The translations under genes and the position numbers were made by a program. A stretch of 64,000 bases of DNA from Nitrospiraceae bacterium (GTDB lineage Bacteria > Nitrospirota > Nitrospiria > Nitrospirales > Nitrospiraceae), in assembly GCA_035457905.1 (NCBI GenBank), contig DATIAT010000032.1:10945-74944 (forward strand). The letters are read 5' to 3'. The notes beneath the pieces are model-generated. The model searched no databases. It was not told the DNA's origin and worked only from the letters and a program-made list of their open reading frames with translations. Shown here piece after piece: positions 1 to 64,000 of this stretch (positions within the stretch are counted from its first letter, which is position 1; every line of letters begins with the position of its first letter).

Positions 1-178
1 TCCACTTGCGCTCACCGTGAATGTAGCAACCTCAGATGAACGGACCGTGAACTGAACGTGAAGAAATCTTCATCATTCCAGGGGGTTTGGCACATACACC
101 CGCTCGCGCAACCGCAGGCCCTTATCGACCTCGCCAGCCTCGCTCGTAATGAACGGCGCGTGATTGTTAGGGATTCAG

Positions 179-1621
179 CTATGCGGGAACGGTCTCTTGA
201 GTTTGAACCGGCAAGTGCAGAGTAAAGATCGAGCCCTTGTCCACTTGGCTCGTAACCGAAATCGTTCCGCCGTGAGCTTCAGCGATTTCCTTGACGATGG
301 GCAGCCCAAGGCCGGTGCCGCCTGCATCCTTCGCCCGTGCCCAATCAGTGCGGTAGAACCGCTCGAAGAGATGAGGAAGATGTTCCGGCTCGATCCCGTG
401 GCCCGTATCCTCTATAGCCACATCCACCCCTTCTGAAGCCGCCCGCAAGCGAACAGTCACGGTTCCACCGGACGGCGTGTAATGAAGCGCGTTGTCAAGG
501 AGATTAATCAATGCTTGTTTGAGCCACTGAGCGTCGCCGAGGACGACCGGAACCGGTTCAGATTCGAACGACAATGTGATCCTGCGGTCATCGGCGAGCA
601 GAGTCAGTTCATCCATCAGATCTTGAATCATAGGTTCCAGGGCGAGCGGGACGAGATTCACGGGAGGCTTGCCGCTCGTGAACTTCGCAAGCGTCAACAG
701 AGACCGCGTGAGGGCGATGAGTCGCCCCACTTGCTCAAGGTTGTTGATGAGCGCTTCGCGATACTCCTCCGAGGTCCTCGCTTTCAGGAGCGCAACCTCC
801 AGATTGCCCTGCAAGATGGTCAAGGGGGTTTTCATTTCGTGCGCCGCGATGTCGCAAAAGCTTCGTTGAATTTCGCTGCTCCGCTGGAACCGGTCCATCA
901 TAGAGTTGAACGCCAGAGTAAGCCGGTGGAATTCTTCATAGGGCGAATCCAGTGTGAATCGTTTTCCCAGGTCTGCTTCAGACATCGCTTCGGCCCCGGC
1001 ACTCAATACATCGATCGAGGTCAGCACTTTCTTGGCCAGCCATCCACTGCCGGCCCAGGCGACAAGAAGGATCGCCCCGGATCCAAGAGTGAGAAGGAGG
1101 ACAAGACCGTTAAGCGTCTCCCGATAAATGAGCATGGATGCTTCTGCATGCAGAATGTACCGTACTTGACTTTGCATTCGGAGAGGGAGAAACAGATGAC
1201 GAATCGGCGTCCCGTCGGACGATTCAACAGTTTCAAACACCGTGTTCCCGCGACGAACTCGTTCGAACACCGTATCGTCCGGAGTCGGATGCTGTGCCAC
1301 TCCCTCAGCCCCTTTCCATAGCACCTGGCCTTCCGGCGAGAAGACGAGAAGAGAATGGGTGGCCTCTTGCAGGTCATGGTGGTCACTCCCGCTTCGGCTC
1401 ATTTCGGCGGCAAGCGTAAAATCCCCGCCGGACTTCTCTATGATGTTGGGGTTTTCCTCAACGATCTTGGCCATCGTCTCCGCCAAGGCTAACAGCCGGC
1501 CATCTACAAACCGGTGTAACAAAGCCTGGCTCCCGATGTATACGAGAACGGAAAAGACCAGGAGGAGCCCCCCCATCAGAAGGAGCGCAGACTGGCGGAT
1601 TAAATTACGAAGAGACTTCAT
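179..1621 (-). CDS. Membrane sensor histidine kinase (TM-periplasmic loop-TM, HAMP, HisKA, HATPase_c)
   Basis: 480-aa ORF. H-box AAHEMKTPL; N box LINLLDNALHYT; G boxes EDTGHGI and GGTGLGLPIV. Starts 5 nt after the stop of the upstream response regulator, giving an operon arrangement. Confidence 0.9.
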   Translation of the reverse strand: MKSLRNLIRQSALLLMGGLLLVFSVLVYIGSQALLHRFVDGRLLALAETMAKIVEENPNIIEKSGGDFTLAAEMSRSGSDHHDLQEATHSLLVFSPEGQVLWKGAEGVAQHPTPDDTVFERVRRGNTVFETVESSDGTPIRHLFLPLRMQSQVRYILHAEASMLIYRETLNGLVLLLTLGSGAILLVAWAGSGWLAKKVLTSIDVLSAGAEAMSEADLGKRFTLDSPYEEFHRLTLAFNSMMDRFQRSSEIQRSFCDIAAHEMKTPLTILQGNLEVALLKARTSEEYREALINNLEQVGRLIALTRSLLTLAKFTSGKPPVNLVPLALEPMIQDLMDELTLLADDRRITLSFESEPVPVVLGDAQWLKQALINLLDNALHYTPSGGTVTVRLRAASEGVDVAIEDTGHGIEPEHLPHLFERFYRTDWARAKDAGGTGLGLPIVKEIAEAHGGTISVTSQVDKGSIFTLHLPVQTQETVPA

Positions 1622-1626
1622 ACAAT

Positions 1627-2301
1627 CTATTCCGGCTCCTCGAGCATATACCCCGCACCGCGTACCGTGGCGATCAACGGTGGAGAAAAGTCTCGATCAA
1701 TCTTTGCACGCAAGGCACGAATATGGGCGTCCACGATATTCGTCATGGGATCATAGCTGATATCCCACACGTGTTCGATGATCGCCGTTCGCGTCAACAC
1801 TCGATTTTTGTTTCTCAACAAGAACTCGAGGAGGGCATATTCTTTATTGGTAAGTGAAATTTCCTGTCCGGCGCGCCAGACGCGATGCGAAACCGGATCC
1901 AGTTTCAAGTCGGCTGCCTGCAGATGGACCGATTGTTGCGGGCCGCCGCGGCGCAGTAAGGCTCGGATTCGCGCCAGCATTTCTGCGAAGGCGAAGGGCT
2001 TTGGCAGAAATTGATCCGCGCCGGTATCGAAACCCGACACCTTCGCTTCCACAGTGTTACGAGCGGTCAATAACAACACCGGCGTCATGTTCCCCTTGGA
2101 ACGAACACGCCGGCAAAGGGTGAGGCCATCGAGCTTGGGCAGCATGATGTCGATAATTAAAAGATCGTACGGATTACTTAAGGCCAACGCCAGCCCTTCT
2201 TCGCCATCAGCCGCGAAGTCCACCGCATACTGTTCTTCTTTCAACCCCTTACGGATAAACTGAGCGAGGTCCACATCGTCTTCGACCAATAGGATTCGCA
2301 T
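1627..2301 (-). CDS. OmpR-family response regulator (REC plus winged-helix)
   Basis: Canonical N-terminus MRILLVEDD at the internal ATG 2301 (the ORF track extends to 2343). Has DLLIIDIMLPKLDG, KPF, and a C-terminal trans_reg_C-like LTNKEYALLEFL...RGAGYML. Confidence 0.9.
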   Translation of the reverse strand: MRILLVEDDVDLAQFIRKGLKEEQYAVDFAADGEEGLALALSNPYDLLIIDIMLPKLDGLTLCRRVRSKGNMTPVLLLTARNTVEAKVSGFDTGADQFLPKPFAFAEMLARIRALLRRGGPQQSVHLQAADLKLDPVSHRVWRAGQEISLTNKEYALLEFLLRNKNRVLTRTAIIEHVWDISYDPMTNIVDAHIRALRAKIDRDFSPPLIATVRGAGYMLEEPE

Positions 2302-2495
2302 AGACTGCCTTATTCCTAATTTTCCGCGGCCTGCACTAGACACTTCGACAACAGCAGGGTGAATCCTTACCCCTTGTTATTATGACATCTCTCAACCGAC
2401 AGGTCACTCAGGCATGAGTCAATTGAAAAACGCGCGGGATTTTCTGACACAGTTTCGTTAGGGTGTCTCAGAGGTCGCTATTACATTGAAGCGGA

Positions 2496-3746
2496 TTACA
2501 ATACCGGCTTGTCGGTTTCCTGTGAACCAAGCGGTAACGGAGATTGGGCTTCTTCCGGCGGGGCGTCGCCGATCTTCAACATGCGTCTAATCCAGGGAAT
2601 GGCCGTCCCCTGCATGAGGACAGACGACAGGGAAATAAAAAACACCAAATGGAAAATCGTGTCGGCCTGCTGGACCCCGGCCAAGAAAGGAAACGTGGCC
2701 AGGATAATCGGCACGGCCCCACGGAGTCCCGCCCAGGCCACAAGAGTCTGTTCTCGAAACGAAATCGGCGAGAAAGCCAACGCTGTGTGGACACACGCAG
2801 GACGGGCAACGAAGATCAGGAAGAGAGAGACGAGGATTCCCACACCGGCGATCGGCAGGAGCCTGGATGGATAGACCTGCAACCCCAGCACTAAGAACAT
2901 GGTGACTTGCATCATCCAGGCCAGTCCATCATGAAAACGCAGGATACTCTGCTGGTGAGTAAAGGGCTTCCGCTGCATGACGAGCCCCGCTAGATACGCG
3001 GCAAGGTAACCACTCCCCTCCAGAATAGAAGCCAGGCCGTAAGTCAGCAACGCCAGCGCCACCGACAGCACCGGATAAATGCCCTCCAACTCCAGATCGA
3101 GCGCATTGAAGAACCGTCTCATGATCTCGCCCATTGCAATGCCAACAACCGTCCCCACCACCATTTGCAATATGAAGAACAAGACAAGCTCACCGAAGGA
3201 GGTTGTTGGTTCCGTCAACAGTCGAATCAGCGCTATCGTCAGTACAACCGCCATCGGATCGTTGCTGCCGGATTCAAATTCGAGCAACTGAACCAATCGC
3301 CTGGGAATCCTGGCATTGCGAGCCCTTAACACCATAAAGACGGCTGCGGCATCGGTAGTCGACACAACCGCGCCGAGCAAGAGGCCCTCCAGGAATGTGA
3401 ACCCCTGGATCCAAGAGACAAAGACCCCGACCAGCACCGCAGTGATTAACACTCCAATCGTTGAGAGTGACAGTCCCTGCCACAGGATGGGACGCACTTC
3501 ATCCCACTCCGTGTCCAATCCGCCAGAAAACAGAATCAAGACGAGGGACGTAATACCCAATGACTGGACCAGAAATGGATTGTCGAAAGAGATGCCGCCG
3601 AGACCGTCGGACCCCGCCAACATGCCGATGGCGAGGAACAAGACCAGTGAGGGGATACCAAACCGGCTTGAGAGTTTGATCGTTAGGATGCTGAGAACGA
3701 TGAGGGTGGAGAAGATGATGAAGGCTAACTCAAGGGAAGTCTGCAT
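2496..3746 (-). CDS. CPA1-family K+(Na+)/H+ antiporter, NhaP2/CvrA-like, without a C-terminal RCK/TrkA-C domain
   Basis: Polytopic membrane ORF. N-terminus after the ATG at 3746, ...SSRFGIPSLVLFLAIGMLAGSDGLGGISFDN, is typical of NhaP2/CvrA. The ORF-track start at 3809 is TTG. Confidence 0.75.
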   Translation of the reverse strand: MQTSLELAFIIFSTLIVLSILTIKLSSRFGIPSLVLFLAIGMLAGSDGLGGISFDNPFLVQSLGITSLVLILFSGGLDTEWDEVRPILWQGLSLSTIGVLITAVLVGVFVSWIQGFTFLEGLLLGAVVSTTDAAAVFMVLRARNARIPRRLVQLLEFESGSNDPMAVVLTIALIRLLTEPTTSFGELVLFFILQMVVGTVVGIAMGEIMRRFFNALDLELEGIYPVLSVALALLTYGLASILEGSGYLAAYLAGLVMQRKPFTHQQSILRFHDGLAWMMQVTMFLVLGLQVYPSRLLPIAGVGILVSLFLIFVARPACVHTALAFSPISFREQTLVAWAGLRGAVPIILATFPFLAGVQQADTIFHLVFFISLSSVLMQGTAIPWIRRMLKIGDAPPEEAQSPLPLGSQETDKPVL

Positions 3747-3918
3747 CTTGCTCTTGTATTTTAGGCTGTTCGAGGCGACCTCTTTGCGCTCTATAGCACA
3801 GACAGCCAAATCACGCCAGCCACCTGACAGAGTTTTGAGCCATTCCCTTTTGTCACAGGGGTAGAGACTCCCTCTTGTGTGTTTGACTTCGTCTTACATG
3901 CCCTCCTAGAATCCCGCG

Positions 3919-6900
3919 ATGGCTGCTTCCTTCGTTCATTTGCATCTGCATACCCAATTCAGTCTCTTGGACGGGGCAAATCAAATTGAGCCGCTCGTCC
4001 AGCAGATCAAGGCCTTCGGCCAACCGGCTGTGGCCATAACCGACCATGGCAACATGTTCGGCGCGATCGAGTTCTATCGCAAAGCTAAAGCTGCAGGCAT
4101 CAAACCTATCGTCGGCTGCGAAGCCTATATGGCACCCGGTAGTCGCTTTGCCGCCAAAGACAGCGGGCTCGCCCACAATGATTACTACCACCTCATCCTT
4201 TTGGCCAGAAACCTGACCGGTTACCAGAATCTTATAAAACTTTCAAGCAAAGCATACCTTGAAGGATTTTATTATAAGCCTCGGATGGACAAGGATATTA
4301 TTAAAGATCACCATGAGGGTTTGATCGCCCTCTCAGGCTGCTTGAGCGGCGAGATCCCATACCTTATCAGCCAGAAGGACATGGCCGGCGCGCTGGCGGT
4401 AGCCGGGGAGTTCCAGGAAATCTTTGGCAAAGATCACTTCTACCTCGAAGTGCAAGCGAACGGACTGGAGCATCAGCGAGTCGTGAATAGCGGCCTGCTC
4501 GAGATCGCTAAGAAAATGAACATCCCTCTGGCCGGTACGAACGATTGTCACTACCTCAAGAAAGAAGATTTCCGCCCGCACGAGCTGATGCTCTGCCTGC
4601 AAACAGGCAAGACGATCAGCGACCCGAATCGCATGAAGTTCGATACGGATCAACTCTATGTGAAATCGACGGAAGAGATTGCTGCCACGTTTGTCGAGTT
4701 CCCCGGTGCCGTCGCCAACACCTGCCGGATTGCGGACAACTGTGACCTTCAACTGGAGTTGAACAAGACGCATCTCCCGCAATACAAGGTCCCCGAAGGG
4801 TTTACCCGGGAAACGTATCTGGAACGTCTGGCATTGGACGGGCTGGCAGAGAGACTTCGAGAAAGACCCAGCCAGATCCTTCAGGCCTCCTACGAGCAGC
4901 GCCTGCGTGAAGAACTGACAATCATCTGCTCGATGGGTTTCGCCGGCTATTTCCTCATCGTGTGGGACATCATCAAATTTGCCCGATCGCGCAGCATTCC
5001 TGTCGGCCCCGGCCGTGGCTCTGCCGCCGGAAGTCTTGTCGCCTACGCGTTGCGCATCACGGACCTCGACCCCCTTGTCTACACGCTCCTGTTCGAACGT
5101 TTCCTCAATCCTGAGCGAATATCCCTCCCAGACATCGACATGGACTTCTGCATGGAACGTCGGGGTGAGGTCATCAACTATGTCGTGGACAAGTACGGCA
5201 AGGACCATGTGGCCCAGATCATTACATTCGGGACACTCGGAGCGAAGGCTGCAATCCGCGATGTAGGCCGCGTATTGGAGATCCCCTACGCCGAGGTCGA
5301 TCGCGTAGCCAAGCTCGTCCCGAATCAACTCAATATCACGCTCCAACAGGCGCTCGATCAGGAACCGCAGCTGCGTGACCTCGTCGAGACCGATACACGG
5401 GTGAAAGAGCTGATGGGCATCGCCCGATCTCTCGAAGGACTGGCCCGCCATGCCTCGACCCACGCCGCCGGTGTGGTGATTTCGGAAGGCCCGCTCACCG
5501 ACCACGTCCCCCTCTACAAGGGAGCCAATGACGAAATCGTCACCCAATACTCGATGGGAGACGTCGAAAAGATCGGGCTGGTCAAATTCGATTTCCTAGG
5601 CCTGAAAACCCTCACGATGATCAAACGCGCCGAAAATCTGATCAACGAAAGACGTCGCAACGGACCACCGTTGGTCATGGACCAGGTGCCGTTCGACGAC
5701 CAGAAAACGTTCGCCCTTCTCTCCTCAGGCAAAACAATCGGTCTCTTCCAGCTGGAAAGTTCCGGGATGCGCGACCTTCTAACCGCCTTCAAACCGGACC
5801 GTTTCGAGGACATCATCGCTATCATTGCACTCTATCGTCCCGGCCCAATGGATCTGATTCCGGACTTCATCAAACGCAAGCAGGGCAAGGTTCCGATCCT
5901 GTACGAAGTGCCTGAACTCGAGCCGATCCTGAAGGACACCTATGGAGTCATCGTCTATCAGGAGCAGGTCATGGCAATCGCCAACACAGTGGCGGGGTTT
6001 TCGCTCGGTCAAGCCGACATTCTCCGGCGCGCCATGGGCAAAAAGAAGCCGGAGGAGATGGAGAAGCTCCGCGCACAGTTTCTCGCCGGCGCCAAAGCAA
6101 ACAGGATTCCCGACAGGAAAGCGGTAAAGCTCTACGAACTGATCCAGAAGTTTGCCGGTTACGGATTCAACAAGTCGCACGCCGCTGCTTATGCCGTTGT
6201 CTGCTACCAAACCGGATATTTAAAGGCGCACTACCCGACCGAATTCATGGCCGCCCTAATGACCACCGACATGGGCAACGCCGACAAGCTAGTCGGTTAC
6301 TTCACGGAATGCCGGGACCTCAATATCAAAGTTCTGCCTCCGGATGTGAACGAAAGCCATAAGAACTTTACGGTGGTTGACCAGGCCATTCGGTTCGGCC
6401 TGGCAGCCATCAAGAACGTCGGTGAGGGTGCCGTCGAATCGATCATCGAGAATCGGAATGACGCCGGTCACTTCAAGTCCTTCTTTGAATTCTGTCGCCG
6501 TGTCGATCTCCGCAAGGTCAACAAACGCATGCTCGAAGGGCTGCTCAAGACCGGCGCGTTCGACTCGACCGGTGCGAAACGCGCTCAACTTGCCGCCGTT
6601 CTGGAGCAAGCCGTCGAGGACGGAGCCGCCGCACAGCGTGAGCGGGACTTGGGACAAACCAGTATTTTTGGCAGCGAACTGCATGGGCAAGAGGGTGTGG
6701 AACATCCGGCCGCTCCGCTGCTGCCAGACATCCCGGAATGGGATCAAAGTGAGCGTTTGAAACATGAACGGGAACTGACCGGCTTCTATATCTCTTCCCA
6801 CCCGCTGGCGCGTTATGAGGCCACCATCCAGGCGCTGGCCACGACCTCAACTGCCGTCCTACCGGAATTGCCGGACGGACGCGAAGTGAAGCTCTGCGGG

Positions 6901-7380
6901 ATCGTCACGACCGTCAAGAACACGGTGACCAAGAAGGGCGACAGGATGGCCTATCTCACCCTGGAAGACCTCCAGGGCGTGGTCGAGGTCATCGTTTTCC
7001 CCGATCTCTACAAAAACGCCGCCGACTTGGTCGTACCGGAACGCCTCGTGCGAATCACTGGCACAGTCGACCGGGGAGATAAAGGCACGAAAATCAGAGG
7101 GAGCAAGATTGAACCGCTCGCCGATGTGCAAGCCCAAACGGTTAAGCGGGTCCATATTCGACTGACGAATCGCCTCGGCGGAACGGAGCAGTTACCGCGC
7201 CTTCGTGAGGTCCTCCACCGTCATCCAGGAGGTACGGCCGTTTCGCTTACGTTGCATATGGATTCAACGCTTGAAGCCGAGACAGGCCCGCTCCCGCACG
7301 TCACTGTCGCACCCAGCGAACGCTTTGTGACAGATGTTGAAGAAGTGCTAGGCAAAGGGGCCATTTTTCTGGTATCGTAA
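3919..7380 (+). CDS. dnaE: DNA polymerase III alpha subunit
   Basis: 1153 aa. PHP N-terminus FVHLHLHTQFSLLDGA, polymerase core (PDIDMDF, YRPGPM, GYGFNKSHAAAYA), and a C-terminal OB fold. Confidence 0.97.
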   Translation: MAASFVHLHLHTQFSLLDGANQIEPLVQQIKAFGQPAVAITDHGNMFGAIEFYRKAKAAGIKPIVGCEAYMAPGSRFAAKDSGLAHNDYYHLILLARNLTGYQNLIKLSSKAYLEGFYYKPRMDKDIIKDHHEGLIALSGCLSGEIPYLISQKDMAGALAVAGEFQEIFGKDHFYLEVQANGLEHQRVVNSGLLEIAKKMNIPLAGTNDCHYLKKEDFRPHELMLCLQTGKTISDPNRMKFDTDQLYVKSTEEIAATFVEFPGAVANTCRIADNCDLQLELNKTHLPQYKVPEGFTRETYLERLALDGLAERLRERPSQILQASYEQRLREELTIICSMGFAGYFLIVWDIIKFARSRSIPVGPGRGSAAGSLVAYALRITDLDPLVYTLLFERFLNPERISLPDIDMDFCMERRGEVINYVVDKYGKDHVAQIITFGTLGAKAAIRDVGRVLEIPYAEVDRVAKLVPNQLNITLQQALDQEPQLRDLVETDTRVKELMGIARSLEGLARHASTHAAGVVISEGPLTDHVPLYKGANDEIVTQYSMGDVEKIGLVKFDFLGLKTLTMIKRAENLINERRRNGPPLVMDQVPFDDQKTFALLSSGKTIGLFQLESSGMRDLLTAFKPDRFEDIIAIIALYRPGPMDLIPDFIKRKQGKVPILYEVPELEPILKDTYGVIVYQEQVMAIANTVAGFSLGQADILRRAMGKKKPEEMEKLRAQFLAGAKANRIPDRKAVKLYELIQKFAGYGFNKSHAAAYAVVCYQTGYLKAHYPTEFMAALMTTDMGNADKLVGYFTECRDLNIKVLPPDVNESHKNFTVVDQAIRFGLAAIKNVGEGAVESIIENRNDAGHFKSFFEFCRRVDLRKVNKRMLEGLLKTGAFDSTGAKRAQLAAVLEQAVEDGAAAQRERDLGQTSIFGSELHGQEGVEHPAAPLLPDIPEWDQSERLKHERELTGFYISSHPLARYEATIQALATTSTAVLPELPDGREVKLCGIVTTVKNTVTKKGDRMAYLTLEDLQGVVEVIVFPDLYKNAADLVVPERLVRITGTVDRGDKGTKIRGSKIEPLADVQAQTVKRVHIRLTNRLGGTEQLPRLREVLHRHPGGTAVSLTLHMDSTLEAETGPLPHVTVAPSERFVTDVEEVLGKGAIFLVS

Positions 7381-7399
7381 CCTCTGATTCGAGGCCGTC

Positions 7400-7497
7400 A
7401 TTTCGTTCATGTGGTTTGTTTTGTTTATTTGGTTCACCTGATTAGTTTCGTTCAACCAAAAAAAACAAACAAACCAGATAAACAAAACAAACGAGTT
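7400..7497. repeat. Hairpin-forming intergenic repeat built of 9-nt periodic NAYYTGGTT units (full copy 1)
   Basis: Left arm catttcgtt/catgtggtt/tgttttgtt/tatttggtt, central core cctgattag (7437-7445), right arm of inverted units. 7414-7434 (gtttgttttgtttatttggtt) is the reverse complement of 7472-7492 with one position that is G-U compatible. Starts 20 nt after the dnaE stop and ends 4 nt before the accA ATG. Confidence 0.85.
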
Positions 7498-7501
7498 CAC
7501 T

Positions 7502-8470
7502 ATGCGCGATTATCTTGAATTCGAGAAACCGATCCGCGAGATCGAAGAAAAAATCGAAAAGCTCGCGGCCGCGCCCGCCGGGAAAGCGACCCCCCAGGAT
7601 GAGATCCGCAAGCTGCGGATGAAACTGGCCCAGGTCGAACATACGCTGTATAGCAAACTGACCCCCTGGCAACGCACACAAATCGCCCGGCACCCCCAAC
7701 GGCCCAGCACTCTCGATTACATCGGATACCTGTTTAGAGATTTCCTGGAGTTTCATGGGGACCGCTCATTCGGCGACGATCGTGCCATTGTCGGCGGGTT
7801 CGCTCGATTCAACGAACGGTCGATCATGGTCATCGGCCATCAAAAAGGGAAAACTCTCAAAGAGCGGATGCAACGGAATTTCGGCATGCCAAATCCCGAA
7901 GGCTATCGAAAGGCGCTTCGTCTGATGAAGATGGCCGAGAAGTTTGGACGGCCGATCGTGACCTTTATTGATACGCCGGGCGCCTACCCCGGTATTGGCG
8001 CGGAAGAGCGGGGGCAGGCTGAAGCGATCGCCCGCAATTTATTTGTCATGTCCCGACTCACCGTCCCGATTATTTCCATTGTCATCGGGGAAGGCGGAAG
8101 CGGCGGGGCACTCGCATTGGGTGTCTCGGACCGCGTTCTGATGCTGGAGCACGGGGTCTATTCTGTGATCTCCCCGGAAGGATGCGCTGCCATTCTATGG
8201 GACGATCCCACTAAAGTTCCCGATGCGGCTGCCGCCTTGAAGATGACGGCAAAAGACCTGCTCGAGCTCCATATCGTGGACGAGGTCATTCCGGAGCCGC
8301 TCGGCGGCGCCCATCGAGACTTCAATGCCGTCACCGATCGAGTCGCCAAATCTCTCACCAACCAACTCAGCCAGCTCACCGAATTTTCGACCGACCAACT
8401 TCTCACGCAACGAGATAAGAAATACCGCTCCATCGGAGCCGTCAACGGAGTGGCCGCCACTCTCCAGTAG
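7502..8470 (+). CDS. accA: Acetyl-CoA carboxylase carboxyltransferase alpha subunit
   Basis: 322 aa. MRDYLEFEKPIREIEEKI..., TPWQRTQIARHPQRP, FIDTPGAYPGIGAEERGQAEAIA, ISIVIGEGGSGGALA. Confidence 0.95.
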   Translation: MRDYLEFEKPIREIEEKIEKLAAAPAGKATPQDEIRKLRMKLAQVEHTLYSKLTPWQRTQIARHPQRPSTLDYIGYLFRDFLEFHGDRSFGDDRAIVGGFARFNERSIMVIGHQKGKTLKERMQRNFGMPNPEGYRKALRLMKMAEKFGRPIVTFIDTPGAYPGIGAEERGQAEAIARNLFVMSRLTVPIISIVIGEGGSGGALALGVSDRVLMLEHGVYSVISPEGCAAILWDDPTKVPDAAAALKMTAKDLLELHIVDEVIPEPLGGAHRDFNAVTDRVAKSLTNQLSQLTEFSTDQLLTQRDKKYRSIGAVNGVAATLQ

Positions 8471-8571
8471 AATTCTCGACATCTTCTATCAATACGATCC
8501 CGGCTCGATCTTGCCATACTCCGATGATTCGCGTAGCCTGGCGTCGTGTATCGGATCATCGGGAGGCGCTC

Positions 8572-9210
8572 ATGCTGGGAAAGCTCGCTCCGGGAGTGTT
8601 TCTTGTTTCATCGATCCTGCTCACCGGATGCGCGCTGACACAGGAATTTTCACGAACCCCGCGAACCGCGGTGGAACAACTGCTCCTCACGCAGGCTATC
8701 GAACATGCGATGCACAACCTGGAAGTAGAACTTCCTAAAGAGACCGCTCTGCATGTCGACGTGACAGGACTCCAGACCGACCGCGCCCACTTCAATATGG
8801 TAGGAGAAGATCGCGGCATCCTGCACGGACCATCCCTCGATCTCCTCTTAATTCGCGATTCCGTTTCGACGGGGCTGGGGCGATTGGGTTACAGGATCGA
8901 CCCGCTCGACGCGGATCCCGTATATCTGGCGCGGGTGGTCGTCGAATCGTTCGGCACGACGCAGGGGCTTACATTTTTCGGGATGCCGCCAGTAACAAGC
9001 GTTTTGATTCCCTTCTCTCTCCCTGCGCTCATCCTATATAGTGCCGAGGGGCAACGGGGGTATGCCAGAGTGCATGTGGACTTCTTCGAGTCCAGGACAG
9101 GAATATTCGTCGGCTCCACGCCAAGCACTATCGGTCGAACCCGATATCATCAGTATACGGTGCTATTCTTCTTTACCTGGCAAGTAACAGACCTGACGGC
9201 GCCTCCGTAA
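8572..9210 (+). CDS. Hypothetical lipoprotein
   Basis: Internal ATG gives MLGKLAPGVFLVSSILLTGC with a lipobox L-T-G-C. I recognised no family. Confidence 0.55.
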   Translation: MLGKLAPGVFLVSSILLTGCALTQEFSRTPRTAVEQLLLTQAIEHAMHNLEVELPKETALHVDVTGLQTDRAHFNMVGEDRGILHGPSLDLLLIRDSVSTGLGRLGYRIDPLDADPVYLARVVVESFGTTQGLTFFGMPPVTSVLIPFSLPALILYSAEGQRGYARVHVDFFESRTGIFVGSTPSTIGRTRYHQYTVLFFFTWQVTDLTAPP

Positions 9211-9214
9211 CACC

Positions 9215-10444
9215 TCACAAACGAGCTTTCTCTAGTAGCCACGCGACAGCTCCGGCCCCGGCCGTACGGCCGCTCGCGAAACAGGCTGTGAGCAGGTAGC
9301 CGCCGGTCTGCGCCTCCCAATCAAGCATTTCTCCAGCACAGAAGATGCCTGGAAGCGTACGGACCATCAACCGTGCATCAAGCGCCTCAAAGGGTACTCC
9401 ACCAGCCGTGCTGATCGCCTCCTCCAGAGGACGCGGTGCATTGAGTCGCAACGGCAAAGATTTGATTGCGGCGGCCAGAAGAGCCGGATTCGCGAAATCA
9501 TCTTTTGAAACTATTTCACGAAGCAGGCCCGCCTTCACCCCCTCGATGCCCGCCTGCCGCTGAAGATGCGCCGCCCTTGTACGTTTACCCCGCGGTTTCG
9601 ACAAGTCGTGTGCCAGGCGAGATAGGTCACGATCCGGCACCAGATCGAGGCGTAATGTCGCCGTCCCGTTCGCCAGGATCTCTTCTCGAAGAAAAGCGGA
9701 GGCCGCGTAAATAACTCCACCCTCAACACCGGTCTCCGTGATCACAAATTCCCCTGGATAGCGGAATTCAGCTCCGTCGTTATTTCGCACAACAACAGCC
9801 GCTGACTTGACCGGATGCCCCGCAAACTTTTTCCGGAAATGATCGCTCCAGCTCACATCAAATCCACAGTTCGCCGGCTGCAAGGGTGCAATATGAAGTC
9901 CTCGTTCTTCCAATAGCGGCACCCACGCAGCATTGGAGCCCAACTTCGGCCAGCTGCCGCCTCCGAGCGCAAGGACTGTCGCATCTGTCTGAACAGAATG
10001 ATCTCCCGCTGGCGTGGCAAAACTGAGGGCCCCTTGCCCATCCCATCCGGACCACCGGTGGCGCATGTGAAATCGTACGCCGGCGAGGCGCAGCCGACGC
10101 AGCCACGCGCGCAGCAGCGGTGCCGCCTTGAGATCAAGTGGAAATACTCGGCCGGAAGAGCCTATGAAGGTGTCGATCCCCAAACCACGAGCCCAGGCGC
10201 GGACCGTTTCGGGCCCGAATGACTCGAGCAACGGCGCGAGCTGTGCACGACGTGCTCCATAGCGCGCAAGAAATTTCTCGCACGATTCTGAGTGCGTGAG
10301 ATTCAACCCTCCTTTCCCGGCCAGGAGAAACTTCCGGCCGACCGATGCCATCGCGTCATAGAGGTCAACGCACGCGCCGGCAGCGCTCGCCGCCTCCGCT
10401 GCCATAAGCCCGGCCGGTCCTCCACCGATGACGGCAATCTTCAT
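9215..10444 (-). CDS. NAD(P)/FAD-dependent oxidoreductase, HI0933/YhiN-like flavoprotein
   Basis: 409 aa. N-terminal dinucleotide fold MKIAVIGGGPAGLMAAE. KFLLAGKGGLNLTH and C-terminal IFCAGEMLDWEAQTGGYLL are typical of the HI0933-like family. Confidence 0.75.
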   Translation of the reverse strand: MKIAVIGGGPAGLMAAEAASAAGACVDLYDAMASVGRKFLLAGKGGLNLTHSESCEKFLARYGARRAQLAPLLESFGPETVRAWARGLGIDTFIGSSGRVFPLDLKAAPLLRAWLRRLRLAGVRFHMRHRWSGWDGQGALSFATPAGDHSVQTDATVLALGGGSWPKLGSNAAWVPLLEERGLHIAPLQPANCGFDVSWSDHFRKKFAGHPVKSAAVVVRNNDGAEFRYPGEFVITETGVEGGVIYAASAFLREEILANGTATLRLDLVPDRDLSRLAHDLSKPRGKRTRAAHLQRQAGIEGVKAGLLREIVSKDDFANPALLAAAIKSLPLRLNAPRPLEEAISTAGGVPFEALDARLMVRTLPGIFCAGEMLDWEAQTGGYLLTACFASGRTAGAGAVAWLLEKARL

Positions 10445-10461
10445 CTGTCTCCTGGTGAGTC

Positions 10462-10503
10462 TATGGCGTTTATTTGGTTCATCTGGTTTATTTCGTTCGC
10501 TAC
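10462..10503. repeat. Half copy (left arm only) of the 9-nt periodic repeat
   Basis: tatggcgtt/tatttggtt/catctggtt/tatttcgtt/cgc. No inverted right arm follows. Confidence 0.7.
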
Positions 10504-10531
10504 TGCAATCAGGCTATACTCGTTCATAACG

Positions 10532-10861
10532 ATGGATGAGGAACAGCCTATACAGGTGATTGAACTTCGAATCAGCTACCGCTATGCCACCGCTCACCCT
10601 TGGGTCGTTCAGGCCATCGGAGGCTTCTTATCCGCATATTTCATGGAGTATCCAGGGTTCCGCGTGCAGCGATATCTGGAGGAACTGGAGTCCGGCATGC
10701 ACCTATGGGTATGCGAAGTGCCTTCCGGCATGAAGGTTCTAAGACTCCTAAAACGACTGAAAGAAGATATTCCGCCCTGCCATGCCCAGCAAATCAACAC
10801 CGCTTTGCCCGCGCGACCCCGTTATCTTATCGATTGCCCTGAACAACCATCAGAGTCATAG
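10532..10861 (+). CDS. Hypothetical small protein (109 aa)
   Basis: ATG at 10532 (MDEEQPIQVIELR...). The upstream part of the 189-aa track ORF overlaps the flavoprotein gene and reads through the repeat, so it is discounted. No recognisable motif. Confidence 0.35.
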   Translation: MDEEQPIQVIELRISYRYATAHPWVVQAIGGFLSAYFMEYPGFRVQRYLEELESGMHLWVCEVPSGMKVLRLLKRLKEDIPPCHAQQINTALPARPRYLIDCPEQPSES

Positions 10862-10862
10862 C

Positions 10863-10937
10863 ATCTGGTCTACCTGGTTGATTTGGTTCATCTAGTTAGT
10901 TACGTCCAACCAAATAAACGAGATAAACCAAATAAGG
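10863..10937. repeat. 9-nt periodic hairpin repeat (full copy 2)
   Basis: catctggtc/tacctggtt/gatttggtt/catctagtt, core tctagttag (10891-10899), then inverted units caaccaaataaacgagataaaccaaataagg. Lies between two convergent genes. Confidence 0.8.
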
Positions 10938-10946
10938 CTCTTCTTA

Positions 10947-12326
10947 TTAGGCCTGAGACTTCTCTGACGCTGCAGGGGCAGGCTCGTTGGAAAATTTCTT
11001 GTGCAGGAGTTTTCGGCCGATGAACGTAATCGCCAATGCGAGACCGATCGAGAGCGGAACGAACAATGCCTCGGCTATTTTCGAATTGCGGAGCCAGCCC
11101 ATCTCCTCGAGCCCTCTGAAAATGTAGCCCATGAGCCCGCTGAGATAGTAGGCGATCACAATGACCGACAAGCCCTCAACCGTATACTGGAGAATGGCCT
11201 GGCTCTTCGTCGTCCTGTCGACGCTGGACAAAAGCGTCAAGTTCTGGGATTGGAGCATGAGATCGACGCGGGCCCGAATAATAGAGATGGTCCCTTCAAA
11301 ACCGTTGCGAAGGGTTTCCATCCGCTTCAGAAGTTGTTGATAGCCCTCCGCTACCCCGGTGATTCCGCTGAGAACATACTCCGACATCGGGCGATACTGG
11401 GGAAGCGTACGTTCGCCGAGTGACTCCAGCGTCCGATGCACGATCTTCTCGTAGGGAGCAGCGGCGGACAGCTCGAAGTGCAGTTTGCTGGACAGTCGAG
11501 TGGTTTTCAACAGGTCTTGTGTCAGCCCGTTGAGCCAGCGCTGAAGGGTCAGGGCGTCGGCGTGGCCGATATGTCCGCTGATGATTTCACGCTGCTTCAA
11601 GTGCACCTGCTCGAACTTATAGGCCTGATCGACCGCAGCTGAAAACAACGGCTTCTGCATCAGTAGCAAGTGATAGTAGGTTTCGATTCGGACAATGGCA
11701 TCGACGATGTCTTTCAGATGAGACCTGCTGGCCCTACCGGCCCCTACACTGACCCAATAACGTTCTCGCCCTTGCTCGTCCGGTGTAAAGCTGGTAACCA
11801 GCGTGGTCTCTTCGTCGAGAATCCGGCTGCCATACATGACCGGCCCGGGAAACAGCGGGCGCAACGTCTCACTATCCGGTAACGACTCAGCCCTCAGCAT
11901 GATATCCAAATGGCATACTTCTGCACCGAGCACCGCGACTGGAAACCGATAGTCGGGAAAGATTATCGGGCCAAAGGCTATTGCCCCTGCTTGGGTGGGG
12001 AGAATATGCCAGACTTGATAGCTGTAGTACTCCGTGTGCGCTTGCCAGATTACGATCAGCCGATCGCCGGTCTCAGCCGTTTTCATGCCATAGCCAAACA
12101 CTTCTTTAATGACCACAGCATCCGCGGAGAACTTACAGGCTTCCAGGAAAGACCGGAACTCGTCACGACTCGCAGGACGCTGCACCGGCGGATCGCTCAT
12201 GCGAAACGTTTTGTAGTGTACGTGCGACGGGGCTTGCAGCCACTCGGCCCAGACCATCTGTGGCCGCTCGTGTAGCTTCCGAACAAGGTCGCCGGCATCC
12301 GGCTTGGTAATCTCAGGCTCTGTCAT
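10947..12326 (-). CDS. DUF3422-like membrane-anchored protein
   Basis: 459 aa. WQAHTEYYSYQVWH resembles the ERHTEF-type motif I associate with DUF3422. Two C-terminal TM helices. The family call is from memory only. Confidence 0.5.
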   Translation of the reverse strand: MTEPEITKPDAGDLVRKLHERPQMVWAEWLQAPSHVHYKTFRMSDPPVQRPASRDEFRSFLEACKFSADAVVIKEVFGYGMKTAETGDRLIVIWQAHTEYYSYQVWHILPTQAGAIAFGPIIFPDYRFPVAVLGAEVCHLDIMLRAESLPDSETLRPLFPGPVMYGSRILDEETTLVTSFTPDEQGRERYWVSVGAGRASRSHLKDIVDAIVRIETYYHLLLMQKPLFSAAVDQAYKFEQVHLKQREIISGHIGHADALTLQRWLNGLTQDLLKTTRLSSKLHFELSAAAPYEKIVHRTLESLGERTLPQYRPMSEYVLSGITGVAEGYQQLLKRMETLRNGFEGTISIIRARVDLMLQSQNLTLLSSVDRTTKSQAILQYTVEGLSVIVIAYYLSGLMGYIFRGLEEMGWLRNSKIAEALFVPLSIGLALAITFIGRKLLHKKFSNEPAPAASEKSQA

Positions 12327-12682
12327 GCTGTGGCCCTGGAGGTGAAAAGAAGGAACAGGAAACGGTCCCAGGCTACTGTCTTGCCGGCAAACCTGTCAAC
12401 TGACCGTCAGTCGAACGCACAAGAAGTAGAAGCTTCAGTCCCGCCCATCAGGCTCACAACAGGCGCTTGTGATTGCTGCAGAGATGCGTGCAAACGTACG
12501 ACAGAACTCCAGGTCTGTATCTTTTCTTTTTCTGTCGTATCTGTACTGATACGCACACGACCCGCCAAAAGTAGCAGTGAGCATCGAATTCTCATTCTTC
12601 CCGCATTTCAACGAGCGACACACTCCCGGCACAGGGGTTGCTATTTCTTTCCTCCACGACCGCCACGTCGATTGAAAGATAG

Positions 12683-13063
12683 ATGTTCATGGAAAATGCG
12701 TTTCCCGTTGTCTTTGAATCCGATTGCCGTTCTCCTCAGAAAGACCTCCGGCGGCATGATCGCCGGCCGGTCAATTTTCGTGTTGCCGTGGCAGACAAAT
12801 CTGGAATAACCGAGGGACAGATTCTCAACCTGTCCCTGAGCGGGTGTGGGCTGCGCCTGAGAAAACGTCTCATGCGAGAACAGTATCTTTGGTTCAAGAT
12901 CTACCCTGAACAGGGGAGAACGACACCGATCTGTGACCTGGTACGTGTGAGGTGGGTAGATGGCGAAGGAGTGGGAGTCGAATTCTTGTGTGTCACGCTG
13001 GAGAGCCTCCAGCGATTCCATAGACTCTTTGGCGATCGCACCACTTTAGTACTGGAAACCTAA
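12683..13063 (+). CDS. PilZ-domain protein (canonical c-di-GMP-binding motifs)
   Basis: 126 aa. RRHDRR (RxxxR) followed 22 residues later by NLSLSGCG (D/NxSxxG). Confidence 0.8.
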   Translation: MFMENAFPVVFESDCRSPQKDLRRHDRRPVNFRVAVADKSGITEGQILNLSLSGCGLRLRKRLMREQYLWFKIYPEQGRTTPICDLVRVRWVDGEGVGVEFLCVTLESLQRFHRLFGDRTTLVLET

Positions 13064-13155
13064 CGACGCGTGAATGCGCTCTCTCCCATGTGTTAGCTGA
13101 AACCATCGAAACAAGACTCCCATTCGGTTCCGCCGGTTCTCCAATCAAAAGAAGC

Positions 13156-14370
13156 TCAAGTGGCCTCGTCGTCCCGTATCATCATCGTGCTGCTCATTGT
13201 TTCCGGTCTTCCAAGAAAGTTCAGCCATAAAAACCCACTGGTTCCTGCTATCAGTGACGCGAATAGAATTGCCATCTTCGAGGCGTTTGTTATCCCTGCA
13301 TTTCCGACAAAAGCAAGGTTGGCAATGAAAATCGACATCGTAAATCCGATTCCGCCAAGTATCCCAGCTCCGATGAGATGCCGCCAGTTCAAATCGGGAG
13401 GCAAACGGCATAACCCGCTACCAACGGCGATAAAACACAGAAGCATCACCCCCAGCGGTTTGCCCAGAAGTAACCCGGCGGCGATGCCGATGCTGTTCGT
13501 GCTGGTCATGTCTTGGATCCAATCAGCGCCCACAAGGATGCCCGTATTCGCCAGTGCAAATATCGGCAGAATGATAAATGCAACCGGTTTGTGCAAAAAC
13601 AGTTCGAGTTTGTGCGATGGCGACTGCTCGTCGTCTTCTTTGGCTGAGAATGGGATGGCAAAAGCAAGCGCAACGCCGGCAATCGTCGCGTGAACACCTG
13701 ACTGAAGCATGAGAAACCACATCAATGCGCCGCCGAATAAATAGGGAGCGAGAGACATGACCCGGAAGAAACGATTGAGCGCAAACAACAGGATCCATAC
13801 CCCTACTGCACCGGCGAGAAACCAAACCGACAGTTGCTTCGTGTAGAACGCGGCAATCACGACGATCGCCCCCAAATCGTCTATGATGGCGAACGCCACA
13901 ACAAATACTTTCAGTGACGCAGGAATGCGATTTCCAAGAATCGCCAGAACCCCAAGAGCAAATGCGATGTCCGTAGCCATAGGAATGCCGGCGCCGTCTT
14001 GAGTCGGTGTCCCCGCATTGATCGAGAAATGAATCAACGCCGGCGCAACCATTCCCCCAACAGCCGCAACAATCGGAAGCAATGCGTTCTTAACATCAGA
14101 CAACTCGCCGTTGTACAGTTCGCGCTCGAGTTCCAAGCCGATGAAGAGAAAGAAGATTGCCATCAACCCGTCGTTGATCCAATGCTCAAGACTGAGACCT
14201 CCCCCATATTCCTGCCACAGGCTCAAATATGTTTCGCCGACTGAGGAATTCGCCATCACGAGCGAAAGCATCGTGCAAACGATCAGAAAAACCCCGCTCG
14301 CCTTCTCCGAGGCGAAGAATTTGTTGAACGAGTCCGTTAAGTGTTGCTGTACAGTGCCCATTGTCGCCAT
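13156..14370 (-). CDS. nhaA: Na+/H+ antiporter NhaA
   Basis: 404 aa polytopic protein. LEHWINDGLMAIFFLFIGLELEREL and AFAIIDDLGAIVVIA are NhaA signatures. Confidence 0.92.
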   Translation of the reverse strand: MATMGTVQQHLTDSFNKFFASEKASGVFLIVCTMLSLVMANSSVGETYLSLWQEYGGGLSLEHWINDGLMAIFFLFIGLELERELYNGELSDVKNALLPIVAAVGGMVAPALIHFSINAGTPTQDGAGIPMATDIAFALGVLAILGNRIPASLKVFVVAFAIIDDLGAIVVIAAFYTKQLSVWFLAGAVGVWILLFALNRFFRVMSLAPYLFGGALMWFLMLQSGVHATIAGVALAFAIPFSAKEDDEQSPSHKLELFLHKPVAFIILPIFALANTGILVGADWIQDMTSTNSIGIAAGLLLGKPLGVMLLCFIAVGSGLCRLPPDLNWRHLIGAGILGGIGFTMSIFIANLAFVGNAGITNASKMAILFASLIAGTSGFLWLNFLGRPETMSSTMMIRDDEAT

Positions 14371-14676
14371 CTAGATAAAGTGTCGTTCGAGCAAAGGAAT
14401 GGCGCGACAATAACACAGATAGGGAAAAGCCGCTCAGCACATAAGGGAACTCGGAATGACGGACAAGGCAGGGGTGGCAGAGCCCTTCGCTCCAGCGCCT
14501 CCTGGAACGGCCCTTTCGGACTGTGGCTGGTGGAAACCTTCGGAAGTTCTATCGCAGACTCAGTCAGTTTCCGCTTTCCTTCCTGGCAAAGTCGCGATGG
14601 GCACCCCGTTCCTCCGGCGAATTGCGCCCCAGGCTATGCCACCCCGCGATGAAAATCTACGACAAATAAAAATACG

Positions 14677-14709
14677 AAGGGGACAGGCCGCTTACAAGCC
14701 TGTCCCCTT
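14677..14709 (-). terminator. Intrinsic-terminator-like hairpin read on the minus strand
   Basis: Perfect 12-bp stem aaggggacaggc (14677-14688) / gcctgtcccctt (14698-14709) with a 9-nt loop. On the minus strand it is followed by cgTATTTTTATTTg. No annotated minus-strand gene ends here. Confidence 0.6.
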
Positions 14710-15234
14710 AATGCTTCGCCAGGCTAGAGTCTCTTGCAACGTAACTGCAAACCTACCGCAGTTGATATTGGTAAGAGTGCAGTATTTGGTCAGACTCTCG
14801 GCAAACACAATGCGCGCGGAATGAGGATTCTTCTTCAGAATTGCCACTTTTTCCTTGAGCCGGCCCATCGTGAGTCGTGCCAGACTAGGCTGAGTGGAGT
14901 TTGCATACCCAAATTGACCAAGCAGTCCTTCCCGTCGTCCCGATGCCCCATTTCATCTTCAAGGGTAGCTTGGTTCACCCTCGATTGCGCGCGTCGAATG
15001 AAGGCCTTTCGATTATCTAAACCATCATTCAAGGGAGTGGCCTAGGCTGCCCTTTACTGCGAGCAAGAAGGGCACCTGGCCGCTCAATCTCATTCTTCTA
15101 CGACTGTGCGTTGCGCGAGCGCAGGAGACCAACAGGCTACCCTTCTTTCCCCTTCTTCTAGTTTTCTTCTCCGCCAGGTGTTACAACATCCTCTGACGCT
15201 TCACGTGCTGCTTTGAGCAAGAGAAGGAACTTTT

Positions 15235-16845
15235 ATGTCTTTGCCGATTGAGAAATCGTTGTCGGATGAATTGGCGCGGGAAGTGGCCCGTCGGCGCACG
15301 TTCGCCATTATTTCGCATCCGGACGCTGGAAAAACCACGCTGACTGAGAAACTTCTCCTCTATGCCGGCGCAGTGCATCTTGCCGGCGCGGTGCAGGCGC
15401 GGTCACACCAGCGCAAGGCTAAGTCGGATTGGATGGAACTCGAGCAGGCGCGCGGCATCTCCATCACCTCCACCGCACTGCAGTTCGACTATCAGGGCGT
15501 GCGAATAAACCTGCTCGATACGCCGGGCCACCAGGATTTCAGCGAAGACACCTACCGCACCCTGATGGCAGTGGACAGTGCGGTCATGGTACTCGACTGC
15601 GCCAAGGGCATCGAGCCTCAAACCAAGAAACTTTTCGCGGTCTGTCGCAAACGCAATATTCCGATCATGACCTTTATCAACAAGCTGGATCTGCCTGGCC
15701 GCCAACCGTTCGAACTTCTCGAAGAGATCGAACAGACCTTGGGCATGACCGCAGTTCCCTTCAATTGGCCTATCGGAGAAGGTTCCGGATTTCAGGGACT
15801 GTACGACCTTCAAGAATCTGAGGTTCTGTTCTTTCAGCGAACGCTGCATAACCAACGCAGAGCGCCGATGTGGGTTGAGGCGTTCCCCCACCCGAGCCTG
15901 GCAGACACACTCGGCGCGGCCTATGATCCGCTGCAGGAAGACATTGCATTGCTGACCGGCGCCGGTGCGAAATTCGATCGCAACCGCTTTCTCGCCGGCG
16001 ATCTTACACCGATATTTTTCGGGAGCGCCCTGACGAACTTCGGCGTTGAACCCTTTCTGAACGGCTTCCTCCAACTCGCGCCTCCGCCTGGCGCACGCAT
16101 GAGCTCCGACGGACTGGTCCAGCCGGCAGACGACAAGTTCTCCGGATTTGTGTTCAAAATTCAGGCGAACATGGATCCACAACATCGTGACCGGATGGCA
16201 TTTTTGCGCATCGTTTCGGGCCGTTTCGAAAAGGACATGATGGTCTATCATGCACGGCTGAAGCGCGAGATTCGGATGACACGACCGCACCGGCTCTTCG
16301 GCCGGGACCGGGAAACGATTGAAGAGGCCTATCCGGGCGACGTCGTCGGGCTCGTAAATCCCGGTATTTTTGCCATCGGCGATACACTCTGCTCCGGCAC
16401 TCCTCTCGCCTTCGATGCCATTCCACAATTTCCCCCTGAGTGTTTTGGCGTGCTTCGAAGCCAGGACCTCACCAAACAGAAACAGTTTCAGAAAGGACTC
16501 CAGCAGCTCGAAGAAGAAGGAGTGATGCAAGTGCTCTATTCACCGGATCATGTACGCCGGGAGCCTATCCTCGCCGTCGTGGGGGAACTCCAATTCGACG
16601 TCGTCGCTTCACGCCTTGAAAGCGAATATGGGGTCAAGACAACGGTCGAGAGGATGCCATTTGTTCTTGCACGTTGGGTGACCGGCGATCCCGACGCGAT
16701 CGCACGCATCTATTGGCCACACGACACGCGCCGGCTCGTCGACAAGGACGGCAGGATGGTGATGCTCTTCGGGTCGGAACGGCTACTCGTCTACTGTATG
16801 AAAGAATATACTTCCCTGAAGTTCCATTTGCGGGAAGAAATCTAA
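15235..16845 (+). CDS. prfC: Peptide chain release factor 3 (GTPase)
   Basis: 536 aa. RRTFAIISHPDAGKTTLTEKLL, DTPGHQDF, NKLD. Confidence 0.95.
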   Translation: MSLPIEKSLSDELAREVARRRTFAIISHPDAGKTTLTEKLLLYAGAVHLAGAVQARSHQRKAKSDWMELEQARGISITSTALQFDYQGVRINLLDTPGHQDFSEDTYRTLMAVDSAVMVLDCAKGIEPQTKKLFAVCRKRNIPIMTFINKLDLPGRQPFELLEEIEQTLGMTAVPFNWPIGEGSGFQGLYDLQESEVLFFQRTLHNQRRAPMWVEAFPHPSLADTLGAAYDPLQEDIALLTGAGAKFDRNRFLAGDLTPIFFGSALTNFGVEPFLNGFLQLAPPPGARMSSDGLVQPADDKFSGFVFKIQANMDPQHRDRMAFLRIVSGRFEKDMMVYHARLKREIRMTRPHRLFGRDRETIEEAYPGDVVGLVNPGIFAIGDTLCSGTPLAFDAIPQFPPECFGVLRSQDLTKQKQFQKGLQQLEEEGVMQVLYSPDHVRREPILAVVGELQFDVVASRLESEYGVKTTVERMPFVLARWVTGDPDAIARIYWPHDTRRLVDKDGRMVMLFGSERLLVYCMKEYTSLKFHLREEI

Positions 16846-17267
16846 GAAGTAGAACGGTAGCGTTGGCTCTCCCGTCTGGCCATTCCCGATTGTCGCGCGT
16901 CGCTTGCGCTTTCGCGCTTAATGCGCCGCTGTCTTTCGCGTGGCCGAAGAAGTACAGCGTCTATCTTCCTCAAAAATCAACGTTCCACTCAGCAATGTTG
17001 CAATAATCTCATACGGTCTCCCTACAGGTCACCGTTTAATAGCCCCCTCGCCACAGTTTATCTTCAGGCTTTTCCATCACAATCCTTGTCCTGCTATGGC
17101 ACACACCTTGCGTAGTTTCCACTGTAAAAACTGATTCGTTCGCTTCGTAGCTCGCTCCTCGGTCGACCGAGCCAGTTAGGCAATCCGAGATACGTTCTTG
17201 CACGTGAGAAGTTGGCATCTATGGGGATGGTCCGTTTGCTGCCAATGAGAGCAAAAGGAGTTTTGGC

Positions 17268-17639
17268 GTGAACTGGGTCAGAGTGGTCGCAGGTCTTCGT
17301 GTGTTGTGGTCGAATAGCGCGTGGAGCGCAATCTTGACGTGGAATCCCAACAGTGAATCGGATCTGGCGGGTTATCGCATATATCGTTGCAGTCAGCAAC
17401 TCTGTACGCGGACGTCTGGTAGAGCGTCTCTTCTCGCCACGTTGGGCAAGGTGACGAGTTTCAACATGGGAACGCCTGCAGAAATCACGTACTACTTCGC
17501 TACGGCCTACGATTTTCGCAATAATGAATCGGGCCCGAGCAATCTCGCGACCTTCATACCACCCGGATCCCCGCCACCTCCGCCTTCTCCGGATGCACCG
17601 CCGACCCCGATCGGTTTACGCTTTACTGACGTACAATAA
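17268..17639 (+). CDS. Small fibronectin-type-III-like protein with a Pro-rich tail
   Basis: GTG start preceded by AAAGGAG. LTWNPNSESDLAGYRIYR...YYFATAYDFRNNESGPS is an FN3-like pattern, followed by PPGSPPPPPSPDAPPTP. No obvious signal peptide. Confidence 0.5.
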   Translation: MNWVRVVAGLRVLWSNSAWSAILTWNPNSESDLAGYRIYRCSQQLCTRTSGRASLLATLGKVTSFNMGTPAEITYYFATAYDFRNNESGPSNLATFIPPGSPPPPPSPDAPPTPIGLRFTDVQ

Positions 17640-17974
17640 AGCCCGTTGCGATCGAGAACTGGAACGCTTTCTTCCCACAATAGCGGATTGAGCCTGGCAG
17701 GACTGGTTTAGCAGTAGCCTCCTGGAAACGAGGCAGTTCCATACATAGGAGTAGGCCTGTTCTCTCTGCCGCATCGTCAGCCGTTCGAAGCCCTACAAAT
17801 TGCGTCATAACCTGCCCGAAGCATCTTTTTCGCTCCGACCCGCACGCCTTCATTTGTCGCATAACCCTGTGTTTACAAGCATCGTAGGCAAATTAACCGC
17901 AGCGGCAATCGGTACTTTCCTTGCTTTGCTTTTTTCTTACTTTATGATGAACGCAGCTAAACGAAGGAAGCCTC

Positions 17975-20173
17975 TTGACCCGGATGAAAAACCAGGTCCA
18001 TATTGTCAGTTCCCTTGAGCCAGCAAGGATTTCGCCTGCATCCGTGAGTACGCCGACTTCTATCTCATTCACGTCCGATCGATTCCCTGCATGGATGGAG
18101 CGGCATCAGGTCTGGATTGCTTCCGCCGTCGCCATCATGACATTGGTGGCGCTACTCTGCCTGGGATGGGCCACGTACACCGTACAACACGGATTGATTC
18201 AATCCAGCGGCCATAGCCTGGTGCAAGCGGCCACGGATGCCGCCAGCAAGTTAGACATGATGATCCTGGAGCGGTATCGCGACATCCAATTGCTCGCGTC
18301 GACTCCGATGGCCCAAGGTCGGAACTCTGCTGCACTGACAACATATCTTCGCGAACTGGAGGCCGCTCACCCGGCCTATCGATGGATTGGTGTCACCGAC
18401 TCGCGCGGGAAGATCGTCGCGGCCACCGATACGTCCCCTGTTCTCCACGACCGGAGCCAGAGTCAGTGGTTCCAGCTGGCACGTACCATCAGTGGCGTCA
18501 GAATTCTCGATACACAGGTGAGTGACGAATCCAGAGGGACCTCGGCAATCACCATGGTTGCCCCCTTGCGCAACCCCGACGGACGATTTCTTGGGGCGAT
18601 CGCGGCCGTTGTGGGCATTCCCTCACTGATGCACATCCTTGACGACACGATGCAGGTGCTCAGGAACACCGAGTGGACGGAAGAGCCACATATTGAGTAT
18701 CAGCTCCTCAACGAGAAAGGAGACCTGATCGCCGATTCGAGGCTGCCCCAGGAAGGGTACCGCAACTTACGGCAGCTCGGCCTTCCTTCGGCAGCACTTG
18801 TGGGAACGAACGAGCGGGGCTTTGTCGAAGAGACTCATCTTCGCCGCGGGACCTCCGTCGTCACCGCCTATGCGCAAGTCAGAATCGCTCACACCGACCC
18901 AACTCTGCGCTGGGGAATTTTAATAGGTGTAGACCGAGACAGTATTCTTGCCCCCATTCGGTCGTTTCTGCAGAAACTGTCGTTTCTCGCCATTCTGATA
19001 CTCCTCCCCTTACTTGGTCTTGTGCTGGGCATGATCAAGGCCCTTCACGGAGAGTGGGGTGCTGCAAAACGGGAATTCCAGCGGGCCACCAACGCGGAAA
19101 CGGCACTCAAAAGACGGACGGAAGCCCTTCACACGTTGGTCACGGCCACTCAGAACTTGGCTGCCCAACAGGATCTTGACGAATTGTTGCACCAGCTTCT
19201 CCATCTTGCCAAAGAGAACACCGGCGCGCGCTACGCGGCATTGGCCGTCTGTAACGGGAACACCGGTGCAGCAATTCGGTTTTTGACCGCCGGAATCGAC
19301 GATGCAGCGGACCGCCTCATTCGGCTGCTTCCGTTCCAGCAGATATCGCGGGAATCCCTTTGTCAAGGAGACGGCGCGCTCCGCCTGACTCATCTCACTG
19401 CACACTGGGTTTCCCTCAGACTACCGGCCGACCAGACTCCCTTACAATCGTTTCTCGGAGTGCCGATCCGATGCCACGACCAATTCTTCGGTTATCTTTC
19501 TCTCGCCAACAAAGTGCTGCCGCAAGAACTCGAAGACGACTTCAGCGAACTGGATGAACAAATCGTGCTGACCCTTGCTTCTCACGCGAGTACGACGATT
19601 CAAAATCTGCAATTGCTCCACGATTCCAAAGAACAGGCCAGCCACGACTCTTTGACCGGATTGCTGAATCATTCGGCGACATTCACGGCTTTTAATCAGG
19701 AGCTGTCACGGGCTGAACGAAGCCGTCAACCTCTTGCAGTCCTCATCGCCGACCTTGACCATTTTAAGCAGGTTAACGATTCCTACGGCCATCTCGTAGG
19801 CGATATCGTTCTTCGCGAAACCGCAAGACGTTTCCGCGAAGCCGCGCGGCGCTATGATCGCGTAGGGCGCATCGGTGGAGAAGAATTCTTGATCGTCGTT
19901 CCCAACTGCGATGTGGGCGCACTACAGGAGTGTGCCGAACGCTTTCGGTCAGCTATCAGCGATCTCCCGTATACTACGCCGAATGGATTGCTCGCCATTA
20001 CGGTAAGTATCGGAGTGACGGTCTGGTCGTCCGAACACCCATTGAGTCTGGACCTCTTACGAAAGATGGCCGACTATGCCCTCTACCGCGTCAAGAATCG
20101 AGGCAGAAACGGAGTAGACGTCATTCTCCACCCCCACACACCGGTCATAGAGCAGATGAAAAAGGCAGGGTAA
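17975..20173 (+). CDS. Membrane sensor diguanylate cyclase (TM-Cache/PDC-like periplasmic domain-TM-GAF-GGDEF)
   Basis: 732 aa (TTG at 17975, first ATG at 17984). GGEEF active site with an RxxD I-site five residues upstream (RRYDRVGRIGGEEF). GAF-like segment upstream of the GGDEF domain. Confidence 0.88.
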   Translation: MTRMKNQVHIVSSLEPARISPASVSTPTSISFTSDRFPAWMERHQVWIASAVAIMTLVALLCLGWATYTVQHGLIQSSGHSLVQAATDAASKLDMMILERYRDIQLLASTPMAQGRNSAALTTYLRELEAAHPAYRWIGVTDSRGKIVAATDTSPVLHDRSQSQWFQLARTISGVRILDTQVSDESRGTSAITMVAPLRNPDGRFLGAIAAVVGIPSLMHILDDTMQVLRNTEWTEEPHIEYQLLNEKGDLIADSRLPQEGYRNLRQLGLPSAALVGTNERGFVEETHLRRGTSVVTAYAQVRIAHTDPTLRWGILIGVDRDSILAPIRSFLQKLSFLAILILLPLLGLVLGMIKALHGEWGAAKREFQRATNAETALKRRTEALHTLVTATQNLAAQQDLDELLHQLLHLAKENTGARYAALAVCNGNTGAAIRFLTAGIDDAADRLIRLLPFQQISRESLCQGDGALRLTHLTAHWVSLRLPADQTPLQSFLGVPIRCHDQFFGYLSLANKVLPQELEDDFSELDEQIVLTLASHASTTIQNLQLLHDSKEQASHDSLTGLLNHSATFTAFNQELSRAERSRQPLAVLIADLDHFKQVNDSYGHLVGDIVLRETARRFREAARRYDRVGRIGGEEFLIVVPNCDVGALQECAERFRSAISDLPYTTPNGLLAITVSIGVTVWSSEHPLSLDLLRKMADYALYRVKNRGRNGVDVILHPHTPVIEQMKKAG

Positions 20174-20302
20174 GGACTGGCAAGCAAGGAGGGCTTAGCC
20201 AGATTGCCCTTGACGGCGCACACGAACGACTGTCTCCGTTGAATAATCCTTCCAAGCTTGCTGTATCTCTTGCAAGAGGTGGCTGACAGTCCCCCACTGC
20301 GC

Positions 20303-20346
20303 GCAGCTTTCTCACCCTCCCACCCACTGGCACGCCAAGACGTGCC
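20303..20346. repeat. Fragment of the ~209-bp palindromic (MITE-like) element
   Basis: gcagctttctcaccctcccacccactggcacgccaagacgtgcc matches the reverse complement of 29773-29814 (ggcgcgtcttggcgcgccagggctgggtgggtgagaaagcac), with a few mismatches or indels. Confidence 0.65.
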
Positions 20347-20388
20347 ATTAGCCCAGGCGAGGGCTGCCGCTTTTCCCCTTTTTGGCTA

Positions 20389-22170
20389 TCAAAGAGGGCG
20401 TAGCCAGGTTGCCCTTGGCTGCTCGAGAAACAGCCTCACTGCTACCTTCTGACCCTTGATCCTCGTCCGACCAAGAGTCCCGATGATCTCCCGAGCCAAC
20501 GCTTCCGGTACTTCCACCAGCGAAAATCGATCCATCACTTGAACAGCGCCGATCACCTTCGAGTTGAGCCCGGTCTCATTAGCAATCGCCCCGACAAGGT
20601 CGCCTGGCCGAATCCCTGCCTCTTTGCCTGCGCCGATATACACCTTGGCCATACCGGCTGCTGCTCCTCCACCTCGGCCGGCTTGGCTGAGTGATCTTCC
20701 GTGTCCCTTTTTCATCACCATGCCGCTTGTCCGCTCGCGAGAATCTCCCATTGGCCGGCGCTCCATTGATGGCCGCTCCGGTTGTCTGCTCGGAACGGAT
20801 GGAATATCGGACTCCTTTCGCTCTCCACCCTGTATACGAAAAACGAGTTTCATGGCTGCCGCCGCCACCTCTATGGGGTCTCCCTGCTCGGCGAGCGGCG
20901 CGATTACGGCTCTGAACAAATCCAGATCACCGGATGCCAGTACTTCTTCTACCGCAGTCTTGGCTCGCGCCAGCCGTTTCATGCGAAGATCGGCGACGCT
21001 CGGCACTGGAGTCACTGCAATTTTGGCTTTTGTCAATTGTTCGATGTTCCACAACAATCGCTGCTCACGCGGATCCATTACGGTGATTGCTGTTCCTTCC
21101 CTCCCAGCCCTCCCTGTCCGCCCGATCCGGTGGACATAGACTTCCGGAGACATCGGCAGATCGTAGTTCACCACGTGCGACACAGATGGAATATCCAGCC
21201 CACGCGCCGCCACATCGGTGGCGACGAGGATCTCGATCTGTCCGGATCGGAACAATCTCATCACGCGATCGCGCTGAGGCTGATTCATACCGCCATGGAT
21301 CGCCTCGGCCCGATGCCCACGGTCCATCAGTGTGCTCGTGAGTTCATCGACTTCAATACGTGTGCGGCAGAACACCAAAGCGGATTTTGGAGCTTCCATG
21401 TCTAGAATACGGCCCAATGCCACCACCTTGTGTGGCCTGGCGACGATGTAGGCCGATTGGCGCACACGCGGAGCGGCTCCCGCCTTGAGCGGCTCCTTGG
21501 CAATTCTGATCTCGACCGGCTCCCTGAGATGGCGTTTGGCGATGGACGTGATCCTGAGTGGCATGGTGGCGGAGAACAAGGCTGTCTGGCGCTCTTTCGG
21601 TATCTGTTCCAGAATGGCATCCAGATCCTCGGCAAATCCCATGTCGAGCATCTCATCCGCCTCGTCCAGTACGACTGTTTGAATCGTCTTAAGCTGCAGC
21701 GTGTTTCGTCGGATATGGTCCAATGCCCGCCCAGGTGTCGCAACGACGACATCCATACCGCGCTTGAGTGCATGAATCTGCGGTCCGATAGCCTGTCCTC
21801 CATAGACCGGAAGCACAGAGATCTTCAATTCCTTGCCATAGCGTGTGACCGCTTGGCCAACCTGGATCGCTAATTCTCTGGTCGGCACCAGGATAAGCAC
21901 GGAAGGCAGGCGCCGCGTCGAATGGGCAATCCTTTGGAGAAGCGGCAACGTGAACGCAGCTGTTTTCCCGGTCCCGGTTGCCGCTTGACCCAAAAGATCG
22001 CGGCCTGCCAACAACGGGGGAATCGCTTCCCGCTGGATCGGTGTGGGCTCTTCATAACCCAGCGTGTCCAGTGTTGTCAGCAGGGCAGCTTCCAGGCCCA
22101 GTACGGCAAAGCCGGGAGAAAAACCCTTGGCCGGCGTTTCTGCCGATGGGTGCGTGGTCTCGTGCTTCAT
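20389..22170 (-). CDS. deaD: DEAD-box ATP-dependent RNA helicase (DeaD/CsdA-like, C-terminal DbpA-type RNA-binding domain)
   Basis: 593 aa. Q motif/GYEEPTPIQ, AQTGTGKT, VLDEADEMLDMGF, SAT, HRIGRTGRAG. C-terminal basic region plus a DbpA-like fold. Confidence 0.9.
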   Translation of the reverse strand: MKHETTHPSAETPAKGFSPGFAVLGLEAALLTTLDTLGYEEPTPIQREAIPPLLAGRDLLGQAATGTGKTAAFTLPLLQRIAHSTRRLPSVLILVPTRELAIQVGQAVTRYGKELKISVLPVYGGQAIGPQIHALKRGMDVVVATPGRALDHIRRNTLQLKTIQTVVLDEADEMLDMGFAEDLDAILEQIPKERQTALFSATMPLRITSIAKRHLREPVEIRIAKEPLKAGAAPRVRQSAYIVARPHKVVALGRILDMEAPKSALVFCRTRIEVDELTSTLMDRGHRAEAIHGGMNQPQRDRVMRLFRSGQIEILVATDVAARGLDIPSVSHVVNYDLPMSPEVYVHRIGRTGRAGREGTAITVMDPREQRLLWNIEQLTKAKIAVTPVPSVADLRMKRLARAKTAVEEVLASGDLDLFRAVIAPLAEQGDPIEVAAAAMKLVFRIQGGERKESDIPSVPSRQPERPSMERRPMGDSRERTSGMVMKKGHGRSLSQAGRGGGAAAGMAKVYIGAGKEAGIRPGDLVGAIANETGLNSKVIGAVQVMDRFSLVEVPEALAREIIGTLGRTRIKGQKVAVRLFLEQPRATWLRPL

Positions 22171-22292
22171 AGAATACCTCTACCAACCGGCTGCATTGAG
22201 CTTCTCCTTCGTCCATTGCCACTCGACCATGCGTCAGTTTCCTTTTCTCAGGTCTCGTAAGTCTGCTACAGTCGGCGAGGTGTTGAAGTATT

Positions 22293-22501
22293 CAGGCTGT
22301 TCAATAAGACCGTTCAGCAAGGCCGCAGCGAGTGAAGGCCCCAGGAGGTACATACCACACTCCGTGTGTGCCGTTCGCTCCTAGAATGGATCTTGGCGAA
22401 CGGAAAAACCCCTCCAGAGTTCCGACCATCAAGAATCTCGTAGGTACGTTGAGGGTCTGAACGATGCGAGAACGATGCTGGCGGGCTTTTTCAACAGCCT
22501 G
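22293..22501. repeat. ~209-bp imperfect-palindrome MITE-like element (copy B)
   Basis: The ends caggctgttcaataag... and ...ctttttcaacagcctg are inverted repeats. Long imperfect arm pairing plus a central hairpin ccgttcgc/gcgaacgg. Related to 29623-29830 (shared CAGCAAGGC-GCAG in the left arm and CTTTTTCA-CA-CCTG at the right end). Confidence 0.75.
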
Positions 22502-22520
22502 TTAGAGCCTTGAACCTATC

Positions 22521-25037
22521 ATGTCCAGACTTCCAATAGAAGACGTGCTGCCCACTCTTCTCCGTACTCTGACGCACGGACGGAATGCTCTGTTGACCGC
22601 TGCCCCCGGTGCCGGAAAAACCACGCGGGTGCCGCTGGCCTTACTCGATGCCCCCTGGCTCAATGGAAAGAAGCTGCTAATGCTGGAGCCGCGGCGGCTC
22701 GCAACCCGCGCTGCGGCTTATCGCATGGCCACCATGCTGGGTGAATCGATCGGCGAAACGGTCGGCTATCGCATGAGACTCGACACGAATGTGGGACCCG
22801 ACACCAGAATCGAAATCGTCACGGAAGGCATTCTCAGTCGCCTACTCCAACAGGATCCAGCGCTCAGCGCATACGCGATCGTCCTCTTCGATGAATTCCA
22901 TGAACGGAGCATACAAGCTGATACCGGCTTGTCTCTCTGCCTGGAATCGCAACGACTCTTTCGTCCGGATCTCCGTCTGCTCGTGATGTCAGCCACGTTG
23001 GATTGTGGGCCGGTTGCGAATATTTTGGGCAACGCACCGGTCATTACGTGCGAAGGCAAGATGTTTCCCGTTGTGACCAGGTATCTCGACCGACCACTCT
23101 CGGGACACCTCGATGCGGCAGTCGTACAATCGATCCGGCACGCGCTTGGGCAAGAGCCCGGCAGTCTTCTGGTGTTTCTGCCGGGCATGGCAGAAATCCG
23201 CCGCGTTGAACGAAAGCTCCTCGATCTGAATTTGGGCCCGGATATCCTCATTGCACCGCTTCATGGAGACCTGCCGCAAGAGGCGCAGGACCGCGCCATC
23301 GCCCCCGCTCAAGCAGGCAAGAGAAAGGTCGTGCTCGCCACCTCGATTGCCGAAACCAGTTTGACGATCGAGGGGGTGCGCATCGTGATCGACGCCGGCT
23401 TGTTGCGGGTGCCTCGCTTCGATCCTCGCTCGGGACTCACCAGGCTGGAAACAATCCGTGTGACCCAAGACTCTGCAGAGCAACGTCGTGGTCGAGCCGG
23501 ACGTCTCGAGCCGGGTATCTGTTTCCGCCTCTGGACCTCTTCAGTGCACCAAGCGCTGGCCCCTCGTCGCCCACCGGAAATGCTTGATGCCGACCTTGCG
23601 CCGTTGCTGCTCGAATTGGCTCTCTGGGGCGCAGCCGACCCAGAGGAATTATCCTGGCTCACTCCTCCACCGTCAGGAGCTATCGCTCAAGCGAGAGAAT
23701 TGCTCATCAGACTCGGCGCACTCACTACGGAGGGAAAGGTTACCGCTCATGGACAACAGATGGCCGAATTACCGCTGCATCCCCGACTTGCACACATGCT
23801 ACTCAAGGCTGTGCCGTTGCATCTCACCACTTTAGCCTGCGAGCTGGCAGCCCTGCTCAGTGAGCGAGATGTTCTCCGCGGCTCCCCCGGTTGGCGAAAT
23901 GCCGATCTGCGCCTCCGGTTGGACGTATTGCACGGACGGCATGGCCACCTGTCCGGTGCGACTGTCGAGCGCGGCGCTTGCAGGCGAGTGGTACACACCG
24001 CTGACCTATGGCAGCGCCAATTTTTACGACCTGCCCGATCAGACAGACAGGACAGTCTCGATGAGGTGGGGTCCTTACTCGCATTGGCCTATCCAGATCG
24101 CATTGCTCGACGCCAACCCGGAAGTGACGCACGTTATCATATGGTGAATGGCCGCGGCGCACACTTCGCGAACCCTGATCCGCTCAGATCGGAAGACTAT
24201 CTGGTTATCGCCGACCTAGATGGAAGCACGCCATGGGCGAGGATTGAACTGGCGGCTCCGGTTCAGCTGAAAAATCTTGAGGCCATTTATGGCAATCAGA
24301 TTAAAGTATTCGATGAGGTAATATGGGATGGCACGGCACAGGCGGTTCGTGCGACGAGGCAAAGACGATTGGGCTCGCTCACTCTGTCCGAGGAGGGACT
24401 TTCGAAACCGGACCCTTCCAAGATAACAACGGCCTTGTTGCAGGGTCTTCGTCAAGCGGGACTCGATGCATTGGCCTGGACTCCGGAACTCCGTCAGTGG
24501 CGGGCGCGTGTCGCTTTTCTCCGCCGAATCGAAGGGCAGGAGTCTCGATGGCCGGATCTGTCGGATGAAGCGCTTTTGCAGACGCTCGATCACTGGCTCG
24601 GCCCTTATTTATCCGGGTTGACGACACTCGATCGCGTTACGCGGCTCGATCTCACCCAGTCGTTGCACGCACTCCTCTCTCGGGAACAGTCGCGCCAGCT
24701 CGAGCGACGGGCCCCCACTCATATCATCGTCCCGAGCGGATCGGCCGTTCGCGTGGAATACGAAACGCCGGATCTGCCCATTCTGGCTGTGCGGCTGCAA
24801 GAAATGCTCGGCTGTAAAGACACCCCCCGTCTTGCCGGCGGGACAATCCCGGTTATGCTGCATCTCCTATCACCGGCAGGCCGGCCCGTCCAGATCACAA
24901 CGGATCTCTCCAGCTTCTGGAAGACGGCTTATCTCGAAGTGAAAAAAGAACTGCGTGGCCGTTACCCCAAACACTCCTGGCCGGACGATCCAGTGAATGC
25001 CCCACCGACGACCAAAGCCAAGCACCGACTACGCTGA
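22521..25037 (+). CDS. hrpB: ATP-dependent RNA helicase HrpB (DEAH-box)
   Basis: 838 aa. APGAGKTT, FDEFHERS (DEFH), SATL, ATSIAETSLTIEGV, QRRGRAGR, and the C-terminal HrpB domain. Confidence 0.92.
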   Translation: MSRLPIEDVLPTLLRTLTHGRNALLTAAPGAGKTTRVPLALLDAPWLNGKKLLMLEPRRLATRAAAYRMATMLGESIGETVGYRMRLDTNVGPDTRIEIVTEGILSRLLQQDPALSAYAIVLFDEFHERSIQADTGLSLCLESQRLFRPDLRLLVMSATLDCGPVANILGNAPVITCEGKMFPVVTRYLDRPLSGHLDAAVVQSIRHALGQEPGSLLVFLPGMAEIRRVERKLLDLNLGPDILIAPLHGDLPQEAQDRAIAPAQAGKRKVVLATSIAETSLTIEGVRIVIDAGLLRVPRFDPRSGLTRLETIRVTQDSAEQRRGRAGRLEPGICFRLWTSSVHQALAPRRPPEMLDADLAPLLLELALWGAADPEELSWLTPPPSGAIAQARELLIRLGALTTEGKVTAHGQQMAELPLHPRLAHMLLKAVPLHLTTLACELAALLSERDVLRGSPGWRNADLRLRLDVLHGRHGHLSGATVERGACRRVVHTADLWQRQFLRPARSDRQDSLDEVGSLLALAYPDRIARRQPGSDARYHMVNGRGAHFANPDPLRSEDYLVIADLDGSTPWARIELAAPVQLKNLEAIYGNQIKVFDEVIWDGTAQAVRATRQRRLGSLTLSEEGLSKPDPSKITTALLQGLRQAGLDALAWTPELRQWRARVAFLRRIEGQESRWPDLSDEALLQTLDHWLGPYLSGLTTLDRVTRLDLTQSLHALLSREQSRQLERRAPTHIIVPSGSAVRVEYETPDLPILAVRLQEMLGCKDTPRLAGGTIPVMLHLLSPAGRPVQITTDLSSFWKTAYLEVKKELRGRYPKHSWPDDPVNAPPTTKAKHRLR

Positions 25038-25170
25038 GCCACGCAAGACACGCGTTACGGGCGAGAGGAGCGAGGGTTCGAGGCCCGAAGTTCGAGGTTT
25101 TGGAAACTTCGAACCACAAACTTCGAAGTTCTGATCGCGCCTTTCCCGTCAGTCGCGTGCGTCATGCTGC

Positions 25171-25449
25171 CTAAACGGGAATGTCTCTCGTGCCATCGTA
25201 CGATGCTCTCGACTGGTGGGATAACTTCACGATATCGCCGTCCTTGACCAGGGTGTCTTCGCCGCTCACTTTTTTGTTCACCGTAATCATCACTTCTCGA
25301 TTCATCAGGAATTGCATCAATGCCCCAGTCCGATCCTGATTCGACTCAAGCAGTTTCCGGACCGTGGTCGGCTCCGAAACCTTGAGCTCGAATTCTGTTT
25401 CTCCAACCGCATCGCGAAGCGTCAACCCAAAGACCAGCACGGTGACCAT
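25171..25449 (-). CDS. MoaD/ThiS-like beta-grasp protein lacking a C-terminal Gly-Gly
   Basis: 92 aa. ...ITVNKKVSGEDTLVKDGDIVKL resembles the ThiS/MoaD C-terminal strand pattern, but the protein ends ...GTRDIPV. Confidence 0.4.
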   Translation of the reverse strand: MVTVLVFGLTLRDAVGETEFELKVSEPTTVRKLLESNQDRTGALMQFLMNREVMITVNKKVSGEDTLVKDGDIVKLSHQSRASYDGTRDIPV

Positions 25450-25460
25450 ACAAACTCCGT

Positions 25461-25563
25461 TGTTTGGCTTATCTGGTTTGTCTTGTTTATCTGGTTGATT
25501 TGGTTCATCTGACTAGGTTCGCCCAACCAAATAACCAGACGAACCAAAGAAACACAACAAACC
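25461..25563. repeat. 9-nt periodic hairpin repeat (full copy 3)
   Basis: tatctggtt/tgtcttgtt/tatctggtt/gatttggtt/catc, core tctgactag (25508-25516), then inverted units ccaaccaaataaccagacgaaccaaagaaacacaacaaacc. Fills the spacer between two co-oriented genes and abuts the stop codon at 25563. Confidence 0.85.
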
Positions 25564-28388
25564 TATCGCTGGTCTGCTGCTTCGTAGGCCTCTTGAATCA
25601 GTTGAGCCACGTGTTTGACCTCCGCTGTGCCCCGCAGTCCCGTGTTCAGTTGAATCATACAAGCCGGGCAACTCGTAGCCACAACTTTTGCGCCGCTCTG
25701 TTCGACGGCCCGCCGTTTTCGCTCGACGATGCGCTGCGACGTTCCAAAATCCTTCACAAGATAGGTCCCGGCTCCACCCGCGCAGCGATCCGCATCCGGC
25801 ATTTCGACATACTCAATACCCGGCAAGCCAGCCAAAATTGCGCGCGGCTCCTTCGTGACTCCCGCGGCTCGCAAATGGCATGAAGAATGATAGGCGACCT
25901 TGCATTTCGTCGGCTGCGTGCTAGCCATGGCGGGTTTCACCGATGATTGTGCGACAAACTCCGAAATATGTGTCACTCGCTGGGCCAGGGCTTTGGCTTC
26001 TGCTAGCTCCGGGTCACCGGAAAACAACGCAGGGTAGTCCTTCAGCATGAGGGTGCAGGAGGCACAGCCGGTTACCACCCTGTCGTATCCTGCCATGGCG
26101 GCAAGATTAATCCGCGCCCCTTCTTTGGCCAGCGCGCGATGCCCGTAGGTTTCGATCGGCGTCCCTGAGCAGCGTTGCGGCGGCAGGTCCGGTTCGATCC
26201 CGTGTTTTCGCAGCACGGCGATGACAGCATCCCCCACCCCGTCGTCGAAGTAGTTAGCCGCACAGCCATGGAAATAGGCTACCGGTGAACGGGCAGCTTG
26301 TCCGTCCTGGAGAACCAGTTCGGGATAACGGTCACGGAGATGTCTCTGCGCCAGTCGAGGCATCACAAGCTGTGGCGACAAGCTCGCCGTCTCAGCAAGA
26401 CCACGCATGAAGGGCTTCGTGAGATGGTAGATCAGACGACGCATCAGCGGACGATCCCACATCGGCTGATACTTCGCTAGAAACTTTAAGAACCGATCAA
26501 ACTTGACTGATTGTGCATGGAAACGAAATATTGTTCCAGCCATTTCGTTCGGATGCTCGGCGCGCCGATCCAGAATGAGCTGAGACACATCGACTCCGGC
26601 AGGACAGGCTGTACGGCAGGATTTGCAATTGAGACAGGCTTCTACGACTCGCTTCGAATTAAGATAGCTATAATTCTTATCGGTGACGATCTCAAACCAC
26701 CCACGGGAGCTCATGTCTTCGGACTGGAAGACATCGTAGACCGGGCACACCGCGTTACATTTGGCGCAGGTCGCACAGGGTTTCGACAATCGCAGATAAT
26801 CGATATGGTCCGTGAAGGGCCGGTCGCTAATCTTGATACCGGGGTTGAGCACCCCCGAGGGATCAAAGCTTCTTTTCACACGGACAAACAGGTCGTATAA
26901 CTCCGCACCGAACATCGTCTTCACGTACTCGGCACGCACACGGCCATCCCCATGCTCTCCGCAGATCGAACCGCCGAAACGACTCAAGACCGTCTGGTGG
27001 ATCTCGTGATAGCCTTCCACCATCTTCTGAAAATCTTCCTGGTCATTCACGTCGAGCAATGGAATGATGTGCGCGTTCCCGTTTCCGATATGTCCGAAAA
27101 TTGCAACCGGGAGGCGTTGTCCGGCGAAAAATTCCCCCAGATAACGGATGAGTTCACCGATCCGTTCAGCCGGCACAACCACGTCGTCAACGAAGTTGAT
27201 GGGCTTTTTCCTGGGATCGAATCTATAGAGCGTGGGATAGAGGGCTTTGCGGGCCTTCCACAATTGCTCCCGCTGTTCAAGATTGAAGGCGATCACGGGA
27301 TCGGATGTGAGGCGATAGCGGCGACAGATCTCGGTCATCCGCACAGCCTGTGAGCGAAGATCGGCCACGGCCCCATTCTCATCCAACTCCATGAGGAGGG
27401 TAGCAGCCGCGTCCACTGGGATGGCATGCTTCGCCCTCCCGATCAGATCGAGCGTATTGGCATCCATCACTTCCAACGCGCTTGGATTGAGCTCCAACAG
27501 CCTCGGCACCGCTTCGCCCACATCATCCAAACGAAAGAAATGGATAAGTGCGGTCAGAGTCGCGCGAGGCTTTTCGACCAGCCGGATGGTTGCTTCACTG
27601 AACAGACCGAGGGTCCCCTCACTGCCGACGAAGAGTTTAGGGAGATCGAAACACCCCTGTGCCAACCCATCGGCAAGGCCGAAAAGGTTATAGCCGCAAC
27701 TGTTTTTGCTGACAGTCGGGCGTTTCTGCATGATCAACTGAGCGTGGTCTTGCAGCAGTGACCGCAACTCCCGAAGTTGCTTGTGCGTCTTCAACAGATC
27801 GGCAAAGTTTGGGTCGTCAAGTCCGTATGCCCTGGCATCCAGCCATTCACCTGATTGTAAGCACACACGGAGCGCCGCAACATTATCTTTGACGGCGCCG
27901 TATCGTAGCGTATGGGGGCCGGATGAGTTGTTCGCCAACATCCCTCCAAGCTTACACATGTCGCCGCTCGAGGGATCGGGGCCAAAGAGCAGCTCATCAC
28001 ATGCCAGCTGTCTGTTGAGTTCCGCCAGCACGATTCCCGGCTGCACCCGAGCCCAGCGTTCTTCTAGATTTAACTCCAAGACTCGATTCAGGCGCGAGAC
28101 ATCCAAAATGATCCCCGATCCGATCGCCGAACCGGTCAGATTTGTCCCGGCGGCACGAGGCGTCAACGGGACCCCATGCTGCACCGCATATCGCATCGTC
28201 GTTGCGATGTCCTCTTCGGATTCCACGAGCACAACCGCCCGAGGCGACATGCGATAGATGCTCGCATCCACCGCATACGCTGTAAGCGTCGAATAGTCGT
28301 CCTTAACCTTGTCGGCACCTATCGCGGCCCGGAGATCGGAAGCTATGGCGTGGGAGCGTTCAGGAAGAATAAGGGTTGGCGCGGTCAT
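25563..28388 (-). CDS. Fused FAD-linked oxidase plus Fe-S/CCG oxidoreductase (GlcD-GlcF-like; glycolate or D-lactate dehydrogenase type)
   Basis: 941 aa. N-terminal FAD_binding_4/FAD-oxidase_C pattern, two 4Fe-4S motifs (CATCAKCNAVCP, CLNCKSCRTACP), and two C-terminal Cys-rich CCG-type regions. Confidence 0.8.
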   Translation of the reverse strand: MTAPTLILPERSHAIASDLRAAIGADKVKDDYSTLTAYAVDASIYRMSPRAVVLVESEEDIATTMRYAVQHGVPLTPRAAGTNLTGSAIGSGIILDVSRLNRVLELNLEERWARVQPGIVLAELNRQLACDELLFGPDPSSGDMCKLGGMLANNSSGPHTLRYGAVKDNVAALRVCLQSGEWLDARAYGLDDPNFADLLKTHKQLRELRSLLQDHAQLIMQKRPTVSKNSCGYNLFGLADGLAQGCFDLPKLFVGSEGTLGLFSEATIRLVEKPRATLTALIHFFRLDDVGEAVPRLLELNPSALEVMDANTLDLIGRAKHAIPVDAAATLLMELDENGAVADLRSQAVRMTEICRRYRLTSDPVIAFNLEQREQLWKARKALYPTLYRFDPRKKPINFVDDVVVPAERIGELIRYLGEFFAGQRLPVAIFGHIGNGNAHIIPLLDVNDQEDFQKMVEGYHEIHQTVLSRFGGSICGEHGDGRVRAEYVKTMFGAELYDLFVRVKRSFDPSGVLNPGIKISDRPFTDHIDYLRLSKPCATCAKCNAVCPVYDVFQSEDMSSRGWFEIVTDKNYSYLNSKRVVEACLNCKSCRTACPAGVDVSQLILDRRAEHPNEMAGTIFRFHAQSVKFDRFLKFLAKYQPMWDRPLMRRLIYHLTKPFMRGLAETASLSPQLVMPRLAQRHLRDRYPELVLQDGQAARSPVAYFHGCAANYFDDGVGDAVIAVLRKHGIEPDLPPQRCSGTPIETYGHRALAKEGARINLAAMAGYDRVVTGCASCTLMLKDYPALFSGDPELAEAKALAQRVTHISEFVAQSSVKPAMASTQPTKCKVAYHSSCHLRAAGVTKEPRAILAGLPGIEYVEMPDADRCAGGAGTYLVKDFGTSQRIVERKRRAVEQSGAKVVATSCPACMIQLNTGLRGTAEVKHVAQLIQEAYEAADQR

Positions 28389-28436
28389 AATTGATTCAAT
28401 TCTTCATTTTAGACAGACTCTCGCAATCGGCACAAG

Positions 28437-28537
28437 TCTGGTTGATCTGGTTTATTTGGTTCACCTGGTTTGTTTCGTTCATTTCGTTCGCCCTGATTAA
28501 CTAAACAAACCAAATAGATCAAACCAACCAAATAACC
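28437..28537. repeat. 9-nt periodic hairpin repeat (full copy 4)
   Basis: tctggtt/gatctggtt/tatttggtt/cacctggtt/tgtttcgtt/catttcgtt/cg, core cctgattaa (28492-28500), then aaacaaaccaaatagatcaaaccaaccaaataacc. Confidence 0.85.
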
Positions 28538-28554
28538 GTCTTCTCAGGCTGGCG

Positions 28555-28583
28555 GCTTTTTTCAGCATCCTGCTAAGATGATG
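28555..28583. repeat. Solo right-end fragment of the MITE-like element
   Basis: caggctggcggcttttttcagcatcctgc matches the right termini at 22473-22501 and 29808-29830. Lies 20 nt upstream of the reductase start codon. Confidence 0.6.
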
Positions 28584-28602
28584 TGATTCACATAGAGGGG
28601 CA

Positions 28603-29574
28603 GTGCCTGTGACCGACATGCGTCCTACTTTGTATCTCTCACGGCTTCTGCCCAATTCTATCATGACCATGGTGCGGGAGCGGTTCTGGTTGGTGCAGGA
28701 TCCTCATGATGCATTGCCCACTCCGTCGGCCCTTCGAGCGGGGCTCTGCCAAGCAGAAGCCGCAATCGTAACTTTAGGCGACCGAATCGATGCTGAGACC
28801 ATTCATGCGGCCAAGCGACTTAAAATTCTGGCAAACTATGCGGTCGGGCACAACAATATCGACCTTGCTGCCGCTCGCCAACGTGGCCTGATCGTCACGA
28901 ATACTCCGGACGTTCTGACGGACGCTACTGCAGATCTCACCTGGGCTTTGCTCCTCGCAACGGCACGCCGTATCGTCGAAGGGGATGGCCTTGCTCGATC
29001 CGGTCGTTGGACTGGCTGGAGTCCCACGCAGCTCTTGGGAGCGGACGTCTCCGGCAAGACTCTGGGGATTATCGGCATGGGACGGATCGGGCAAGCAGTG
29101 GCCCGCCGCGCCGCAGGATTTCGCATGCCGGTGCGCTATCACACAAGGCAGCCCTTAAAGACCGCCTCTCTCCCTCGTGAGTGGGAGTACCGGTCACTGG
29201 ACGATCTCCTCGCCGAGGCCGATATCCTGACGATTCATGCGCCTCTTACCCCGGTTACCCACCACTTGATCGGTGCGCGCGAATTGGCCCGGATGCGCCC
29301 TACTGCTTTTCTCATCAATACGGCACGAGGCCCGATCGTCGATGAAAACGCTCTGGCCGATGCCCTTACAACAGGTACCATCGCAGGCGCAGGGCTTGAC
29401 GTCTATGAACAGGAACCGGCCATCCATCCGGCGCTGGTGCAGTTGAGACAAGTGGTCCTACTCCCGCACTTGGGCTCCGCCACGCTGCATGCGAGGGTTC
29501 AGATGGGGCTGATCTGCCTGGAGAATATTCAAGCCGTGCTGGCCGGACATCCGGCCCCAAACGAAGTTCACTAG
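28603..29574 (+). CDS. D-isomer-specific 2-hydroxyacid dehydrogenase (glyoxylate/hydroxypyruvate reductase-like)
   Basis: 323 aa (GTG start; alternative ATG at 28618). NAD fold GIIGMGRIGQAVARR, plus INTARG and the catalytic pattern LLPHLGSAT. Confidence 0.85.
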   Translation: MPVTDMRPTLYLSRLLPNSIMTMVRERFWLVQDPHDALPTPSALRAGLCQAEAAIVTLGDRIDAETIHAAKRLKILANYAVGHNNIDLAAARQRGLIVTNTPDVLTDATADLTWALLLATARRIVEGDGLARSGRWTGWSPTQLLGADVSGKTLGIIGMGRIGQAVARRAAGFRMPVRYHTRQPLKTASLPREWEYRSLDDLLAEADILTIHAPLTPVTHHLIGARELARMRPTAFLINTARGPIVDENALADALTTGTIAGAGLDVYEQEPAIHPALVQLRQVVLLPHLGSATLHARVQMGLICLENIQAVLAGHPAPNEVH

Positions 29575-29622
29575 CAAGATGCTGCAGAAGAATGTGCAAG
29601 ACGGGAGGGGAATACCTGGCAC

Positions 29623-29830
29623 GATGCTCAAAAAGTTCGTCCAGCAAGGCGCAGACGAAGAAAGCACCGGAGACGCAGCTTTCTCACCCACCCGCCCCGA
29701 ACTGCTAGCGCAGTTCTGTCCCGATGGGCTACGTTGAAGATGTTTTCAAGGCGAGAACGAAGCATGGGAAGAGGCGCGTCTTGGCGCGCCAGGGCTGGGT
29801 GGGTGAGAAAGCACTTTTTCAGCATCCTGC
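29623..29830. repeat. ~208-bp imperfect-palindrome MITE-like element (copy D)
   Basis: Terminal inverted repeats gatgctcaaaaagt (29623-29636) and actttttcagcatc (29813-29826). Inner arms gcagctttctcacccacccgccc / gggctgggtgggtgagaaagc. Central palindrome gaactgc-tag-cgcagttc. Lies between convergent genes, flush with the TPR gene stop. Confidence 0.8.
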
Positions 29831-29831
29831 T

Positions 29832-32090
29832 CTAGTTTCCGTAGCGGAACGCCGGAGCGGGCTCAGCCGAGGCTCTGTGCAAGCGGATTGACTCGAGGCG
29901 CTGCGGTACGTCGTGAAAGGTCGGAATAGATTCGAAGGTTGCGGCAGCCTGGCTCCACTGCTCCTGGACTTCGTAGAGTAAACCGAGTTCATAACGAATT
30001 GCTTGCGCCTTGGCCCCTTGACACTTCGGATCCTGCAGAAGCAATTCGAGTTGGGAGCTCGCTGACTGACATTCTCCCTGTTCTTTCAAACAGACCGCGA
30101 GCATGAGACAGGAGTCTGAAAAAAATTCGTGGCTCTTCATCGCGAGAGAAAATTCCTCCTTCGCCTCATCCAGCAATCCCATGTTCTTGTAGGCCACTCC
30201 CAAGGTATAGTGCGTCTCCGGTTCTATCCCGTTCTCAGGCTGAGCAGAACCCACCGACCCGGCTGCCGGTGCTGACGCCTTCGCCTTCGGCGAAAACGTC
30301 GCAGCCCATTTGGCAACCAGCGGACTGGCGGGGGCGAGTTCTTTGACTTTCGCATAGAGATCCGCCGGCTGGGTCGGACACGCATTGTTCGGGGAGGTGA
30401 GGAGCAATTCGAGGGCGCGAGAATATTGCACAGCTGCGCCGGCGGTGTCGCCTTTGGCCTCAAGCAAAGTGCCAAAAAAGTATCGGGCCTCTGCATCACT
30501 GGGTTGCGCTGTTACCAAGCCGCTAAGCCATGCTTCCGCCTTAGCTTGTTGGCCGGCTTTCACAAAAGCCTGAAACTGCTCACCGGTGGAGAGGGAATCA
30601 ACCGGTCCCGTCGTGTGAGACAACGCCCCGCTTTGCTCGTCCGGTTCGGCATTCGACAACGAGAATGTATGACCAGACACAGCCGGCTCCGGTTCTGCCG
30701 AGTGGGATGGATCCGATTGGACTTGCGCAGGTGTTTGTTTTGCCGGTGAATTCTGTTGATCCTGCGGCTCGGTGGTTTTGAATTTTCCAGACCAAGGATC
30801 ATCCGGCGTCGTTCCAGTCCATGAAACATCGGGCAAATCCTGCGGAGAAGAAGTGCGCGGGCCGGCCATCGCCGGAGACGCCTCACCGAGGCTCTCGCCT
30901 TTCATCAACGCAGAGATTTTTACGACAGCGGGACTATCCGGAGCAAGCGATTTGATCTTCTCAAACAGCTCTTCGTGAAGAGTAGGCATGCCGGGCTCCG
31001 GATGTTTGAGCAACAGCTCAATCGCCTTTCCATACTGCAGCACTGCGTTGTCGGTATCGCCCTTCTCCTCGTACAGTTCTCCATAGAGTTCAAGGATCGC
31101 GACTGACTGAGGTTCAACCGCTAAAAATTCGGTAATCAGCGATTCAGCCTTCGCATAGTCTTGTGCCCGCAAGGCGGCCCCCGCGAGGTAGCGATATTCG
31201 CCGAACGCCACGTGAAGATCTCCGCGTTTCAGATGCAACTTTGCGAGTAATTGACAGACCTCCGGATTGCCGGGCTCTTTGGTCAGCAATTGATTGAGGA
31301 TCGCCTCCGCCCCGGCAAACTGCTTTTCTTCAATACGACGGGTGGCTTCAGACAGGAGATTGGGTGGGTCGGCACTCTTGATCGGAGTACCCGTCACGCC
31401 GGTTCCTGTCTTGACGGCGCGACCGGGATTTCCTCCGGTCTTTTTGAAATGCTCGATGAACTGAGCGGCCTCGTTATTAGCAGGATCAATCCGCAGAACG
31501 CCCTGGTACGCTTCCATGGCCTCAGCATAGCGTTGTTGCGCCGACCGCTCCCGCCCCAACTGTAGATAGACCTTCGTGGCTTCATCCTGCATGTTTTCTT
31601 GCAGGCACAATTCCGCCACTCGCTGTTGGGCATCCAGGTTCGACGGGTCCTGACTGACAATCTTCTTGTAGATGTCCAGCGCTTCTTTACTTTTTCCCGC
31701 TTTGAGGTAATGTTTCCCCAGTGTGAGATAATCTTGGACCGCGCTGCTCAGCAGCCCGCGTTCGGCATTGAGATCTCCCAGGTGCCGGAACACGTCGTAC
31801 CGTGAGGGATCGAGCTTCAATATTTTCTTGAATGTGGCTATCGCCTTGAGCGTGGCCCCTTCGGCACGGAAGGCGTTGGCCGCCTGCAAAAATGCCGCGA
31901 CGGCATCGTTAGTGGCCTGGCGTTTGAGGTGTAACTCCCCGATTGAATTGAAGATACTCCCATCGCCCGGCGACTCGACGGCGAGCCTCTTCCATTCATT
32001 GATGGCAGCGTCGAACTGGCCCCGTGACGCAAACAGCTGCGCGCTATGCAACACGCTCCCGCGGTCGATCCCCAAGTCAAACCTCCACAA
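29832..32090 (-). CDS. TPR-repeat protein with a central low-complexity linker
   Basis: 752 aa. Many 34-residue A/Y/L-patterned repeats (e.g. AIATFKKILKLDPSRYDVFRHLGDLN) and a central P/S/Q-rich stretch. Confidence 0.8.
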   Translation of the reverse strand: MWRFDLGIDRGSVLHSAQLFASRGQFDAAINEWKRLAVESPGDGSIFNSIGELHLKRQATNDAVAAFLQAANAFRAEGATLKAIATFKKILKLDPSRYDVFRHLGDLNAERGLLSSAVQDYLTLGKHYLKAGKSKEALDIYKKIVSQDPSNLDAQQRVAELCLQENMQDEATKVYLQLGRERSAQQRYAEAMEAYQGVLRIDPANNEAAQFIEHFKKTGGNPGRAVKTGTGVTGTPIKSADPPNLLSEATRRIEEKQFAGAEAILNQLLTKEPGNPEVCQLLAKLHLKRGDLHVAFGEYRYLAGAALRAQDYAKAESLITEFLAVEPQSVAILELYGELYEEKGDTDNAVLQYGKAIELLLKHPEPGMPTLHEELFEKIKSLAPDSPAVVKISALMKGESLGEASPAMAGPRTSSPQDLPDVSWTGTTPDDPWSGKFKTTEPQDQQNSPAKQTPAQVQSDPSHSAEPEPAVSGHTFSLSNAEPDEQSGALSHTTGPVDSLSTGEQFQAFVKAGQQAKAEAWLSGLVTAQPSDAEARYFFGTLLEAKGDTAGAAVQYSRALELLLTSPNNACPTQPADLYAKVKELAPASPLVAKWAATFSPKAKASAPAAGSVGSAQPENGIEPETHYTLGVAYKNMGLLDEAKEEFSLAMKSHEFFSDSCLMLAVCLKEQGECQSASSQLELLLQDPKCQGAKAQAIRYELGLLYEVQEQWSQAAATFESIPTFHDVPQRLESIRLHRASAEPAPAFRYGN

Positions 32091-32170
32091 CGATCAAACG
32101 CTAACAGTGTCGATAGATGTTGTCAATGAAATGGGGCATTTGGTTGGGAGCGTACTCGTTGAAAATACGA

Positions 32171-32199
32171 AGGCCTGCCTCAACACGAAAGGCAGGCCT
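32171..32199 (-). terminator. Intrinsic terminator downstream of the cold-shock gene
   Basis: Perfect 10-bp stem aggcctgcct (32171-32180) / aggcaggcct (32190-32199). On the minus strand it is followed by tcgTATTTTc. Confidence 0.55.
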
Positions 32200-32229
32200 C
32201 TCTGTGACACAATCCGGCAGATTGCGAAC

Positions 32230-32448
32230 TCAAGACTCAGCGGCAGCCGTCTTCAAGACGTTCGAAGCCTGCGGCCCCTTTGCTCCTTGCACAACTTCGA
32301 ACTCGACATTCTCTCCTTCTTTCAATGTTTTGAATCCTTCTCCTTGCAGCGCGGAATAATGCACGAAGACATCATCTCCGCTTTCAAGGCGAATGAATCC
32401 GAATCCCTTCCGATCGTTGAACCATTTAACTGTGCCTTTTGTCTTCAC
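32230..32448 (-). CDS. cspA: Cold-shock protein (CspA family)
   Basis: 72 aa. [15 protein letters not shown] (RNP1) and VFVHYSAL (RNP2). GTG start with GGAAAGGAG upstream. Confidence 0.93.
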
Positions 32449-32743
32449 AAAACACTCCTTTCCTCAATGGTCACGGTTAGTTACGTGACCCGTCGCGAAA
32501 CCCGGGTGGCAATATACCTGTATGAAGAGAAAAAGACAGGAAGAAACGCCGGTTGGATTGACGGGTTCATTAGAGAGACAACATCGATCACGAAACCCAT
32601 CTCATGTCAAGTTGCGCAGCATGTACCATGGTGTTTCAAATGTTGTCAAGCCATTCTTTCGCCATAGATCCGCCGACTGTAAGGTAGACAACCCTAATCC
32701 GGTCGCCTATAGTGTCGCACGGGCGAGGAGCGCGATTGTTCGA

Positions 32744-33838
32744 ATGTTTCTACGAACGCTGCTAGATCGTTATATCTTCACCGAACTTCTTTCTCCCTTC
32801 AGTGTCAGCCTTGGAGCGCTGTGTTTTGTGATGTTCACGCGAGAACTCTTGCGCTTGGTAGAACTGCTGGTCTCCAAAGGTGTAGGGATCGGGGCGGTCC
32901 TGCAAGTCTTCGTTCATCTCATGCCGTCGTTTCTCGTATTGACACTCCCAATCGCCGGGATCATCGCCTCGATCACGGCTTTCGGACGATTGTCTTTCGA
33001 TAAAGAATTGGTGGCGATGCAGACGGCGGGCCTGAGCCTCTTGCGATTGGCTCGTCCCGTGCTGCTCTTTGCCGTGCTCGTGTTCGTGCTGACCTTGTGG
33101 TTGGCGCAGTGGGGACAACCCTGGAGCACCACAAATCTGAAAAAAGTAGCGCTGAATCTCCTTCGAGATCAGCTGGTACTCGCGCTGGAGCGAGGCACGT
33201 TTAACGAACCTGTCCCCAAAATAATGATCTATGTGCCGGATGGGAAAAACCCCGAACAGACCACGACCGGGATCTTCGTTTCCGATGAGCGGAGTGCCGA
33301 TAACCCCCGCGTTATCGTGGCGCAGCAGTATGAAGTCGTCATGGATACCTCTGCCGATCAGGTTGCCTTGCGTCTGCAACATGGAGTGATTCACAGCCGG
33401 CCCAAACAGTCAGATCAATACGATTACGTATCCTTCGCCAGTTACGATCTGAAGCTTCCTCTCGAGCAAAGCGGTTATTCGGCCCCAGACGAACGCCCAT
33501 CGTACGACGCCATTATCGCTCAGCTTGCACAATCCCAGTGGCGCGATCCGGGCGCACTCCGCCGCTTGATGGAGTATTACAAAGATCTGGCCTTTCCAAC
33601 TGCTTCGTTGGTATTTTGCTTACTGGGAATCCCTGTCGGTATTGCCTCAAAACGGTCCGGTCGCATAGGTGGATTCGCGGTCGGTGTGCTGGTCATCATC
33701 GTATACTACGTGCTGAACGTTGCATGTGAATTCCTGGTCATGACGGCAAGCCTGCCGCCTCTCGCCGGGGCCTGGATGCCCAACGGCATGTTCGTTCTTA
33801 TTACGGTCGTGTGGTTTTATATCACGAGTCGCCGGTAA
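32744..33838 (+). CDS. lptF: LPS export ABC transporter permease LptF (YjgP/YjgQ family)
   Basis: Internal ATG gives MFLRTLLDRYIFTELLSPF, a typical LptF N-terminus, with 6 TM segments and a periplasmic beta-jellyroll insert. The ORF-track start at 32522 is unlikely. Confidence 0.8.
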   Translation: MFLRTLLDRYIFTELLSPFSVSLGALCFVMFTRELLRLVELLVSKGVGIGAVLQVFVHLMPSFLVLTLPIAGIIASITAFGRLSFDKELVAMQTAGLSLLRLARPVLLFAVLVFVLTLWLAQWGQPWSTTNLKKVALNLLRDQLVLALERGTFNEPVPKIMIYVPDGKNPEQTTTGIFVSDERSADNPRVIVAQQYEVVMDTSADQVALRLQHGVIHSRPKQSDQYDYVSFASYDLKLPLEQSGYSAPDERPSYDAIIAQLAQSQWRDPGALRRLMEYYKDLAFPTASLVFCLLGIPVGIASKRSGRIGGFAVGVLVIIVYYVLNVACEFLVMTASLPPLAGAWMPNGMFVLITVVWFYITSRR

Positions 33839-33842
33839 CCCC

Positions 33843-34934
33843 ATGCCCATCCTTTTCCGCTATCTCCTTCGCGAGTACAGTAAAATTTTCATGATGTGTT
33901 TCAGCGGGCTGATGACGATTTATCTTGTCATCGACTTTTTCGAAAAGGTGCGCCGTTTCTTACGTTACGATGCGGCGTGGCTCGATGTGACGACATATTT
34001 TCTTCTCAAGGTTCCCGCCATTTCCTTCCAAATTGCGCCGCTGGCCATTTTGATGGCCACACTGTTGACGTTCGGATTGCTCTCCCGCGGCCATGAAATC
34101 ACGGCCATCCGAAGCTGTGGTATCAGTTTACTATGGATTACCTCCCCTTTTATCGCCTTCGCTGCAGGAATTACCCTTGTCCTCTTGCTCTTCAGTTCCA
34201 CGATCATCCCATTGGCCGCGAGCAAGTCAGAAGAAATACGAACGACACGTATCGAAAAAAAACCTCCTGCAGCAGCCGTCAAACTCAAGCAGCCTTGGAC
34301 AAGGGTAAGCGCCGACCACCTCATGCATGTCACGGGCGTCTCGGTCGGTGGGAACCTCTTAGGCGGTATCCGTCTCTTTCGATTCGATGACGATTTTCAT
34401 CTTGCGGAGGTGACTGAAGCCGAGGAGGCCCGCTATAGCGACTCCACATGGACGCTGTACGAGGGGCAGCGTAGGCGTTTTTCTTCGGACGGACTGGTTG
34501 CGACTACCGTCTTCGAGCGCCAAGCGATCCCATTGGCCCTCATTCCCGATGACTTTACCACTTGGCTTGCGGGCGACTCCGAATTGATGACCTTCCATGA
34601 TATCCGTGCATACGCCAGGCGCCGGCACCAGGAAGGATCCCAGGTGGCACGGCTCACAACAGACTATCACAGCAGAATCGCGTTCCCCTTCGTCACTGTA
34701 GTAATGGTCCTAGTCGGTATCACACTGAGTCTGCGCCGGACTGAAACCAGGGGCGGCAGCATGGCGATGGGAATCGGGCAAGCGCTTGTCGTCGGGTTTT
34801 GCTATTGGATGACCAATTCCTTAGCAATCGCACTCGGCCGAGGCGGAGCGATGACGCCCGTGATCGCAGCATGGATAGCCAATAGTCTCTTTCTGAGTTT
34901 TAGTCTTTATATGATGGCTAAGGTGCGGTATTAA
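33843..34934 (+). CDS. lptG: LPS export ABC transporter permease LptG
   Basis: 363 aa. MPILFRYLLREYSKIF..., YjgP/YjgQ topology. Starts 4 nt after lptF. Confidence 0.8.
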   Translation: MPILFRYLLREYSKIFMMCFSGLMTIYLVIDFFEKVRRFLRYDAAWLDVTTYFLLKVPAISFQIAPLAILMATLLTFGLLSRGHEITAIRSCGISLLWITSPFIAFAAGITLVLLLFSSTIIPLAASKSEEIRTTRIEKKPPAAAVKLKQPWTRVSADHLMHVTGVSVGGNLLGGIRLFRFDDDFHLAEVTEAEEARYSDSTWTLYEGQRRRFSSDGLVATTVFERQAIPLALIPDDFTTWLAGDSELMTFHDIRAYARRRHQEGSQVARLTTDYHSRIAFPFVTVVMVLVGITLSLRRTETRGGSMAMGIGQALVVGFCYWMTNSLAIALGRGGAMTPVIAAWIANSLFLSFSLYMMAKVRY

Positions 34935-34994
34935 GCGCCGCGCGACGGGCGAAACTACCAAGAAAAGCGCGACGTGGACAGGTGCATTCCCACC

Positions 34995-35030
34995 GGATCT
35001 CGCTTATCCCGCTTGTCTCGCCTGTCTCGC
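34995..35030. repeat. Four tandem 9-nt units (ggatctcgc/ttatcccgc/ttgtctcgc/ctgtctcgc), a diverged relative of the TGGTT repeat
   Basis: Exact 9-nt periodicity seen directly. The units resemble ttatttcgt-type units of the main family with T-to-C changes. No inverted arm. Confidence 0.6.
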
Positions 35031-35104
35031 GCGATGAAAAGTTGACTGATTGCGGCGCTTCGGGTAAGTAGTGACCAGAGCCTCCTTGAAAGGATTTGAG
35101 AAGG

Positions 35105-36361
35105 ATGCGTGCCGGTGTCGTCGTAACAGGGATGGGAATCGTCTCTCCGATCGGTATTGGAGTGAGCGAGTTTTGGAAAGCTGCCCTCGCAGGCCAGTCC
35201 GGTGTCTCGGCTATTACATCGTTTAACCCGTTTTCCATGGACGGCTATCGTTCCAAGGTCGCTGGACAAGTGCTCGACTTCTCGGTCGAACGGTTCATCG
35301 ACTCAACCCATGCCGACCGCGTCGACCGCTACGCACAGTTCGCCCTCGTGGCAACGAAAGAGGCGCTGGCCGACTCGGGCCTCCAGATGGCGGAGGAGAA
35401 TCCCCATCGTATCGGGGTTATCGTTGGAGCCGGTATGGGCGGGATGGTGATGGGTGAACGTGAAATCACGCAGCTCTACCGACAACAGAAACCACATCGC
35501 GTCCATCCGAACTTTATCCCGGTCATCACATTGAATTCCGCCTCCGGCATTATCGCGATGGCCTATGGAGCCAAGGGTCCCAACCTGACTATTTCGACCG
35601 CGTGCTCTTCCAGCGCCCATGCGCTCGGACAAGCGCTTCACTGTATCCGCGAGGGCCGTGCCGACGTCATAATCGCCGTGGGAGCCGATGCAAGCATTAC
35701 CCCGCTCGTCTTCGCCGGATTTTGCTCACTGCGCGCTCTGTCATCCAAATTCAACAATGAGCCGGAGAAGGCCTCTCGGCCCTTCGATCGGTTGCGAGAC
35801 GGGTTTATCATGGGAGAAGGCGCAGGGACGCTTATCTTGGAATCGGCGGCGCATGCCAGGAAACGCAAAGCGAGAGTCTATGCTGAAATCGCTGGTTACG
35901 CCGCCACCAGCGAAGCGTATCACATGGTCATCCCCCGTGAAGACGGCCTGGAAGTGGCCCACACGATGCAGCTGGCCATCGCGGATGCCGGCGTCAGCAC
36001 GACCCAGGTGGATTACATCAATGCGCATGCAACCTCAACGGTCATCGGCGATGCCGTCGAAGTGAAGGCGATTCGAAGACTCTTTAAGTCGCGCGCGGAC
36101 AAGATTGCCGTCAACGCCACCAAGTCGCTGATCGGTCACACTCTGGGCGCCGCCGGCGCTATAGGAGGCATCGCATCGGTGCTGGCCCTCCATACAGGCC
36201 AGATTCACCCGACCGCAAACTACGATGATCCGGACCCCGCTTGTGCATTGGCAGGACTTTCCCGGTCGGTACAGGAACGTCGCGTGACAGTCGCCATGCT
36301 GAATGCGTTCGGATTCGGCAGTAATAACGCCGCTGTGGTGTTCAAACAAGCGACCAAATAG
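35105..36361 (+). CDS. fabF: Beta-ketoacyl-ACP synthase II
   Basis: ATG at 35105 (MRAGVVVTGMGIVSPIG). Cys-His-His triad contexts TACSSSAHALG, NAHATST, KSLIGHTLGAAG. Confidence 0.9.
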   Translation: MRAGVVVTGMGIVSPIGIGVSEFWKAALAGQSGVSAITSFNPFSMDGYRSKVAGQVLDFSVERFIDSTHADRVDRYAQFALVATKEALADSGLQMAEENPHRIGVIVGAGMGGMVMGEREITQLYRQQKPHRVHPNFIPVITLNSASGIIAMAYGAKGPNLTISTACSSSAHALGQALHCIREGRADVIIAVGADASITPLVFAGFCSLRALSSKFNNEPEKASRPFDRLRDGFIMGEGAGTLILESAAHARKRKARVYAEIAGYAATSEAYHMVIPREDGLEVAHTMQLAIADAGVSTTQVDYINAHATSTVIGDAVEVKAIRRLFKSRADKIAVNATKSLIGHTLGAAGAIGGIASVLALHTGQIHPTANYDDPDPACALAGLSRSVQERRVTVAMLNAFGFGSNNAAVVFKQATK

Positions 36362-36522
36362 CAGATCTTCGAGTCAACCGTGCAGAGGTCGATGCTCACG
36401 CTCGGAAGAGGACAGTCCGATCCTTGATCAACTTCTGCCTCAGCCGCAACCTTAACCTCAGCCTTTTCCGAGCGGTCGGCTGTTTCATCATTCTGTAAGC
36501 ATACGACTGAAGGTATGAACAC

Positions 36523-36837
36523 ATGGCAATCGATCCCATTATATTGCTGAAGATCCGCACCGCCTTGGGCGAATATCTGAAACGCGACCCTGCCACAATA
36601 CTTACCACGCAGCATCTGCGCGAGGATTTAGGTCTTGATTCGATGGCGGTGATTGAACTGCTGTATCGCATCGAGGAAACCTTCGACCTTCAGATACCCG
36701 ACCAAGACCTTGCAGGGATGACGACAGTCGGCCATGTCGTGAAATATATCGAGAAACGGGTGGGAAAGAGCTCCTCACCAACTCCGGCCAACAAGCCGGC
36801 AAAGCCCCCGAAGCCAAAGGGCAAAACGAAATCCTGA
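36523..36837 (+). CDS. Acyl carrier protein with a Lys/Pro-rich C-terminal extension
   Basis: 104 aa. Phosphopantetheine site [12 protein letters not shown]. About 25 extra residues, [22 protein letters not shown], not found in housekeeping AcpP. Confidence 0.8.
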
Positions 36838-36842
36838 TCGAT

Positions 36843-37943
36843 ATGGCAACGCAGGCACGCATTCCGGTCTCACTGGCACAAATCCATGACGTAGTCGGGG
36901 GTGAGCTTGTCGGATCGCCGAACACCACTGTTACGAGCCTAGCCGGTTTTGAGGAGGCAGGTCCAAACGATCTGACCTTCGTCACCGGTGATCGAATGCT
37001 CAAGGCAGGCAAGCCCACGGCTGCAGGAGCGCTCCTCGCCCATCGCCGCCTTAGCGAGATCGCCAATCCTCACATCGTCGTCGCAAATCCTACACTGGCC
37101 TTTGCGCAGATCGCACAGACCTTCTTTTGCCCCATAGTCTCTCCTCGCGGCATTGACGCAACCGTCGTCCGCGGGGTTGACACAGAGGTCGGCTCCGATG
37201 TCTCGATTTGGCCTGGAGTCACACTGGGAGACCGGGTTACGATAGGTTCGCGAGTGACACTCTATCCCGGTGTGTTTATCGGGGACGATACGGCAATCGG
37301 GGACGATACGCTACTCTATCCGAATGTCGTGGTCCGGGAAGGTTGCACGATCGGCGCACGTGTGATCGTACACAGCGGCACGGTGATCGGAAGCGACGGA
37401 TTCGGCTATGTACAGGATCAGGGACGGCATTACAAGATTCCCCAGCTCGGCGGAGTTACGATTGAGAATGACGTCGAGCTGGGGGCGAATGTCACCGTCG
37501 ATCGGGCTACGCTGGGTCAAACAGTCATTAAGCAGGGAACCAAGATCGACAATCTGGTCCAGATCGCCCATAACGTCACGATCGGCGCCCATTCAATTCT
37601 GGTGGCACAGGTCGGAATCTCCGGCAGCACTCGTGTAGGGCATCATGTCATGATCGGTGGACAGGCCGGGCTGGCAGATCACGTCGTTATCGGAGATCAG
37701 GTCATGATTGCCGCTCGCGCCGGTGTCAACCGCAGCCTCGAACCTAATCAGATCGTCTCAGGAGCCCCCGTGATGCCCCATGAGACCTGGGTGAAAGCTC
37801 AGGCTGTGATTCCCCGACTTCCTGAACTCCGGCAGACTGTCCGCGCACTGGAAGAACGGCTGAAGCAACTCGAAGCTAAATACTCAGCCCTGTCAGTTTC
37901 TAAAACAAGGGCTAAGAGAAGAAAGCGAAAACGTGATCGGTGA
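36843..37943 (+). CDS. lpxD: UDP-3-O-acylglucosamine N-acyltransferase
   Basis: 366 aa. LpxD N-terminal domain, a long left-handed beta-helix of hexapeptide repeats, and a basic C-terminal tail [13 protein letters not shown]. Confidence 0.88.
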
Positions 37944-38015
37944 AATGGAGGGCTTCCGAGTGCCGTTTAACGATTCACTCCCCACAGACCCTTCGCGGCA
38001 TTTCGGAGCGGCCTG

Positions 38016-38543
38016 TTAGTCCACTACCCCACGCCAACAAAACAATTTGGCCCAGAAGAATCCTGCCCAAGGCACCAACACTGCGGGAAGAGGATCTAGA
38101 TCGCCGCGGACGATGGCCACGGCCGACGCACCAATGATCACGACTCCTCCAGCAATGGAGATTGCGGTGACAAACCCGCGCCCTGGGTGCTCGATTGACG
38201 GCACCTCCGGCTCGGTCTTGACCTTGGCCTTCCTGTTTCTCAAGGCCACGGCGGATCGCAGCTTTGCTGCATACACCTCAGGAAAAGTTTTAAAAAGATA
38301 GCGGTGATAGCGCGCTTGCCCCCACCCACACAACCCACCGAGGACGAGCAAGGCTGAACTGGAAAGAAATGTGAGCCAGCTGTATGTATGGTTCATAACC
38401 AGTTGGTAGCCAAGTGATCCCATTGCACCGACCATGCAGATCAATCCAATTGTTCCGGCCCTGAAGAGAATATGGGACCTTACGTAATAGCGAGCTTGTT
38501 CGTCGATCTTTTCCGGTCGCAAAACCGTCACAAGTTTCGGCAT
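38016..38543 (-). CDS. Hypothetical integral membrane protein (about 4 TM)
   Basis: 175 aa with hydrophobic segments. No motif recognised. Confidence 0.45.
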   Translation of the reverse strand: MPKLVTVLRPEKIDEQARYYVRSHILFRAGTIGLICMVGAMGSLGYQLVMNHTYSWLTFLSSSALLVLGGLCGWGQARYHRYLFKTFPEVYAAKLRSAVALRNRKAKVKTEPEVPSIEHPGRGFVTAISIAGGVVIIGASAVAIVRGDLDPLPAVLVPWAGFFWAKLFCWRGVVD

Positions 38544-39154
38544 CGCTGGGCTTCCCGATTACATGGCCCGCCTTTCTTCCTTTCGGGCAAGAGAAGGCGG
38601 CATAAGGAGGTATCATACCATCCTTCCATCACCTGTTACATGGACGAAGAAAGAAGATTGGGTGTCTTCGTCGGATGTAATTGAACATTCACCTGAACCC
38701 CCCTGATTGCATGAGAAATTGTGGATGGCAGATGAGCAACGACAGGCAACATGCTTGGTTTTCATCGCATGAGCGCTCATCTCCTTACTGCATAATACGA
38801 AAACAGGCATTGGCGCTCAAACGTCCTGCTCAGATGGACTTTTCGCCGTCGTATGCACGCAGGTCCGCGCATGAGAAGGGAACCCTGGTGGGAAAGATCG
38901 AAACCCCGGCTCACGGTGTCCACAAAAGATGTGCATGGCGTGTGGATAACCATGTGGATGAGCGGACGATAGCACGCCGTATCGCAGCGCCTCACACATT
39001 GCCTAATCGGTAGGCAGCACATTCCGTGCAATTTCACATGGATGCAGTTCTTCTGCAAAATCCTGTACGAAGGAAGACCGCTGATTCCCCACAGTCTGAA
39101 TGATTTTCCAGAGTTGAAGGTACAGAAGTGTGCAGACAGATAGGCAGAGCTAGG

Positions 39155-41314
39155 CTAGCTCGGTAAGATATCACTGATCGCGGACCGTTCAACGCGTCCG
39201 ATATTCCTCCACTGATCCGCCATCGGAATCAATGCATGAATTCTCGTCTCAACCGTTTCCAGCCGCTGAGCCAGCGTCGACGTTTTTCTGTAGGCAGCGA
39301 CCATGAGAAAGGATCGTAGCCCTTGCAAGAACATCGTGATCATCGTCGCTTGCACACGGCTGGCCAAATCGTAGAGAGCTTCGACCTGTTCAAGAATCGG
39401 GTCGAGCTGAGATGTCGTCACCAAATCTGTCGCTCCTTGCATTCGCAGACTGGCTAGCGTGGAACTGATGATCGGGACTCTTCGGCGGACTTCCTGCACG
39501 AAATCTTCATCGAGTCGATCAAGTTCCGTCAAGATCCGTCTGACATCGGCAACTTGAAGATGATCGCCTTCCCGCTCAGCCCGTTGGATCACCGCCTCCA
39601 ATACATCCCGAGCCGGCTGCATCGAGCGAGCACGAGCTTGCTGCAGGTCGCGAAGGGCATGAATCAGCGGGACACCGAAGCTCACGGTGAGCGGGGTCTT
39701 CAGCTTGGGGACATCGGGCAACTCAGTCCCGATGGCAGATGGAGCCTGCACCAATTCGCTCACGGTTTCCATAAGATCGTCATCCGTTCCAGCACATTTG
39801 TCCTCGTGGCTTCCTCCTAAACGACGCACAGCTAGACTGATCCGATCCAATCCCTCTTGAAGCGACCGAAGCGCTGCTGTCATCGCGCGTGGTCCCTGCC
39901 GCCCTACGTCGTGGAGAATCGGAAGCAGATTCGAAGCCATCTGCTCAATAGTCTGGAGCTGCACCGTCGACGCAGACTTGGCAAGATTGCTAATTCCTTG
40001 CAAGAGAATCCCGTAGAGCTTCGGACGCAACGTTCCATTCGGCCCTTCGGCGAGCTGTCGCACCGCCATTTGGATTTGCGCCAGCCATTCGTGTGCTTCG
40101 AGGGCAAATAACCCGATGACTTCTTTTTGAAAACCGGCATCCACAACATCCCGGGCAGGAAACCGACCGACCCATCGATGCTCGTCCGACGCCGACCCCG
40201 TTCCACTCGGTGGCACAGAAGTTCTGGACTCGACCGCGCCCTGAATCGCACTTGCCAGAGCATCTAAACCTTCTAAGAGTGCGGTAAACTGATCGGACGC
40301 CGATGGGACCGCTCCGGATGTCTTGGCATGCGATTCATCCGCTGAAAAAGACACTCGCGCGACATCAGGAGGTTCCAATGTCTCGATGATCGACACGAGC
40401 GGGGTAAGGCTCAGGTCGATCTGCGTTCCACTCTGATCACCGGCCGCATCACCCACGATCCGCACGACCGGACGGAGCGGATAGCGCGTATTGACACGCA
40501 CCACAGACCCGACTTGTCCTGTGGTCAATCGCACCGATGTGCCCAGAGGATAGGCAGACAGCTGTTCGACCAAGGCTTTGACGACCTCCCGGGGGAATGC
40601 CGTCCGTTCCGCCACCATCAATTCTCGTACCGCCTCGTGTGGAAAAAACCTTCGGCGATACCCGCGTGGACTGACGAGAGCATCGAAGACATCCACCACG
40701 CCGATAATTTGGGCAAACTCGCTGATTTGCCGCCCTTTCAGCTTGTTGGGGTACCCCTGTCCGTTCCACCGTTCGTGAGCCTGGCGTACCACTTGCGCCA
40801 ACCAATCGTATTTTGAACCCGCCTTTCGAATCGTTTGATAACCGAGCTCGGGGTGTTGTTCGATCAGCATGCGTTCATCATTGGTCAACCGACCCGACTT
40901 GGTAATCAGTGACTGCGGTACGGCAAAGAGACCGATGTCGTGCAGTAGCCCTGCGCAGGTAAGCCTTTCCAATTCTTCCCCGTGATAGCCTAAGCCGGCT
41001 CCCACCTTCGTCGATAAAATCGCCACATTCACAAGATTCGTAATTAACGGAGAACCTGCGGGACCACTCATAGCCTGAACGAGCAATTGATCGCTCTTCT
41101 TGAGCGTCTGCACGATTCTTGTCGCCATGACAAACAAGGCATCCAAATCGAGGTCGCGCTGCTCCTGGACAGCAAGCGCCACATTCGTCAATTGTTCCTG
41201 CGCAGCACGGTAGCAGTCTGTCGCGTTGTATGCGTTCATGACTTGACGACGCCCTTGCGGAACATTCGAATTCGCATCATATGACTTGCTCGAGCCGTCG
41301 AACAAGCCGAGCAT
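39155..41314 (-). CDS. HD-GYP domain protein fused to a C-terminal ~330-aa Hpt-like helical module (no receiver domain)
   Basis: 719 aa. HD-GYP motifs LLHDIGL, EQHPELG, AHERWNGQGYP, DVFDAL (residues ~60-290). Residues ~390-719 align along their length with the product of 41330-42277. Confidence 0.85.
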   Translation of the reverse strand: MLGLFDGSSKSYDANSNVPQGRRQVMNAYNATDCYRAAQEQLTNVALAVQEQRDLDLDALFVMATRIVQTLKKSDQLLVQAMSGPAGSPLITNLVNVAILSTKVGAGLGYHGEELERLTCAGLLHDIGLFAVPQSLITKSGRLTNDERMLIEQHPELGYQTIRKAGSKYDWLAQVVRQAHERWNGQGYPNKLKGRQISEFAQIIGVVDVFDALVSPRGYRRRFFPHEAVRELMVAERTAFPREVVKALVEQLSAYPLGTSVRLTTGQVGSVVRVNTRYPLRPVVRIVGDAAGDQSGTQIDLSLTPLVSIIETLEPPDVARVSFSADESHAKTSGAVPSASDQFTALLEGLDALASAIQGAVESRTSVPPSGTGSASDEHRWVGRFPARDVVDAGFQKEVIGLFALEAHEWLAQIQMAVRQLAEGPNGTLRPKLYGILLQGISNLAKSASTVQLQTIEQMASNLLPILHDVGRQGPRAMTAALRSLQEGLDRISLAVRRLGGSHEDKCAGTDDDLMETVSELVQAPSAIGTELPDVPKLKTPLTVSFGVPLIHALRDLQQARARSMQPARDVLEAVIQRAEREGDHLQVADVRRILTELDRLDEDFVQEVRRRVPIISSTLASLRMQGATDLVTTSQLDPILEQVEALYDLASRVQATMITMFLQGLRSFLMVAAYRKTSTLAQRLETVETRIHALIPMADQWRNIGRVERSAISDILPS

Positions 41315-41329
41315 CGACCTGTAGATTCT

Positions 41330-42277
41330 CTACGAGTGATTGACGGGGAGCAACTGATCGATTGCGGTGCGTTGGGCCCGTCCATGCTCTGCCCACTGAC
41401 GGATGGCGTCGCCCATCATATGCAGCCGGGCCTTCACCGATTCTATCCGCGCAGCAGCCAGAACCACTCGACGCTTCGTCACCACCGTCAATAGACTGTG
41501 CAGTCCAGTGAAAAACATCATGGCCGAGGCTGCATTCACCTGCTGTGATTCCACGCGCAAACGTGCGACATCTTGAAGCGAATCTTCGAGGGCCCTTATT
41601 CGCGTGGAGACCTCGTTTCCGTCAATCTTGAGCGCACTCAGCTTCTTGGCAATCTCAGGCACCCCCTCATCAATCGCTTTCAAGAACGCTTCTTCCGCTT
41701 CAGACACCCGCGCAAGATATCCGTGAATGACCGCAGGATCGATACGTTCAACACCGGCCTGAACCTGCACTTCCATCTGCTCGATCAGACTGCGGATCAG
41801 ATTGCGCCCGGCCATCACACCGGATTGCTGCTTGCTTTCTAGTTCCTGAAGCGCGCGGATAAACTCTCCTGGAGAGAGACTTGCTGAAACCCGCTCAGAT
41901 GCCTCACTACTCCCGTCTTCTTCGAAGGAAACACCTGTCGCATGAGTCAATGCCTTGTGGATCAATCCCAGCTGTTTACAAAACGAGAGAAAGTCCTGAA
42001 CAGAGGGTGATTTTTGTGGGTCCTGGAGAGGTTGGATGTATGGAATGGCCGCAAAACTGGCCTCTTTAACGTCGGAAAGATTAATCGTAGCAGCAGACCC
42101 GCCGAGGTTCGTCACTCCGGCTGAAATCGTTTCAATCAGCTTCGCGTGCCGCTCAGGCGCCGGTCCCTGCTGCAGTTCATCAAGCGCGACATGAATGTTC
42201 TGGAGCCATTCATGAGCTTCCTGAACAAAGAGATCGACCAATTCTTTCTGGAAATCTTCTGGGATGTCGGCGGCCAT
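41330..42277 (-). CDS. Stand-alone Hpt-like (pseudo-Hpt) helical protein, paralogous to the C-terminus of the HD-GYP protein
   Basis: 315 aa. N-terminus FQKELVDLFVQEAHEWLQNIHVAL resembles the start of CheA P1/Hpt domains. The HxxKG position reads VTNLGGSA, with no His. The C-terminus ...GRAQRTAIDQLLP matches ...GRVERSAISDILP of the neighbouring protein. Confidence 0.7.
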   Translation of the reverse strand: MAADIPEDFQKELVDLFVQEAHEWLQNIHVALDELQQGPAPERHAKLIETISAGVTNLGGSAATINLSDVKEASFAAIPYIQPLQDPQKSPSVQDFLSFCKQLGLIHKALTHATGVSFEEDGSSEASERVSASLSPGEFIRALQELESKQQSGVMAGRNLIRSLIEQMEVQVQAGVERIDPAVIHGYLARVSEAEEAFLKAIDEGVPEIAKKLSALKIDGNEVSTRIRALEDSLQDVARLRVESQQVNAASAMMFFTGLHSLLTVVTKRRVVLAAARIESVKARLHMMGDAIRQWAEHGRAQRTAIDQLLPVNHS

Positions 42278-42327
42278 GAGATCAGTCCTTCACGACAGTG
42301 CCGGTTCACGAGGGAGGTCGGACAGGA

Positions 42328-43461
42328 TCAAGGCCGTCGCTTTCCGCTCCCCAGCTGAGAGGCCAATCCCGCGATTTCGCCAAGTTTCGCTGCCATCTCT
42401 TCAAATCTCTTGGTGGCTTGCTCGGACGCTTGTTCAGTTTCCGATAAGCGCCTTGCCAGAAGACTATTTCGTTCACGTTCTGTCCGAAGCAGGGCTTCAA
42501 ACTCCTGAGCTTTCTGCGAAGTGCGCTCATTTTCTACAAGCTGTGCGGCTAGATCTCTGCTTCTTTCCTTTTCCGCGGCGAGAGCTTGTTCCAATGTGCC
42601 CACCCGTGCGGTAACCTGTTCCATCTCGGTCATTTGTTCAACCAGTTGCGCGGCAGCCTGTCGCTCGGCGTTCAGAGTCATCTCCAACTCCTGGACACGA
42701 CTCGCATTTTTCCGCAGTTCGGCCAACTGCGTCGCCTGTTGCGCACTGTCTTGTTGCTCCTTCCGAAGCGCCGACTCTAATTCCTGCACACGCCTGCTCA
42801 AGCTCTCCGCCAAAGAAGCTTTGTCCTTGAGTGCAGCGGCCCCCTCCCGCTCGCTCGCCAACATCGCTTCCAGTTCCGTGACGCGACCCAATTGTGCTTC
42901 GAGTTGCGCTACGCGCTGAGCACTATGTGCCGCTCGATCCCGTTCGACCGAAAGCTCTTCCTCCAGCGGCTTCAATCGTGCAGTCGCTTGCCGATAGGCT
43001 TCCAGTTGCTCTTCGTTCTCTCGCGAGCCTTGAATCAATCCGGTCGGCTCAATCACTTTCTCGAAACTCTTCGCAGCAGGTGTGGCAGCGTTTTGCCTCT
43101 TGGCCAACAGCTCGATCACCCGATCCTTGAGAGAGGTGCCCTGAAACGGTTTTTTCAATACACCGTCGGCATGACAGGACTCCGCTTGCTTCGTCACTTC
43201 ATCATTCACAATGCCTGAGATCAGCAGCACCGGAGTATTCGCTGTTCCTCTCTGCGCGCGCACGAAGGCACAAACCTCGTAGCCGCTCTTATCCGGCATA
43301 ATCACGTCGGACACAACCAGATCAGGCTTCTCTTTGGCCAGATAGGCCAGAGCCTCCTCGCCGTTCGCAGCAAGCGTGACTCCAAATCCAGCTTCGGTCA
43401 GCAACCGTTCCGCCACCTTCCGTACGGCGATGCTATCGTCCGCTACTAATACTTTCGGCAT
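42328..43461 (-). CDS. Response-regulator receiver fused to a ~250-aa coiled coil
   Basis: ATG at 43461 (MPKVLVADDS). DLVVSDVIMPDKSGYE and LKKPF are present. The rest is heptad-rich with recurring RV-ELE--L--E segments. Confidence 0.85.
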   Translation of the reverse strand: MPKVLVADDSIAVRKVAERLLTEAGFGVTLAANGEEALAYLAKEKPDLVVSDVIMPDKSGYEVCAFVRAQRGTANTPVLLISGIVNDEVTKQAESCHADGVLKKPFQGTSLKDRVIELLAKRQNAATPAAKSFEKVIEPTGLIQGSRENEEQLEAYRQATARLKPLEEELSVERDRAAHSAQRVAQLEAQLGRVTELEAMLASEREGAAALKDKASLAESLSRRVQELESALRKEQQDSAQQATQLAELRKNASRVQELEMTLNAERQAAAQLVEQMTEMEQVTARVGTLEQALAAEKERSRDLAAQLVENERTSQKAQEFEALLRTERERNSLLARRLSETEQASEQATKRFEEMAAKLGEIAGLASQLGSGKRRP

Positions 43462-43499
43462 GGCAAGATTCTCCCCAGTAACGATTGCGACACAACATC

Positions 43500-43946
43500 T
43501 TACGCGTGAGGCTTTCCAAGCTTGGTCAAACACAGAAGGTCGATCGGCTGACCATCAATCGTACACGTGCCCACGATGACGGAATCAGTTCCATCCGAAA
43601 GATGGATCGATGCGCGATCCAGCGACTGCAAGATTGGCATGTCCGAATCAATGCGCACGGCCATTAACCCATCCTCGTGTTTGGCCAGCAGACACAGAGG
43701 AGGGTCACTCTCTATTGTCAGTTGAAGCTGCCCCGCCAAATCAAAAATCGGCAGTACTTCTTTCCCAAGCCACGTAACAGCATTCACAAACGGCGTCTGG
43801 CTTGGCACCGACACAACCGAAGGCCATTGAACGATACCTCTGACCTCTTCCATACCAGTGGCAAACCGTCGTCCCCCAATAGAAAATATCGTGACCCACT
43901 GCTTCGAGAGAACCGGTTTCTTTCGACTTGCTTGGGACTGCAACAT
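43500..43946 (-). CDS. CheW-like coupling protein (divergent)
   Basis: 148 aa. Single CheW-like domain pattern (VTIFSIGGRRFATGMEEVRGIV...LPIFDLAGQL). Confidence 0.7.
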   Translation of the reverse strand: MLQSQASRKKPVLSKQWVTIFSIGGRRFATGMEEVRGIVQWPSVVSVPSQTPFVNAVTWLGKEVLPIFDLAGQLQLTIESDPPLCLLAKHEDGLMAVRIDSDMPILQSLDRASIHLSDGTDSVIVGTCTIDGQPIDLLCLTKLGKPHA

Positions 43947-44012
43947 CAGCGGACTCGCATACTCCTGCGTTGGACTAGACCGGGAATATCGACTTTAAAC
44001 CGCTCTTGTATT

Positions 44013-44540
44013 CTAGAAGCCATGCCCCGCAGCAACCTCAGAGCGCCAGGGCACCACATCGGTCGGCGCCACCAGCCAATCGAGATTGATGATCAAGACA
44101 AGGGCATCTTCGAAGAAGAACAGCCCGTCAAACCATTCGCGTTCAGCCCCGCGGAACTGAGGAGGCAAGGGTACAATGGCCGACCGCTCGACTTCGAGCA
44201 GACTGATTATGCGATCGACCGCATAGGCCTTGCGCCATACTCCGTTGGAACACAAAATCGTCCGCCCCTGGGATGAGAACGGCGTCACCGTTTTGTTTGG
44301 ATTGAGGCGATTGGTCAAATCGCTCTTTTCATATGTCTCGCCCAAAAGCGTAATGGTGTCCTGAAACGTCGCCTCAATCGTTTTCAACAAACCACGGATT
44401 CCTTTCCCCGGAATCGACACCCGCATCGGCGCGCACTCCACGATCAACTGTTGATTCACATTCGTCGGCGCCGCTGAACGGTTTTTACGAACTAGAAGAC
44501 TCATCGGCTCCTTTCCTCCAAGCGGAACCGGCCTGGCCAC
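44013..44540 (-). CDS. CheW-like coupling protein (divergent)
   Basis: 175 aa. CheW-like C-terminal half (YAVDRIISLLEV...LVLIINLDWL). The N-terminal half is less typical. Confidence 0.6.
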   Translation of the reverse strand: MARPVPLGGKEPMSLLVRKNRSAAPTNVNQQLIVECAPMRVSIPGKGIRGLLKTIEATFQDTITLLGETYEKSDLTNRLNPNKTVTPFSSQGRTILCSNGVWRKAYAVDRIISLLEVERSAIVPLPPQFRGAEREWFDGLFFFEDALVLIINLDWLVAPTDVVPWRSEVAAGHGF

Positions 44541-44582
44541 GACGGCACTCGCCTCTATACAACTGCACCGCGCGCCGCTGGA

Positions 44583-47500
44583 TCATGGCTGAACCAGCCC
44601 CTTTTTACCGGCTACCCGCTCGATTTCCTTGAGCAGCGTATGCTCTACAACGGGCTTCGTGATATAGCCGGTCGCACCGACATTGAGCGCAAGTTGCCGA
44701 TGCTTTTCACCCGCGCGCGTCGTCATCACCAAAATCGGCACGGATTGCGTTTGCTGGCGGCTCCTCAATATCTGAATCACTTCATACCCATTCAACTTCG
44801 GCATCTCCAGATCCGTAATGATTAGATTGTAAGCTTGCGTAGACGCTTTGCGGATGCCCTCTTCGCCGTCGCCGGCCGTGGCCACCCGATATCCTGCCGT
44901 CTCCAGCATTCGTCCGATAAATTTACGGATGCTCAATGAGTCGTCGATCAGCAGAATGGACACTGTCTCGGCTGGCTCCGAATCCGATGCCTCCTCGCAG
45001 CCCCCTTCCACGGCACCGACTTCCGGTGTTGCCGAGCTGGCGACCATCGACACGGCCCCGCTCTGACTCGTGAACAGCCTACTCACGTCCAGTACCAAAA
45101 TGACTCGTCCGTCCAGATCGAACGTGGCGCCGGAAAACGGTACCTGCTCCATGAGTTTGAGCGAGCCCAATGATTTGACGACGATTTCCTGCTGGCCCAA
45201 TAATTCGGTGACTGCGAGCCCCATAGGACCGGCATCGGTATGCACAATCACGATGGGCGTCGTGTTTTCAATGGCGGACGAACCGTGGCCGAGCAGGCTG
45301 GATAAGGTCTGGATCTCTACGGCCTCGTCTCCCATCTGCAACAACATCCGGTCTCCCATGTTATGCACAGCGCTCGGCATGGGCAAGGTGATTTCCCGTA
45401 TACTCGCCAACGGAATCGCGTAGTGCATCTCGCCGACACGGACTATCAGCGCCATGGTGATCAGCAAGCTGAGAGGGAGGTGTAAGGAAAACTTTGTACC
45501 AAGCCCCTTCACGGTTTCGATCTCGATGCGGCCGTTCATCGAGCGGATCACGCGCTCTACGACATCCATTCCGATGCCGCGGCCAGCCTGATCGGTTGAC
45601 ACCTCGGCTGTAGAAAAACCCGGCACAAAAATGAAGCGCGTAATTTCCGCGTCGGTCAGCTGTGCCGCCTGATCAGGATTGACCAACCTCTTGGCGATAG
45701 CCGTTGCTTTGATCTTATCGAGATCGAGCCCGCGCCCGTCGTCTTCCACTTCGATCACCACGGCGTTCCCTCGCTGCGCCGCATGCAAGCGGATCGTGCC
45801 TATCGCCGATTTCCCATTAGCCTCCCGGACCTGAGCCGGTTCGATGCCGTGATAGACCGCATTCCGTATCAAATGAATCAGTGGATCGATCAGCCGTTCG
45901 ACCACGCCCGTATCGATTTCCGTGCGTTCGCCGGCCATCGTCAGCTCCACGTCTTTTCCGGTCGCACGTGCGCTTTCCCGCACCGACCGCAAAAACCTTG
46001 TGAACAGCATGCCGATCGACACCATCCTGGTTTTAGTTGTTTGATCCCGTATGCCGGTCGTCAAATCCTGCAGCTGGTTCAACTCGTCCCGTGCAGCCTG
46101 GATCGATGCGTTCAACTGCGAAACCGATTCGCTGATGTCAGCAGCCCCTTCGCCGATCCGCCGAGCCAGGATATTGAAATCGTCGTATTTATCGAACTCC
46201 AACTCGCCGAATTCCGTCACACCGGTCAGAGCCGGCATCGATGCCATGGTCCCTTGAGGCGAAAGGGAAGGCATCGTAAAAGTGTGTTTCTCTTCAAACG
46301 CCTGAATGCCGGTGAGCAAACGGTTCTTGCAAGCTATCACTTGGTGGGTTAACTGATTCAAGGTCTCTAGTCGCCGTTCCAATCGTCCTCGGGTGATGAT
46401 CAGCTCGCCAACGAGATTCAGCAGTTGCTCCAGACGATCCCGTCTGACTCTGATCTGTTGGACATCAGTCGACGCGCCTGTCACATCGGTATCCGGAACG
46501 GGCAATCCCTCCTTCCGTTCAGACTCAGAAGCCGCAGGGAATTCTTGAACCGCTGCGGTCATCGTAGGGGACGCCGGCCGCGGAATGGATCCGGTGACCA
46601 ACGCCTGCCTGAGCGTCGCGAACTCCGCCTGAACCCTCAAAAGTCGGTCTCTCAGTTGAGGCAGTTGCTTGACATCTCGTTGGAGCAAGACACGCACAAC
46701 ATCAATCGTCCGCAGCACGCTGTCCGTAAAGAAAGCGGTAATTTCCAGACGACCATGGCGCACAGCATCGAGATAATCTTCGACCGTATGGACCAAGTCG
46801 CCGATTATTTGAAAGTTGATGGTGTACGCCGATCCTTTAAGTGTATGCACCTTCCCAAACAACTGGTTGATCATCTCTTGGTTTCTGGGATCTTTCTCCA
46901 GCTGGAGAAGAAGGTTTTCGATGCTTTGCAGATACCCCTCGGCTTCCGGAAGAAAATACGAGAGATCGCCGGAATCAAGTTTGGGGATGATATACTCCGC
47001 AGTCAGTTGTGGCGTCGAAGCCGATTCGACAACTGCCGGACTCCCCGAATCGTTCGATGCGACGACGAACTCGACCTGCTCACCCTGCTGAATTCGGCAC
47101 AATGCATCCCTCACGACTGGGATATCCCGTTGAAAGCCGGCCACCTCGTTCAAGTCGCCACGCAGAAGGGACCGGATGATCTCCATCGTACGTTCCACGG
47201 CATTCAACAGCACAGAAGATACCGGAAGCCCGCCGTCGCGAATGGTCACGAGACAATTCTCAAGAGGGTGAGCGAGATCCCCAATGACTTCAAACCCTAC
47301 CGTATAGGCCGATCCCTTGATCGTATGAATGGTCCGAAACAAGGTAAGGATCTGGTCGTTGTCGCCAGGATGCGACCGTAGGTGAGCGACCGCTCCTTTG
47401 ACAGTCTCGAGATATTCCTGAATTTCAGGAACGAAATATGAGAGGACGTCCGCATCGATGGTGGGCATGCAGTATTCCGCCGAAATGGAGATGCCTGTCG

Positions 47501-47936
47501 CAGCGGTCTGCGCCTCGTCCGAGGATGCACCAGAAGGCAAGGCGAACGCCATTAGCGCGGCATAGCGTTGGGTCCATGCGTCCGCAGCCAGGCCTTCGTC
47601 TGCCTCCCCTTTCGCAATACGTTCGATCTGGCGACGGCAGTCTACGACGATTTCCCGAAGCAAGTCGACAGCTTCAGGCCAGCGAGTATGATCAATCTCG
47701 GAGGCGTACTCGAGAACCGTCTCCATCATCTCCCCATATCGAGACAGGCCCATGTATCCGTAATTCAGCGCAGTGCCCTTAAGCTTGTGCGCAAGGATAT
47801 AGTGCTCTTGGAGCGATTCGCAGGACGGAAACGACATATCTGGAGGATTGAGTGCGGTCCACAGCGTTGCCATGTCTTCCAACGTCTCGGCGGTAAAGAT
47901 CTCCACCAGCTCCCTGTTTATTGGTTTCTCACTCAT
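44583..47936 (-). CDS. ChpA-like hybrid CheA kinase: 3 Hpt domains, dimerisation, HATPase, CheW-like and C-terminal REC
   Basis: 1117 aa. Hpt His contexts AHKLKGTA (H50), IHTIKGSA (H204), VHTLKGSA (H364). Kinase boxes HLIRNAVYHGIE, DDGRGLD, GRGIGMDVV, GLGTKF. P5 domain. REC has ILLIDDS...ITDLEMPKLNGYE...ITKP. Confidence 0.93.
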   Translation of the reverse strand: MSEKPINRELVEIFTAETLEDMATLWTALNPPDMSFPSCESLQEHYILAHKLKGTALNYGYMGLSRYGEMMETVLEYASEIDHTRWPEAVDLLREIVVDCRRQIERIAKGEADEGLAADAWTQRYAALMAFALPSGASSDEAQTAATGISISAEYCMPTIDADVLSYFVPEIQEYLETVKGAVAHLRSHPGDNDQILTLFRTIHTIKGSAYTVGFEVIGDLAHPLENCLVTIRDGGLPVSSVLLNAVERTMEIIRSLLRGDLNEVAGFQRDIPVVRDALCRIQQGEQVEFVVASNDSGSPAVVESASTPQLTAEYIIPKLDSGDLSYFLPEAEGYLQSIENLLLQLEKDPRNQEMINQLFGKVHTLKGSAYTINFQIIGDLVHTVEDYLDAVRHGRLEITAFFTDSVLRTIDVVRVLLQRDVKQLPQLRDRLLRVQAEFATLRQALVTGSIPRPASPTMTAAVQEFPAASESERKEGLPVPDTDVTGASTDVQQIRVRRDRLEQLLNLVGELIITRGRLERRLETLNQLTHQVIACKNRLLTGIQAFEEKHTFTMPSLSPQGTMASMPALTGVTEFGELEFDKYDDFNILARRIGEGAADISESVSQLNASIQAARDELNQLQDLTTGIRDQTTKTRMVSIGMLFTRFLRSVRESARATGKDVELTMAGERTEIDTGVVERLIDPLIHLIRNAVYHGIEPAQVREANGKSAIGTIRLHAAQRGNAVVIEVEDDGRGLDLDKIKATAIAKRLVNPDQAAQLTDAEITRFIFVPGFSTAEVSTDQAGRGIGMDVVERVIRSMNGRIEIETVKGLGTKFSLHLPLSLLITMALIVRVGEMHYAIPLASIREITLPMPSAVHNMGDRMLLQMGDEAVEIQTLSSLLGHGSSAIENTTPIVIVHTDAGPMGLAVTELLGQQEIVVKSLGSLKLMEQVPFSGATFDLDGRVILVLDVSRLFTSQSGAVSMVASSATPEVGAVEGGCEEASDSEPAETVSILLIDDSLSIRKFIGRMLETAGYRVATAGDGEEGIRKASTQAYNLIITDLEMPKLNGYEVIQILRSRQQTQSVPILVMTTRAGEKHRQLALNVGATGYITKPVVEHTLLKEIERVAGKKGLVQP

Positions 47937-47986
47937 GCGTGAGCCCCCTCAAGGGCAATCTCCATCCCACACTGCCATCTCACTCC

Positions 47987-49858
47987 TCAGACCAGCTTGA
48001 ACTGCGCAACCGAGGCCGTCAGACTGTCGGCGAGTTTGGTCATGTCCTCGACCGTCAACCGCGCGGCATCTGTAGCTTTCTGTGTTTCCACGGTGCCACC
48101 CGTGAATTCCTTAATCGAGCACCTCACTTGATCTGCCGACACCGTCTGGTTCGCCGCAGAAGCCGCGATGGTTTCGGCCAACTCGGCCGAACGTTTGGCG
48201 ATTCCCGAAATCTCCTCGAAGACGTCACCGGTCAGCATAGCGGACTTGGACCCGACCTCCACTGCCTTGGTTTCGTTCTCCATCTCAACGACAGCTTCCT
48301 GCGTCTCGCTCTGAATGACTTTGACCAGATCGGCAATTTCGCGCGTCGCTTGCGAGGAACTTTCGGCCAGTTTCCGGACTTGTTCGGCCACAACCGCAAA
48401 TCGCGCACCGGCCTCGCCTGCACCGGCAGCTTCGATCGCCGCGTTCAACGCCAGAAGATTCGTCCGGTTCGCAATCTCTCTGATAGCCGACACAATCTGC
48501 GAAATTTCCACGGATCGATCACCGAGCGCCTTGACCTGCTTCGACATCCGCTGCACGGCGGTCCGAATGCTCTGCATGTCCTCCACGGTTTTCTGCACGG
48601 CCTCACGGCCTCGAGCTGTCGCTTCAAGCACCAGTTTGGCGCTGTCCGACGAAGCGCCGGCAGTCTCCGCCACCTGACGCATTGAGCGCGCCAGGTTTTC
48701 GACAGCTTCAAGTGTCTTCTTCGATTCGTCGGCTTGATGCTTTGCCGTACCGGACATCTGCCTCGTGTTGTCGCGCAACACACCGGAGGATTTATTGACA
48801 CGCTCGGCAGCCTCCCGCACCTGCTTCAACAATTGCCCGAACCGACTGATCATCAGGTTGAATCCGTCGGCCAAGTTGCCGAACATATCTGCTGTTACCT
48901 CACCGCGTTTGGTCAAGTCGCCTTTACCAATATCAGAGACTAAGACCAGGAAACTCATCAACCGCTTTTGCATATCATCGCGCTCGGATTCAGACGTCAC
49001 AAGGGCCGTCATGCGGTCCATCATCGCATTGAACGATGCGGCCATCTGTCCGATTTCATCATTCGATGTGACCTTCGCGCGGGCTTGGTAATGGCCGTCC
49101 GCCGCCGACTTCACGGCGTTTGCGACTTGCCCAATACCCAGCGCCACCTTGTGCGCCGCCCAGTATCCGAGTGCCAAACACACCAGTGCGGCAAAGATGC
49201 CGACGACGATCAACATACGCGTTCCGTCGTCGGCCAGGGCCTGAGCATGTTCATTCAAGTCCTTAGCGACCTCACGCATGTCCAAAACTTGTTCGTGGTG
49301 GCGAGCGACCATCAAATCGAAGGTCGGCTGTATGTTCACCGTGAGGGCCAATTTTCCCAGGTCTCTCATGTGTTCAGCTTGCTCTGCAGAAAGCGACTTT
49401 CCAAAGCTATCGGCCATGACACTGAGGGCTCCCTCTGCATCCTTAAAATATTTATCGATGGCCGACTTTAGAATCGCCAAGTCCTTCTTACCATCTCGGC
49501 CGGACCGCGACACTTGTGGCGCCGTGGCCGCGTAGGAGGCTATAATGCTTTTGACCTTCCCCTGATACGGTGACAGCCGAGCGACATTCACCACATAGTC
49601 GGCATGGCTCGTGACGCCGGCGATACCAGTTAAAATTTGATGATGCGTCGTAAGCGCTGTACCCATTTCAGCGAATTCGGCAAGGGGCAACGTATTACCG
49701 GCATACATCGCCTGAGACGAGGTGGCAGACTGTCGGACCGTCCAGACACCGATCGCCGACATGGTCATAATAATGACACTGATCACTCCGAACGTCGCCA
49801 AAAATTTTGACTTAATTGTTATGCCTTCAGGCCGCTGCGCGACATTGAACTTAGCCAT
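47987..49858 (-). CDS. Transmembrane methyl-accepting chemotaxis protein (2 TM, HAMP, MA domain)
   Basis: 623 aa. Signalling tip [35 protein letters not shown]. Confidence 0.92.
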
Positions 49859-49937
49859 GGGAATCTCCTCCTTTATACAGGTGCCTCGAACTCACGTATG
49901 GTGGTCTGTCTCACCTAATTGGTTGCGGCGCTCGCGA

Positions 49938-50441
49938 TCATTTATTCGTTCCACCGATGTATGACAACAACGCCGGGACTTCGATGACACTGCCCATACG
50001 GCCGGCCAGTTTCAATATGCTCGTCACGAATGGGTGGGCCCCTTCCGGCGACTGCACCGCAGCTGTCACATATTCGTCGGGCAGTAGGTCACGGAGTTCC
50101 GGAACCTTGTCGACCAACACTCCGATTTGCTGGACGCCTTGTTGAATCACAACGGCATATCTTGCGGAAGTCTTCCAGACTGGCAGCCCCAAGGCGGGAC
50201 GCAAATCGGCAATCGGCATGACGACGCCTCTCAAGTTGGCAACACCACATAGCATCGCTGGTGCCCCGGGCACCGGCGTAATAGTCGTAACTTCGAACAC
50301 TTCCCGCACATAACGAAGGTCGATGACGAACGACTGGCCAGCGAGACTCAGCAGGCAGACGCGCATAGGCCGCGTCGCAGCCTTCGCTGACTCGGCCCGC
50401 TCCGCCGTCACATGATGGACGATTCCTTCAGTCTGAGTCAT
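49938..50441 (-). CDS. cheW: CheW coupling protein
   Basis: 167 aa. CLLSLAGQSFVIDLRYVREV...NLRGVVMPIADLR. Confidence 0.88.
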   Translation of the reverse strand: MTQTEGIVHHVTAERAESAKAATRPMRVCLLSLAGQSFVIDLRYVREVFEVTTITPVPGAPAMLCGVANLRGVVMPIADLRPALGLPVWKTSARYAVVIQQGVQQIGVLVDKVPELRDLLPDEYVTAAVQSPEGAHPFVTSILKLAGRMGSVIEVPALLSYIGGTNK

Positions 50442-50471
50442 TCGGTTCGATCACTTTCCACACGATCACCG

Positions 50472-50840
50472 TTACCGCAACGCAGCTTTGATGGCGTCCA
50501 GTAATGCTTCGGCCCTGACTGGCTTCACTAGATAGCTGGCGGCTCCCTGTTGTTGCCCCCAGAACTTGTCACTCTCCTGACCTTTCGAGGTACAGAGAAT
50601 GACGGGGACATGCTTGTAACGATCATCGTTTTTCAAGTCACGACAGGCCTGGAACCCGTCGCGCCCTGGCATCACTACGTCCATCACGACCACGTCCGGT
50701 TTTTCCTTGGCGAGTTTGGCTTCAAGGTTCATCGCATCTGAAAACGACACAACCGTATGGTGCGCCGACCTCAGATACTCCTCAATCAACTTCAGATCGG
50801 CTTGACTATCATCGACCACGACAATCTTGCTCATCATCAT
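50472..50840 (-). CDS. Single-domain response regulator (CheY/PilH-like)
   Basis: Start at the MMMSKIVVVDDS cluster (about 50840; the track ORF extends to 50939). DVVVMDVVMPGRDGF and YLVKP are present. Confidence 0.88.
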   Translation of the reverse strand: MMMSKIVVVDDSQADLKLIEEYLRSAHHTVVSFSDAMNLEAKLAKEKPDVVVMDVVMPGRDGFQACRDLKNDDRYKHVPVILCTSKGQESDKFWGQQQGAASYLVKPVRAEALLDAIKAALR

Positions 50841-51700
50841 CCTCTCGTCATTGAATTGAATGAACCCCTCTCCGTTCGAAGTCCGAGACAAGCTTTCAAC
50901 GTAGTGCTGATGGCGCCAGCCAACTCCCCTTCTTTCCACCCTTCCACGCGCATCGAGGTAATATCGCGTTTTCCCTCAGGGCTGCCATGGCACGATAGAC
51001 AGGATGCCGTAGCATATTCCGGCTGTATCAGAATCGAGTGCCGGCTTCCCGGCTACCAACGTGTTCCTGCCATAGGATTGACCCTTGGGATGTCTAGAGT
51101 CAGCGAACATTCGTAAGTTTTCCGCCTCAAAATCGGCCGGTTTGTTGCCTGAAAATCGGTAGTCGGTTCCCATCAGTTTCAGTTTGATGCCAGGCCGATT
51201 GATCCCTGCTTAATAGGACGCCACCACTTCCTTCTGGGTTTCCAGCTAGCTCCTGAGCAGGGCACCTTGCAAAGTATCGTCGGGCCGACTCAAGTCTATG
51301 TGCTCCAAATTCCTGAATGGGGTCGTGAGGGTCTCGCCCACAAGGATTGGAGTAGATCCTTTATCGCCTTTCGCCGGATCGTTGATTTCGGCTTGATATT
51401 CGGACACCAGTGAATGACTGAGCTTGCGCAGCGACGAGATGGAGTGCTGTTTTGATTTCATTCGCGGCAGCCGTATCGTGAGACACAACCAACCCTGGGA
51501 CAAGACACGTCGTCGCGCAGAGCACTGCGATAATCACTGTTCTGACGCTCATACCGATGTCCTTCTTGGGCACACGTTTCCGCTGACTGCTCAACGATCC
51601 GTCCAAAATGCCAAAGTTCACGCGCACATATCCAGAAGTGTACTGTATTCCGTACTGACTGCAAGGAAATCGGAAAAAGAAACGCACTATGCCGTGTGGG

Positions 51701-52783
51701 TCACAGAGCTCTCCGGCCACCGTCGCGCAATTGACGCATGAGCGCGTCGGGAATATCTCTAAGTGGCAGCACCAGGTCGACGGCCCCTGCCTGAATCGCT
51801 TCTTTCGGCATGCCGAACACGACGCAAGTCGATTCGTTCTGCGCGATCGTATAAGCGCCGGATCGCTTCATCTGGAGCAGCCCAGCCGCCCCGTCGTTAC
51901 CCATCCCGGTCAAAATGATGCCGATGCTGTTCACGCCCGCATGCTTAGCGACCGAGGCAAAGGTCACATCGACAGACGGACGGTGCCGGTTGACCGGCGT
52001 ATCCTGATTGAGGTGGACCAGATAGCGGGCGCCGCTCCGCATGAGGGTCATGTGGTAATTGCCCGGCGCGATCAGCGCATGACCGGGCAGAACACTGTCG
52101 CCGTCTTCGGCTTCTTTCACGGAAATCCGGCACAGGCTGTTCATCCGTTCTGCCCAGGTCTTCGTAAACCGCGCCGGCATGTGTTGAGTAATGAGAATCG
52201 GAGGGCTATGCGGCGGCAGCACTTCCAGCACCTCTTTCACGGCCTCGGTTCCGCCAGTGGAAGACCCGATGGCCACGATGGTATCGGTCGTCTTGATCAT
52301 CCCGGATGCCTCATGCAGCGCGCGACGAGCGACGCTGCACGCAAGTTTTTGGGTTGCCGCGGACACCTTCCCCCGAACCCGAGCGACGGCAGCCGCCTTG
52401 ACTTTTTCGATGAGCTCCTCCGCGAGTTCCTCCATCCCGCGACGGATGTCGACTTTCGGTTTCGTCACGAAATCCACGGCGCCCAGCTCCAACGCTCGGA
52501 GAGCCGTCTCGCAGCCTCGCTCCGTCAACGAACTGACCATCAATACCGGCATGGGCGTGGTCGCCATGAGTTTCTCCAGAAATTTCAGCCCGTCCATGTG
52601 AGGCATTTCCACGTCCAGCGTAAGGACGTCCGGGTGCAACGCCTCGATTTTCGTCCAAGCGCCCGTCGGGTCATGAGCGACGCCAACGACTTCGATATTC
52701 CAATCCTGCGACAATAGATGCGACAAAAACTGCCGGATCAAGGCCGAGTCGTCGACAATTAGCACTCGAATTTTCTTTGTCAT
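51701..52783 (-). CDS. cheB: Chemotaxis response regulator protein-glutamate methylesterase
   Basis: ATG at 52783 (MTKKIRVLIVDDS). REC domain plus a methylesterase domain with IGSSTGGTEA and ...GMGNDGAAGL. Confidence 0.93.
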   Translation of the reverse strand: MTKKIRVLIVDDSALIRQFLSHLLSQDWNIEVVGVAHDPTGAWTKIEALHPDVLTLDVEMPHMDGLKFLEKLMATTPMPVLMVSSLTERGCETALRALELGAVDFVTKPKVDIRRGMEELAEELIEKVKAAAVARVRGKVSAATQKLACSVARRALHEASGMIKTTDTIVAIGSSTGGTEAVKEVLEVLPPHSPPILITQHMPARFTKTWAERMNSLCRISVKEAEDGDSVLPGHALIAPGNYHMTLMRSGARYLVHLNQDTPVNRHRPSVDVTFASVAKHAGVNSIGIILTGMGNDGAAGLLQMKRSGAYTIAQNESTCVVFGMPKEAIQAGAVDLVLPLRDIPDALMRQLRDGGRRAL

Positions 52784-52840
52784 ATCTCCCCGTGCTGGCA
52801 CGTGTGACAGGCTGAAGGGCAGGCCAACGGCAGCCTTCGA

Positions 52841-53488
52841 TCAGAACAACGTGGCATCGCTTTTCGGTGTGTACGGACCATATAAGGCCGTGAACACCTT
52901 CTCTGCCTCGACAGCGCGCACGCGCTCCGCAGAATCGCCCGCCTTCATTAGCACCCGTCCAGTATCCGTATAGTAATAAACACTCCGGGCATAATCCTTC
53001 CCGAGATCGGACGCGACTGGCTGTAGTCCTTCCCGTCCCAGATATTCCAATACCCACTGCACGTTGATGGCGCCGATATCGCCACCCCCCTCATAGAGTT
53101 TTGCGCCACCGAATACTTTGACCTCCAACCGGTTCCTGTGCCCTCCATGCTTGAGTATCCCGTTGATCAGCATTTCCATCGCGTAACTGCCATATCGGGT
53201 TTTCACGTTCCACGCGCTGGAAGAAGCTGAACTGCCAGGTGCCGGTAACATGAAATGATTCACGCCTCCCACACCGGCATACGGATCACGCATGCAGACC
53301 CCCACACATGACCCGAGCAACGTCGAGATGACCACCGGCTTGTGTGAGACGAAGTATTCTCCCGCGAAGAGCGTCACCACCTCGTGATCCGGGAAACGAT
53401 GATGGCGTCGGCGTCGATTCGATGGGCCTTCCATCTGCGGGACGTTGTGATCCTCGAAAGGTTCATTACTCACGGTCCATGCTCGCAC
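52841..53488 (-). CDS. cheD: Chemoreceptor glutamine deamidase CheD
   Basis: VVISTLLGSCVGVCMRDP...GGVNHFMLP, with the catalytic Cys context typical of CheD. GTG at 53488; alternative ATG at 53434. Confidence 0.88.
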   Translation of the reverse strand: MRAWTVSNEPFEDHNVPQMEGPSNRRRRHHRFPDHEVVTLFAGEYFVSHKPVVISTLLGSCVGVCMRDPYAGVGGVNHFMLPAPGSSASSSAWNVKTRYGSYAMEMLINGILKHGGHRNRLEVKVFGGAKLYEGGGDIGAINVQWVLEYLGREGLQPVASDLGKDYARSVYYYTDTGRVLMKAGDSAERVRAVEAEKVFTALYGPYTPKSDATLF

Positions 53489-53520
53489 ACGTTTTCTTCG
53501 GTTCCATGATGCCGTAGCCG

Positions 53521-54345
53521 TTACTCCTGTTTCTGATAAATCGTCGGCGCGATATAATGGAATTCGCCGGAGATCCCCTGCAAGGTCTCCGAGTGACCCA
53601 TAAACAGGTACCCGCCCGGCTTGAGGTATCGAGATAGCCGCGCCAACACTGCTGCCTGAGTCTTACGATCGAAATAGATCATCACATTTCGGCAGAAAAT
53701 CACGTCCAGAGACGACTTGATCGGATACCGGTCATCCATCAGATTGATCCGCCGGAAGACGGCCATTTTGGCAATGTGCGGCTTAATCTTGACGACTTCT
53801 GTGTGGTCACCCTTCCCCAGGAGGAAATGCCGGCGGACGAGATCGGTCGGCAGCGAATTAATCCTCTCAATGGAGTATTGACCGGTCGCGGCCTTGGCCA
53901 GCATGCGGGTCGAGATATCGGACGCCAGGATGCGGCAGTTCCATGTCGAGGGGGAAACGATCGCGTCGGAAAGCGTCATCGCAATGGAATAGGGTTCTTC
54001 GCCGGAGGAGCAGGCTGTGGACCAGATGCGAACCGTTTTTTCCACTGCCAGCTCTGGCAACACCCGCTCTCGAAGAAACGTGAAGTGGTGCGGCTCACGG
54101 AAGAATTCCGTCTGATTCGTCGAAATGTAATCCACCATGGTGATGACCTCGTCACTTTGCCCTCCGACGACAAGGTCATAATAATCCTGAAACGACTTCA
54201 GTCCGAGTTGAGTCAGTCGTTTTTGCAGACGAGAGCTAAACAACGCTCGCTTGTGATCTGTCAAGTTGATTCCGCACTCCCGGTATATGAGCGCGCGAAA
54301 TCGCTCAAACACATCATTATTGAGGAGATATTGCTGTTCCATCAT
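53521..54345 (-). CDS. cheR: Chemotaxis protein methyltransferase CheR
   Basis: 274 aa. N-terminal helical domain, TNQTEFFREPHHF, and SAM fold RIWSTACSSGEEPYS. Confidence 0.93.
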   Translation of the reverse strand: MMEQQYLLNNDVFERFRALIYRECGINLTDHKRALFSSRLQKRLTQLGLKSFQDYYDLVVGGQSDEVITMVDYISTNQTEFFREPHHFTFLRERVLPELAVEKTVRIWSTACSSGEEPYSIAMTLSDAIVSPSTWNCRILASDISTRMLAKAATGQYSIERINSLPTDLVRRHFLLGKGDHTEVVKIKPHIAKMAVFRRINLMDDRYPIKSSLDVIFCRNVMIYFDRKTQAAVLARLSRYLKPGGYLFMGHSETLQGISGEFHYIAPTIYQKQE

Positions 54346-54584
54346 GGTTTGGTCATATTCAGGTTCAAGCCAGCGTGATCTTCCACGCGCAGCCGCAGAC
54401 TATCCCCCTGACCATCATGGACGCATGTAGTGATCGTGGGCAGGAAGCGCCAGGTATGTCACAACCTGCGGGAATCAGTCTATGGAATCCCTGCGAGGCC
54501 CCTCGCGTTTATTTTCGGCTATCGCAATGCTGTTCCACATTCCGTTTCATAATCAGCGGCAACGCATGGTGTCATTCACTATTT

Positions 54585-55610
54585 CTATTTGAGCTTCTGC
54601 ACAATAGCCCCATACCATCCAAGGCCATCATACTCCTGGTAACCAAGAGTCTTGGCAAACGCGATCACCTCATGGTTGTCATTGAAATAATGACCTTTGG
54701 GTTGTCCTTTATGGTCGAGCACGAATGGGGAAAGGATTTCATTATTGTCGGATGCTGCAATAACACGCATATTCTGATCCAACAACATCACGCGGCTGCG
54801 TTTCCATTCGTTGTCAGATAAAGAAGGCTCTTTCTGAACAACAGTCTTGGCTTGGTCTTCCCAATCAAACACTACGCCCAAGACACCGACTATCTTCCCA
54901 TGTATTTTCCCCCCCTGACGAACGGCGGCGGCGTATACCGCCACCAATCTGTTGTCATGAAGCGAAGCACGGAAAATATCATCCGCAACGTACTGATCAC
55001 CGCTCGTCGTCGCCATCGCCTTCCGGAACCAAGGTAATCTGGAAATATTGGCGCCGGTTACCCTAGGGAACTTAGTTGGCTGTGAGCAGGCGATGATTTG
55101 TCCATCAGTTCCAACCAATACAAGATTCAGATACACGGAATAATAACGATTGATCAGGGCAAGCCGTTCCACAGCACGATGAATGGAAGTTTGATCCAAT
55201 GATTCCAAACAGCGGACTAACGCCTCGTCCGTCGCCCACCAACGAACGTCAGCGGTGCGTTCGTATAAATTGCGTACAACAAACTGCACCAAAGTCAGCG
55301 CCATCTCCGAAAGACGTTGACACTCTTTTTCAACGAAACGCCGCTGCAATTCACTCGTTTCCGATCGTATGGTACCCAGCTCTTTAGAAGTGCTGGAAGC
55401 TTGTCCGGCAAGAGTTTTTACCTCGGAGGCAACCACGGCAAATTCCCTGCCCGCATTACCAGCTCTCGCCGCCTCTATGGTTGCGTTTAGCGAAAGAAGC
55501 TTGATTTGACTTGTTATTCTTTGATTCATGGATATATGGTCTTCGATCCGCTTTTCTATGCCACCTATGATGTCTTTGATGTTTTGCTGACTTCTTGTAG
55601 AGATATCCAT
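54585..55610 (-). CDS. Soluble protein with an N-terminal minimal MCP signalling hairpin followed by a Cache/PDC-like sensor domain
   Basis: 341 aa, no TM segment. Residues ~30-70 [37 protein letters not shown] match the MCP hairpin tip. The remaining ~230 aa ([16 protein letters not shown]...) look like a Cache/PDC-type ligand-binding fold. The start is firm: AAGGAG 9 nt upstream and an in-frame TAA two codons upstream. Confidence 0.7.
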
Positions 55611-55934
55611 TCTTTATTCTCCTTCGCCGAATATCCTCAGCTTGCTGGGGGACCTCCATAGAACGGAGGGACTCCTCACCCGCTCGCAATAGCTCGTCCG
55701 CCCTGAACCCTGTCGCCATCATCGAATCCGAATTGACGCTGAAGTCCCTATCCACCATGAGGCCCGAAATCGGACATGCTCGAGTGCAGGAGCACAAAAG
55801 CCGCATCTGGACATAGCGCGCGTCTGCCAATGGTCGATGCGGTCGAAGTAGATGCGTACGGGGAGCGAACGCCTTGCAGCACCGTTGGATCAATTGAAAC
55901 CACATAAGGCCGTTCAATACGACGTACCGTTGTC

Positions 55935-58715
55935 CTAGAACTCCCCGAACTCGGCTTCCGTCCGACGGCGATCCTTGCTGTTGGACTCGCAGACAACCAC
56001 TGCTTCTTCCTTGGTTTCGCCCGGTACCAGTGCAGGACCCGTTGCCCTGGATGCCTGCTTGGACCCACTAGGGTGTGCCATGGGCTCGACCGAAGACTTC
56101 AGCATGGTATGCGCGACGGCGCGCTTGGCCTGGCGGGCGCCATGTCCAATGGTATGCATATCAGTGACGCCGCCGACCTTGAACGCTTCTACTTGCCGCA
56201 GGAGCTCCATCGCCTGCTCCTTCATGGACTGCGCTGCAGAGGTGGTCTCTTCGACCAGGGCCGCGTTCTGCTGCGTGGTATCGTCCATCTGCATGATGGC
56301 CCTGTTCACCTGCTCGATCCCGCTGGCCTGTTCCTGCGATGCTGCGGTGATTTCGGCGATGATGTCCGTGACCCGCTTGACTGCGCCGACGATTTCTTCC
56401 AGCGACTTGCCGGATCGATTGACCAGATCACTGCCGTCCGTTACGCGCGCGATGGATTCGTTGATCAGGTCCTTGACCTCCTTGGCCGCTGTCGCCGCGC
56501 GTTGGGCCAGGTTGCGTACTTCGGAGGCCACGACCGCAAAGCCGCGGCCATGTTCCCCTGCCCTCGCCGCTTCGACCGCAGCGTTCAAGGCCAGGAGGTT
56601 GGTCTGGAAGGCGATCTCGTCTATAACCGTGATGATATCGGCGATCTTCTTGCTGCTCTTATTGATCTCGCCCATCGCCTCGACCGCGCGGATCGTGACC
56701 GATCCACCTTTCTCCGCGATGTCGCGGGCTGCGATGGCCAACTGATTGGCCTGCTTGGCGTTGTCGGCGTTCTGACCCACAGTCGAGGTCATCTCCTCCA
56801 TGGACGCGGAGGTCTCTTCGAGTGCGCTGGCCTGTTCGGACGTGCGCTGCGAAAGGTCTTCGCTGCCCTTGGTGATCTGCTCCGACCCGGCCGTGACGCC
56901 TTCCACTGTATCGCGTACGCTGATTATGGTATGGGAAAGATTTGTGATCGCGGTATTGATGCTCTCTTTGATCTTTGCCAACTCGCCCTGATAAGTTCCT
57001 CCCATCTGCTGCGTGAGGTCGCCTTGCGCCAGTGCGCCGAGCGACTTCTGGGCTTCGGCTATACATGTTTCGAGTTCAAGTTGAGCCTTCTTCTGTGCCG
57101 TCACATCCGTACCAAACTTCGCCACCTTGTACACCTTGCCATTCGCATCCATGATCGGATTGTAAGAGGCTTCAATCCAGACTTCCTTGCCTCCCTTCCC
57201 GAGCTGCCTGAAGACTCCCGATGCCAACTCACCTCGATTTAGCTTCGCCCAAAAGTTGGCGTACTCCTGGCTGTTCGAGTAGGACGCCTCACAGAACATG
57301 CGATGATGTTTGCCTTTGACCTCGTCCAAACTGTAGCCCGTGGCATTCAAGAAATTGTCGTTGGCGGTGATGATCGTACCGTCCAGGTTGAACTCGATGA
57401 CCGCCTGAACCTTGCTGAAGGCGTTCGTAATCTCTCTAATCTTGACATCCGCGTCCTGGAGATGCTTTCCCATTTCGTTGAATGCGTTCCCGAGTTGTCC
57501 GATTTCATCGCTGCTCTTCACCTCGACGCGGGTCCCGAACTGGCCGGCTGCCATCGTTCCCACTGCGTCGGTCACTCGACGGAGAACCTTCGCGGTGCGA
57601 CGTCCAATGAAGGTTCCCACCAACATGGTACCGACGACGCAAGCAATCGCGCTGAACCCCACACGGCGCTGAAGAGACCAGGCGATAGCGGCAGCCTGAT
57701 CCTGTGGGACACGAATGAGAATCGACCAGTTCATGCCGGGGTAGCCCAGTGCGCCGCGCAGGTGCGCGTAACCGGACGTCTGTCTGATATGCGTGCGTAT
57801 ATGCACACTGGGTCCATAGCCGGTCGCGCCACCGACGGCGGCCTTGGCTGGGATGCTACCGGCGTCGACCATATTGAACTTCATCAGATCATTGAAGTCG
57901 TGACGCACTTCCTCCGTGCCCGCTCCCGTCGGGTCATAATTCATGATGAGGCGCCCCACTCCATCAATCAAAGTCAGCTCTGTCGCCGCATAGCCGGCTT
58001 CCTTCAGTTCAAGATAGGATGATTTCACTATGTCTTCGACCACGGAAAACTTCGTTCGATTGGTCCAATAGGCTATTACCTTTCCGTCCTGATAGACCGG
58101 CGCGGAAAAGGCGATCGTAAGTCCGTCGGAGTCTGGATAGGCGGCTTTCACATCCTGATCCACATGCAGATCTTCAATGAAGGTGCCGGTCGCACTGTTG
58201 TTGCCAGGAGACGAGAAGGGCATAGCGGTTGTGAACCGACCGGACAGGAGAGCCTGGAACCATGGAGTGTCACGATAGTTCTTTTGATAGATCGATGCTA
58301 CGCGGATCGGCTTCCCATTTGAATCCCTCGAATTGACCGCTATGACCTTGCCGTCGAGATCGACGAGAATGGCGAGCGAGTAGACACCGTAGGTCGCGAT
58401 GTATTGATTCATCGTCTTCACGATGTCGCTTGTCTCCTCGCTCGTCTTGTACCAGTCGGCTCGGTTGAAGACAACGCGGTTCAACCCGAACGCCTGTACG
58501 TCGCCGTAGCGTTCGAACAGGTTCCGGTCGATCTTGTCGGCGATACTCTGAGCCATCCACTGGAATCGGATGCCGACACCGGTTTCCAGGTCCTTGCTCG
58601 CGTCGTATGCAATGCCCCCGACGATCGCCATCGGCAACACACCGAACAGAAAGAACAATACAGTCAGTTTCGCCGTCAACCCCCAGCTGCGCAACATGTT
58701 CACGCACCGCTTCAT
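55935..58715 (-). CDS. Methyl-accepting chemotaxis protein (TM-double-Cache-TM-HAMP-PAS-MA) with a C-terminal EFGEF tail
   Basis: 926 aa. Periplasmic ~300-aa dCache-like region; HAMP ([10 protein letters not shown]); PAS ([22 protein letters not shown]); tip [35 protein letters not shown] ~75-aa unstructured tail ends in EFGEF. Confidence 0.92.
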
Positions 58716-58792
58716 AGCATTGCCCCTTCCTTTAATTTCTTGTCGTGGCCTTGCCGCTTGTGCCCAACCCTCTCATCACTCTGAAACTTCTC

Positions 58793-59296
58793 TCATGCCG
58801 TCGCAGCGGCCGCCTCTTGCATGCACCCCTCGGTCAGTAACTGATCGATATTCAGCAGCGCCACCAACTTGTCGCCGGATTTCCCGATGCCGGACAAAAA
58901 TTTCACATCTATTTTGGTTCCAAAGTCCGGGGAGGCCTGGATGTCCTTTTGGCTCATATGGACAACATCCGACACGGAGTCCACCACCAGCCCAAGCGTG
59001 CGATCTCGCACAATCACGAGGATGATGACGGTAAACGCCGTGTAGTCAATGGTCGGCATGCCAAACGCCGTACGTAATTCGACGATCGGTACAATGGTGC
59101 CGCGGAGGTTCAAGACCCCTTTGATGTGCGAGGGCATGTTCGGAATTTTGGTGATGGCCGAATACCCCTTGATCTCTTTGACCCGATGGATGTCTATCCC
59201 ATACAGTTCATCTCCAAGAGAGAAGGTCAGGAACTGGTTGTCTTCCGCCCCGATTCCCTGCTGTTGTCCAGATCCTTGCGCGGCTACCGCGGTCAT
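58793..59296 (-). CDS. cheW: CheW coupling protein
   Basis: FLTFSLGDELYGIDIHRVKEI...NLRGTIVPIVELR. I prefer the ATG at 59296 (AGGAGGAGGACGCT upstream) over the track TTG at 59347, which lies inside a repeat. Confidence 0.9.
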   Translation of the reverse strand: MTAVAAQGSGQQQGIGAEDNQFLTFSLGDELYGIDIHRVKEIKGYSAITKIPNMPSHIKGVLNLRGTIVPIVELRTAFGMPTIDYTAFTVIILVIVRDRTLGLVVDSVSDVVHMSQKDIQASPDFGTKIDVKFLSGIGKSGDKLVALLNIDQLLTEGCMQEAAAATA

Positions 59297-59341
59297 AGCG
59301 TCCTCCTCCTGGCGTTCCGGTTTGTCCGGACGATCTTGCAT

Positions 59342-59377
59342 AACCAAACAAACGAGACAAACCTAAGCAACCAGCGA
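59342..59377. repeat. Half copy (right-arm type) of the 9-nt periodic repeat in the cheA-cheW spacer
   Basis: aaccaaaca/aacgagaca/aacctaagc/aaccagcga, an exact 9-nt phase with AAC at each unit start. Confidence 0.65.
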
Positions 59378-59380
59378 TAT

Positions 59381-61531
59381 TTACACTGCGATTGACTGCT
59401 CCTGTCTCGCCATCTTCATCAAACCCCTGACGTCGAGAATGAGTCCGACCGTACCATCGCCAAGAATCGTCGCCCCTGCCACGCCATCGACCTTTCGGAA
59501 GTTCTCCTCGATACTTTTTATGACTACTTGCTGCTGCCCCAGGATTTCATCCACCATGACGACCACGCGGTCCCCTTCGGCTTCCAAAATGAGCAAGATG
59601 GCCTCTGCAGGGTTCTTGTGCTGCGGCTGCAGATTAAACACCTCGTACAAACGCAAGATAGGATAAAAGACCCCACGGATATTGACACCTTCGCCTTTCC
59701 CGATGAAGGTCGTCACCATGTCGGCCTTCGGTTGGATGGACTCCAGGATGGACAGCAGCGGCACGATATACTTGTCCTGCCCGACCCGAATTGTCATCCC
59801 CTCGATTATGGCGAGAGTCAGCGGCAGATTGAGCGTGAAGATGGTCCCCCGGCCTGTTACTGTCTTGATGTTCACGAGGCCGCCCAGCTCTTCGACGTTG
59901 CGCTTGACTATGTCCATCCCCACCCCACGACCCGACACGTCCGTCAGTTCCTCGGTAGTCGTAAAGCCAGGCCGGAAGATGAGAGCCCAGACCTGGTCGT
60001 CGGGCAGGGTGTCGTTGCCGGTGATTATTCCCTGCTTAATTGCCTTCGCCAGAATCTTGTCGCGGTTCAAGCCTCGCCCGTCGTCTTCGACCGTGATGCA
60101 GATCTTGCCGCCTTCGTGAAATGAATTGAGCCGGATCGTGCCCTGCTCCGGTTTGCCGGCAGCGACCCGTTCCTCTGGTGGCTCCAAAGCGTGGTCACAC
60201 GCATTTCGGACCAGGTGCGTCAGCGGATCACCGATGGCTTCGATGACGGTTTTATCGAGTTCGGTCTCTTCGCCGGAAATGGCAAGTTGAATTTTCTTCC
60301 TCATTTTTGCCGAAAGGTCGCGGACCAGTCTCGGGAAGCGGCTGAACGCAGTCCCGATTGGCAGCATGCGAATGCCCATCACGCGTTCCTGGATCTCCCG
60401 TGTATTGCGTTCCAACTGGAGCAGCCGTTCCTGCAAGATAGGAAGATGCTCGATTTCGAAACGCGCCCCCAGAGCGCTCAGCATGGACTGAGTAATGGCC
60501 AGTTCTCCGACCAGATTGACCAGCTTGTCGACTTTTTCCGTGTCGACGCGCATGGAGGTTTCCACTTTTTGATCTTTTGACTTTGCGCGGAGTGTTTCTT
60601 GCCGATCCAACGCCTTGGCAAGCTGCGCCGGCGTTACCGCTTTCTGCTCGACAAGAATGACCCCGAGCGAGTCCGACCTCTGCCCAAAAAACACTTCAGC
60701 GAGCCGTGGATCATCTTCCTCGCCGATAACTGAATGCGCGAGCTGGGGATCGGCCTCTTGCGTCGGTTTCGCGGAAGAACTGGACGAAGGCAGCGACGCG
60801 ATTGTCAACCCGCCTGGAGAAGCCGCAAATTCGAAGACGGATTCAATGTCCGCGCACGGATACTCGGTCTCCAGCGTACACGTCCAAGAGAGATAACAGC
60901 GTTGTGGATCAAGATCGGCAAAATCCGGCAAGCGACTCGTAGCGAGCACGCAAGACCTGATGGTTCCCATCCGGCCTATCTCTTCGAACAGTTTGAGCGG
61001 ATTCAATCCCCGTTGGAACAAATCTTCATCAGGTATCCAACTAATTTGATAGGTCCGACGCACTGATGTGACGGGTGGCGGCGCTGCAGGTGCCGTCGAC
61101 GACGGGCCAGAAGTCGTTTTCTGACCGGGAGCAGGCGCAGGAATTATCATGCAAGTCTCCAACCTGGCCTCTAGATCACGCACCGTTTTGCTCTCGTCGA
61201 TGACCGTCCCGTTCTTGGCCGCCTCGACCAGCATTTTCAGGCAATCGGCGGACTCCAACAGCAGATCGATGATCTCGCGGGTCGCCGAAAATTTCCTGTT
61301 CCGGAGGGGATCGAGCACGGTCTCTACCTCATGGGCAAACCGACTCATGGTCGTGAATCCGAACATCGGCCCGGCCCCTTTTATGGTATGGACCGACCGG
61401 AAAATTCGATTCAGGACTTCGACATCGTTGGGATTCTGTTCGAGGATGAGGAGGCCGGATTCCAACACGGCTAGGTGTTCGGTGACTTCCTCAAAAAATG
61501 TCTGCAGAAACTTCGAGTAATCGCCGTTCAC
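59381..61531 (-). CDS. cheA: Chemotaxis histidine kinase CheA (P1-P5)
   Basis: P1 FRSVHTIKGAG; P4 HLVRNACDHALE, DDGRGLN, GRGVGMDIV, GRGTIF; P5 CheW-like. The likely start is GTG at 61531, overlapping the cheY TAG by 1 nt (TAGTG) and giving VNGDYSKFLQTFFEE. The track TTG at 61594 would overlap cheY by 64 nt. Confidence 0.93.
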   Translation of the reverse strand: MNGDYSKFLQTFFEEVTEHLAVLESGLLILEQNPNDVEVLNRIFRSVHTIKGAGPMFGFTTMSRFAHEVETVLDPLRNRKFSATREIIDLLLESADCLKMLVEAAKNGTVIDESKTVRDLEARLETCMIIPAPAPGQKTTSGPSSTAPAAPPPVTSVRRTYQISWIPDEDLFQRGLNPLKLFEEIGRMGTIRSCVLATSRLPDFADLDPQRCYLSWTCTLETEYPCADIESVFEFAASPGGLTIASLPSSSSSAKPTQEADPQLAHSVIGEEDDPRLAEVFFGQRSDSLGVILVEQKAVTPAQLAKALDRQETLRAKSKDQKVETSMRVDTEKVDKLVNLVGELAITQSMLSALGARFEIEHLPILQERLLQLERNTREIQERVMGIRMLPIGTAFSRFPRLVRDLSAKMRKKIQLAISGEETELDKTVIEAIGDPLTHLVRNACDHALEPPEERVAAGKPEQGTIRLNSFHEGGKICITVEDDGRGLNRDKILAKAIKQGIITGNDTLPDDQVWALIFRPGFTTTEELTDVSGRGVGMDIVKRNVEELGGLVNIKTVTGRGTIFTLNLPLTLAIIEGMTIRVGQDKYIVPLLSILESIQPKADMVTTFIGKGEGVNIRGVFYPILRLYEVFNLQPQHKNPAEAILLILEAEGDRVVVMVDEILGQQQVVIKSIEENFRKVDGVAGATILGDGTVGLILDVRGLMKMARQEQSIAV

Positions 61532-61911
61532 TATGGCAATACCTTTCGTATGACCTTCAGGATCAATTCCGAGTCGAACGGCTTCACCAACCAACCGGTC
61601 GCGCCCGCCGCCCTCCCGACCTCTTTCTTTTCGTCGGTATTGTCCGTCGTGAGTACAAGCACTGGCACATGTTTGAAAGCTGAAAGTTTTCTGATCTCTC
61701 TGACCAATTCGATCCCGTCCATCTCCGGCATATTAATGTCCGTGACGATCACGTCTGGCTTCGTCCCCCCTACCTCCATCGTCGTCAGCTTGATCAGCGC
61801 ATCCTTGCCGTTTTCAGCCTCTTTGGTCTCAAAGCCGGCTTCGTTCAGCGCATGCGACACCATTCCCCGCATCGTCGGCGAATCATCGACTACTAGGATT
61901 ACCCTGCTCAT
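61531..61911 (-). CDS. cheY: Chemotaxis response regulator CheY
   Basis: 126 aa. ILVVDDSPTMR, DVIVTDINMPEMDG, WLVKPF. Confidence 0.93.
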   Translation of the reverse strand: MSRVILVVDDSPTMRGMVSHALNEAGFETKEAENGKDALIKLTTMEVGGTKPDVIVTDINMPEMDGIELVREIRKLSAFKHVPVLVLTTDNTDEKKEVGRAAGATGWLVKPFDSELILKVIRKVLP

Positions 61912-61952
61912 ATCATCCCTCCCCCACGTGTCGGCTCCGTCCGAATCTCCAT

Positions 61953-62285
61953 TTATCTCTTCCGCAACCTCTTCATATCACGCGTCGTCTTTTTCTCTCG
62001 TGCTTCCCAGTACTCGTCGTCATTGTTAAGAACAGAAGCCGGCGTGAATCCGATCGCCTCCATCGCTTTCCTGACAGGTTGTGACGGATTTCTCAGCGCG
62101 ATGCGACCTGTTCGCTCTGCAGCGATCATCACTTGTAACGCGGCGGTGTCCACGCACCGGACGGTTGCCAAATCGAGGATCCCCGATTTCCCATCGGATA
62201 TCATGTCGACCAACGCCGCCTTGAATTCAGTAACTGTCGCAATGGTTAGTTCGTCTGCCGGGACATACCGTTGCGGTGAGAGCAT
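61953..62285 (-). CDS. STAS-domain protein (anti-sigma-antagonist fold) heading the che operon
   Basis: 110 aa. LTIATVTEFKAALVDMI...LDLATVRCVDTAALQVMIAA is an SpoIIAA/STAS-like pattern. The basic C-terminal tail is atypical. Confidence 0.65.
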   Translation of the reverse strand: MLSPQRYVPADELTIATVTEFKAALVDMISDGKSGILDLATVRCVDTAALQVMIAAERTGRIALRNPSQPVRKAMEAIGFTPASVLNNDDEYWEAREKKTTRDMKRLRKR

Positions 62286-62619
62286 TTGCCGACTCCGTTA
62301 AATATCATTACTCTGTTTTGGAGATTACCGTATTTATTCTTATCGTCAACTCATACCGACAATTCGATACACACGTTTTCACGACGAACGATATCTTGCG
62401 ATCTCATATTCTCTATTTTTGCTGCGTGGTATTCGCATCGTGTGTTAGGATTCGCTCATCGTTGCGTCCAGTTCACTCGACGTTATACGTCGCTAAAGAC
62501 GCAGGTTAGTGCAGTAAGTCATCATTGGGGCTCTCTTACCTATTCGAAAGGTCCACTGTATCTTGCTGGAATCCCCCGTCCTTCTCCAAACGATCCTTTT
62601 AGAGACCCTTCGGTTTTCC

Positions 62620-63234
62620 ATGAACCACCGGATCTATTTTTGGAATCCCGACCTGGATGGGGAAGGAATGATCTCTGACATTTCAAAGGGTGGATGCCGG
62701 GTTTCCTGCGAGACGCCGGTGCGGACGGACATGTCGTTCGAGGCGTGGATTTACACGGATGGCTCGGATTGGCCGCTCAAGATCGAACGCGCGGTGGTGT
62801 GCTGGGTCCAAGGAAATGAATTCGGCCTTCACTTTATCAGCATCTGGTCGTCGCAGCGGGACAGGTTGCAAGCCTTACTGGAACATATCCGAGTCAGACA
62901 AGTCCCCACACGATTGCCCAACAACGCCGTCGTGGACATTTCTGGAAAGAACGCCGGCCAGACTATGCGCGGAATTCCCTTGATCAACCTCTCATCAAGC
63001 GGCTGTGCGCTTCATGCCACAAGCATGATGCTCTTCTCCGTGAATACCTCCGTCTCCGTACGAATCAACTGCCCCGATTTTCACCGGCCGCTGATGATCC
63101 AAGAAGCCGTTGTGCGCTGGATCGTACGAAAACGGTTCGGGCTGGAGTATATGAAGGTTGCTTATGAGGAACGCGATCGCCTGCTACGGCATATCCATGC
63201 ATTCAAGTGGGTCAATCTCCCGATAGAATGGTAA
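62620..63234 (+). CDS. Tandem PilZ-like domain protein with degenerate RxxxR motifs
   Basis: Two repeats, each with D/NxSxxG (DISKGGC and NLSSSGC) and the C-terminal V-W...G-F pattern. I found no RxxxR upstream of either. ATG at 62620 (track TTG at 62563). Confidence 0.6.
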   Translation: MNHRIYFWNPDLDGEGMISDISKGGCRVSCETPVRTDMSFEAWIYTDGSDWPLKIERAVVCWVQGNEFGLHFISIWSSQRDRLQALLEHIRVRQVPTRLPNNAVVDISGKNAGQTMRGIPLINLSSSGCALHATSMMLFSVNTSVSVRINCPDFHRPLMIQEAVVRWIVRKRFGLEYMKVAYEERDRLLRHIHAFKWVNLPIEW

Positions 63235-63455
63235 CAGCCAGCCTCCGAGACCGATCAGACCGCCGTCACAATTCTCGTCGCCATTCGTTATTCTGCTGCG
63301 ATAGGAATCGCTTGCTGGCAGACGGTCTGGTCCAAGAATTAGTCTAAGAATAGCGGAGCAGTTTCACTTTCAGATCATTATTGAGATGGTCGGTCCAGCT
63401 ATCGAACTCCTTGCACAACTGTTGAGTGGAGATCCACGGCGTCTGCATAGATAGT

Positions 63456-64000
63456 TCACGCGCCGTTCGAGTCTCGTTGCCACAAAAACTCCTGCTCACT
63501 CTGCTGCTTGGCCATCCAACGGGCCAGGACAAACAACGTGTCGCTGAGGCGATTCAGAAACTGAACGAGAGCCGAATCCAGAGGCTCTTCCCTCCCCAAC
63601 CGCACACAAACACGTTCCGCCCGTCGACAGATCGTTCTGGCCTGGTGTAACAAGCTGGAAATTTTCCCGCCTCCAGGGAGAATAAACTCTCTCAAAGGAG
63701 GCAAGTCTTTCTGACAACCATCCATGAGTGTCTCCAGCCTGGTCACGTCCCATGCCGTGACCTTCGGCATATTCTTGAATGTTTGTCCGGCCTCCGTGGC
63801 CAGCAGTCCGCCGACATCGAACAGTTTGTTTTGCATCCGTCGCAGTTCTTCTTCTAAACGACCGGCAGACGGATGAATCCCGACCGACTCCGCATTAAAC
63901 GCCCTAGCAACCCCTATCGCCGCATTCAGTTCATCCACAGCCCCATAGGCCTCCACCCGCAAATTATCCTTCCAGACCTGTTGTCCGCCAGCCAGCCGCG
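63456..64000 (-). CDS. PduO-type ATP:cob(I)alamin adenosyltransferase (5' end beyond the window)
   Basis: ...RVEAYGAVDELNAAIGVARA...ELRRMQNKLFDVGGLLA...FILPGG. The reading frame stays open upstream to position 64000 (LAGGQQVWKDNLRVEAYG). Confidence 0.85.
   Translation of the reverse strand, partial: RLAGGQQVWKDNLRVEAYGAVDELNAAIGVARAFNAESVGIHPSAGRLEEELRRMQNKLFDVGGLLATEAGQTFKNMPKVTAWDVTRLETLMDGCQKDLPPLREFILPGGGKISSLLHQARTICRRAERVCVRLGREEPLDSALVQFLNRLSDTLFVLARWMAKQQSEQEFLWQRDSNGA

Follow-up and report, generated by a model that had tools for sequence, protein, structure and literature searches.

A Nitrospirales chemosensory operon with histidine-less Hpt-like modules, one of them fused to an HD-GYP-family protein

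A chemosensory gene cluster that is conserved in the Nitrospira nitrite-oxidisers looks, from its sequence, like an undescribed variant of a known wiring, the terminal 'enzyme' of which appears catalytically crippled. The cluster was analysed in a window of 64,000 nucleotides from a Nitrospiraceae bacterium. The reading that we favour, tentatively and by analogy with FimL, which connects Pil-Chp to CyaB, is that pseudo-Hpt modules encoded at the end of the cluster dock on receivers of the ChpA phosphorelay, by which an HD-GYP protein that binds c-di-GMP would be tethered to the pathway. If this is true, chemotaxis-like sensing would be joined to a c-di-GMP-type protein via histidine-less copies of a phosphotransfer domain. 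In keeping with the original prediction that the architecture is undescribed, no paper describing it was found, and the census of HD-GYP domain architectures does not use the term 'Hpt' in its main text.

Organisation of the operon and its chemosensory core

Nine intact, co-oriented ORFs lie on the minus strand between positions 39155 and 50840. The ORF calls and Pfam searches bear out the gene order and coordinates that had been proposed, and the features, including a gene remnant upstream, are as follows.

50897..51434, minus strand: pseudogene of a secreted Tll0287-like / sCache_haem (CxxCH) protein (tblastn, alignment)
50472..50840, minus strand: REC1, a CheY-like single-domain receiver in the PilH/PilG position (Pfam Response_reg, E 2e-25)
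49938..50441, minus strand: CheW coupling protein (Pfam CheW, E 1e-26)
47987..49858, minus strand: transmembrane chemoreceptor with a periplasmic 4HB domain, HAMP and an MCP signalling domain (Pfam 4HB_MCP_1, HAMP, MCPsignal)
44583..47936, minus strand: ChpA-like hybrid CheA with three Hpt domains, dimerisation domain, HATPase, CheW and C-terminal REC (Pfam)
44013..44540, minus strand: divergent CheW-like protein, start codon uncertain (Pfam CheW, E 4e-4, below cut-off)
43500..43946, minus strand: second extra CheW-like protein (Pfam CheW, E 6e-11)
42328..43461, minus strand: REC-cc, a receiver followed by a coiled coil of ~240 aa (Pfam Response_reg, E 9e-23)
41330..42277, minus strand: stand-alone pseudo-Hpt protein, 315 aa (sub-threshold Pfam Hpt match; family profile)
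39155..41314, minus strand: HD-GYP-family protein, 719 aa, with a C-terminal pseudo-Hpt module (Pfam HD_5/HD)
40550..41059, minus strand: HD-GYP domain with a reduced metal site (alignment to 4MCW, 4R8Z and 5Z7C)
39161..40132, minus strand: C-terminal pseudo-Hpt module within the HD-GYP protein (BLASTP against the 315-aa protein; family HMM)

With corrected starts the nine genes are separated by 30, 79, 50, 42, 66, 38, 50 and 15 nt, matching the predicted spacing of 15–79 nt, and no terminator-like site was found at the junctions of the operon. The REC-cc gene starts at 43461. Orthologs of the HD-GYP protein are 694 aa long, which makes Met26 (41239) the probable start of its gene. The nine-gene arrangement is far beyond chance, the order being repeated in related loci of sufficient length.

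Kinase and receivers have kept their catalytic and acceptor residues. REC1 contains the DD pair, D54, T84 and K106, and its acceptor Asp is invariant in 55 orthologs. The 4HB domain of the chemoreceptor is flanked by two hydrophobic segments, as read directly from the sequence. The three Hpt domains of the CheA retain their histidines (H50, H204 and H364) within HxLKG motifs, and Pfam detected no P2 domain in this protein. Such an architecture, in which several Hpt domains are combined with a C-terminal REC, characterises the Tfp and ACF classes (PMC10782961). The divergent CheW-like protein keeps its position in all loci, and its orthologs carry PF01584. Among natural proteins in the PDB, REC-cc matches Vibrio CheY best, and the acceptor Asp is found in all 79 aligned orthologs, three further ones having gaps at this position. 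REC-cc is a canonical receiver on a coiled coil and a candidate scaffold or output protein. Taken by its architecture, the cluster is predicted to encode a Nitrospirales-specific chemosensory pathway of the Tfp/ACF type with an unusual output end.

The HD-GYP-family protein

No REC domain was found by Pfam in the HD-GYP protein, as originally proposed, and the AF2 model of the whole protein is of no use (pLDDT 47). In an alignment with 4MCW, 4R8Z and 5Z7C, the HD-GYP domain keeps H125, D126, H154, H180, D208, D211 and the GYP motif, together with K139, G141, R217 and R220. Equivalents of PmGH D183, E185, H189, K225 (Leu) and H276 (Ala) are missing. This pattern is general among the orthologs, in which five metal ligands (H125, D126, H154, H180 and D208) are invariant, as are the c-di-GMP-binding residues K139, G141, Y188, R217 and R220 (n = 77). 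The five missing positions are invariantly replaced in the same 77 proteins: the H276 equivalent is Ala in 76 and Val in the other, the K225 equivalent is Leu in 73 and otherwise Ile, and no acidic counterpart is present at D183 or E185. The c-di-GMP-binding motifs have been given as KPG and RxY[K/R] (HD-GYP census preprint). Because the binding residues are kept and five catalytic residues are absent, binding of c-di-GMP is likely and robust hydrolysis doubtful. The five invariant metal ligands argue for continued binding of one metal or more, which would leave room for real phosphodiesterase activity.

The c-di-GMP hydrolysis that the original prediction foresaw therefore becomes doubtful. 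In its full form it would require an active phosphodiesterase that is switched by the array via the Hpt-like module, with hydrolysis as the output in a Wsp-like logic of opposite sign. We consider this unlikely, though several observations speak for it. The HD and GYP motifs, H154, H180, D208, D211 and all the c-di-GMP-binding residues are invariant, the linkage to che genes is conserved, and such retention of metal ligands would be unexpected in a pure receptor; in DvhD, by comparison, HD has become SQ and HH has become MN. The H189 equivalent may also be dispensable in RpfG-type enzymes: Lysobacter enzymogenes RpfG shows robust hydrolysis according to a report as cited in the HD-GYP census preprint, and Xanthomonas RpfG, a close homologue, has no equivalents of E185 and H189 (PMC4159591). 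However, in PmGH each of the substitutions H189A, H276A, K225A and D183A abolishes activity, making four of the five missing residues essential there (PMC4159591). Every active HD-GYP protein among the PDB matches retains the second His and the Lys, and the conserved motif has been defined as HHExh(D/N)GxGYP (HD-GYP census preprint). The window protein has no equivalent of H276 or K225, residues that are retained in RpfG-type enzymes and in all active enzymes of known structure.

RpfC/RpfG nevertheless resembles the present system in placing an HD-GYP-family domain under a His-Asp phosphorelay, and E185 and H189 equivalents are absent in both. The difference from RpfG and other REC-HD-GYP regulators is that a C-terminal pseudo-Hpt module takes the place of the fused REC. 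The inactive precedents DvhD, HnoD and ECA3548 are HD-GYP-like proteins with substituted metal ligands, which bind c-di-GMP and do not cleave it. Like the N-terminal domain of V-cGAP3, they combine the HD-GYP fold and substituted ligands with c-di-GMP binding or protein–protein contacts. In all of these the HD dyad, the two HHE histidines or all four residues are gone; the window protein, by contrast, keeps HD, one HHE His and three further ligands and is only partly degenerate. A 'WNGQG' signature variant is common to the window protein and the first HD-GYP-like domain of V-cGAP3 (PDB 5Z7C residues 165–244), which is not known to be catalytic.

The pseudo-Hpt modules and their proposed role

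The predicted duplication of the module immediately upstream of the HD-GYP gene was recovered by BLASTP, in which the 315-aa protein matches residues 395–718 of the HD-GYP protein over its whole length, with 28% identity (E 6e-30). The AF2 model of the 315-aa protein (pLDDT 81) contains two helical bundles, and Foldseek returned P1/Hpt matches for the N-terminal domain only. In this domain Thr56 occupies the phospho-His site and Gly replaces the catalytic Lys. The family profile matches Thermotoga maritima CheA P1 (2LD6/1TQG) with E 2e-7 and an H to T exchange, and the best match within the operon is Hpt3 of the adjacent CheA. The second four-helix bundle (residues 135–315) is possibly also Hpt-derived, the two halves giving an hhalign probability of 61–67%.

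Clustered at 50% identity, the family has 163 representatives in a set of 1.84e9 proteins; it was found only in the Nitrospirota and only in this gene context. No true member (n = 426) has His at the phospho-His site, where the residues include T 355, S 32, A 13 and M 12. In the fused module the residue is Ser in this genome and Thr in most orthologs. Columns with no or almost no variation are concentrated near the former active site, and the best-conserved patch is the surface near the former His (T-N-L-G-G-S-A-A-T-V). Since Thr or Ser stands at the phospho-His position family-wide, the original label 'Hpt-like' needs correction; the modules are better described as pseudo-Hpt modules, CheA-P1-like bundles that are predicted to be incapable of His phosphotransfer.

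Apart from CheA-like Hpt matches, the module occurs either free or fused to HD-GYP. The family HMM matches the C-terminal region of the long HD-GYP orthologs in loci L001, L058, L081 and L083 (E 1e-82 to 1e-114) and gives no match to the short HD-GYP proteins of one lineage, in which the pseudo-Hpt module is present only in trans. In three distant relatives, including Ca. N. bockiana, the operon stops at the pseudo-Hpt gene and has no HD-GYP gene, which argues that the primary role of the stand-alone protein is independent of HD-GYP. The prediction that the operon ends in HD-GYP is thus correct for this genome but not for these relatives, and the HD-GYP gene is an accessory part rather than the universal end of the operon.

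Hpt domains serve to dock onto receiver domains, and for this reason an adaptor role of the pseudo-Hpt modules is probable. The modules would act as non-phosphorylatable adaptors for a receiver, likely that of REC-cc, REC1 or ChpA, in a probably phosphorylation-dependent manner, and docking would tether the HD-GYP protein physically to the phosphorelay. In this arrangement the HD-GYP domain would serve mainly as a c-di-GMP-binding sensor or a slow 'trigger' phosphodiesterase and not as a bulk hydrolase. A single complex, probably on the coiled-coil scaffold, could integrate the chemosensory state with the local c-di-GMP state. The stand-alone paralogue may act by competition or buffering at the same docking site, or may form a pair with the fused module, and information may pass either way, from the array to HD-GYP or from c-di-GMP to the array. 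The occurrence of the module in free and in HD-GYP-fused form would be 'Rosetta-stone' evidence for such docking and tethering.

The pseudo-Hpt could instead be a decoy that competes with the ChpA Hpt domains for receivers, damping or redirecting phosphate, with c-di-GMP binding controlling the fused copy as an input and not an output. As expected of a competitive mimic, Hpt3 of the adjacent kinase is the module's best match, and the His and the Lys alone have been exchanged; the stand-alone gene persists without HD-GYP; a reduced catalytic site with intact binding residues suits a sensor; and HnoD, an inactive HD-GYP protein, already provides an example of regulation through protein–protein interaction. 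This is nonetheless an improbable account, in which the large and conserved second bundle would be superfluous, suggesting a further partner. It also overlaps with docking and tethering, the main difference being the direction of signalling. Arabidopsis AHP6, an Hpt fold without the phospho-His, competes in a His-Asp relay in a comparable way, but is eukaryotic and single-domain, with no enzyme fusion.

Far less credible is a 'Tpt/Spt' domain, in which Thr or Ser would accept phosphate (via ChpA, a receiver or a Ser/Thr kinase) in a new relay step controlling the HD-GYP protein. A hydroxyl residue is found at the site in ~91% of the 426 members, and Pseudomonas aeruginosa ChpA also possesses Ser- and Thr-containing Hpt-like domains. 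However, these His-less ChpA domains are not phosphorylated in vitro, Ala, Met, Val or others occupy the site in ~9% of the family, and the phosphotransfer-assisting Lys is also gone (Gly or Ala).

Conservation, related systems and the upstream region

The nine-gene order is kept in the sufficiently long related loci, all from Nitrospirales and including N. moscoviensis; it is strict in the Nitrospira loci and is met again in distant Nitrospirales. An AAA_22 ATPase gene is inserted in about half of the relatives. The predicted linkage of the last three genes to a ChpA-like kinase extends to ~25–35% identity of the 315-aa protein, and because it is conserved across Nitrospirales a functional tie to the kinase is supported. 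The flanking genes (a 175-aa membrane protein, LpxD, ACP, KAS and LptF/G) are syntenic in all loci too, so that in this clade gene order by itself carries less weight; that the three genes are mere neighbours of the che genes is still very improbable, given that the module derives from a CheA Hpt domain, its family occurs only in this context, and the REC-cc and pseudo-Hpt genes trail the CheW genes on the same strand by gaps of 38–50 nt with no terminator-like site at the junctions.

The closest known system is Pil-Chp of P. aeruginosa, which likewise encodes a CheY-like protein, CheW, an MCP, a multi-Hpt CheA with a C-terminal REC and then an extra CheW. No PilK or ChpB is encoded in the nine-gene operon, and no pil genes are present within the 64-kb window. 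The different coupling device that was originally suggested has a precedent in FimL, which has two His-less Hpt-like domains (Gln for phospho-His) and links Pil-Chp to the adenylate cyclase CyaB (PMC3019171). Both systems have an accessory His-less Hpt-like protein, which in Pil-Chp connects and here would connect the chemosensory pathway to a cyclic-nucleotide protein, a likeness of architecture without demonstrated sequence homology. They differ in that Thr or Ser replaces the His here, the module is also fused to the nucleotide-signalling protein, and the partner is of the HD-GYP family (c-di-GMP) instead of an adenylate cyclase.

The Wsp system (WspA-F, WspR) combines a CheA-REC hybrid kinase and two CheW-like proteins with a REC-GGDEF output for synthesis, and includes CheR and CheB. 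It shares with the present cluster the array, the hybrid kinase, the two CheW-like proteins and an output concerning c-di-GMP, but here the c-di-GMP protein has no REC, is of the HD-GYP type and has a reduced active site, and CheR and CheB lie outside the conserved unit. FrzS and AglZ, outputs of the Myxococcus xanthus Frz pathway, consist of a receiver and a long coiled coil downstream of a CheA-REC pathway. FrzS has a pseudo-receiver, whereas the receiver of REC-cc has all the phospho-acceptor residues and resembles CheY most.

The predicted absence of CheR and CheB holds for the nine genes but not for the genome, in which CheB (51701–52801), CheD (52841–53488) and CheR (53521–54345) lie directly upstream on the same strand. 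This second che cluster appears to be an insertion in this lineage. The stretch of 860 nt that separates cheB from the first REC gene is no true gap but holds the decayed gene of the Tll0287-like CxxCH haem protein. A tblastn search of the window with the N. moscoviensis ortholog (L058:519-1289) revealed two in-frame stops, a 24-aa deletion, a missing N-terminus and a frameshift ahead of the CxxCH motif, and alignment with relatives shows codon-periodic conservation. In 36 of 52 loci an intact ortholog immediately precedes the REC gene; those in L081, L085 and L086 score as PF11845. The haem-Cache gene is the ancestral first gene of the operon, intact in most relatives and decayed here, and in those relatives its periplasmic product may plausibly be a redox or NO input partner of the receptor.

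Layout and class of the chemosensory operon

The operon is formed by nine minus-strand genes found between 39155 and 50840 of the window, the domains of which were assigned with Pfam.

Products of the nine operon genes (all minus strand; coordinates of the window for three of them)
Gene 1 (50472-50840): REC, a single-domain CheY-like receiver (REC1)
Gene 2: CheW
Gene 3: 4HB-HAMP chemoreceptor
Gene 4: 1117-aa CheA with three Hpt domains, dimerisation, ATPase and CheW domains, and a C-terminal REC
Genes 5 and 6: two more CheW-like proteins, one under the Pfam threshold
Gene 7 (42328-43461): REC (Pfam) followed by a coiled coil of ~240 aa (REC-cc)
Gene 8 (41330-42277): 315-aa protein with a sub-threshold Hpt match
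Gene 9: 719-aa HD/HD_5 protein, termed the HD-GYP protein

The intergenic gaps measure 15-79 nt once the starts are corrected against orthologs, the last junction widening to 90 nt if the HD-GYP gene begins at Met26, as 694-aa orthologs suggest. Residues 395-718 of the HD-GYP protein align with the full length of the 315-aa protein (28% identity, E 6e-30). The reading frames, Pfam matches, gaps and this alignment thus bear out the original prediction of nine co-oriented, closely spaced genes in this order, the last of which carries a module duplicated as a separate gene immediately upstream. NCBIfam does not assign any of the nine products to a specific family, and no tandem DNA repeat was found to underlie the repetitive coiled coil. 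A promoter and terminator scan gave site numbers no higher than in shuffled sequence, with no site in the junctions, and is uninformative on operon structure.

The kinase has the layout of a Tfp-type CheA, with several Hpt domains, a C-terminal receiver and no P2 domain, and the order CheY-like, CheW, MCP, CheA and extra CheW is likewise of Tfp type and is kept in relatives. Some 93% of CheAs with several Hpt domains are of the Tfp or ACF class (PMC10782961), and by its predicted architecture the operon kinase is of one of these two classes. Among the ACF and F1 rows of Table S2 in the same source, Nitrospira moscoviensis has an F1 CheA and no 1116-aa ACF entry, which, as far as these rows go, puts the N. 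moscoviensis ortholog outside both classes; the pattern is consistent with the Tfp class, though not proof of it. No pil genes were found among the scanned open reading frames of the 64-kb window or the 10-kb flanks of relatives. The Wsp system, of the ACF class, has a REC-GGDEF output and contains CheR and CheB, whereas the nine genes here encode no GGDEF domain, and CheR and CheB lie in a separate upstream cluster that is missing from relatives at that position.

The HD-GYP domain and the pseudo-Hpt modules

The HD dyad and the GYP motif are both present in the HD-GYP protein, with H125, D126, G187, Y188 and P189 invariant in 77 orthologs. Of the residues of PmGH (PDB 4MCW), an active HD-GYP enzyme used as reference, H221, D222, H250, H277, D305, D308 and the GYP motif are kept, invariantly in the 77 orthologs, and the positions of D183, E185, H189, K225 and H276 are occupied by Gly, Pro, Asn, Leu and Ala, respectively. 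The metal-ligand set is therefore incomplete, with AHE (A179) in place of HHE, no His at H189 and no acidic residue at D183 or E185. The Lys of the HDxGK motif is replaced by Leu129 (Leu in 73 of the 77 orthologs, Ile in four). All of these substituted positions are invariant or nearly so across the orthologs, P89 being Pro in 58 of 77. The c-di-GMP-binding motifs (KxG and RxY[K/R]) are kept, as K139, Y188, R217, Y219 and R220 are invariant and G141 is Gly in 71 of 77.

In PmGH, any of the substitutions H189A, H276A, K225A and D183A leaves an inactive protein, and E185A a much less active one (PMC4159591). Precedents also exist for HD-GYP-like domains without activity, namely DvhD, HnoD and ECA3548, which bind c-di-GMP or work via protein contacts. 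Judged by its residues the HD-GYP protein appears intermediate; it is likely to bind c-di-GMP and some metal, and robust hydrolysis is doubtful. The proposed c-di-GMP hydrolysis route is thus supported by the HD/GYP and nucleotide-binding residues but not by the five metal and catalytic positions that are replaced. An active phosphodiesterase as the output of the pathway, as first envisaged, is rather unlikely. The equivalent of H189 may be dispensable in RpfG-type proteins (PMC4159591; HD-GYP census preprint), which speaks for such an enzyme; against it, the census gives the signature as HHExh(D/N)GxGYP (with KPG, the Tyr of GYP and RxY[K/R] as binding motifs), and all active enzymes matched in the PDB keep both the HH pair and the Lys. 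The full-length AF2 model of the HD-GYP protein has a mean pLDDT of 47 and was therefore left out of the fold search.

The modules originally described as Hpt-like are pseudo-Hpt modules instead, as the family profile and residue counts reveal that the phospho-accepting His is replaced by Thr or Ser. The profile matches the P1 domain of Thermotoga CheA (2LD6/1TQG; E 2e-7), with Thr at the phospho-His and Gly at the neighbouring Lys. The N-terminal domain has the four-helix-bundle fold and similarity to CheA P1/Hpt, with a Foldseek TM of 0.75 against 1TQG. With the Pfam Hpt model (PF01627) the 315-aa protein of the window scores 20.7 bits, below the cut-off of 24.6, and other family members exceed the threshold (48 bits for P0122, 36 bits for P0143). 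At the critical site the 315-aa protein has Thr56 and the fused module has Ser. Across 426 family members the residue there is Thr in 355, Ser in 32, Ala in 13 and Met in 12; no stand-alone family protein has His at this site, and the single His occurs among matches of at least 600 aa, in what is presumed to be a CheA-type match. The nearest internal relative of the pseudo-Hpt is Hpt3 of the adjacent kinase (HTLKGSAYTINF versus TNLGGSAATINL).

The AF2 model of the 315-aa protein (pLDDT 81) contains two helical bundles, of which Foldseek recognises only the first, as P1/Hpt. Searches with the whole model otherwise returned generic helical bundles and GPCR-BRIL fusions, so that the P1/Hpt matches of the N-terminal domain alone are meaningful. 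Between the second bundle and the first the alignment is weak (hhalign probability 61-67%, E 5e-5), on the basis of which the protein may consist of two Hpt-derived bundles in tandem. The nearest precedent is FimL, in which two His-less Hpt-like domains link Pil-Chp to the adenylate cyclase CyaB (PMC3019171). No FimL chain came up in the PDB searches; the N-terminal domain here is clearly Hpt-like and the second bundle weakly so. The module is found fused to HD-GYP or to another Hpt-like domain and to nothing else.

Conservation across Nitrospirales and a proposed coupling by docking

A pattern built from 14 sequences was scanned over 185,579 species genomes; an alignment of 32 sequences held no stretch conserved enough for such a pattern. 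The scan gave 167 loci, the best 80 of which are all Nitrospira-like and include N. moscoviensis, and distant family members were reached through protein look-ups. The 315-aa family has few members (163 representatives at 50% identity in a set of 1.84 billion proteins). Named homologs are exclusively Nitrospira, Nitrospiraceae, Nitrospirales or Nitrospirota. One contig labelled as an uncultured Cytophagia bacterium (CAYNDW010000217.1) was rejected as a member from outside Nitrospirota; its gene order matches, its proteins are 65-83% identical to those of Nitrospira and the window, and it is probably mis-binned.

Among the best 80 of the 167 loci the order REC-CheW-MCP-CheA-CheW-CheW-REC-cc-pseudo-Hpt-HD-GYP is identical in each sufficiently long locus, and it recurs in distant Nitrospirales in which the 315-aa protein has fallen to ~35% identity. 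The predicted linkage is thus conserved in related genomes for the che, REC-cc and pseudo-Hpt genes but not throughout for the HD-GYP gene, which is absent from three distant loci. In these (L084, L085 and L086, the last from the complete genome of Ca. Nitrospira bockiana, OZ224215.1, 1696402-1717400) the operon ends with the pseudo-Hpt gene, and CheA is shorter, at 951-967 aa. The HD-GYP gene is accessory to the conserved unit. In one Nitrospira lineage (L059, L062-L068, L074-L080) the HD-GYP protein is short (339-380 aa) and carries no pseudo-Hpt module.

In 37 of 75 loci, N. moscoviensis included, the pseudo-Hpt and HD-GYP genes are separated by an AAA_22 ATPase gene. Its best NCBIfam match is TIGR03015 (XrtA/PEP-CTERM-associated ATPase), under the model cut-off, and it is cleanly missing from the window.

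Examples of the AAA_22 gene (34 more loci have it)
L081: 11090-11884
L083: 2977-3804
L062: 10989-11867

A similar AAA_22-type gene stands beside a TPR protein farther downstream in relatives without the HD-GYP gene (L086:19540-20355). The L062 locus (Nitrospira sp. RSF1), at 7436-12880, has only a coiled-coil fragment without REC, the pseudo-Hpt, AAA_22 and short HD-GYP genes; this remnant sits directly behind an OLD-family (AAA_15 + TOPRIM) nuclease gene, and the che genes are missing from the locus. Downstream of the operon in the window, by 611 nt, a co-oriented gene at 38016-38543 (minus strand) encodes a predicted 175-aa membrane protein without a family match, the position of which is kept in all relatives, also those without the HD-GYP gene.

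Receivers are the docking targets of Hpt bundles, and the kinase and all three receivers of the operon look functional. On these grounds we propose that the pseudo-Hpt modules would act as non-phosphorylatable adaptors docking on receivers. Through them the HD-GYP protein would be attached to the phosphorelay, the probable site being the coiled-coil receiver protein, and the HD-GYP domain would either sense c-di-GMP or work as a slow trigger enzyme. That the pseudo-Hpt and HD-GYP proteins are physically linked is supported by the occurrence of the module both free and fused, and by the lineage in which it is supplied only in trans. It is improbable that the arrangement is instead an AHP6-like decoy with c-di-GMP as its input. 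Thr was rejected as the obligatory phospho-acceptor of a main model, since Ala, Met, Val or another residue replaces it in ~9% of members, and phosphorylation of the pseudo-Hpt at Thr is highly improbable. Mere synteny, with the last three genes uncoupled from the che genes, is highly improbable.

A bolder extension of the docking proposal, offered as speculation, is that the two-bundle Thr/Ser module is an unrecognised 'receiver-reader' of phosphorylated REC, through which relay and c-di-GMP signalling would cross-regulate directly at the coiled-coil scaffold without a REC domain on the c-di-GMP protein.

A literature search found no description of the nine-gene cluster, and the term 'Hpt' is absent from the main text of the HD-GYP architecture census, in agreement with the earlier view that no system of this architecture is known to have been described. 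Chemosensory pathways that have a pseudo-Hpt adaptor and a cyclic-nucleotide partner are of an already known kind; what is new is the fusion of a pseudo-Hpt to an HD-GYP protein, the restriction of the module family to Nitrospirota and the partly degenerate HD-GYP domain, which stands between enzymes and receptors. The free and fused copies present a natural 'Rosetta-stone' case for the role of His-less Hpt domains, which is open for the Ser/Thr domains of ChpA and partly answered for FimL, and the operon offers a receiver-free route by which an HD-GYP protein could be coupled to a phosphorelay. In wastewater plants, drinking-water filters and soils, nitrite is oxidised mainly by Nitrospira, which live mostly in flocs and biofilms, and to our knowledge almost nothing is known of how they control attachment and motility. 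For this control, a chemosensory pathway that is conserved clade-wide and has a c-di-GMP-family protein at its end offers a concrete candidate.

The region upstream of the operon

The 860 nt between cheB and REC1 hold a pseudogene of a secreted Tll0287-like CxxCH haem protein at 50897-51434 (minus strand), damaged by stops, a frameshift, a 24-aa deletion and loss of the N-terminus. A stretch of ~285 nt upstream of REC1 that is conserved among relatives was considered as a riboswitch or leader and rejected, its codon periodicity and CxxCH motif identifying a decayed protein gene; Rfam has no match in the entire window. The Tll0287-like family has recently been described as haem-containing Cache domains; those that stand alone seem to be redox-active, and the fused ones are NO sensors (PMC12889525). 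An intact haem-Cache gene opens the operon in 36 of 52 relatives, and no haem-Cache open reading frame was found upstream of REC1 in those of the L059-L080 loci with a placeable REC1 gene. The haem-Cache protein may be a periplasmic partner of the 4HB chemoreceptor. If the receiver-reader proposal were true, this gene of the relatives would add up with it to a redox- or NO-to-c-di-GMP/biofilm circuit specific to nitrite-oxidising Nitrospira.

Directly upstream of the operon, on the same strand, lies a further chemosensory cluster.

Window 51701-62285, minus strand: second, complete che cluster

It encodes a CheA with one Hpt, CheW, a dCache-PAS-HAMP MCP, MCP fragments, CheR, CheD and CheB, together with a putative STAS-like 110-aa open reading frame and a CheY-like one, the latter read from its translation. 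The statement that the operon lacks CheR and CheB is accurate for the nine genes, but both are encoded next door in this cluster. Cobalamin genes are found just upstream of the first operon gene in L081 and L086, and the cobalamin adenosyltransferase gene of the window is ~11.7 kb farther from the operon; the second cluster therefore looks like an insertion of ~11.7 kb in the lineage of the window, outside the conserved unit. This insertion may have truncated the haem-Cache gene.

Within the second cluster, at 54585-55917 (minus strand), a 341-aa open reading frame has a partial dCache domain preceded by a partial MCP signalling domain and is overlapped by one of 153 aa; both appear to be left over from chemoreceptors, as chimeras or fragments. 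The window encodes further c-di-GMP components, namely a protein with two PilZ domains beside the second che cluster (62563-63234, plus strand) and, elsewhere, a dCache-GAF-GGDEF diguanylate cyclase (17975-20173, plus strand).

Follow-up and report, generated by a model that had tools for sequence, protein, structure and literature searches.

In Pseudomonas aeruginosa, FimL carries two Hpt-like domains with Gln in place of the phospho-accepting His, is homologous to the N-terminus of ChpA and is required for cAMP synthesis that depends on CyaB (PMC3019171). FimL binds the CheY-like PilG and the polar hub FimV (PMC10519157), and it links a ChpA-type system to a cyclic-nucleotide enzyme, CyaB. 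Within ChpA itself, the His-less Xpt domains are unphosphorylated in vitro and have been proposed to be scaffolds (PMC10782961, PMC12632253). Plant pseudo-HPts (AHP6/PHPs) also have the HPt fold without the His and act by protein-protein interaction in the phosphorelay. In RpfG-type REC-HD-GYP proteins, a His-Asp phosphorelay controls an HD-GYP output.

The window analyzed here, a 64,000-nucleotide stretch of a Nitrospiraceae genome, encodes two related proteins on its minus strand, at the coordinates given by an earlier note made from the letters of this DNA. One is a stand-alone protein of 315 aa (41330-42277); the other, of 719 aa (39155-41314), comprises an N-terminal helical region, an HD-GYP domain, a small beta region, a linker and, at its C-terminus, a paralog of the stand-alone protein (about aa 390-718; 39161-40147). 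The shared module consists of two Hpt-like bundles in tandem, both without the phospho-accepting His. His-less Hpt adaptors themselves are known from FimL, and the variant described here is a His-less Hpt tandem that occurs both as a separate gene and as an HD-GYP fusion. Set against the published description of FimL, the stand-alone module is likewise a separate protein with two Hpt-like domains lacking the acceptor His, found alongside a ChpA-type system and paralogous to the ChpA Hpt region; no FimL-like chain was present among the PDB profile search matches of the bundles. It differs from FimL in length (~320 aa against ~560 aa of ChpA-like sequence), in the acceptor positions (Gln at both sites of FimL, Thr/Ser in bundle 1 of the module and variable residues in bundle 2, Ala/Glu in the window), in the location of its gene within the operon and in its putative partner, which is an adjacent or fused HD-GYP protein rather than an adenylate cyclase in trans. 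With the Xpt domains of Tfp/ACF-class ChpA (Spt, Tpt and unnamed) it shares an Hpt fold with Ser/Thr at the His position (T56, S442), whereas those domains lie inside the kinase polypeptide and the bundles described here form a separate gene or an output-domain fusion. The plant proteins offer an analogy, not orthology, as they are eukaryotic and single-domain, have Asn at the site and show no link to a cyclic-nucleotide enzyme.

Two Hpt-like bundles and their acceptor positions

BLASTP joined aa 9-311 of the stand-alone protein to aa 395-718 of the 719-aa protein in a single collinear alignment (28% identity, E=6e-30). The end-to-end match with residues ~390-719 that had been claimed earlier is thereby borne out, and all four of the sequence blocks quoted for it (4/4) fall inside the alignment. 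The accompanying description of a pseudo-Hpt four-helix module stands as regards derivation from Hpt and loss of the His, but not as regards a single bundle: there are two in tandem, the second with six helices.

Judged by profile, Pfam, AF2 and BLASTP comparisons, bundle 1 (aa 7-115; 41933-42259) is a clear homolog of CheA P1/Hpt four-helix bundles. The family profile of this N-domain matched Thermotoga maritima CheA P1 (2ld6) with E=3.6e-10 across all four helices, and 1tqg with E=1.4e-9. Pfam Hpt (PF01627) was matched by 49 of the 53 members (best 4.2e-10), the window copy taken alone scoring 20.7-21.8 bits, under the 24.6 cut-off, and AF2 predicted helices at 7-36, 41-64, 68-84 and 93-114 (pLDDT ~75-85). 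The earlier note likened the first ~100 aa to the Hpt domains of ChpA, and BLASTP bears this out: it aligned aa 17-67 with aa 328-375 of ChpA (Hpt3; 37% identity, E=5e-5) and put T56 on the His of VHTLKGSA. The proposed replacement of His by Thr or Ser was likewise confirmed. The motif of bundle 1 reads V-T56-N-L-G-G-S-A-A-T where Hpt has H-x-L-K-G-S-A (Thr56 codon at 42110-42112), and the fused copy has Ser442 at the equivalent place (G-I-S-N-L-A-K-S-A). Both residues fall in the His column when aligned with other domains of the window, namely the three Hpt domains of ChpA and the P1 domain of the second CheA, the Lys position being Gly or Ala, and in the 2ld6 profile alignment Thr falls on His45 and Gly on Lys48.

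Bundle 2 (aa 133-311; 41345-41881) was delimited with AF2, Foldseek and hhalign as a six-helix Hpt-like domain of two short helices and a four-helix bundle. Its AF2 model, from a 47-sequence alignment, has a pLDDT of 92.7 and a pTM of 0.85. The best Foldseek matches were almost all Hpt, P1 or AHP structures at weak E-values (0.06-0.5), namely CheA P1 (1i5n, 2lp4, 1tqg and 3kyj, the last with TMt 0.60 and rmsd 3.8), HptB, ArcB and the plant HPts AHP1, AHP2, ZmHP2 and MtHPt1, which the six-helix layout resembles; the matched entries include 9h6e, 7c1i and 2a0b. Bundle 2 matched bundle 1 by hhalign (87%, E=3.9e-6), and its profile matched a CheA-P1-like designed repeat protein (E=7e-4) and 2ld6 (E=0.09). 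Given the Foldseek E-values, and with just 9 of 47 members matching Pfam Hpt, we hold derivation of this domain from Hpt with moderate confidence. The acceptor-equivalent residue is Ala238 in the stand-alone protein and Glu645 in the fused one, and the last helix carries a conserved motif, W-x3-G-R-x-E-R-x-A-I. The His and Arg that had been pointed out in the C-terminal bundle do exist (GLHSLL, aa 258-263 of the stand-alone protein; GLRSFL, aa 665-670 of the fused protein), but the His was rejected as a phospho-acceptor: it sits on the wrong helix (C' of bundle 2), in an unconserved column (E15/H13/Q13/R5).

Loss of the acceptor extends to the whole family, which comprises 311 representatives after clustering at 50% identity, all named members being Nitrospirota. 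Among 56 diverse homologs, the acceptor column of bundle 1 holds T47/S6/A3 and its Lys position is Gly in 42, while the acceptor column of bundle 2 is variable, led by A9/Q9/R8. A conserved His was found in none of the columns of these 56 homologs, the most His-rich reaching 16/56 (29%), and profile and structure searches placed the module in no unrelated family. Because both bundles lack the His, and the first also the Lys, the module could not relay phosphate in the canonical way.

The prevalence of Thr or Ser in the acceptor column (53/56 members) might suggest that Thr56/Ser442 are themselves phosphorylated and that the module is a non-canonical phosphocarrier, a "Tpt/Spt" of the sort described for P. 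aeruginosa ChpA, and one clade does keep the full T-N-L-K-G-S-A context with His alone changed. Three members nevertheless have Ala at the site, the Lys is lost in most, bundle 2 has no conserved acceptor, and we know of no kinase chemistry that moves phosphate from CheA P4 to Thr. His-less ChpA domains, moreover, were unphosphorylated in vitro (PMC10782961), and we consider this reading very improbable. Equally remote is an auxiliary phosphatase, in which the bundle would dock on REC~P with Thr56/Asn57 positioning the hydrolytic water, as a terminator of Chp signaling. REC phosphatases do use amide or hydroxyl groups (CheZ Gln147, CheX Asn, the HisKA E/DxxT/N motif), T56 (84%) and N57 (82%) are conserved beyond the needs of the fold, and the operon genes scanned include no CheZ, CheC or CheX. 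However, there is no acidic partner at i-3/i-4, position 53 being mostly Arg, and the pair is S-N in the fused paralog and A-N or T-S/T-T in some members.

The chemosensory operon and the HD-GYP protein

The module gene lies in a minus-strand operon that starts (47987-50939) with genes assigned by Pfam to a single-domain REC (50472-50939), a CheW (49938-50441) and a 4HB-HAMP MCP (47987-49858). These are followed by a ChpA-type kinase (44583-47936; three Hpt, dimerization domain, HATPase, CheW and REC, by Pfam and sequence), whose three bona fide Hpt domains each keep the His (AHKLKG, IHTIKG, VHTLKG), and by two CheW-like genes (44013-44540 and 43500-43946). Immediately upstream of the module gene, with a gap of 50 bp, is a gene that encodes a receiver domain and then a coiled coil of ~230 aa (42328-43461; Response_reg 9.4e-23), probably starting at Met25 of a 401-aa ORF and with an intact receiver active site (DD, D76, S106, K128). 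Downstream of the HD-GYP gene, a 175-aa protein (38016-38543), whose ~4 hydrophobic segments predict a membrane protein, is conserved by synteny in 50 loci, co-varies with both the module and HD-GYP and has no Pfam or PDB match.

The order REC-CheW-MCP-ChpA-CheW-CheW-REC-coiled coil-module-(AAA_22)-HD-GYP-175 aa is kept in 80 Nitrospira loci. An AAA_22/ExeA-like ATPase gene is a conserved neighbor in most genomes. The module gene follows a ChpA-type operon in all loci but one, and it directly follows a REC-coiled-coil gene in all surveyed loci, distant ones included, except two (L081 and L082), where the gene directly before it encodes only a 193-aa coiled-coil protein. The HD-GYP partner, in turn, is lineage-specific: absent in the distant members L085 and L087, where the module still follows the ChpA operon and the REC-coiled-coil gene; unfused in L083, where the module adjoins an orthologous HD-GYP protein of 368 aa; or fused, as in the window. 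The L083 protein ends exactly where the linker to the module starts in the window protein, which is a Rosetta-stone pattern. The earlier idea of the module as primarily an accessory of HD-GYP fails here, since the same gene ends Chp operons without HD-GYP or adjoins an unfused one; what always precedes it is a coiled-coil gene, which in most cases also encodes a REC domain. Across loci, divergence of the module tracks that of HD-GYP (r=0.94), the 175-aa gene (r=0.88) and the REC-coiled-coil gene (r=0.82) but not that of ChpA (r=0.17) or the CheWs, correlations that reflect shared linkage or recombination blocks and are no proof of physical contact.

This neighborhood bears on two further alternatives. 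As a decoy or inhibitor, the His-less bundles would compete with the ChpA Hpt domains for P4 or for receivers, damping or insulating phosphotransfer in the manner of AHP6. Hpt domains by nature bind both P4 and REC, as CheA P1 does. The Hpt homology of both bundles, and the presence of the module in operons without HD-GYP, which makes a role inside the phosphorelay plausible, favor this reading, and the plant pseudo-HPt concept is documented (e.g., PMC11497342). On the other hand, fusion or adjacency to an HD-GYP protein without another input domain points to an output connection, and module divergence does not follow that of ChpA. We regard a decoy as rather unlikely, although it is compatible with an adaptor. 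The module could also be a generic helical interaction or oligomerization domain whose Hpt ancestry is merely historical, binding the coiled coil, the 175-aa membrane protein, the ExeA-like ATPase or pilus parts. This would fit the strongest family-specific motifs lying in the far-diverged bundle 2 (W295, G299, R300, E302, R303, R284, R277) and conserved neighbors that include a coiled-coil protein, a membrane protein and mostly an AAA_22/ExeA-like ATPase; it fits poorly with the very Hpt-like, strongly constrained helix A/B surface retained by bundle 1 and with the nearly constant association of REC-bearing genes, and we judge it unlikely.

The HD-GYP domain itself (aa ~88-260; 40535-41053) is real (Pfam HD_5 1.5e-30 and HD 1.2e-13, at aa 92-233), but its naming as an enzyme in the earlier note is doubtful, several metal or catalytic residues being gone. 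It keeps the signature motifs HDIG (aa 125-128), EQH, H-E-R, GQGYP (185-189) and DVFDAL, as well as the c-di-GMP contacts of PmGH K235, R314 and K317 (here K139, R217 and R220). We compared the PmGH metal ligands E185, H189, H221, D222, H250, H276, H277 and D305, together with D183 and K225, by alignment to 4mcw, and the set is incomplete: D183, E185, H189, K225 and H276 correspond to Ser, Leu, absent/Leu, Leu and Ala, in the replaced stretches S-P-L-I-T-N-L, HDIG-L and Q-A-H-E-R. Five fused homologs show exactly these deviations, as does the unfused ortholog. In PmGH, H189A, H276A, D183A and K225A each abolish activity, although active RpfG also lacks the equivalents of H189 and H276 (PMC4159591). 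The domain may thus not be an active phosphodiesterase; the loss of key residues, more extensive than in RpfG, set against an active RpfG without two of them, leaves its activity uncertain. Pfam recognized neither a Response_reg nor any other input domain in the 719-aa protein. RpfG carries a receiver itself, whereas the window protein carries an Hpt-like fold, the usual partner of a receiver, so that a receiver could act on it only in trans. The HD-GYP census preprint makes no mention of an Hpt-HD-GYP architecture (0 occurrences of "Hpt").

A proposed docking adaptor and its implications

With the His lost in both bundles and a second copy fused to an atypical HD-GYP domain, a docking adaptor is more probable than a phosphate carrier. 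By analogy, we give about an even chance to the module being a FimL-like, non-phosphorylatable adaptor or scaffold that links a receiver domain to HD-GYP in Nitrospiraceae. In Nitrospirota the module is the dedicated last element of a chemosensory operon of ChpA type (Tfp/ACF-like). Its docking site for a receiver domain would be the conserved helix-A/helix-B face of bundle 1 (F-x2-E-x3-LF-x2-EA-x-EW, T-N-L-G-G-S-A-A-T), the best candidate receiver being the adjacent phosphorylatable REC-coiled-coil protein. Accepting no phosphate, it would serve as an adaptor or scaffold and, in Nitrospiraceae, couple the pathway to an HD-GYP protein without a sensory domain of its own, in trans with an unfused HD-GYP and in cis where an old module paralog became fused to the HD-GYP C-terminus. 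Lineages with the fusion retain the stand-alone copy, and the two copies would then be either rivals or helpers in binding one receiver. The paralogy, the fold and homology, the family-wide loss of the His, the neighborhood and the pattern of fused and unfused genes are observed; docking on a receiver, which protein is the partner and what the module does to HD-GYP are suggested by FimL and by the known partners of Hpt domains. Some observations weigh against the adaptor: the strong G-G-S-A-A-T conservation may reflect helix packing and not a binding surface, and mere loss of function would not call for a Thr/Asn pair so nearly invariant, which leaves room for a chemical role. As HD-GYP is missing in some lineages, HD-GYP coupling cannot be the ancestral role.

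In another, improbable arrangement, HD-GYP would be a c-di-GMP receptor with its catalysis dead or crippled, and the fused tandem pseudo-Hpt would be its effector arm, clamping or releasing the REC-coiled-coil receiver on c-di-GMP binding. If so, c-di-GMP would feed back on the chemosensory phosphorelay via a phosphate-blind Hpt fold, in a "reverse-polarity" response-regulator architecture with Hpt rather than REC on the output protein, and the stand-alone paralog would be a c-di-GMP-independent competitor.

What Hpt domains do without a phosphorylatable His has been raised explicitly as a question about ChpA-type systems. In the Nitrospirota family such domains stand apart as a small gene of their own, which some lineages have welded to a defined output domain, and the fused protein adds an architecture not in the HD-GYP census. 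Since unfused, fused and HD-GYP-less variants occur naturally, the adaptor hypothesis is directly testable with the module, the three receivers and the HD-GYP protein. Nitrospira are key organisms of nitrification and of wastewater biofilms, and the locus suggests how these nitrite oxidizers may couple chemosensing to c-di-GMP.

The module and its operon

A module of about 320 aa occurs twice at the end of a minus-strand operon, as a stand-alone 315-aa product (MOD; 41330-42277, minus strand) and, after a spacer of 15 bp (41315-41329), as the C-terminus of a 719-aa HD-GYP protein (39155-41314, minus strand). BLASTP joined MOD aa 9-311 to aa 395-718 of the 719-aa protein in a single collinear match (28% identity, 46% positives, E = 6e-30) containing all the sequence blocks from which the earlier note had proposed this paralogy, which is therefore real and far beyond chance. 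Fused modules formed a separate clade in a neighbour-joining tree, suggesting, at the low resolution of that tree, that the fused copy arose as a paralog long ago and not by a recent duplication. In Pfam, the 719-aa protein matched HD-GYP at aa 92-233 (HD_5, 1.5e-30; HD, 1.2e-13) and no second domain, MOD aa 12-73 gave a sub-threshold Hpt match (E = 4.8e-4; 20.7 bits, cut-off 24.6), and NCBIfam offered no model for MOD.

The preceding operon genes, all on the minus strand, encode a single-domain receiver (REC; 50472-50939), a CheW (49938-50441), a 4HB-HAMP chemoreceptor (MCP; 47987-49858), a ChpA-type kinase (ChpA; 44583-47936) in which three Hpt domains are joined to dimerisation, HATPase, CheW and REC domains, two CheW-like proteins (44013-44540 and 43500-43946), and RECcc, a receiver followed by a coiled coil of ~230 aa (42328-43533; start probably Met25). 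All three ChpA Hpt domains retain the His (AHKLKG, IHTIKG and VHTLKG), and the active site of the RECcc receiver is complete (DD, D76, S106 and K128). RECcc was also considered as a carrier of the module and rejected, the module not being present in it. Downstream of the HD-GYP gene lies a conserved gene for a 175-aa protein (38016-38543, minus strand) with about four hydrophobic segments and no match in Pfam or the PDB, and LPS and fatty-acid genes are found downstream of the operon. No Rfam families or tRNAs were found within the window, and a promoter and terminator scan performed no better than chance.

Directly upstream of the operon is a canonical chemotaxis cluster (51701-61594, minus strand) encoding CheA (59381-61594), CheW (58793-59347), a dCache-HAMP-PAS MCP (55935-58715), CheR (53521-54345), CheD (52841-53488) and CheB (51701-52801); in other Nitrospiraceae, what precedes the first REC is a Tll0287-like gene. 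One 341-aa ORF (54585-55610, minus strand) carries a partial MCPsignal domain (aa 19-82) followed by a partial dCache domain (aa 139-249), the reverse of the normal MCP order, and overlaps a 153-aa ORF (region 54585-55917); it may represent a chemoreceptor gene that was rearranged or disrupted.

Two Hpt folds without the phospho-His

MOD aa 17-67, within the N-terminal domain of the module (bundle 1), matched the third Hpt domain of ChpA (BLASTP, 37% identity, E = 5e-5), with ISAGVTNLGGSAATINL aligned over LFGKVHTLKGSAYTINF, putting T56 at the His position and G59 at that of the Lys. Because MOD alone, searched against the PDB with phmmer, matched CheA P1 at only E ~0.5, a family profile was needed and was built from 53 diverse N-domains. 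This profile matched T. maritima CheA P1 (2ld6; E = 3.6e-10) over all four helices with Thr on His45, as well as further CheA P1 structures and one rice HPt, and 49 of the 53 sequences matched Pfam Hpt individually (best 4.2e-10). The AF2 model places helices at aa 7-36, 41-64, 68-84 and 93-114, with T56 within the second. In an alignment of window sequences only, the His column held His in each of four genuine Hpt domains and T56 and S442 in the two module copies, in agreement with the BLASTP and 2ld6 matches; both the resemblance of the MOD N-terminus to the ChpA Hpt domains and the replacement of His by Thr or Ser, read by eye in the earlier note, are thus borne out. Bundle 1 is an Hpt domain that has lost the phospho-His.

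For the C-terminal domain (bundle 2), a Foldseek search with the full-length MOD model (6-sequence alignment, pLDDT 75) returned mainly GPCR-BRIL fusions and designed bundles, with Hpt domains only at E ~0.3-0.4, so the C-terminal 183 aa were modelled alone from a 47-sequence alignment. A six-helix domain was predicted with confidence (pLDDT 92.7, pTM 0.85), whose best PDB matches were Hpt domains, namely S. typhimurium and T. maritima CheA P1 and a P1-CheY complex, with R. sphaeroides CheA3 P1 (TMt 0.60, rmsd 3.8 Å), AHP1/AHP2/ZmHP2/MtHPt1, HptB and ArcB also matched and designed four-helix bundles scattered among them. Foldseek E-values were modest (0.06-0.5; probabilities ~1.0), as is usual for small helical bundles. 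Profile-profile comparison aligned MOD aa 198-296 with aa 17-114 (hhalign, 87%, E = 3.9e-6), a register that puts A238 of MOD and E645 of the fused copy at the acceptor position. The C-domain profile matched 2ld6 at E = 0.09 and BRIC2 at E = 7e-4, the latter a designed repeat protein that, where aligned, is close in sequence to T. maritima CheA P1, and 9 of the 47 members matched Pfam Hpt (best 1.5e-6). Bundle 2 is Hpt-like as well and has diverged further; across the module, profile and structure searches led to Hpt and CheA P1 instead of an unrelated known family.

Loss of the His is family-wide. Among 1.84 billion representative proteins, a profile search recovered 311 relatives (85 at E ≤ 1e-30), mostly of 305-360 aa with a few of ~700 aa, and columns were counted over 56 full-length modules more than 50% different from one another. 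The bundle-1 acceptor column held Thr in 47, Ser in six and Ala in three, followed by N (46), L (54), G (42), G (51), S (56), A (56), A (52) and T (53); one clade retains T-N-L-K-G-S-A, i.e. the His alone has changed. At the bundle-2 acceptor the column is variable (A in nine, Q in nine and R in eight at the top). A search for a His-rich column across the 56 modules found a maximum of 16 His, showing no conserved phosphorylatable His in the homologs. Two residues were considered as misplaced acceptors and rejected: H22 (EAHEW), whose column reads Q26/R11/L5/H4, and H260 (GLHSLL), whose column reads E15/H13/Q13 and which sits on helix C', one helix after the bundle-2 acceptor position. Lacking the His that defines a functional Hpt, the module is a pseudo-Hpt, made up of two phosphate-blind Hpt folds.

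Distribution and mosaic structure of the operon

All named family members come from Nitrospira, Nitrospiraceae, Nitrospirales or Nitrospirota MAGs, including representatives just 23-33% identical to MOD, and a locus search with a 10-sequence alignment returned solely Nitrospira-like loci. One locus labelled "uncultured Cytophagia bacterium" (L053; CAYNDW010000217.1) carries the complete Nitrospira-type arrangement from ChpA to MOD and HD-GYP at 65-80% identity to the window proteins, and its label is probably a binning error.

The order REC-CheW-MCP-ChpA-CheW-CheW-RECcc-MOD-HD-GYP+module-175aa is conserved in 80 genome loci. Most Nitrospira loci have an ExeA/GspA-like AAA_22 ATPase gene (~265 aa) between MOD and HD-GYP (for example, L002 10946-11796 and L086 10108-10902), which the window lacks. 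Comparison of the loci showed that MOD is always immediately preceded by a gene for a coiled-coil protein, which has a receiver domain everywhere except in L081/L082, and that a ChpA-type operon precedes this gene wherever the upstream sequence is long enough, with the same exception. In L081/L082, no ChpA was seen in the ~6 kb upstream of MOD, which is occupied by a truncated DUF5649-repeat ORF (>1600 aa). Apart from these two loci, the module has a fixed place behind a ChpA operon and a REC-coiled-coil gene. L081 (7323-13101) and L082, which represent one Nitrospirales lineage, also have a mobile-element-like insertion downstream of MOD, with genes for Mob_CxxC, an N6_N4 methyltransferase, an Eco29kI-type restriction enzyme, a NikA-like protein and an integrase.

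HD-GYP was added in a lineage-specific manner and is missing, a neighbour of MOD, or fused to the module. L083 shares the chromosomal neighbourhood of the window (lpxD, acp, fabF, lptFG), and its MOD is followed by an unfused 368-aa HD-GYP ortholog, 46% identical to window aa 35-364, which ends where the linker to the module begins. The Chp operons of L085 and L087 end in REC-coiled-coil and MOD, with no HD-GYP at all.

Over the 80 loci, MOD identity to the window copy correlated with that of HD-GYP (r = 0.94), the 175-aa protein (0.88) and RECcc (0.82), and was uncorrelated with that of ChpA (0.17), the CheWs (0.09-0.26) and MCP (0.23). When window 42328-50939 was compared with 38016-43533, the core block REC-CheW-MCP-ChpA-CheW-CheW was ~85% identical to two loci only (L015 and L056) and ~50% elsewhere among L001-L080, and the output block RECcc-MOD-HD-GYP-175aa was 54-82% identical throughout, diverging independently of the core. 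The output block thus behaves as a cassette in a mosaic operon, one that functions alongside very different ChpA cores. Between ChpA and the adjacent receiver as the MOD partner, this pattern tips weakly towards the receiver, the correlation reflecting linkage rather than proven contact.

An atypical HD-GYP and a proposed role of the pseudo-Hpt

The HD-GYP domain (40535-41053, minus strand; aa 88-260), aligned to the reference PmGH (4mcw), retains HDIG, the EQH His, H-E-R, GQGYP, DVFDAL and the c-di-GMP-contacting K/R residues. The equivalents of D183 and E185 are Ser and Leu, no His stands at H189 (SPLITNLVNV), and K225 and H276 are replaced by Leu (HDIG-L) and Ala (QAHERW); five fused homologs and the unfused ortholog all share these deviations without change. 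PmGH activity is abolished by H189A, H276A, D183A and K225A, yet active RpfG likewise lacks E185 and H189 equivalents (PMC4159591). From these residues, both a weakened enzyme (weak PDE) and a c-di-GMP receptor are possible. A census preprint on HD-GYP proteins makes no mention of an Hpt-containing architecture. A putative diguanylate cyclase (dCache-GAF-GGDEF; 17975-20173, plus strand) is encoded ~19 kb from the HD-GYP gene.

The fusion establishes a Rosetta-stone relation between the module and an HD-GYP having no other input domain. Receiver domains and CheA P4 are both established binding partners of Hpt domains. Most likely, the module would use the constrained helix A/B face of its bundle 1 to dock on a receiver, with the adjacent REC-coiled-coil protein as the best candidate, and would serve as an adaptor that puts HD-GYP, in cis or in trans, under phosphorelay control, or vice versa. 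Four alternatives are less probable. The module may be a decoy or inhibitor resembling AHP6, a role compatible with the adaptor model, or a receiver-independent interaction domain; least probable are a Tpt/Spt-like phosphorylation of the Thr or Ser and a CheZ-like phosphatase role for T56/N57.

In its working, the module would most resemble FimL, compared here by description, and the His-less ChpA Xpt domains, whose function the literature itself calls unknown (PMC10782961, PMC12632253). P. aeruginosa FimL, as the closest precedent, contains two Hpt-like domains in which Gln replaces His, and it shares homology with the N-terminus of ChpA (PMC3019171). Synthesis of cAMP by way of CyaB requires FimL, which also binds PilG and FimV (PMC3019171, PMC10519157). 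The module differs from the known cases in having Thr/Ser at site 1 (Gln in FimL), in being a compact ~320-aa tandem, in its location inside the operon adjoining a REC-coiled-coil gene, in named members solely from Nitrospirota, and in its fusion to a non-canonical HD-GYP. While the Hpt fold assignment will not surprise a specialist, the fused, unfused and enzyme-less forms that occur in nature bring the question of His-less Hpt domains within reach of experiment.

What the first reader, a model, noticed from the sequence alone, without database searches (positions are those of the whole stretch)
54585..55610. Inverted, minimal soluble chemoreceptor: the signalling hairpin tip comes first and the Cache-like sensor last
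Seen in sequence: this is a 341-aa protein with no TM segments. Its first ~100 residues contain the highly conserved MCP hairpin tip ([36 protein letters not shown]), flanked by only ~35 and ~35-45 helical residues. Canonical MCP signalling domains have arms that are several-fold longer and carry the methylation helices. The remaining ~230 aa resemble a Cache/PDC ligand-binding fold placed C-terminal to the signalling region, which is the reverse of the usual order. The start codon is well supported: AAGGAG at -9 and an in-frame stop two codons upstream. It is therefore not a truncated annotation of a longer receptor. Inference: it may insert into arrays as a methylation-independent cytoplasmic sensor, or cap or poison trimers of dimers.
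Basis: partly seen in the sequence, partly recalled or inferred. Interest (0 to 1): 0.62.

Follow-up and report, generated by a model that had tools for sequence, protein, structure and literature searches.

The report
Miniature soluble chemoreceptor, Cache sensor last
This Nitrospira gene encodes a small, membrane-free chemotaxis receptor that keeps only the kinase-docking tip of a normal receptor and joins it directly to an intracellular double-Cache sensor; the design recurs in hundreds of bacterial species, and I found no paper describing it.

Summary
ORF 54585-55610 (minus strand, 341 aa) has no TM segment. Residues 19-82 match Pfam MCPsignal, profile positions 32-95 of 172. The rest folds as a dCache (AlphaFold pLDDT above 95; Foldseek hits DctB, PctA and Tlp3, E 1e-13 to 1e-10). 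A model of residues 1-130 overlays the Tsr tip hairpin at 1.6-2.0 A.

The hairpin has about 7 heptads per arm. The shortest recognised class, 24H, has 12. It carries no methylation consensus sites; the neighbouring 926-aa MCP has four.

It is not a truncation. More than 120 full-length Nitrospira homologues exist, dN/dS is about 0.18, and at least 596 species loci carry the family motif (Rhizobium, Agrobacterium, Devosia, Micavibrio, Planctomycetes, Burkholderia).

In Nitrospira the gene always sits among flagellar or che genes. This assembly has only three MCP genes. The same dCache clade is fused to CheW in Desulfobacterota.

Best reading (0.58): a cytoplasmic, methylation-independent receptor that docks on CheA/CheW through its tip. 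The ligand is unknown and is not an amino acid. The sister clade lies next to ammonium transporters.

C-terminal sensors on MCPs are already known, so this is a new variant of a known kind. No binding or signalling step has been shown.

The parts
54585..55610 (-). Complete gene for the 341-aa soluble mini-chemoreceptor (stop codon 54585-54587)
   Evidence: ORF list and translation. Full-length homologues of 334-342 aa. dN/dS is about 0.18.
55619..55624 (-). Shine-Dalgarno AAGGAG, 8 nt upstream of the ATG. An in-frame TAA lies at 55614-55616.
   Evidence: Read directly from the sequence.
55461..55610 (-). N-arm of the hairpin, residues 1-50, about 7 heptads. Residue 1 aligns with about Tsr 340, the level of the glycine hinge.
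   Evidence: phmmer alignment to Tsr 1qu7/8c5v, query 9-84 against Tsr 349-423. Fragment model plus Foldseek.
55449..55460 (-). U-turn of the hairpin, residues 51-54 (G-N-A-G). G51 and G54 are invariant in the family.
   Evidence: Alignments A1 and A3 have invariant N42, G51, G54 and F57. These correspond to Tsr N381, G390, G393 and F396.
55323..55448 (-). C-arm of the hairpin, residues 55-96. It ends at the junction position, which is Gly in most family members and Cys97 here.
   Evidence: Alignment A3. The fragment model overlays 6s1k_E over 94 columns at rmsd 2.0 A.
55365..55556 (-). Stretch matched by Pfam MCPsignal (residues 19-82, profile positions 32-95 of 172)
55236..55322 (-). Long first helix of the dCache domain (residues 97-125), continuous with the hairpin C-arm. 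It carries the family signature R113-N-L-x-E-R-x-x-D-x-R-W-W125.
   Evidence: DSSP shows helix 3-125. Invariant columns in A1, A2 and A3. The same motif occurs in the CheW-fused relatives.
54588..55235 (-). The two PAS-like modules of the dCache domain (residues 126-341). The protein ends right after the second module, with no following helix or TM.
   Evidence: AlphaFold2 pLDDT 96-98 over this part. Foldseek hits DctB, CtaA, PctA and Tlp3 with TMt 0.6-0.78.
55935..58715 (-). Upstream neighbour: 926-aa transmembrane MCP (dCache_1-HAMP-PAS-MCPsignal) with four methylation consensus sites and a C-terminal EFGEF
   Evidence: Pfam, motif scan, translation
51701..54345 (-). Downstream neighbours cheR (53521-54345), cheD (52841-53488) and cheB (51701-52801)
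   Evidence: Pfam
58793..61911 (-). Further upstream in the same cluster: cheW (58793-59347), cheA (59381-61594) and a CheY-like gene (61531-61911)
   Evidence: Pfam for cheW and cheA. The CheY-like gene is similar to the receiver-domain genes of L012.

Best explanation
The gene encodes a cytoplasmic, adaptation-free chemoreceptor of the flagellar chemotaxis pathway. Two chains probably pair, as in all MCPs. Their N-terminal hairpins (residues about 3-96, roughly 7 heptads per arm) would form a short four-helix bundle. That bundle corresponds to the protein-interaction tip of a normal receptor, the part below the glycine hinge of Tsr. It would dock on CheW and the P5 domain of CheA. The C-arm helix runs without a linker into the first long helix of a double-Cache domain that sits on top of the bundle. 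A small intracellular ligand bound in the Cache domain would shift that helix and so alter the tip, changing CheA activity. The protein has no methylation helices, so it cannot adapt on its own. It most likely works beside, or in mixed trimers with, the full-length 926-aa receptor encoded next to it. Shown here: domain content, fold, hairpin length, lack of methylation sites, conservation, and gene context. Inferred: dimerisation, binding to CheA/CheW, ligand control, and the direction of the signal.
For: The tip is homologous to canonical MCP tips. Pfam MCPsignal gives E 1.7e-17. Tsr and the Tm14 tip fragments co-crystallised with CheA/CheW (4jpb, 3ur1) match at E about 1e-9. The family-invariant residues N42, G51, G54 and F57, and the nearly invariant E46, V60 and A61, correspond to Tsr N381, G390, G393, F396, E385, V399 and A400. 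The model of residues 1-130 overlays the Tsr tip of the E. coli core signalling unit 6s1k_E (94 columns, rmsd 2.0 A, TMt 0.78) and 1qu7_B (86 columns, 1.6 A). The dCache fold is predicted with high confidence. The mini-receptor has no methylation consensus site; the neighbouring MCP has four. In this genome the gene lies in cheY-cheA-cheW-mcp-[gene]-cheR-cheD-cheB. In the second Nitrospira genus that has it, the order is fliD-GGDEF-PilZ-[gene]-cheY-cheZ-motA-motB-...-cheY-cheA-cheW. The assembly holds only three MCPsignal genes, and the tip is closest to that of the adjacent MCP (54% identity over 59 aa). Both halves are under purifying selection: dN/dS is 0.26 for the tip and 0.17 for the dCache. 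It behaves like an accessory receptor, not a core part: 2 of 91 Nitrospiraceae genomes have it against 29 of 91 with the cheA orthologue, and both carriers also have cheA. The same dCache clade, with the same RNLYER..D.RWW motif, is fused to CheW in Desulfobacterota. That is a second route to the same baseplate.
Against: No experiment or complex prediction shows binding to CheA or CheW, and no multimer modelling was possible. Three bulky dCache dimers only about 75 A above the tip may not fit in a homotrimer of dimers; this is my own geometric estimate, not a computation. Some tip positions differ from Tsr in this protein: F373 to S34, E391 to N52, G395 to E56. The Gly at the hairpin/dCache junction, conserved in most relatives, is Cys here. 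Canonical dCache receptors send their signal out through the C-terminal helix, which this protein lacks, so the output route proposed here has no precedent. Outside Nitrospira the gene is not linked to che genes, though that is also true of most MCP genes. No RNA data were obtained.
Confidence: 0.58

Rival explanations
1. Array modulator or decoy. The tip docks on CheW/CheA, or invades trimers of the full-length receptor, but does not itself switch the kinase. The Cache domain only regulates how much of the protein enters the array. The protein would therefore tune gain or uncouple kinase from receptors in response to an internal signal.
For: The hairpin contains only the protein-interaction region and has no adaptation sites. 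The bulky sensor so near the tip argues against regular homotrimers (my inference). The gene is accessory and often lost or decayed in Nitrospira: it is patchy, one copy carries an internal TGA, and one is a 3' remnant.
Against: The helix linking tip and sensor is continuous and highly conserved, which is what a transmitting device would need. The family persists as an orphan MCP-like gene in hundreds of species that have many receptors. In this genome it is one of only two receptors of the flagellar cluster.
Confidence: 0.2
2. Repurposed receptor fragment with a role outside kinase control. The precedent is Tls of E. coli phylogroup B2, a truncated Trg that represses flagellar gene expression. 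Here the tip would sequester a flagellar or c-di-GMP regulator under control of the Cache domain.
For: Tls shows that a truncated fragment of an MCP cytoplasmic signalling domain can gain a non-chemotaxis function (PMC12623472). In the second Nitrospira genus the gene follows GGDEF and PilZ genes and lies next to fliD.
Against: Tls is a recent, lineage-restricted truncation. This family is ancient and spans phyla. The residues conserved in the tip are those conserved in all MCPs for trimer and CheA/CheW contacts. Fusion of the same sensor clade to CheW points to the array.
Confidence: 0.08
3. Pseudogene or mis-annotated 5' truncation of an ordinary MCP.
For: Only the short MCPsignal match, and the existence of decayed copies in some relatives.
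Against: There is a strong RBS and an upstream in-frame stop. More than 120 homologues of 334-341 aa share the same start. 54 of the 150 best 50%-identity cluster representatives, all soluble proteins of 325-400 aa, share the full tip-plus-dCache architecture, and more do if fragments are counted. dN/dS is about 0.18. The sequence recurs in 20 independent soil metagenome runs.
Confidence: 0.01

Closest known systems
Class IV (cytoplasmic) chemoreceptors with a C-terminal sensor, e.g. Helicobacter pylori TlpD (CZB domain) and the 17 C-terminal domain types catalogued by Ortega and Krell 2020 (PMC7390727)
   Same: It is soluble, has no TM or HAMP, and the sensor domain follows the MCP signalling region.
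   Different: By my own knowledge, those receptors keep a full-length signalling domain with methylation helices. Here only about 7 heptads per arm remain and no methylation site is present. dCache_1 is not among the listed C-terminal domain types; Cache_3-Cache_2 and sCache_3 are.
Canonical transmembrane dCache_1 chemoreceptors and kinases (P. aeruginosa PctA/PctC, P. fluorescens CtaA, C. jejuni Tlp3, V. cholerae and S. meliloti DctB)
   Same: The double PAS-like sensor fold is the same: Foldseek E 1e-13 to 1e-10, TMt 0.6-0.78. The Trp equivalent to Tlp3 W151 is conserved as W194.
   Different: Those domains are periplasmic, lie between two TM helices and signal through the C-terminal helix. 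This one is cytoplasmic, is the last domain of the protein, and is joined to the output module through its first helix. The amino-acid-binding residues of Tlp3 (Y118, K149, Y167, D169, D196; residue list from my own recollection of the Tlp3 structure papers) are not conserved. The clade has its own invariant set: R113, N114, E117, R118, D121, R123, W124, W125, R149, Y157, R231, W250.
Thermotoga maritima Tm14 (soluble MCP, PDB 3g67) and its engineered tip fragments crystallised with CheA P4-P5 and CheW (3ur1, 4jpb)
   Same: It is a soluble receptor. The 85-90-residue tip fragments, about the size of this hairpin, match it at E about 2e-9. By their published complexes (my knowledge), they suffice to bind CheA/CheW.
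   Different: Natural Tm14 has 213 residues of hairpin and no sensor domain. The short fragments are laboratory constructs, whereas this is a natural tip-only protein with a sensor.
Heptad classes of MCPs (24H to 64H; Alexander and Zhulin 2007, as implemented in MiST 3.0, PMC6943060)
   Same: The conserved tip and hairpin geometry are the same.
   Different: Twelve classes from 24H to 64H are recognised. The N-arm here has at most 51 residues (about 7 heptads), against 12 heptads per arm in 24H. Across the family the turn-to-sensor spacing is fixed at a modal 71 residues, 66 here, with a separate 112-residue class.
Tls of E. coli B2 strains (truncated Trg; PMC12623472)
   Same: It is a soluble protein made of part of an MCP signalling domain.
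   Different: Tls is a recent truncation with a 9-residue novel N-terminus and no sensor, and it acts on flagellar gene expression. The present family is old, widespread and carries a conserved sensor.

Membership tests
Methyl-accepting chemotaxis proteins (Pfam PF00015 MCPsignal) | Conserved hairpin tip (protein-interaction region) scoring above the curated cut-off | tested here: met
   64.2 bits against a 34.6-bit cut-off, residues 19-82. Invariant N42, G51, G54 and F57. The model overlays Tsr tip structures at 1.6-2.0 A.
Methyl-accepting chemotaxis proteins (Pfam PF00015 MCPsignal) | Full signalling domain with flexible bundle and methylation helices bearing [ASTG][ASTG]xx[EQ][EQ]xx[ASTG][ASTG] sites | tested here: not met
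   Only profile positions 32-95 of 172 are matched. At most 51 residues precede the turn. There are no consensus sites, against four in the neighbouring MCP used as a control.
Methyl-accepting chemotaxis proteins (Pfam PF00015 MCPsignal) | Membership of one of the twelve heptad classes 24H-64H | tested here: inconclusive
   The arm length of about 7 heptads is below 24H by simple counting. The class-specific HMMs of MiST were not available here.
Methyl-accepting chemotaxis proteins (Pfam PF00015 MCPsignal) | Binds CheW and CheA and controls kinase activity | not testable with these tools
   Support is indirect only: che/flagellar gene neighbourhood in two Nitrospira genera.
dCache_1 (Pfam PF02743) | Profile score above the curated cut-off | tested here: not met
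   31.3 bits against a 45-bit cut-off for this protein. Relatives of the same clade pass: P0132 scores 78, P0181 65, P0155 63 bits.
dCache_1 (Pfam PF02743) | Long N-terminal helix followed by two PAS-like (PDC) modules | tested here: met
   The AlphaFold2 model has pLDDT 96-98 in this part. Foldseek top hits are all dCache sensor domains.
dCache_1 (Pfam PF02743) | Extracytoplasmic location between two TM helices | tested here: not met
   There is no hydrophobic segment. The domain is the C-terminal end of a soluble protein.
dCache_1 amino-acid sensors (Tlp3/PctA type) | Conserved ligand-contact residues (Tlp3 Y118, K149, W151, Y167, D169, D196; list from my own knowledge) | tested here: not met
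   In the profile-to-4xmq alignment only W151 has a conserved counterpart, W194. The alignment is weak (E 0.007), so individual positions are uncertain.
Cytoplasmic (class IV) chemoreceptors with C-terminal sensor | Soluble MCP whose sensor follows the signalling domain | tested here: met
   the category is described in PMC7390727

The most novel reading that the evidence does not exclude
The family may be a cytoplasmic sensor of nitrogen status, detecting ammonium or a metabolite that tracks it such as 2-oxoglutarate or glutamine. If so, Nitrospira would use it to steer by its internal nitrogen supply. The Nitrospira genes nest in the tree inside a clade of Micavibrio-like and 'Rickettsiales' genomes (support 100/98). 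In and around that clade the gene lies directly beside an ammonium transporter gene in three different arrangements. Earlier notes of this scan also report the family in an ammonia-oxidising archaeon. If true, it would also show that a tip of about 7 heptads is enough for ligand-controlled kinase regulation, with the signal entering through the first helix of a Cache domain.
Probability: 0.12. Interest if true: 0.8.

Novelty: new variant of a known kind. Interest (0 to 1): 0.6.

Why it matters
Current models of chemoreceptor signalling pass the stimulus through a long four-helix bundle with HAMP, methylation and flexible-bundle regions before it reaches the kinase-control tip. A natural, widespread receptor that joins a sensor directly to the tip would be a minimal system. 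It could be used to ask what the tip alone needs in order to switch CheA, and how a receptor without methylation sites behaves inside an adapting array.

It would also place dCache, which by my own knowledge of the Cache literature is regarded as mainly an extracellular sensor family, inside the cell. There it occurs in two array-linked forms, tip-fused and CheW-fused.

For Nitrospira, a key nitrifier with very few receptors, this protein is one of only two receptors of the flagellar pathway in this assembly. Its ligand is therefore likely to be a main cue for motility.

Tried and rejected
1. Truncation or pseudogene. Rejected on homologue lengths, start-site evidence and dN/dS.
2. Straight helix instead of a hairpin. 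DSSP printed one continuous helix, residues 3-125, in both models. I tested this by searching the 1-130 model against the PDB. It overlays hairpin tips at 1.6-2.0 A over 86-94 columns, which a straight helix could not do.
3. Amino-acid sensor of the Tlp3/PctA type. Rejected because the contact residues are not conserved.
4. The RNLYER..D.RWW helix as a coupling device specific to the hairpin. Rejected because the motif is also present in the CheW-fused tandem dCache proteins.
5. Own promoter or terminator around the gene. No sigma-70-like site and no minus-strand terminator were found in the 324-bp and 239-bp flanking gaps, and there are no repeats. This is uninformative for an organism whose promoters may differ.
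6. Expression evidence. Only DNA (soil metagenome) runs hold the stretch, and no RNA run was found.
7. Is MtpA, the cytosolic formaldehyde-taxis receptor of Methylobacterium aquaticum 22A (PMC10613068), a family member? The paper and its supplement give no sequence or length, so this stays an open lead.
8. Literature. Eight full-text searches found no description of this architecture. The review of cytoplasmic chemoreceptors by Collins et al. 2014 is not held and could not be checked.
9. NCBIfam has no family-level model for the protein; it gives only sub-threshold tip matches to named MCPs.
Full report
**1. The observation**

The minus-strand ORF 54585..55610 encodes 341 residues. The ATG is preceded by AAGGAG at a spacing of 8 nt, and by an in-frame TAA two codons upstream. 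The highest Kyte-Doolittle 19-residue mean is 1.18, so there is no membrane segment.

Pfam finds MCPsignal at residues 19-82. This covers only profile positions 32-95 of 172, with E 1.7e-17 and 64 bits against a 34.6-bit cut-off. Pfam also finds a sub-threshold dCache_1 match at residues 139-249, 31 bits against a 45-bit cut-off. NCBIfam gives only sub-threshold tip matches to named receptors.

**2. Structure**

An AlphaFold2 model built from a 59-sequence family alignment has mean pLDDT 92.6 and pTM 0.80, with pLDDT 96-98 over residues 100-330. Foldseek against the PDB returns only double-Cache sensor domains at the top:
- V. cholerae DctB 3by9, E 1.8e-13, TMt 0.71-0.73
- S. meliloti DctB
- CtaA, PctA and PctC
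- C. jejuni Tlp3

. The C-terminal 245 residues are therefore a dCache domain.

DSSP printed a single helix for residues 3-125, so I tested whether the N-terminal part is really a hairpin. A separate model of residues 1-130 (pLDDT 85) overlays three reference structures:
- the 102-residue Tsr tip in the E. coli core signalling unit 6s1k_E: 94 columns, rmsd 2.0 A, TMt 0.78
- 1qu7_B: 86 columns, 1.6 A
- T. maritima Tm14 (3g67)

A straight helix could not give these fits. The C-arm runs on without a break into the first long helix of the dCache domain.

**3. How short is the hairpin**

Sequence alignment places query residues 9-84 on Tsr 349-423. Residue 1 therefore corresponds to about Tsr 340, the level of the glycine hinge. 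The hairpin/dCache junction at about residue 97 corresponds to about Tsr 436-439. The protein thus keeps just the protein-interaction region of a receptor.

The N-arm has at most 51 residues, about 7 heptads. MiST recognises twelve classes from 24H to 64H (PMC6943060), and the shortest has 12 heptads per arm.

Among the family representatives that carry both the turn and the RWW motif, the spacing from the turn to the dCache signature motif is nearly fixed. The mode is 71 residues; it is 66 in the Nitrospira clade, and a separate class has 112. The N-arm varies from 38 to 114 residues.

The methylation consensus is absent from this protein. It is present four times in the neighbouring 926-aa MCP, which served as a positive control.

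Residues invariant across the family are N42, G51, G54 and F57; E46, V60 and A61 are nearly invariant. These are the counterparts of Tsr N381, G390, G393, F396, E385, V399 and A400, the universally conserved tip positions. Local departures in this protein are S34 for F373, N52 for E391 and E56 for G395.

**4. Not a truncation, but a large family**

- More than 120 cluster representatives of 334-341 aa at 73-95% identity were listed, all with the same start. Those that carry a source name are labelled Nitrospira, Nitrospiraceae or Nitrospirota.
- Against 15 Nitrospira orthologues the median dN/dS is 0.18: 0.26 for the tip and 0.17 for the dCache.
- An exhaustive HMMER search with residues 95-341 found 850 cluster representatives at E <= 1e-3 and 545 at E <= 1e-10.
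- Of the best 150, 54 are complete soluble proteins of 325-400 aa with the same tip-plus-dCache layout. More have it if fragments are counted.
They fall in Nitrospira, Micavibrio-like and 'Rickettsiales' MAGs, Rhizobium, Agrobacterium vitis, R. rhizogenes, Devosia, Rhodospirillales, Planctomycetota and others.
- PLSDB adds Tistrella, Burkholderia, Paraburkholderia, Caballeronia, Ralstonia, Methylobacterium and Niveispirillum. Where annotated, four of the eleven hits are called 'methyl-accepting chemotaxis protein' and one 'hypothetical protein'.
- The stretch itself is present in 20 independent soil metagenome runs.

**5. Variants of the same sensor clade**

Pfam on selected relatives shows three variants:
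- a tandem duplication of the whole unit (P0132, 714 aa)
- versions with a longer MCPsignal match, profile 2-150 of 172, ahead of the dCache (P0126 and P0130, 453-477 aa)
- proteins of 820-907 aa with a leader, two dCache domains and a C-terminal CheW domain

The CheW-fused proteins are common. The named sources for them are mostly Desulfobacterota (Pseudodesulfovibrio, Desulfatibacillum, Desulfonatronum), plus Desulfuromonas, Denitrovibrio, Deferribacterales and one Cellvibrionaceae. They are annotated as CheW. They carry the same signature helix DRNLYER..D.RWWA. That motif therefore belongs to the sensor, not to the coupling with the hairpin. The sensor clade is attached to the chemosensory baseplate in two independent ways.

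**6. Genomic context and distribution in Nitrospira**

In the window the gene order on the minus strand is cheY-like, cheA, cheW, mcp(926 aa), this gene, cheR, cheD, cheB. A second, Chp-like cluster follows.

In the other Nitrospira genus that has the gene, the order is fliD, unknown, GGDEF, PilZ, this gene, cheY, cheZ, motA, motB, unknown, cheZ-like, cheY, cheA, cheW. The same two arrangements recur in named Nitrospira MAGs. The link to the flagellar chemotaxis genes therefore survives rearrangement.

The assembly is 86% complete and holds only three MCPsignal genes: the 926-aa MCP, this gene, and the 623-aa MCP of the Chp-like cluster. The tip is closest to that of the 926-aa neighbour, at 54% over 59 residues.

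In a sample of 91 genomes of the family, 29 have the cheA orthologue but only 2 have this gene, and both of those have cheA. In a phylum sample, 7 of 201 genomes have it, in two genera. Decayed copies exist: one with an internal TGA (G162) and one 3' remnant (G077:C98). This is the behaviour of an accessory receptor.

A maximum-likelihood tree of 77 proteins places the 14 Nitrospira sequences (support 100/100) inside a 19-sequence clade (100/98). Its other members are labelled Micavibrio (filed under Bdellovibrionota), 'Rickettsiales' MAGs and a Rhodocyclaceae MAG. Together with the patchy distribution, this points to horizontal acquisition.

Outside Nitrospira the gene is usually an orphan, as most MCP genes are.

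**7. Ligand**

A profile of the sensor aligns weakly with Tlp3 (4xmq, E 0.007). The chain numbering could be mapped onto the published ligand-contact residues, which I list from my own knowledge. Only W151 has a conserved counterpart, W194. Y118, K149, Y167, D169 and D196 do not. An amino-acid ligand is therefore unlikely.

The clade has its own invariant or nearly invariant set: R113, N114, E117, R118, D121, R123, W124, W125, R149, Y157, Y160, W194, F195, R231, G242 and W250. Such uniformity across phyla suggests a single ligand common to all members. I could not map these residues on the model because coordinates are not exposed.

One lead comes from earlier notes of this scan, which I checked. 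An ammonium transporter gene (PF00909, E about 1e-100 or better) lies directly beside the receptor gene in 5 of the 80 fetched loci:
- upstream in L031, L032 and L033
- downstream in L034
- as a divergent paralogue upstream in L038

. Four of these five belong to or adjoin the sister clade of the Nitrospira genes, and L038 sits in a separate small clade. This is suggestive of a nitrogen-related cue, but it is confined to a small part of the family.

**8. Mechanism**

Most likely (0.58), the protein is a cytoplasmic receptor that docks on CheW and CheA-P5 through a short dimeric four-helix bundle. A ligand-induced change would pass from the dCache first helix straight into the C-arm of the tip. 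With no methylation sites it cannot adapt by itself. Working in mixed trimers with the full-length neighbour would solve two problems: adaptation, and the likely steric clash of three bulky sensors about 75 A above the tip. That distance is my own estimate.

Rivals:
- a ligand-gated decoy or uncoupler of arrays (0.2)
- a repurposed fragment acting on flagellar regulation, by analogy with Tls of E. coli B2, PMC12623472 (0.08)
- a pseudogene (0.01)

None of the protein-protein or ligand steps has been shown.

**9. Comparison with what is known, and novelty**

Sensors placed after the MCP signalling domain are established. Ortega and Krell list 17 Pfam domain types in that position, with CZB the most frequent, and including Cache_3-Cache_2 and sCache_3 but not dCache_1 (PMC7390727). 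By my own knowledge, those receptors keep full-length signalling domains.

Natural soluble receptors without a sensor (Tm14) and engineered tip fragments that bind CheA/CheW (3ur1, 4jpb) are the nearest structural precedents.

Three features are not described in anything I could find:
- a hairpin of about 7 heptads per arm
- its rigid fusion to a cytoplasmic dCache
- the parallel CheW-fused form

Eight full-text searches gave nothing, including none for phrases such as 'cytoplasmic Cache domain'. The main review of cytoplasmic receptors (Collins et al. 2014) is not held, so a passing mention elsewhere cannot be excluded.

I rate it a new variant of a known kind, with interest 0.6.

Noticed in passing
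P0181, P0204, P0309, P0334 and more than 100 relatives (not in the window): Proteins of 820-907 aa with a leader, two tandem cytoplasmic dCache domains of the same RNLYER..D.RWW clade and a C-terminal CheW domain. They are common, mainly in Desulfobacterota, with Deferribacterales and others, and are annotated simply as CheW. A sensor-bearing CheW appears undescribed in the papers searched.
   Followed up: partly
L031 6193-7842, L032 6630-7943, L033 3476-4213, L034 9087-10427, L038 6576-7940: An ammonium transporter gene (PF00909) lies directly beside the mini-receptor gene in 5 of 80 loci, in three different arrangements. Most of these loci are in or next to the clade that is sister to the Nitrospira genes.
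   Followed up: partly
whole assembly G000 (window = C32:10945-74944): The 86%-complete Nitrospira assembly has only three MCPsignal genes. All lie in this window: the 926-aa MCP, the mini-receptor and the 623-aa MCP of the Chp-like cluster.
   Followed up: yes
window 55935-58715 (-): The neighbouring 926-aa dCache-HAMP-PAS MCP has four methylation consensus sites (residues 629, 636, 790, 818) and ends in EFGEF, a candidate CheR/CheB tether. The mini-receptor has neither.
   Followed up: partly
L017 8204-8890 (G077:C98) and L007/L010 (G162:C10): There are decayed copies in other Nitrospira. One is a 3' remnant covering residues about 205-338 downstream of a hybrid histidine kinase, with a frame-shifted piece. 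The other is a full-length copy interrupted by a TGA.
   Followed up: partly
P0132 (714 aa); P0126, P0128, P0129, P0130 (453-477 aa); L096 8001-10231: The family has variants. One is a tandem fusion of two tip-dCache units in one chain. Another class has a hairpin about 41 residues longer per arm (turn-to-motif spacing 112). A Ferrovibrionaceae genome has two adjacent gene copies.
   Followed up: no
residue 120 of the protein (window 55251-55253) and family alignments A1-A3: Most family members have Cys in the signature ERTCDVRWW, whereas the Nitrospira clade and some others have Ala. Most members also have Gly at the hairpin/dCache junction, where this protein has Cys97.
   Followed up: no
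window 54346-54584 and 55611-55934: The gene is flanked by unusually long gaps for an operon, 239 and 324 bp. No sigma-70-like promoter, minus-strand terminator or repeat was detected in them.
   Followed up: partly
literature: PMC10613068: MtpA of Methylobacterium aquaticum 22A is a cytosolic MCP in which only an MCPsignal domain was detected. It mediates formaldehyde taxis.
   Followed up: partly
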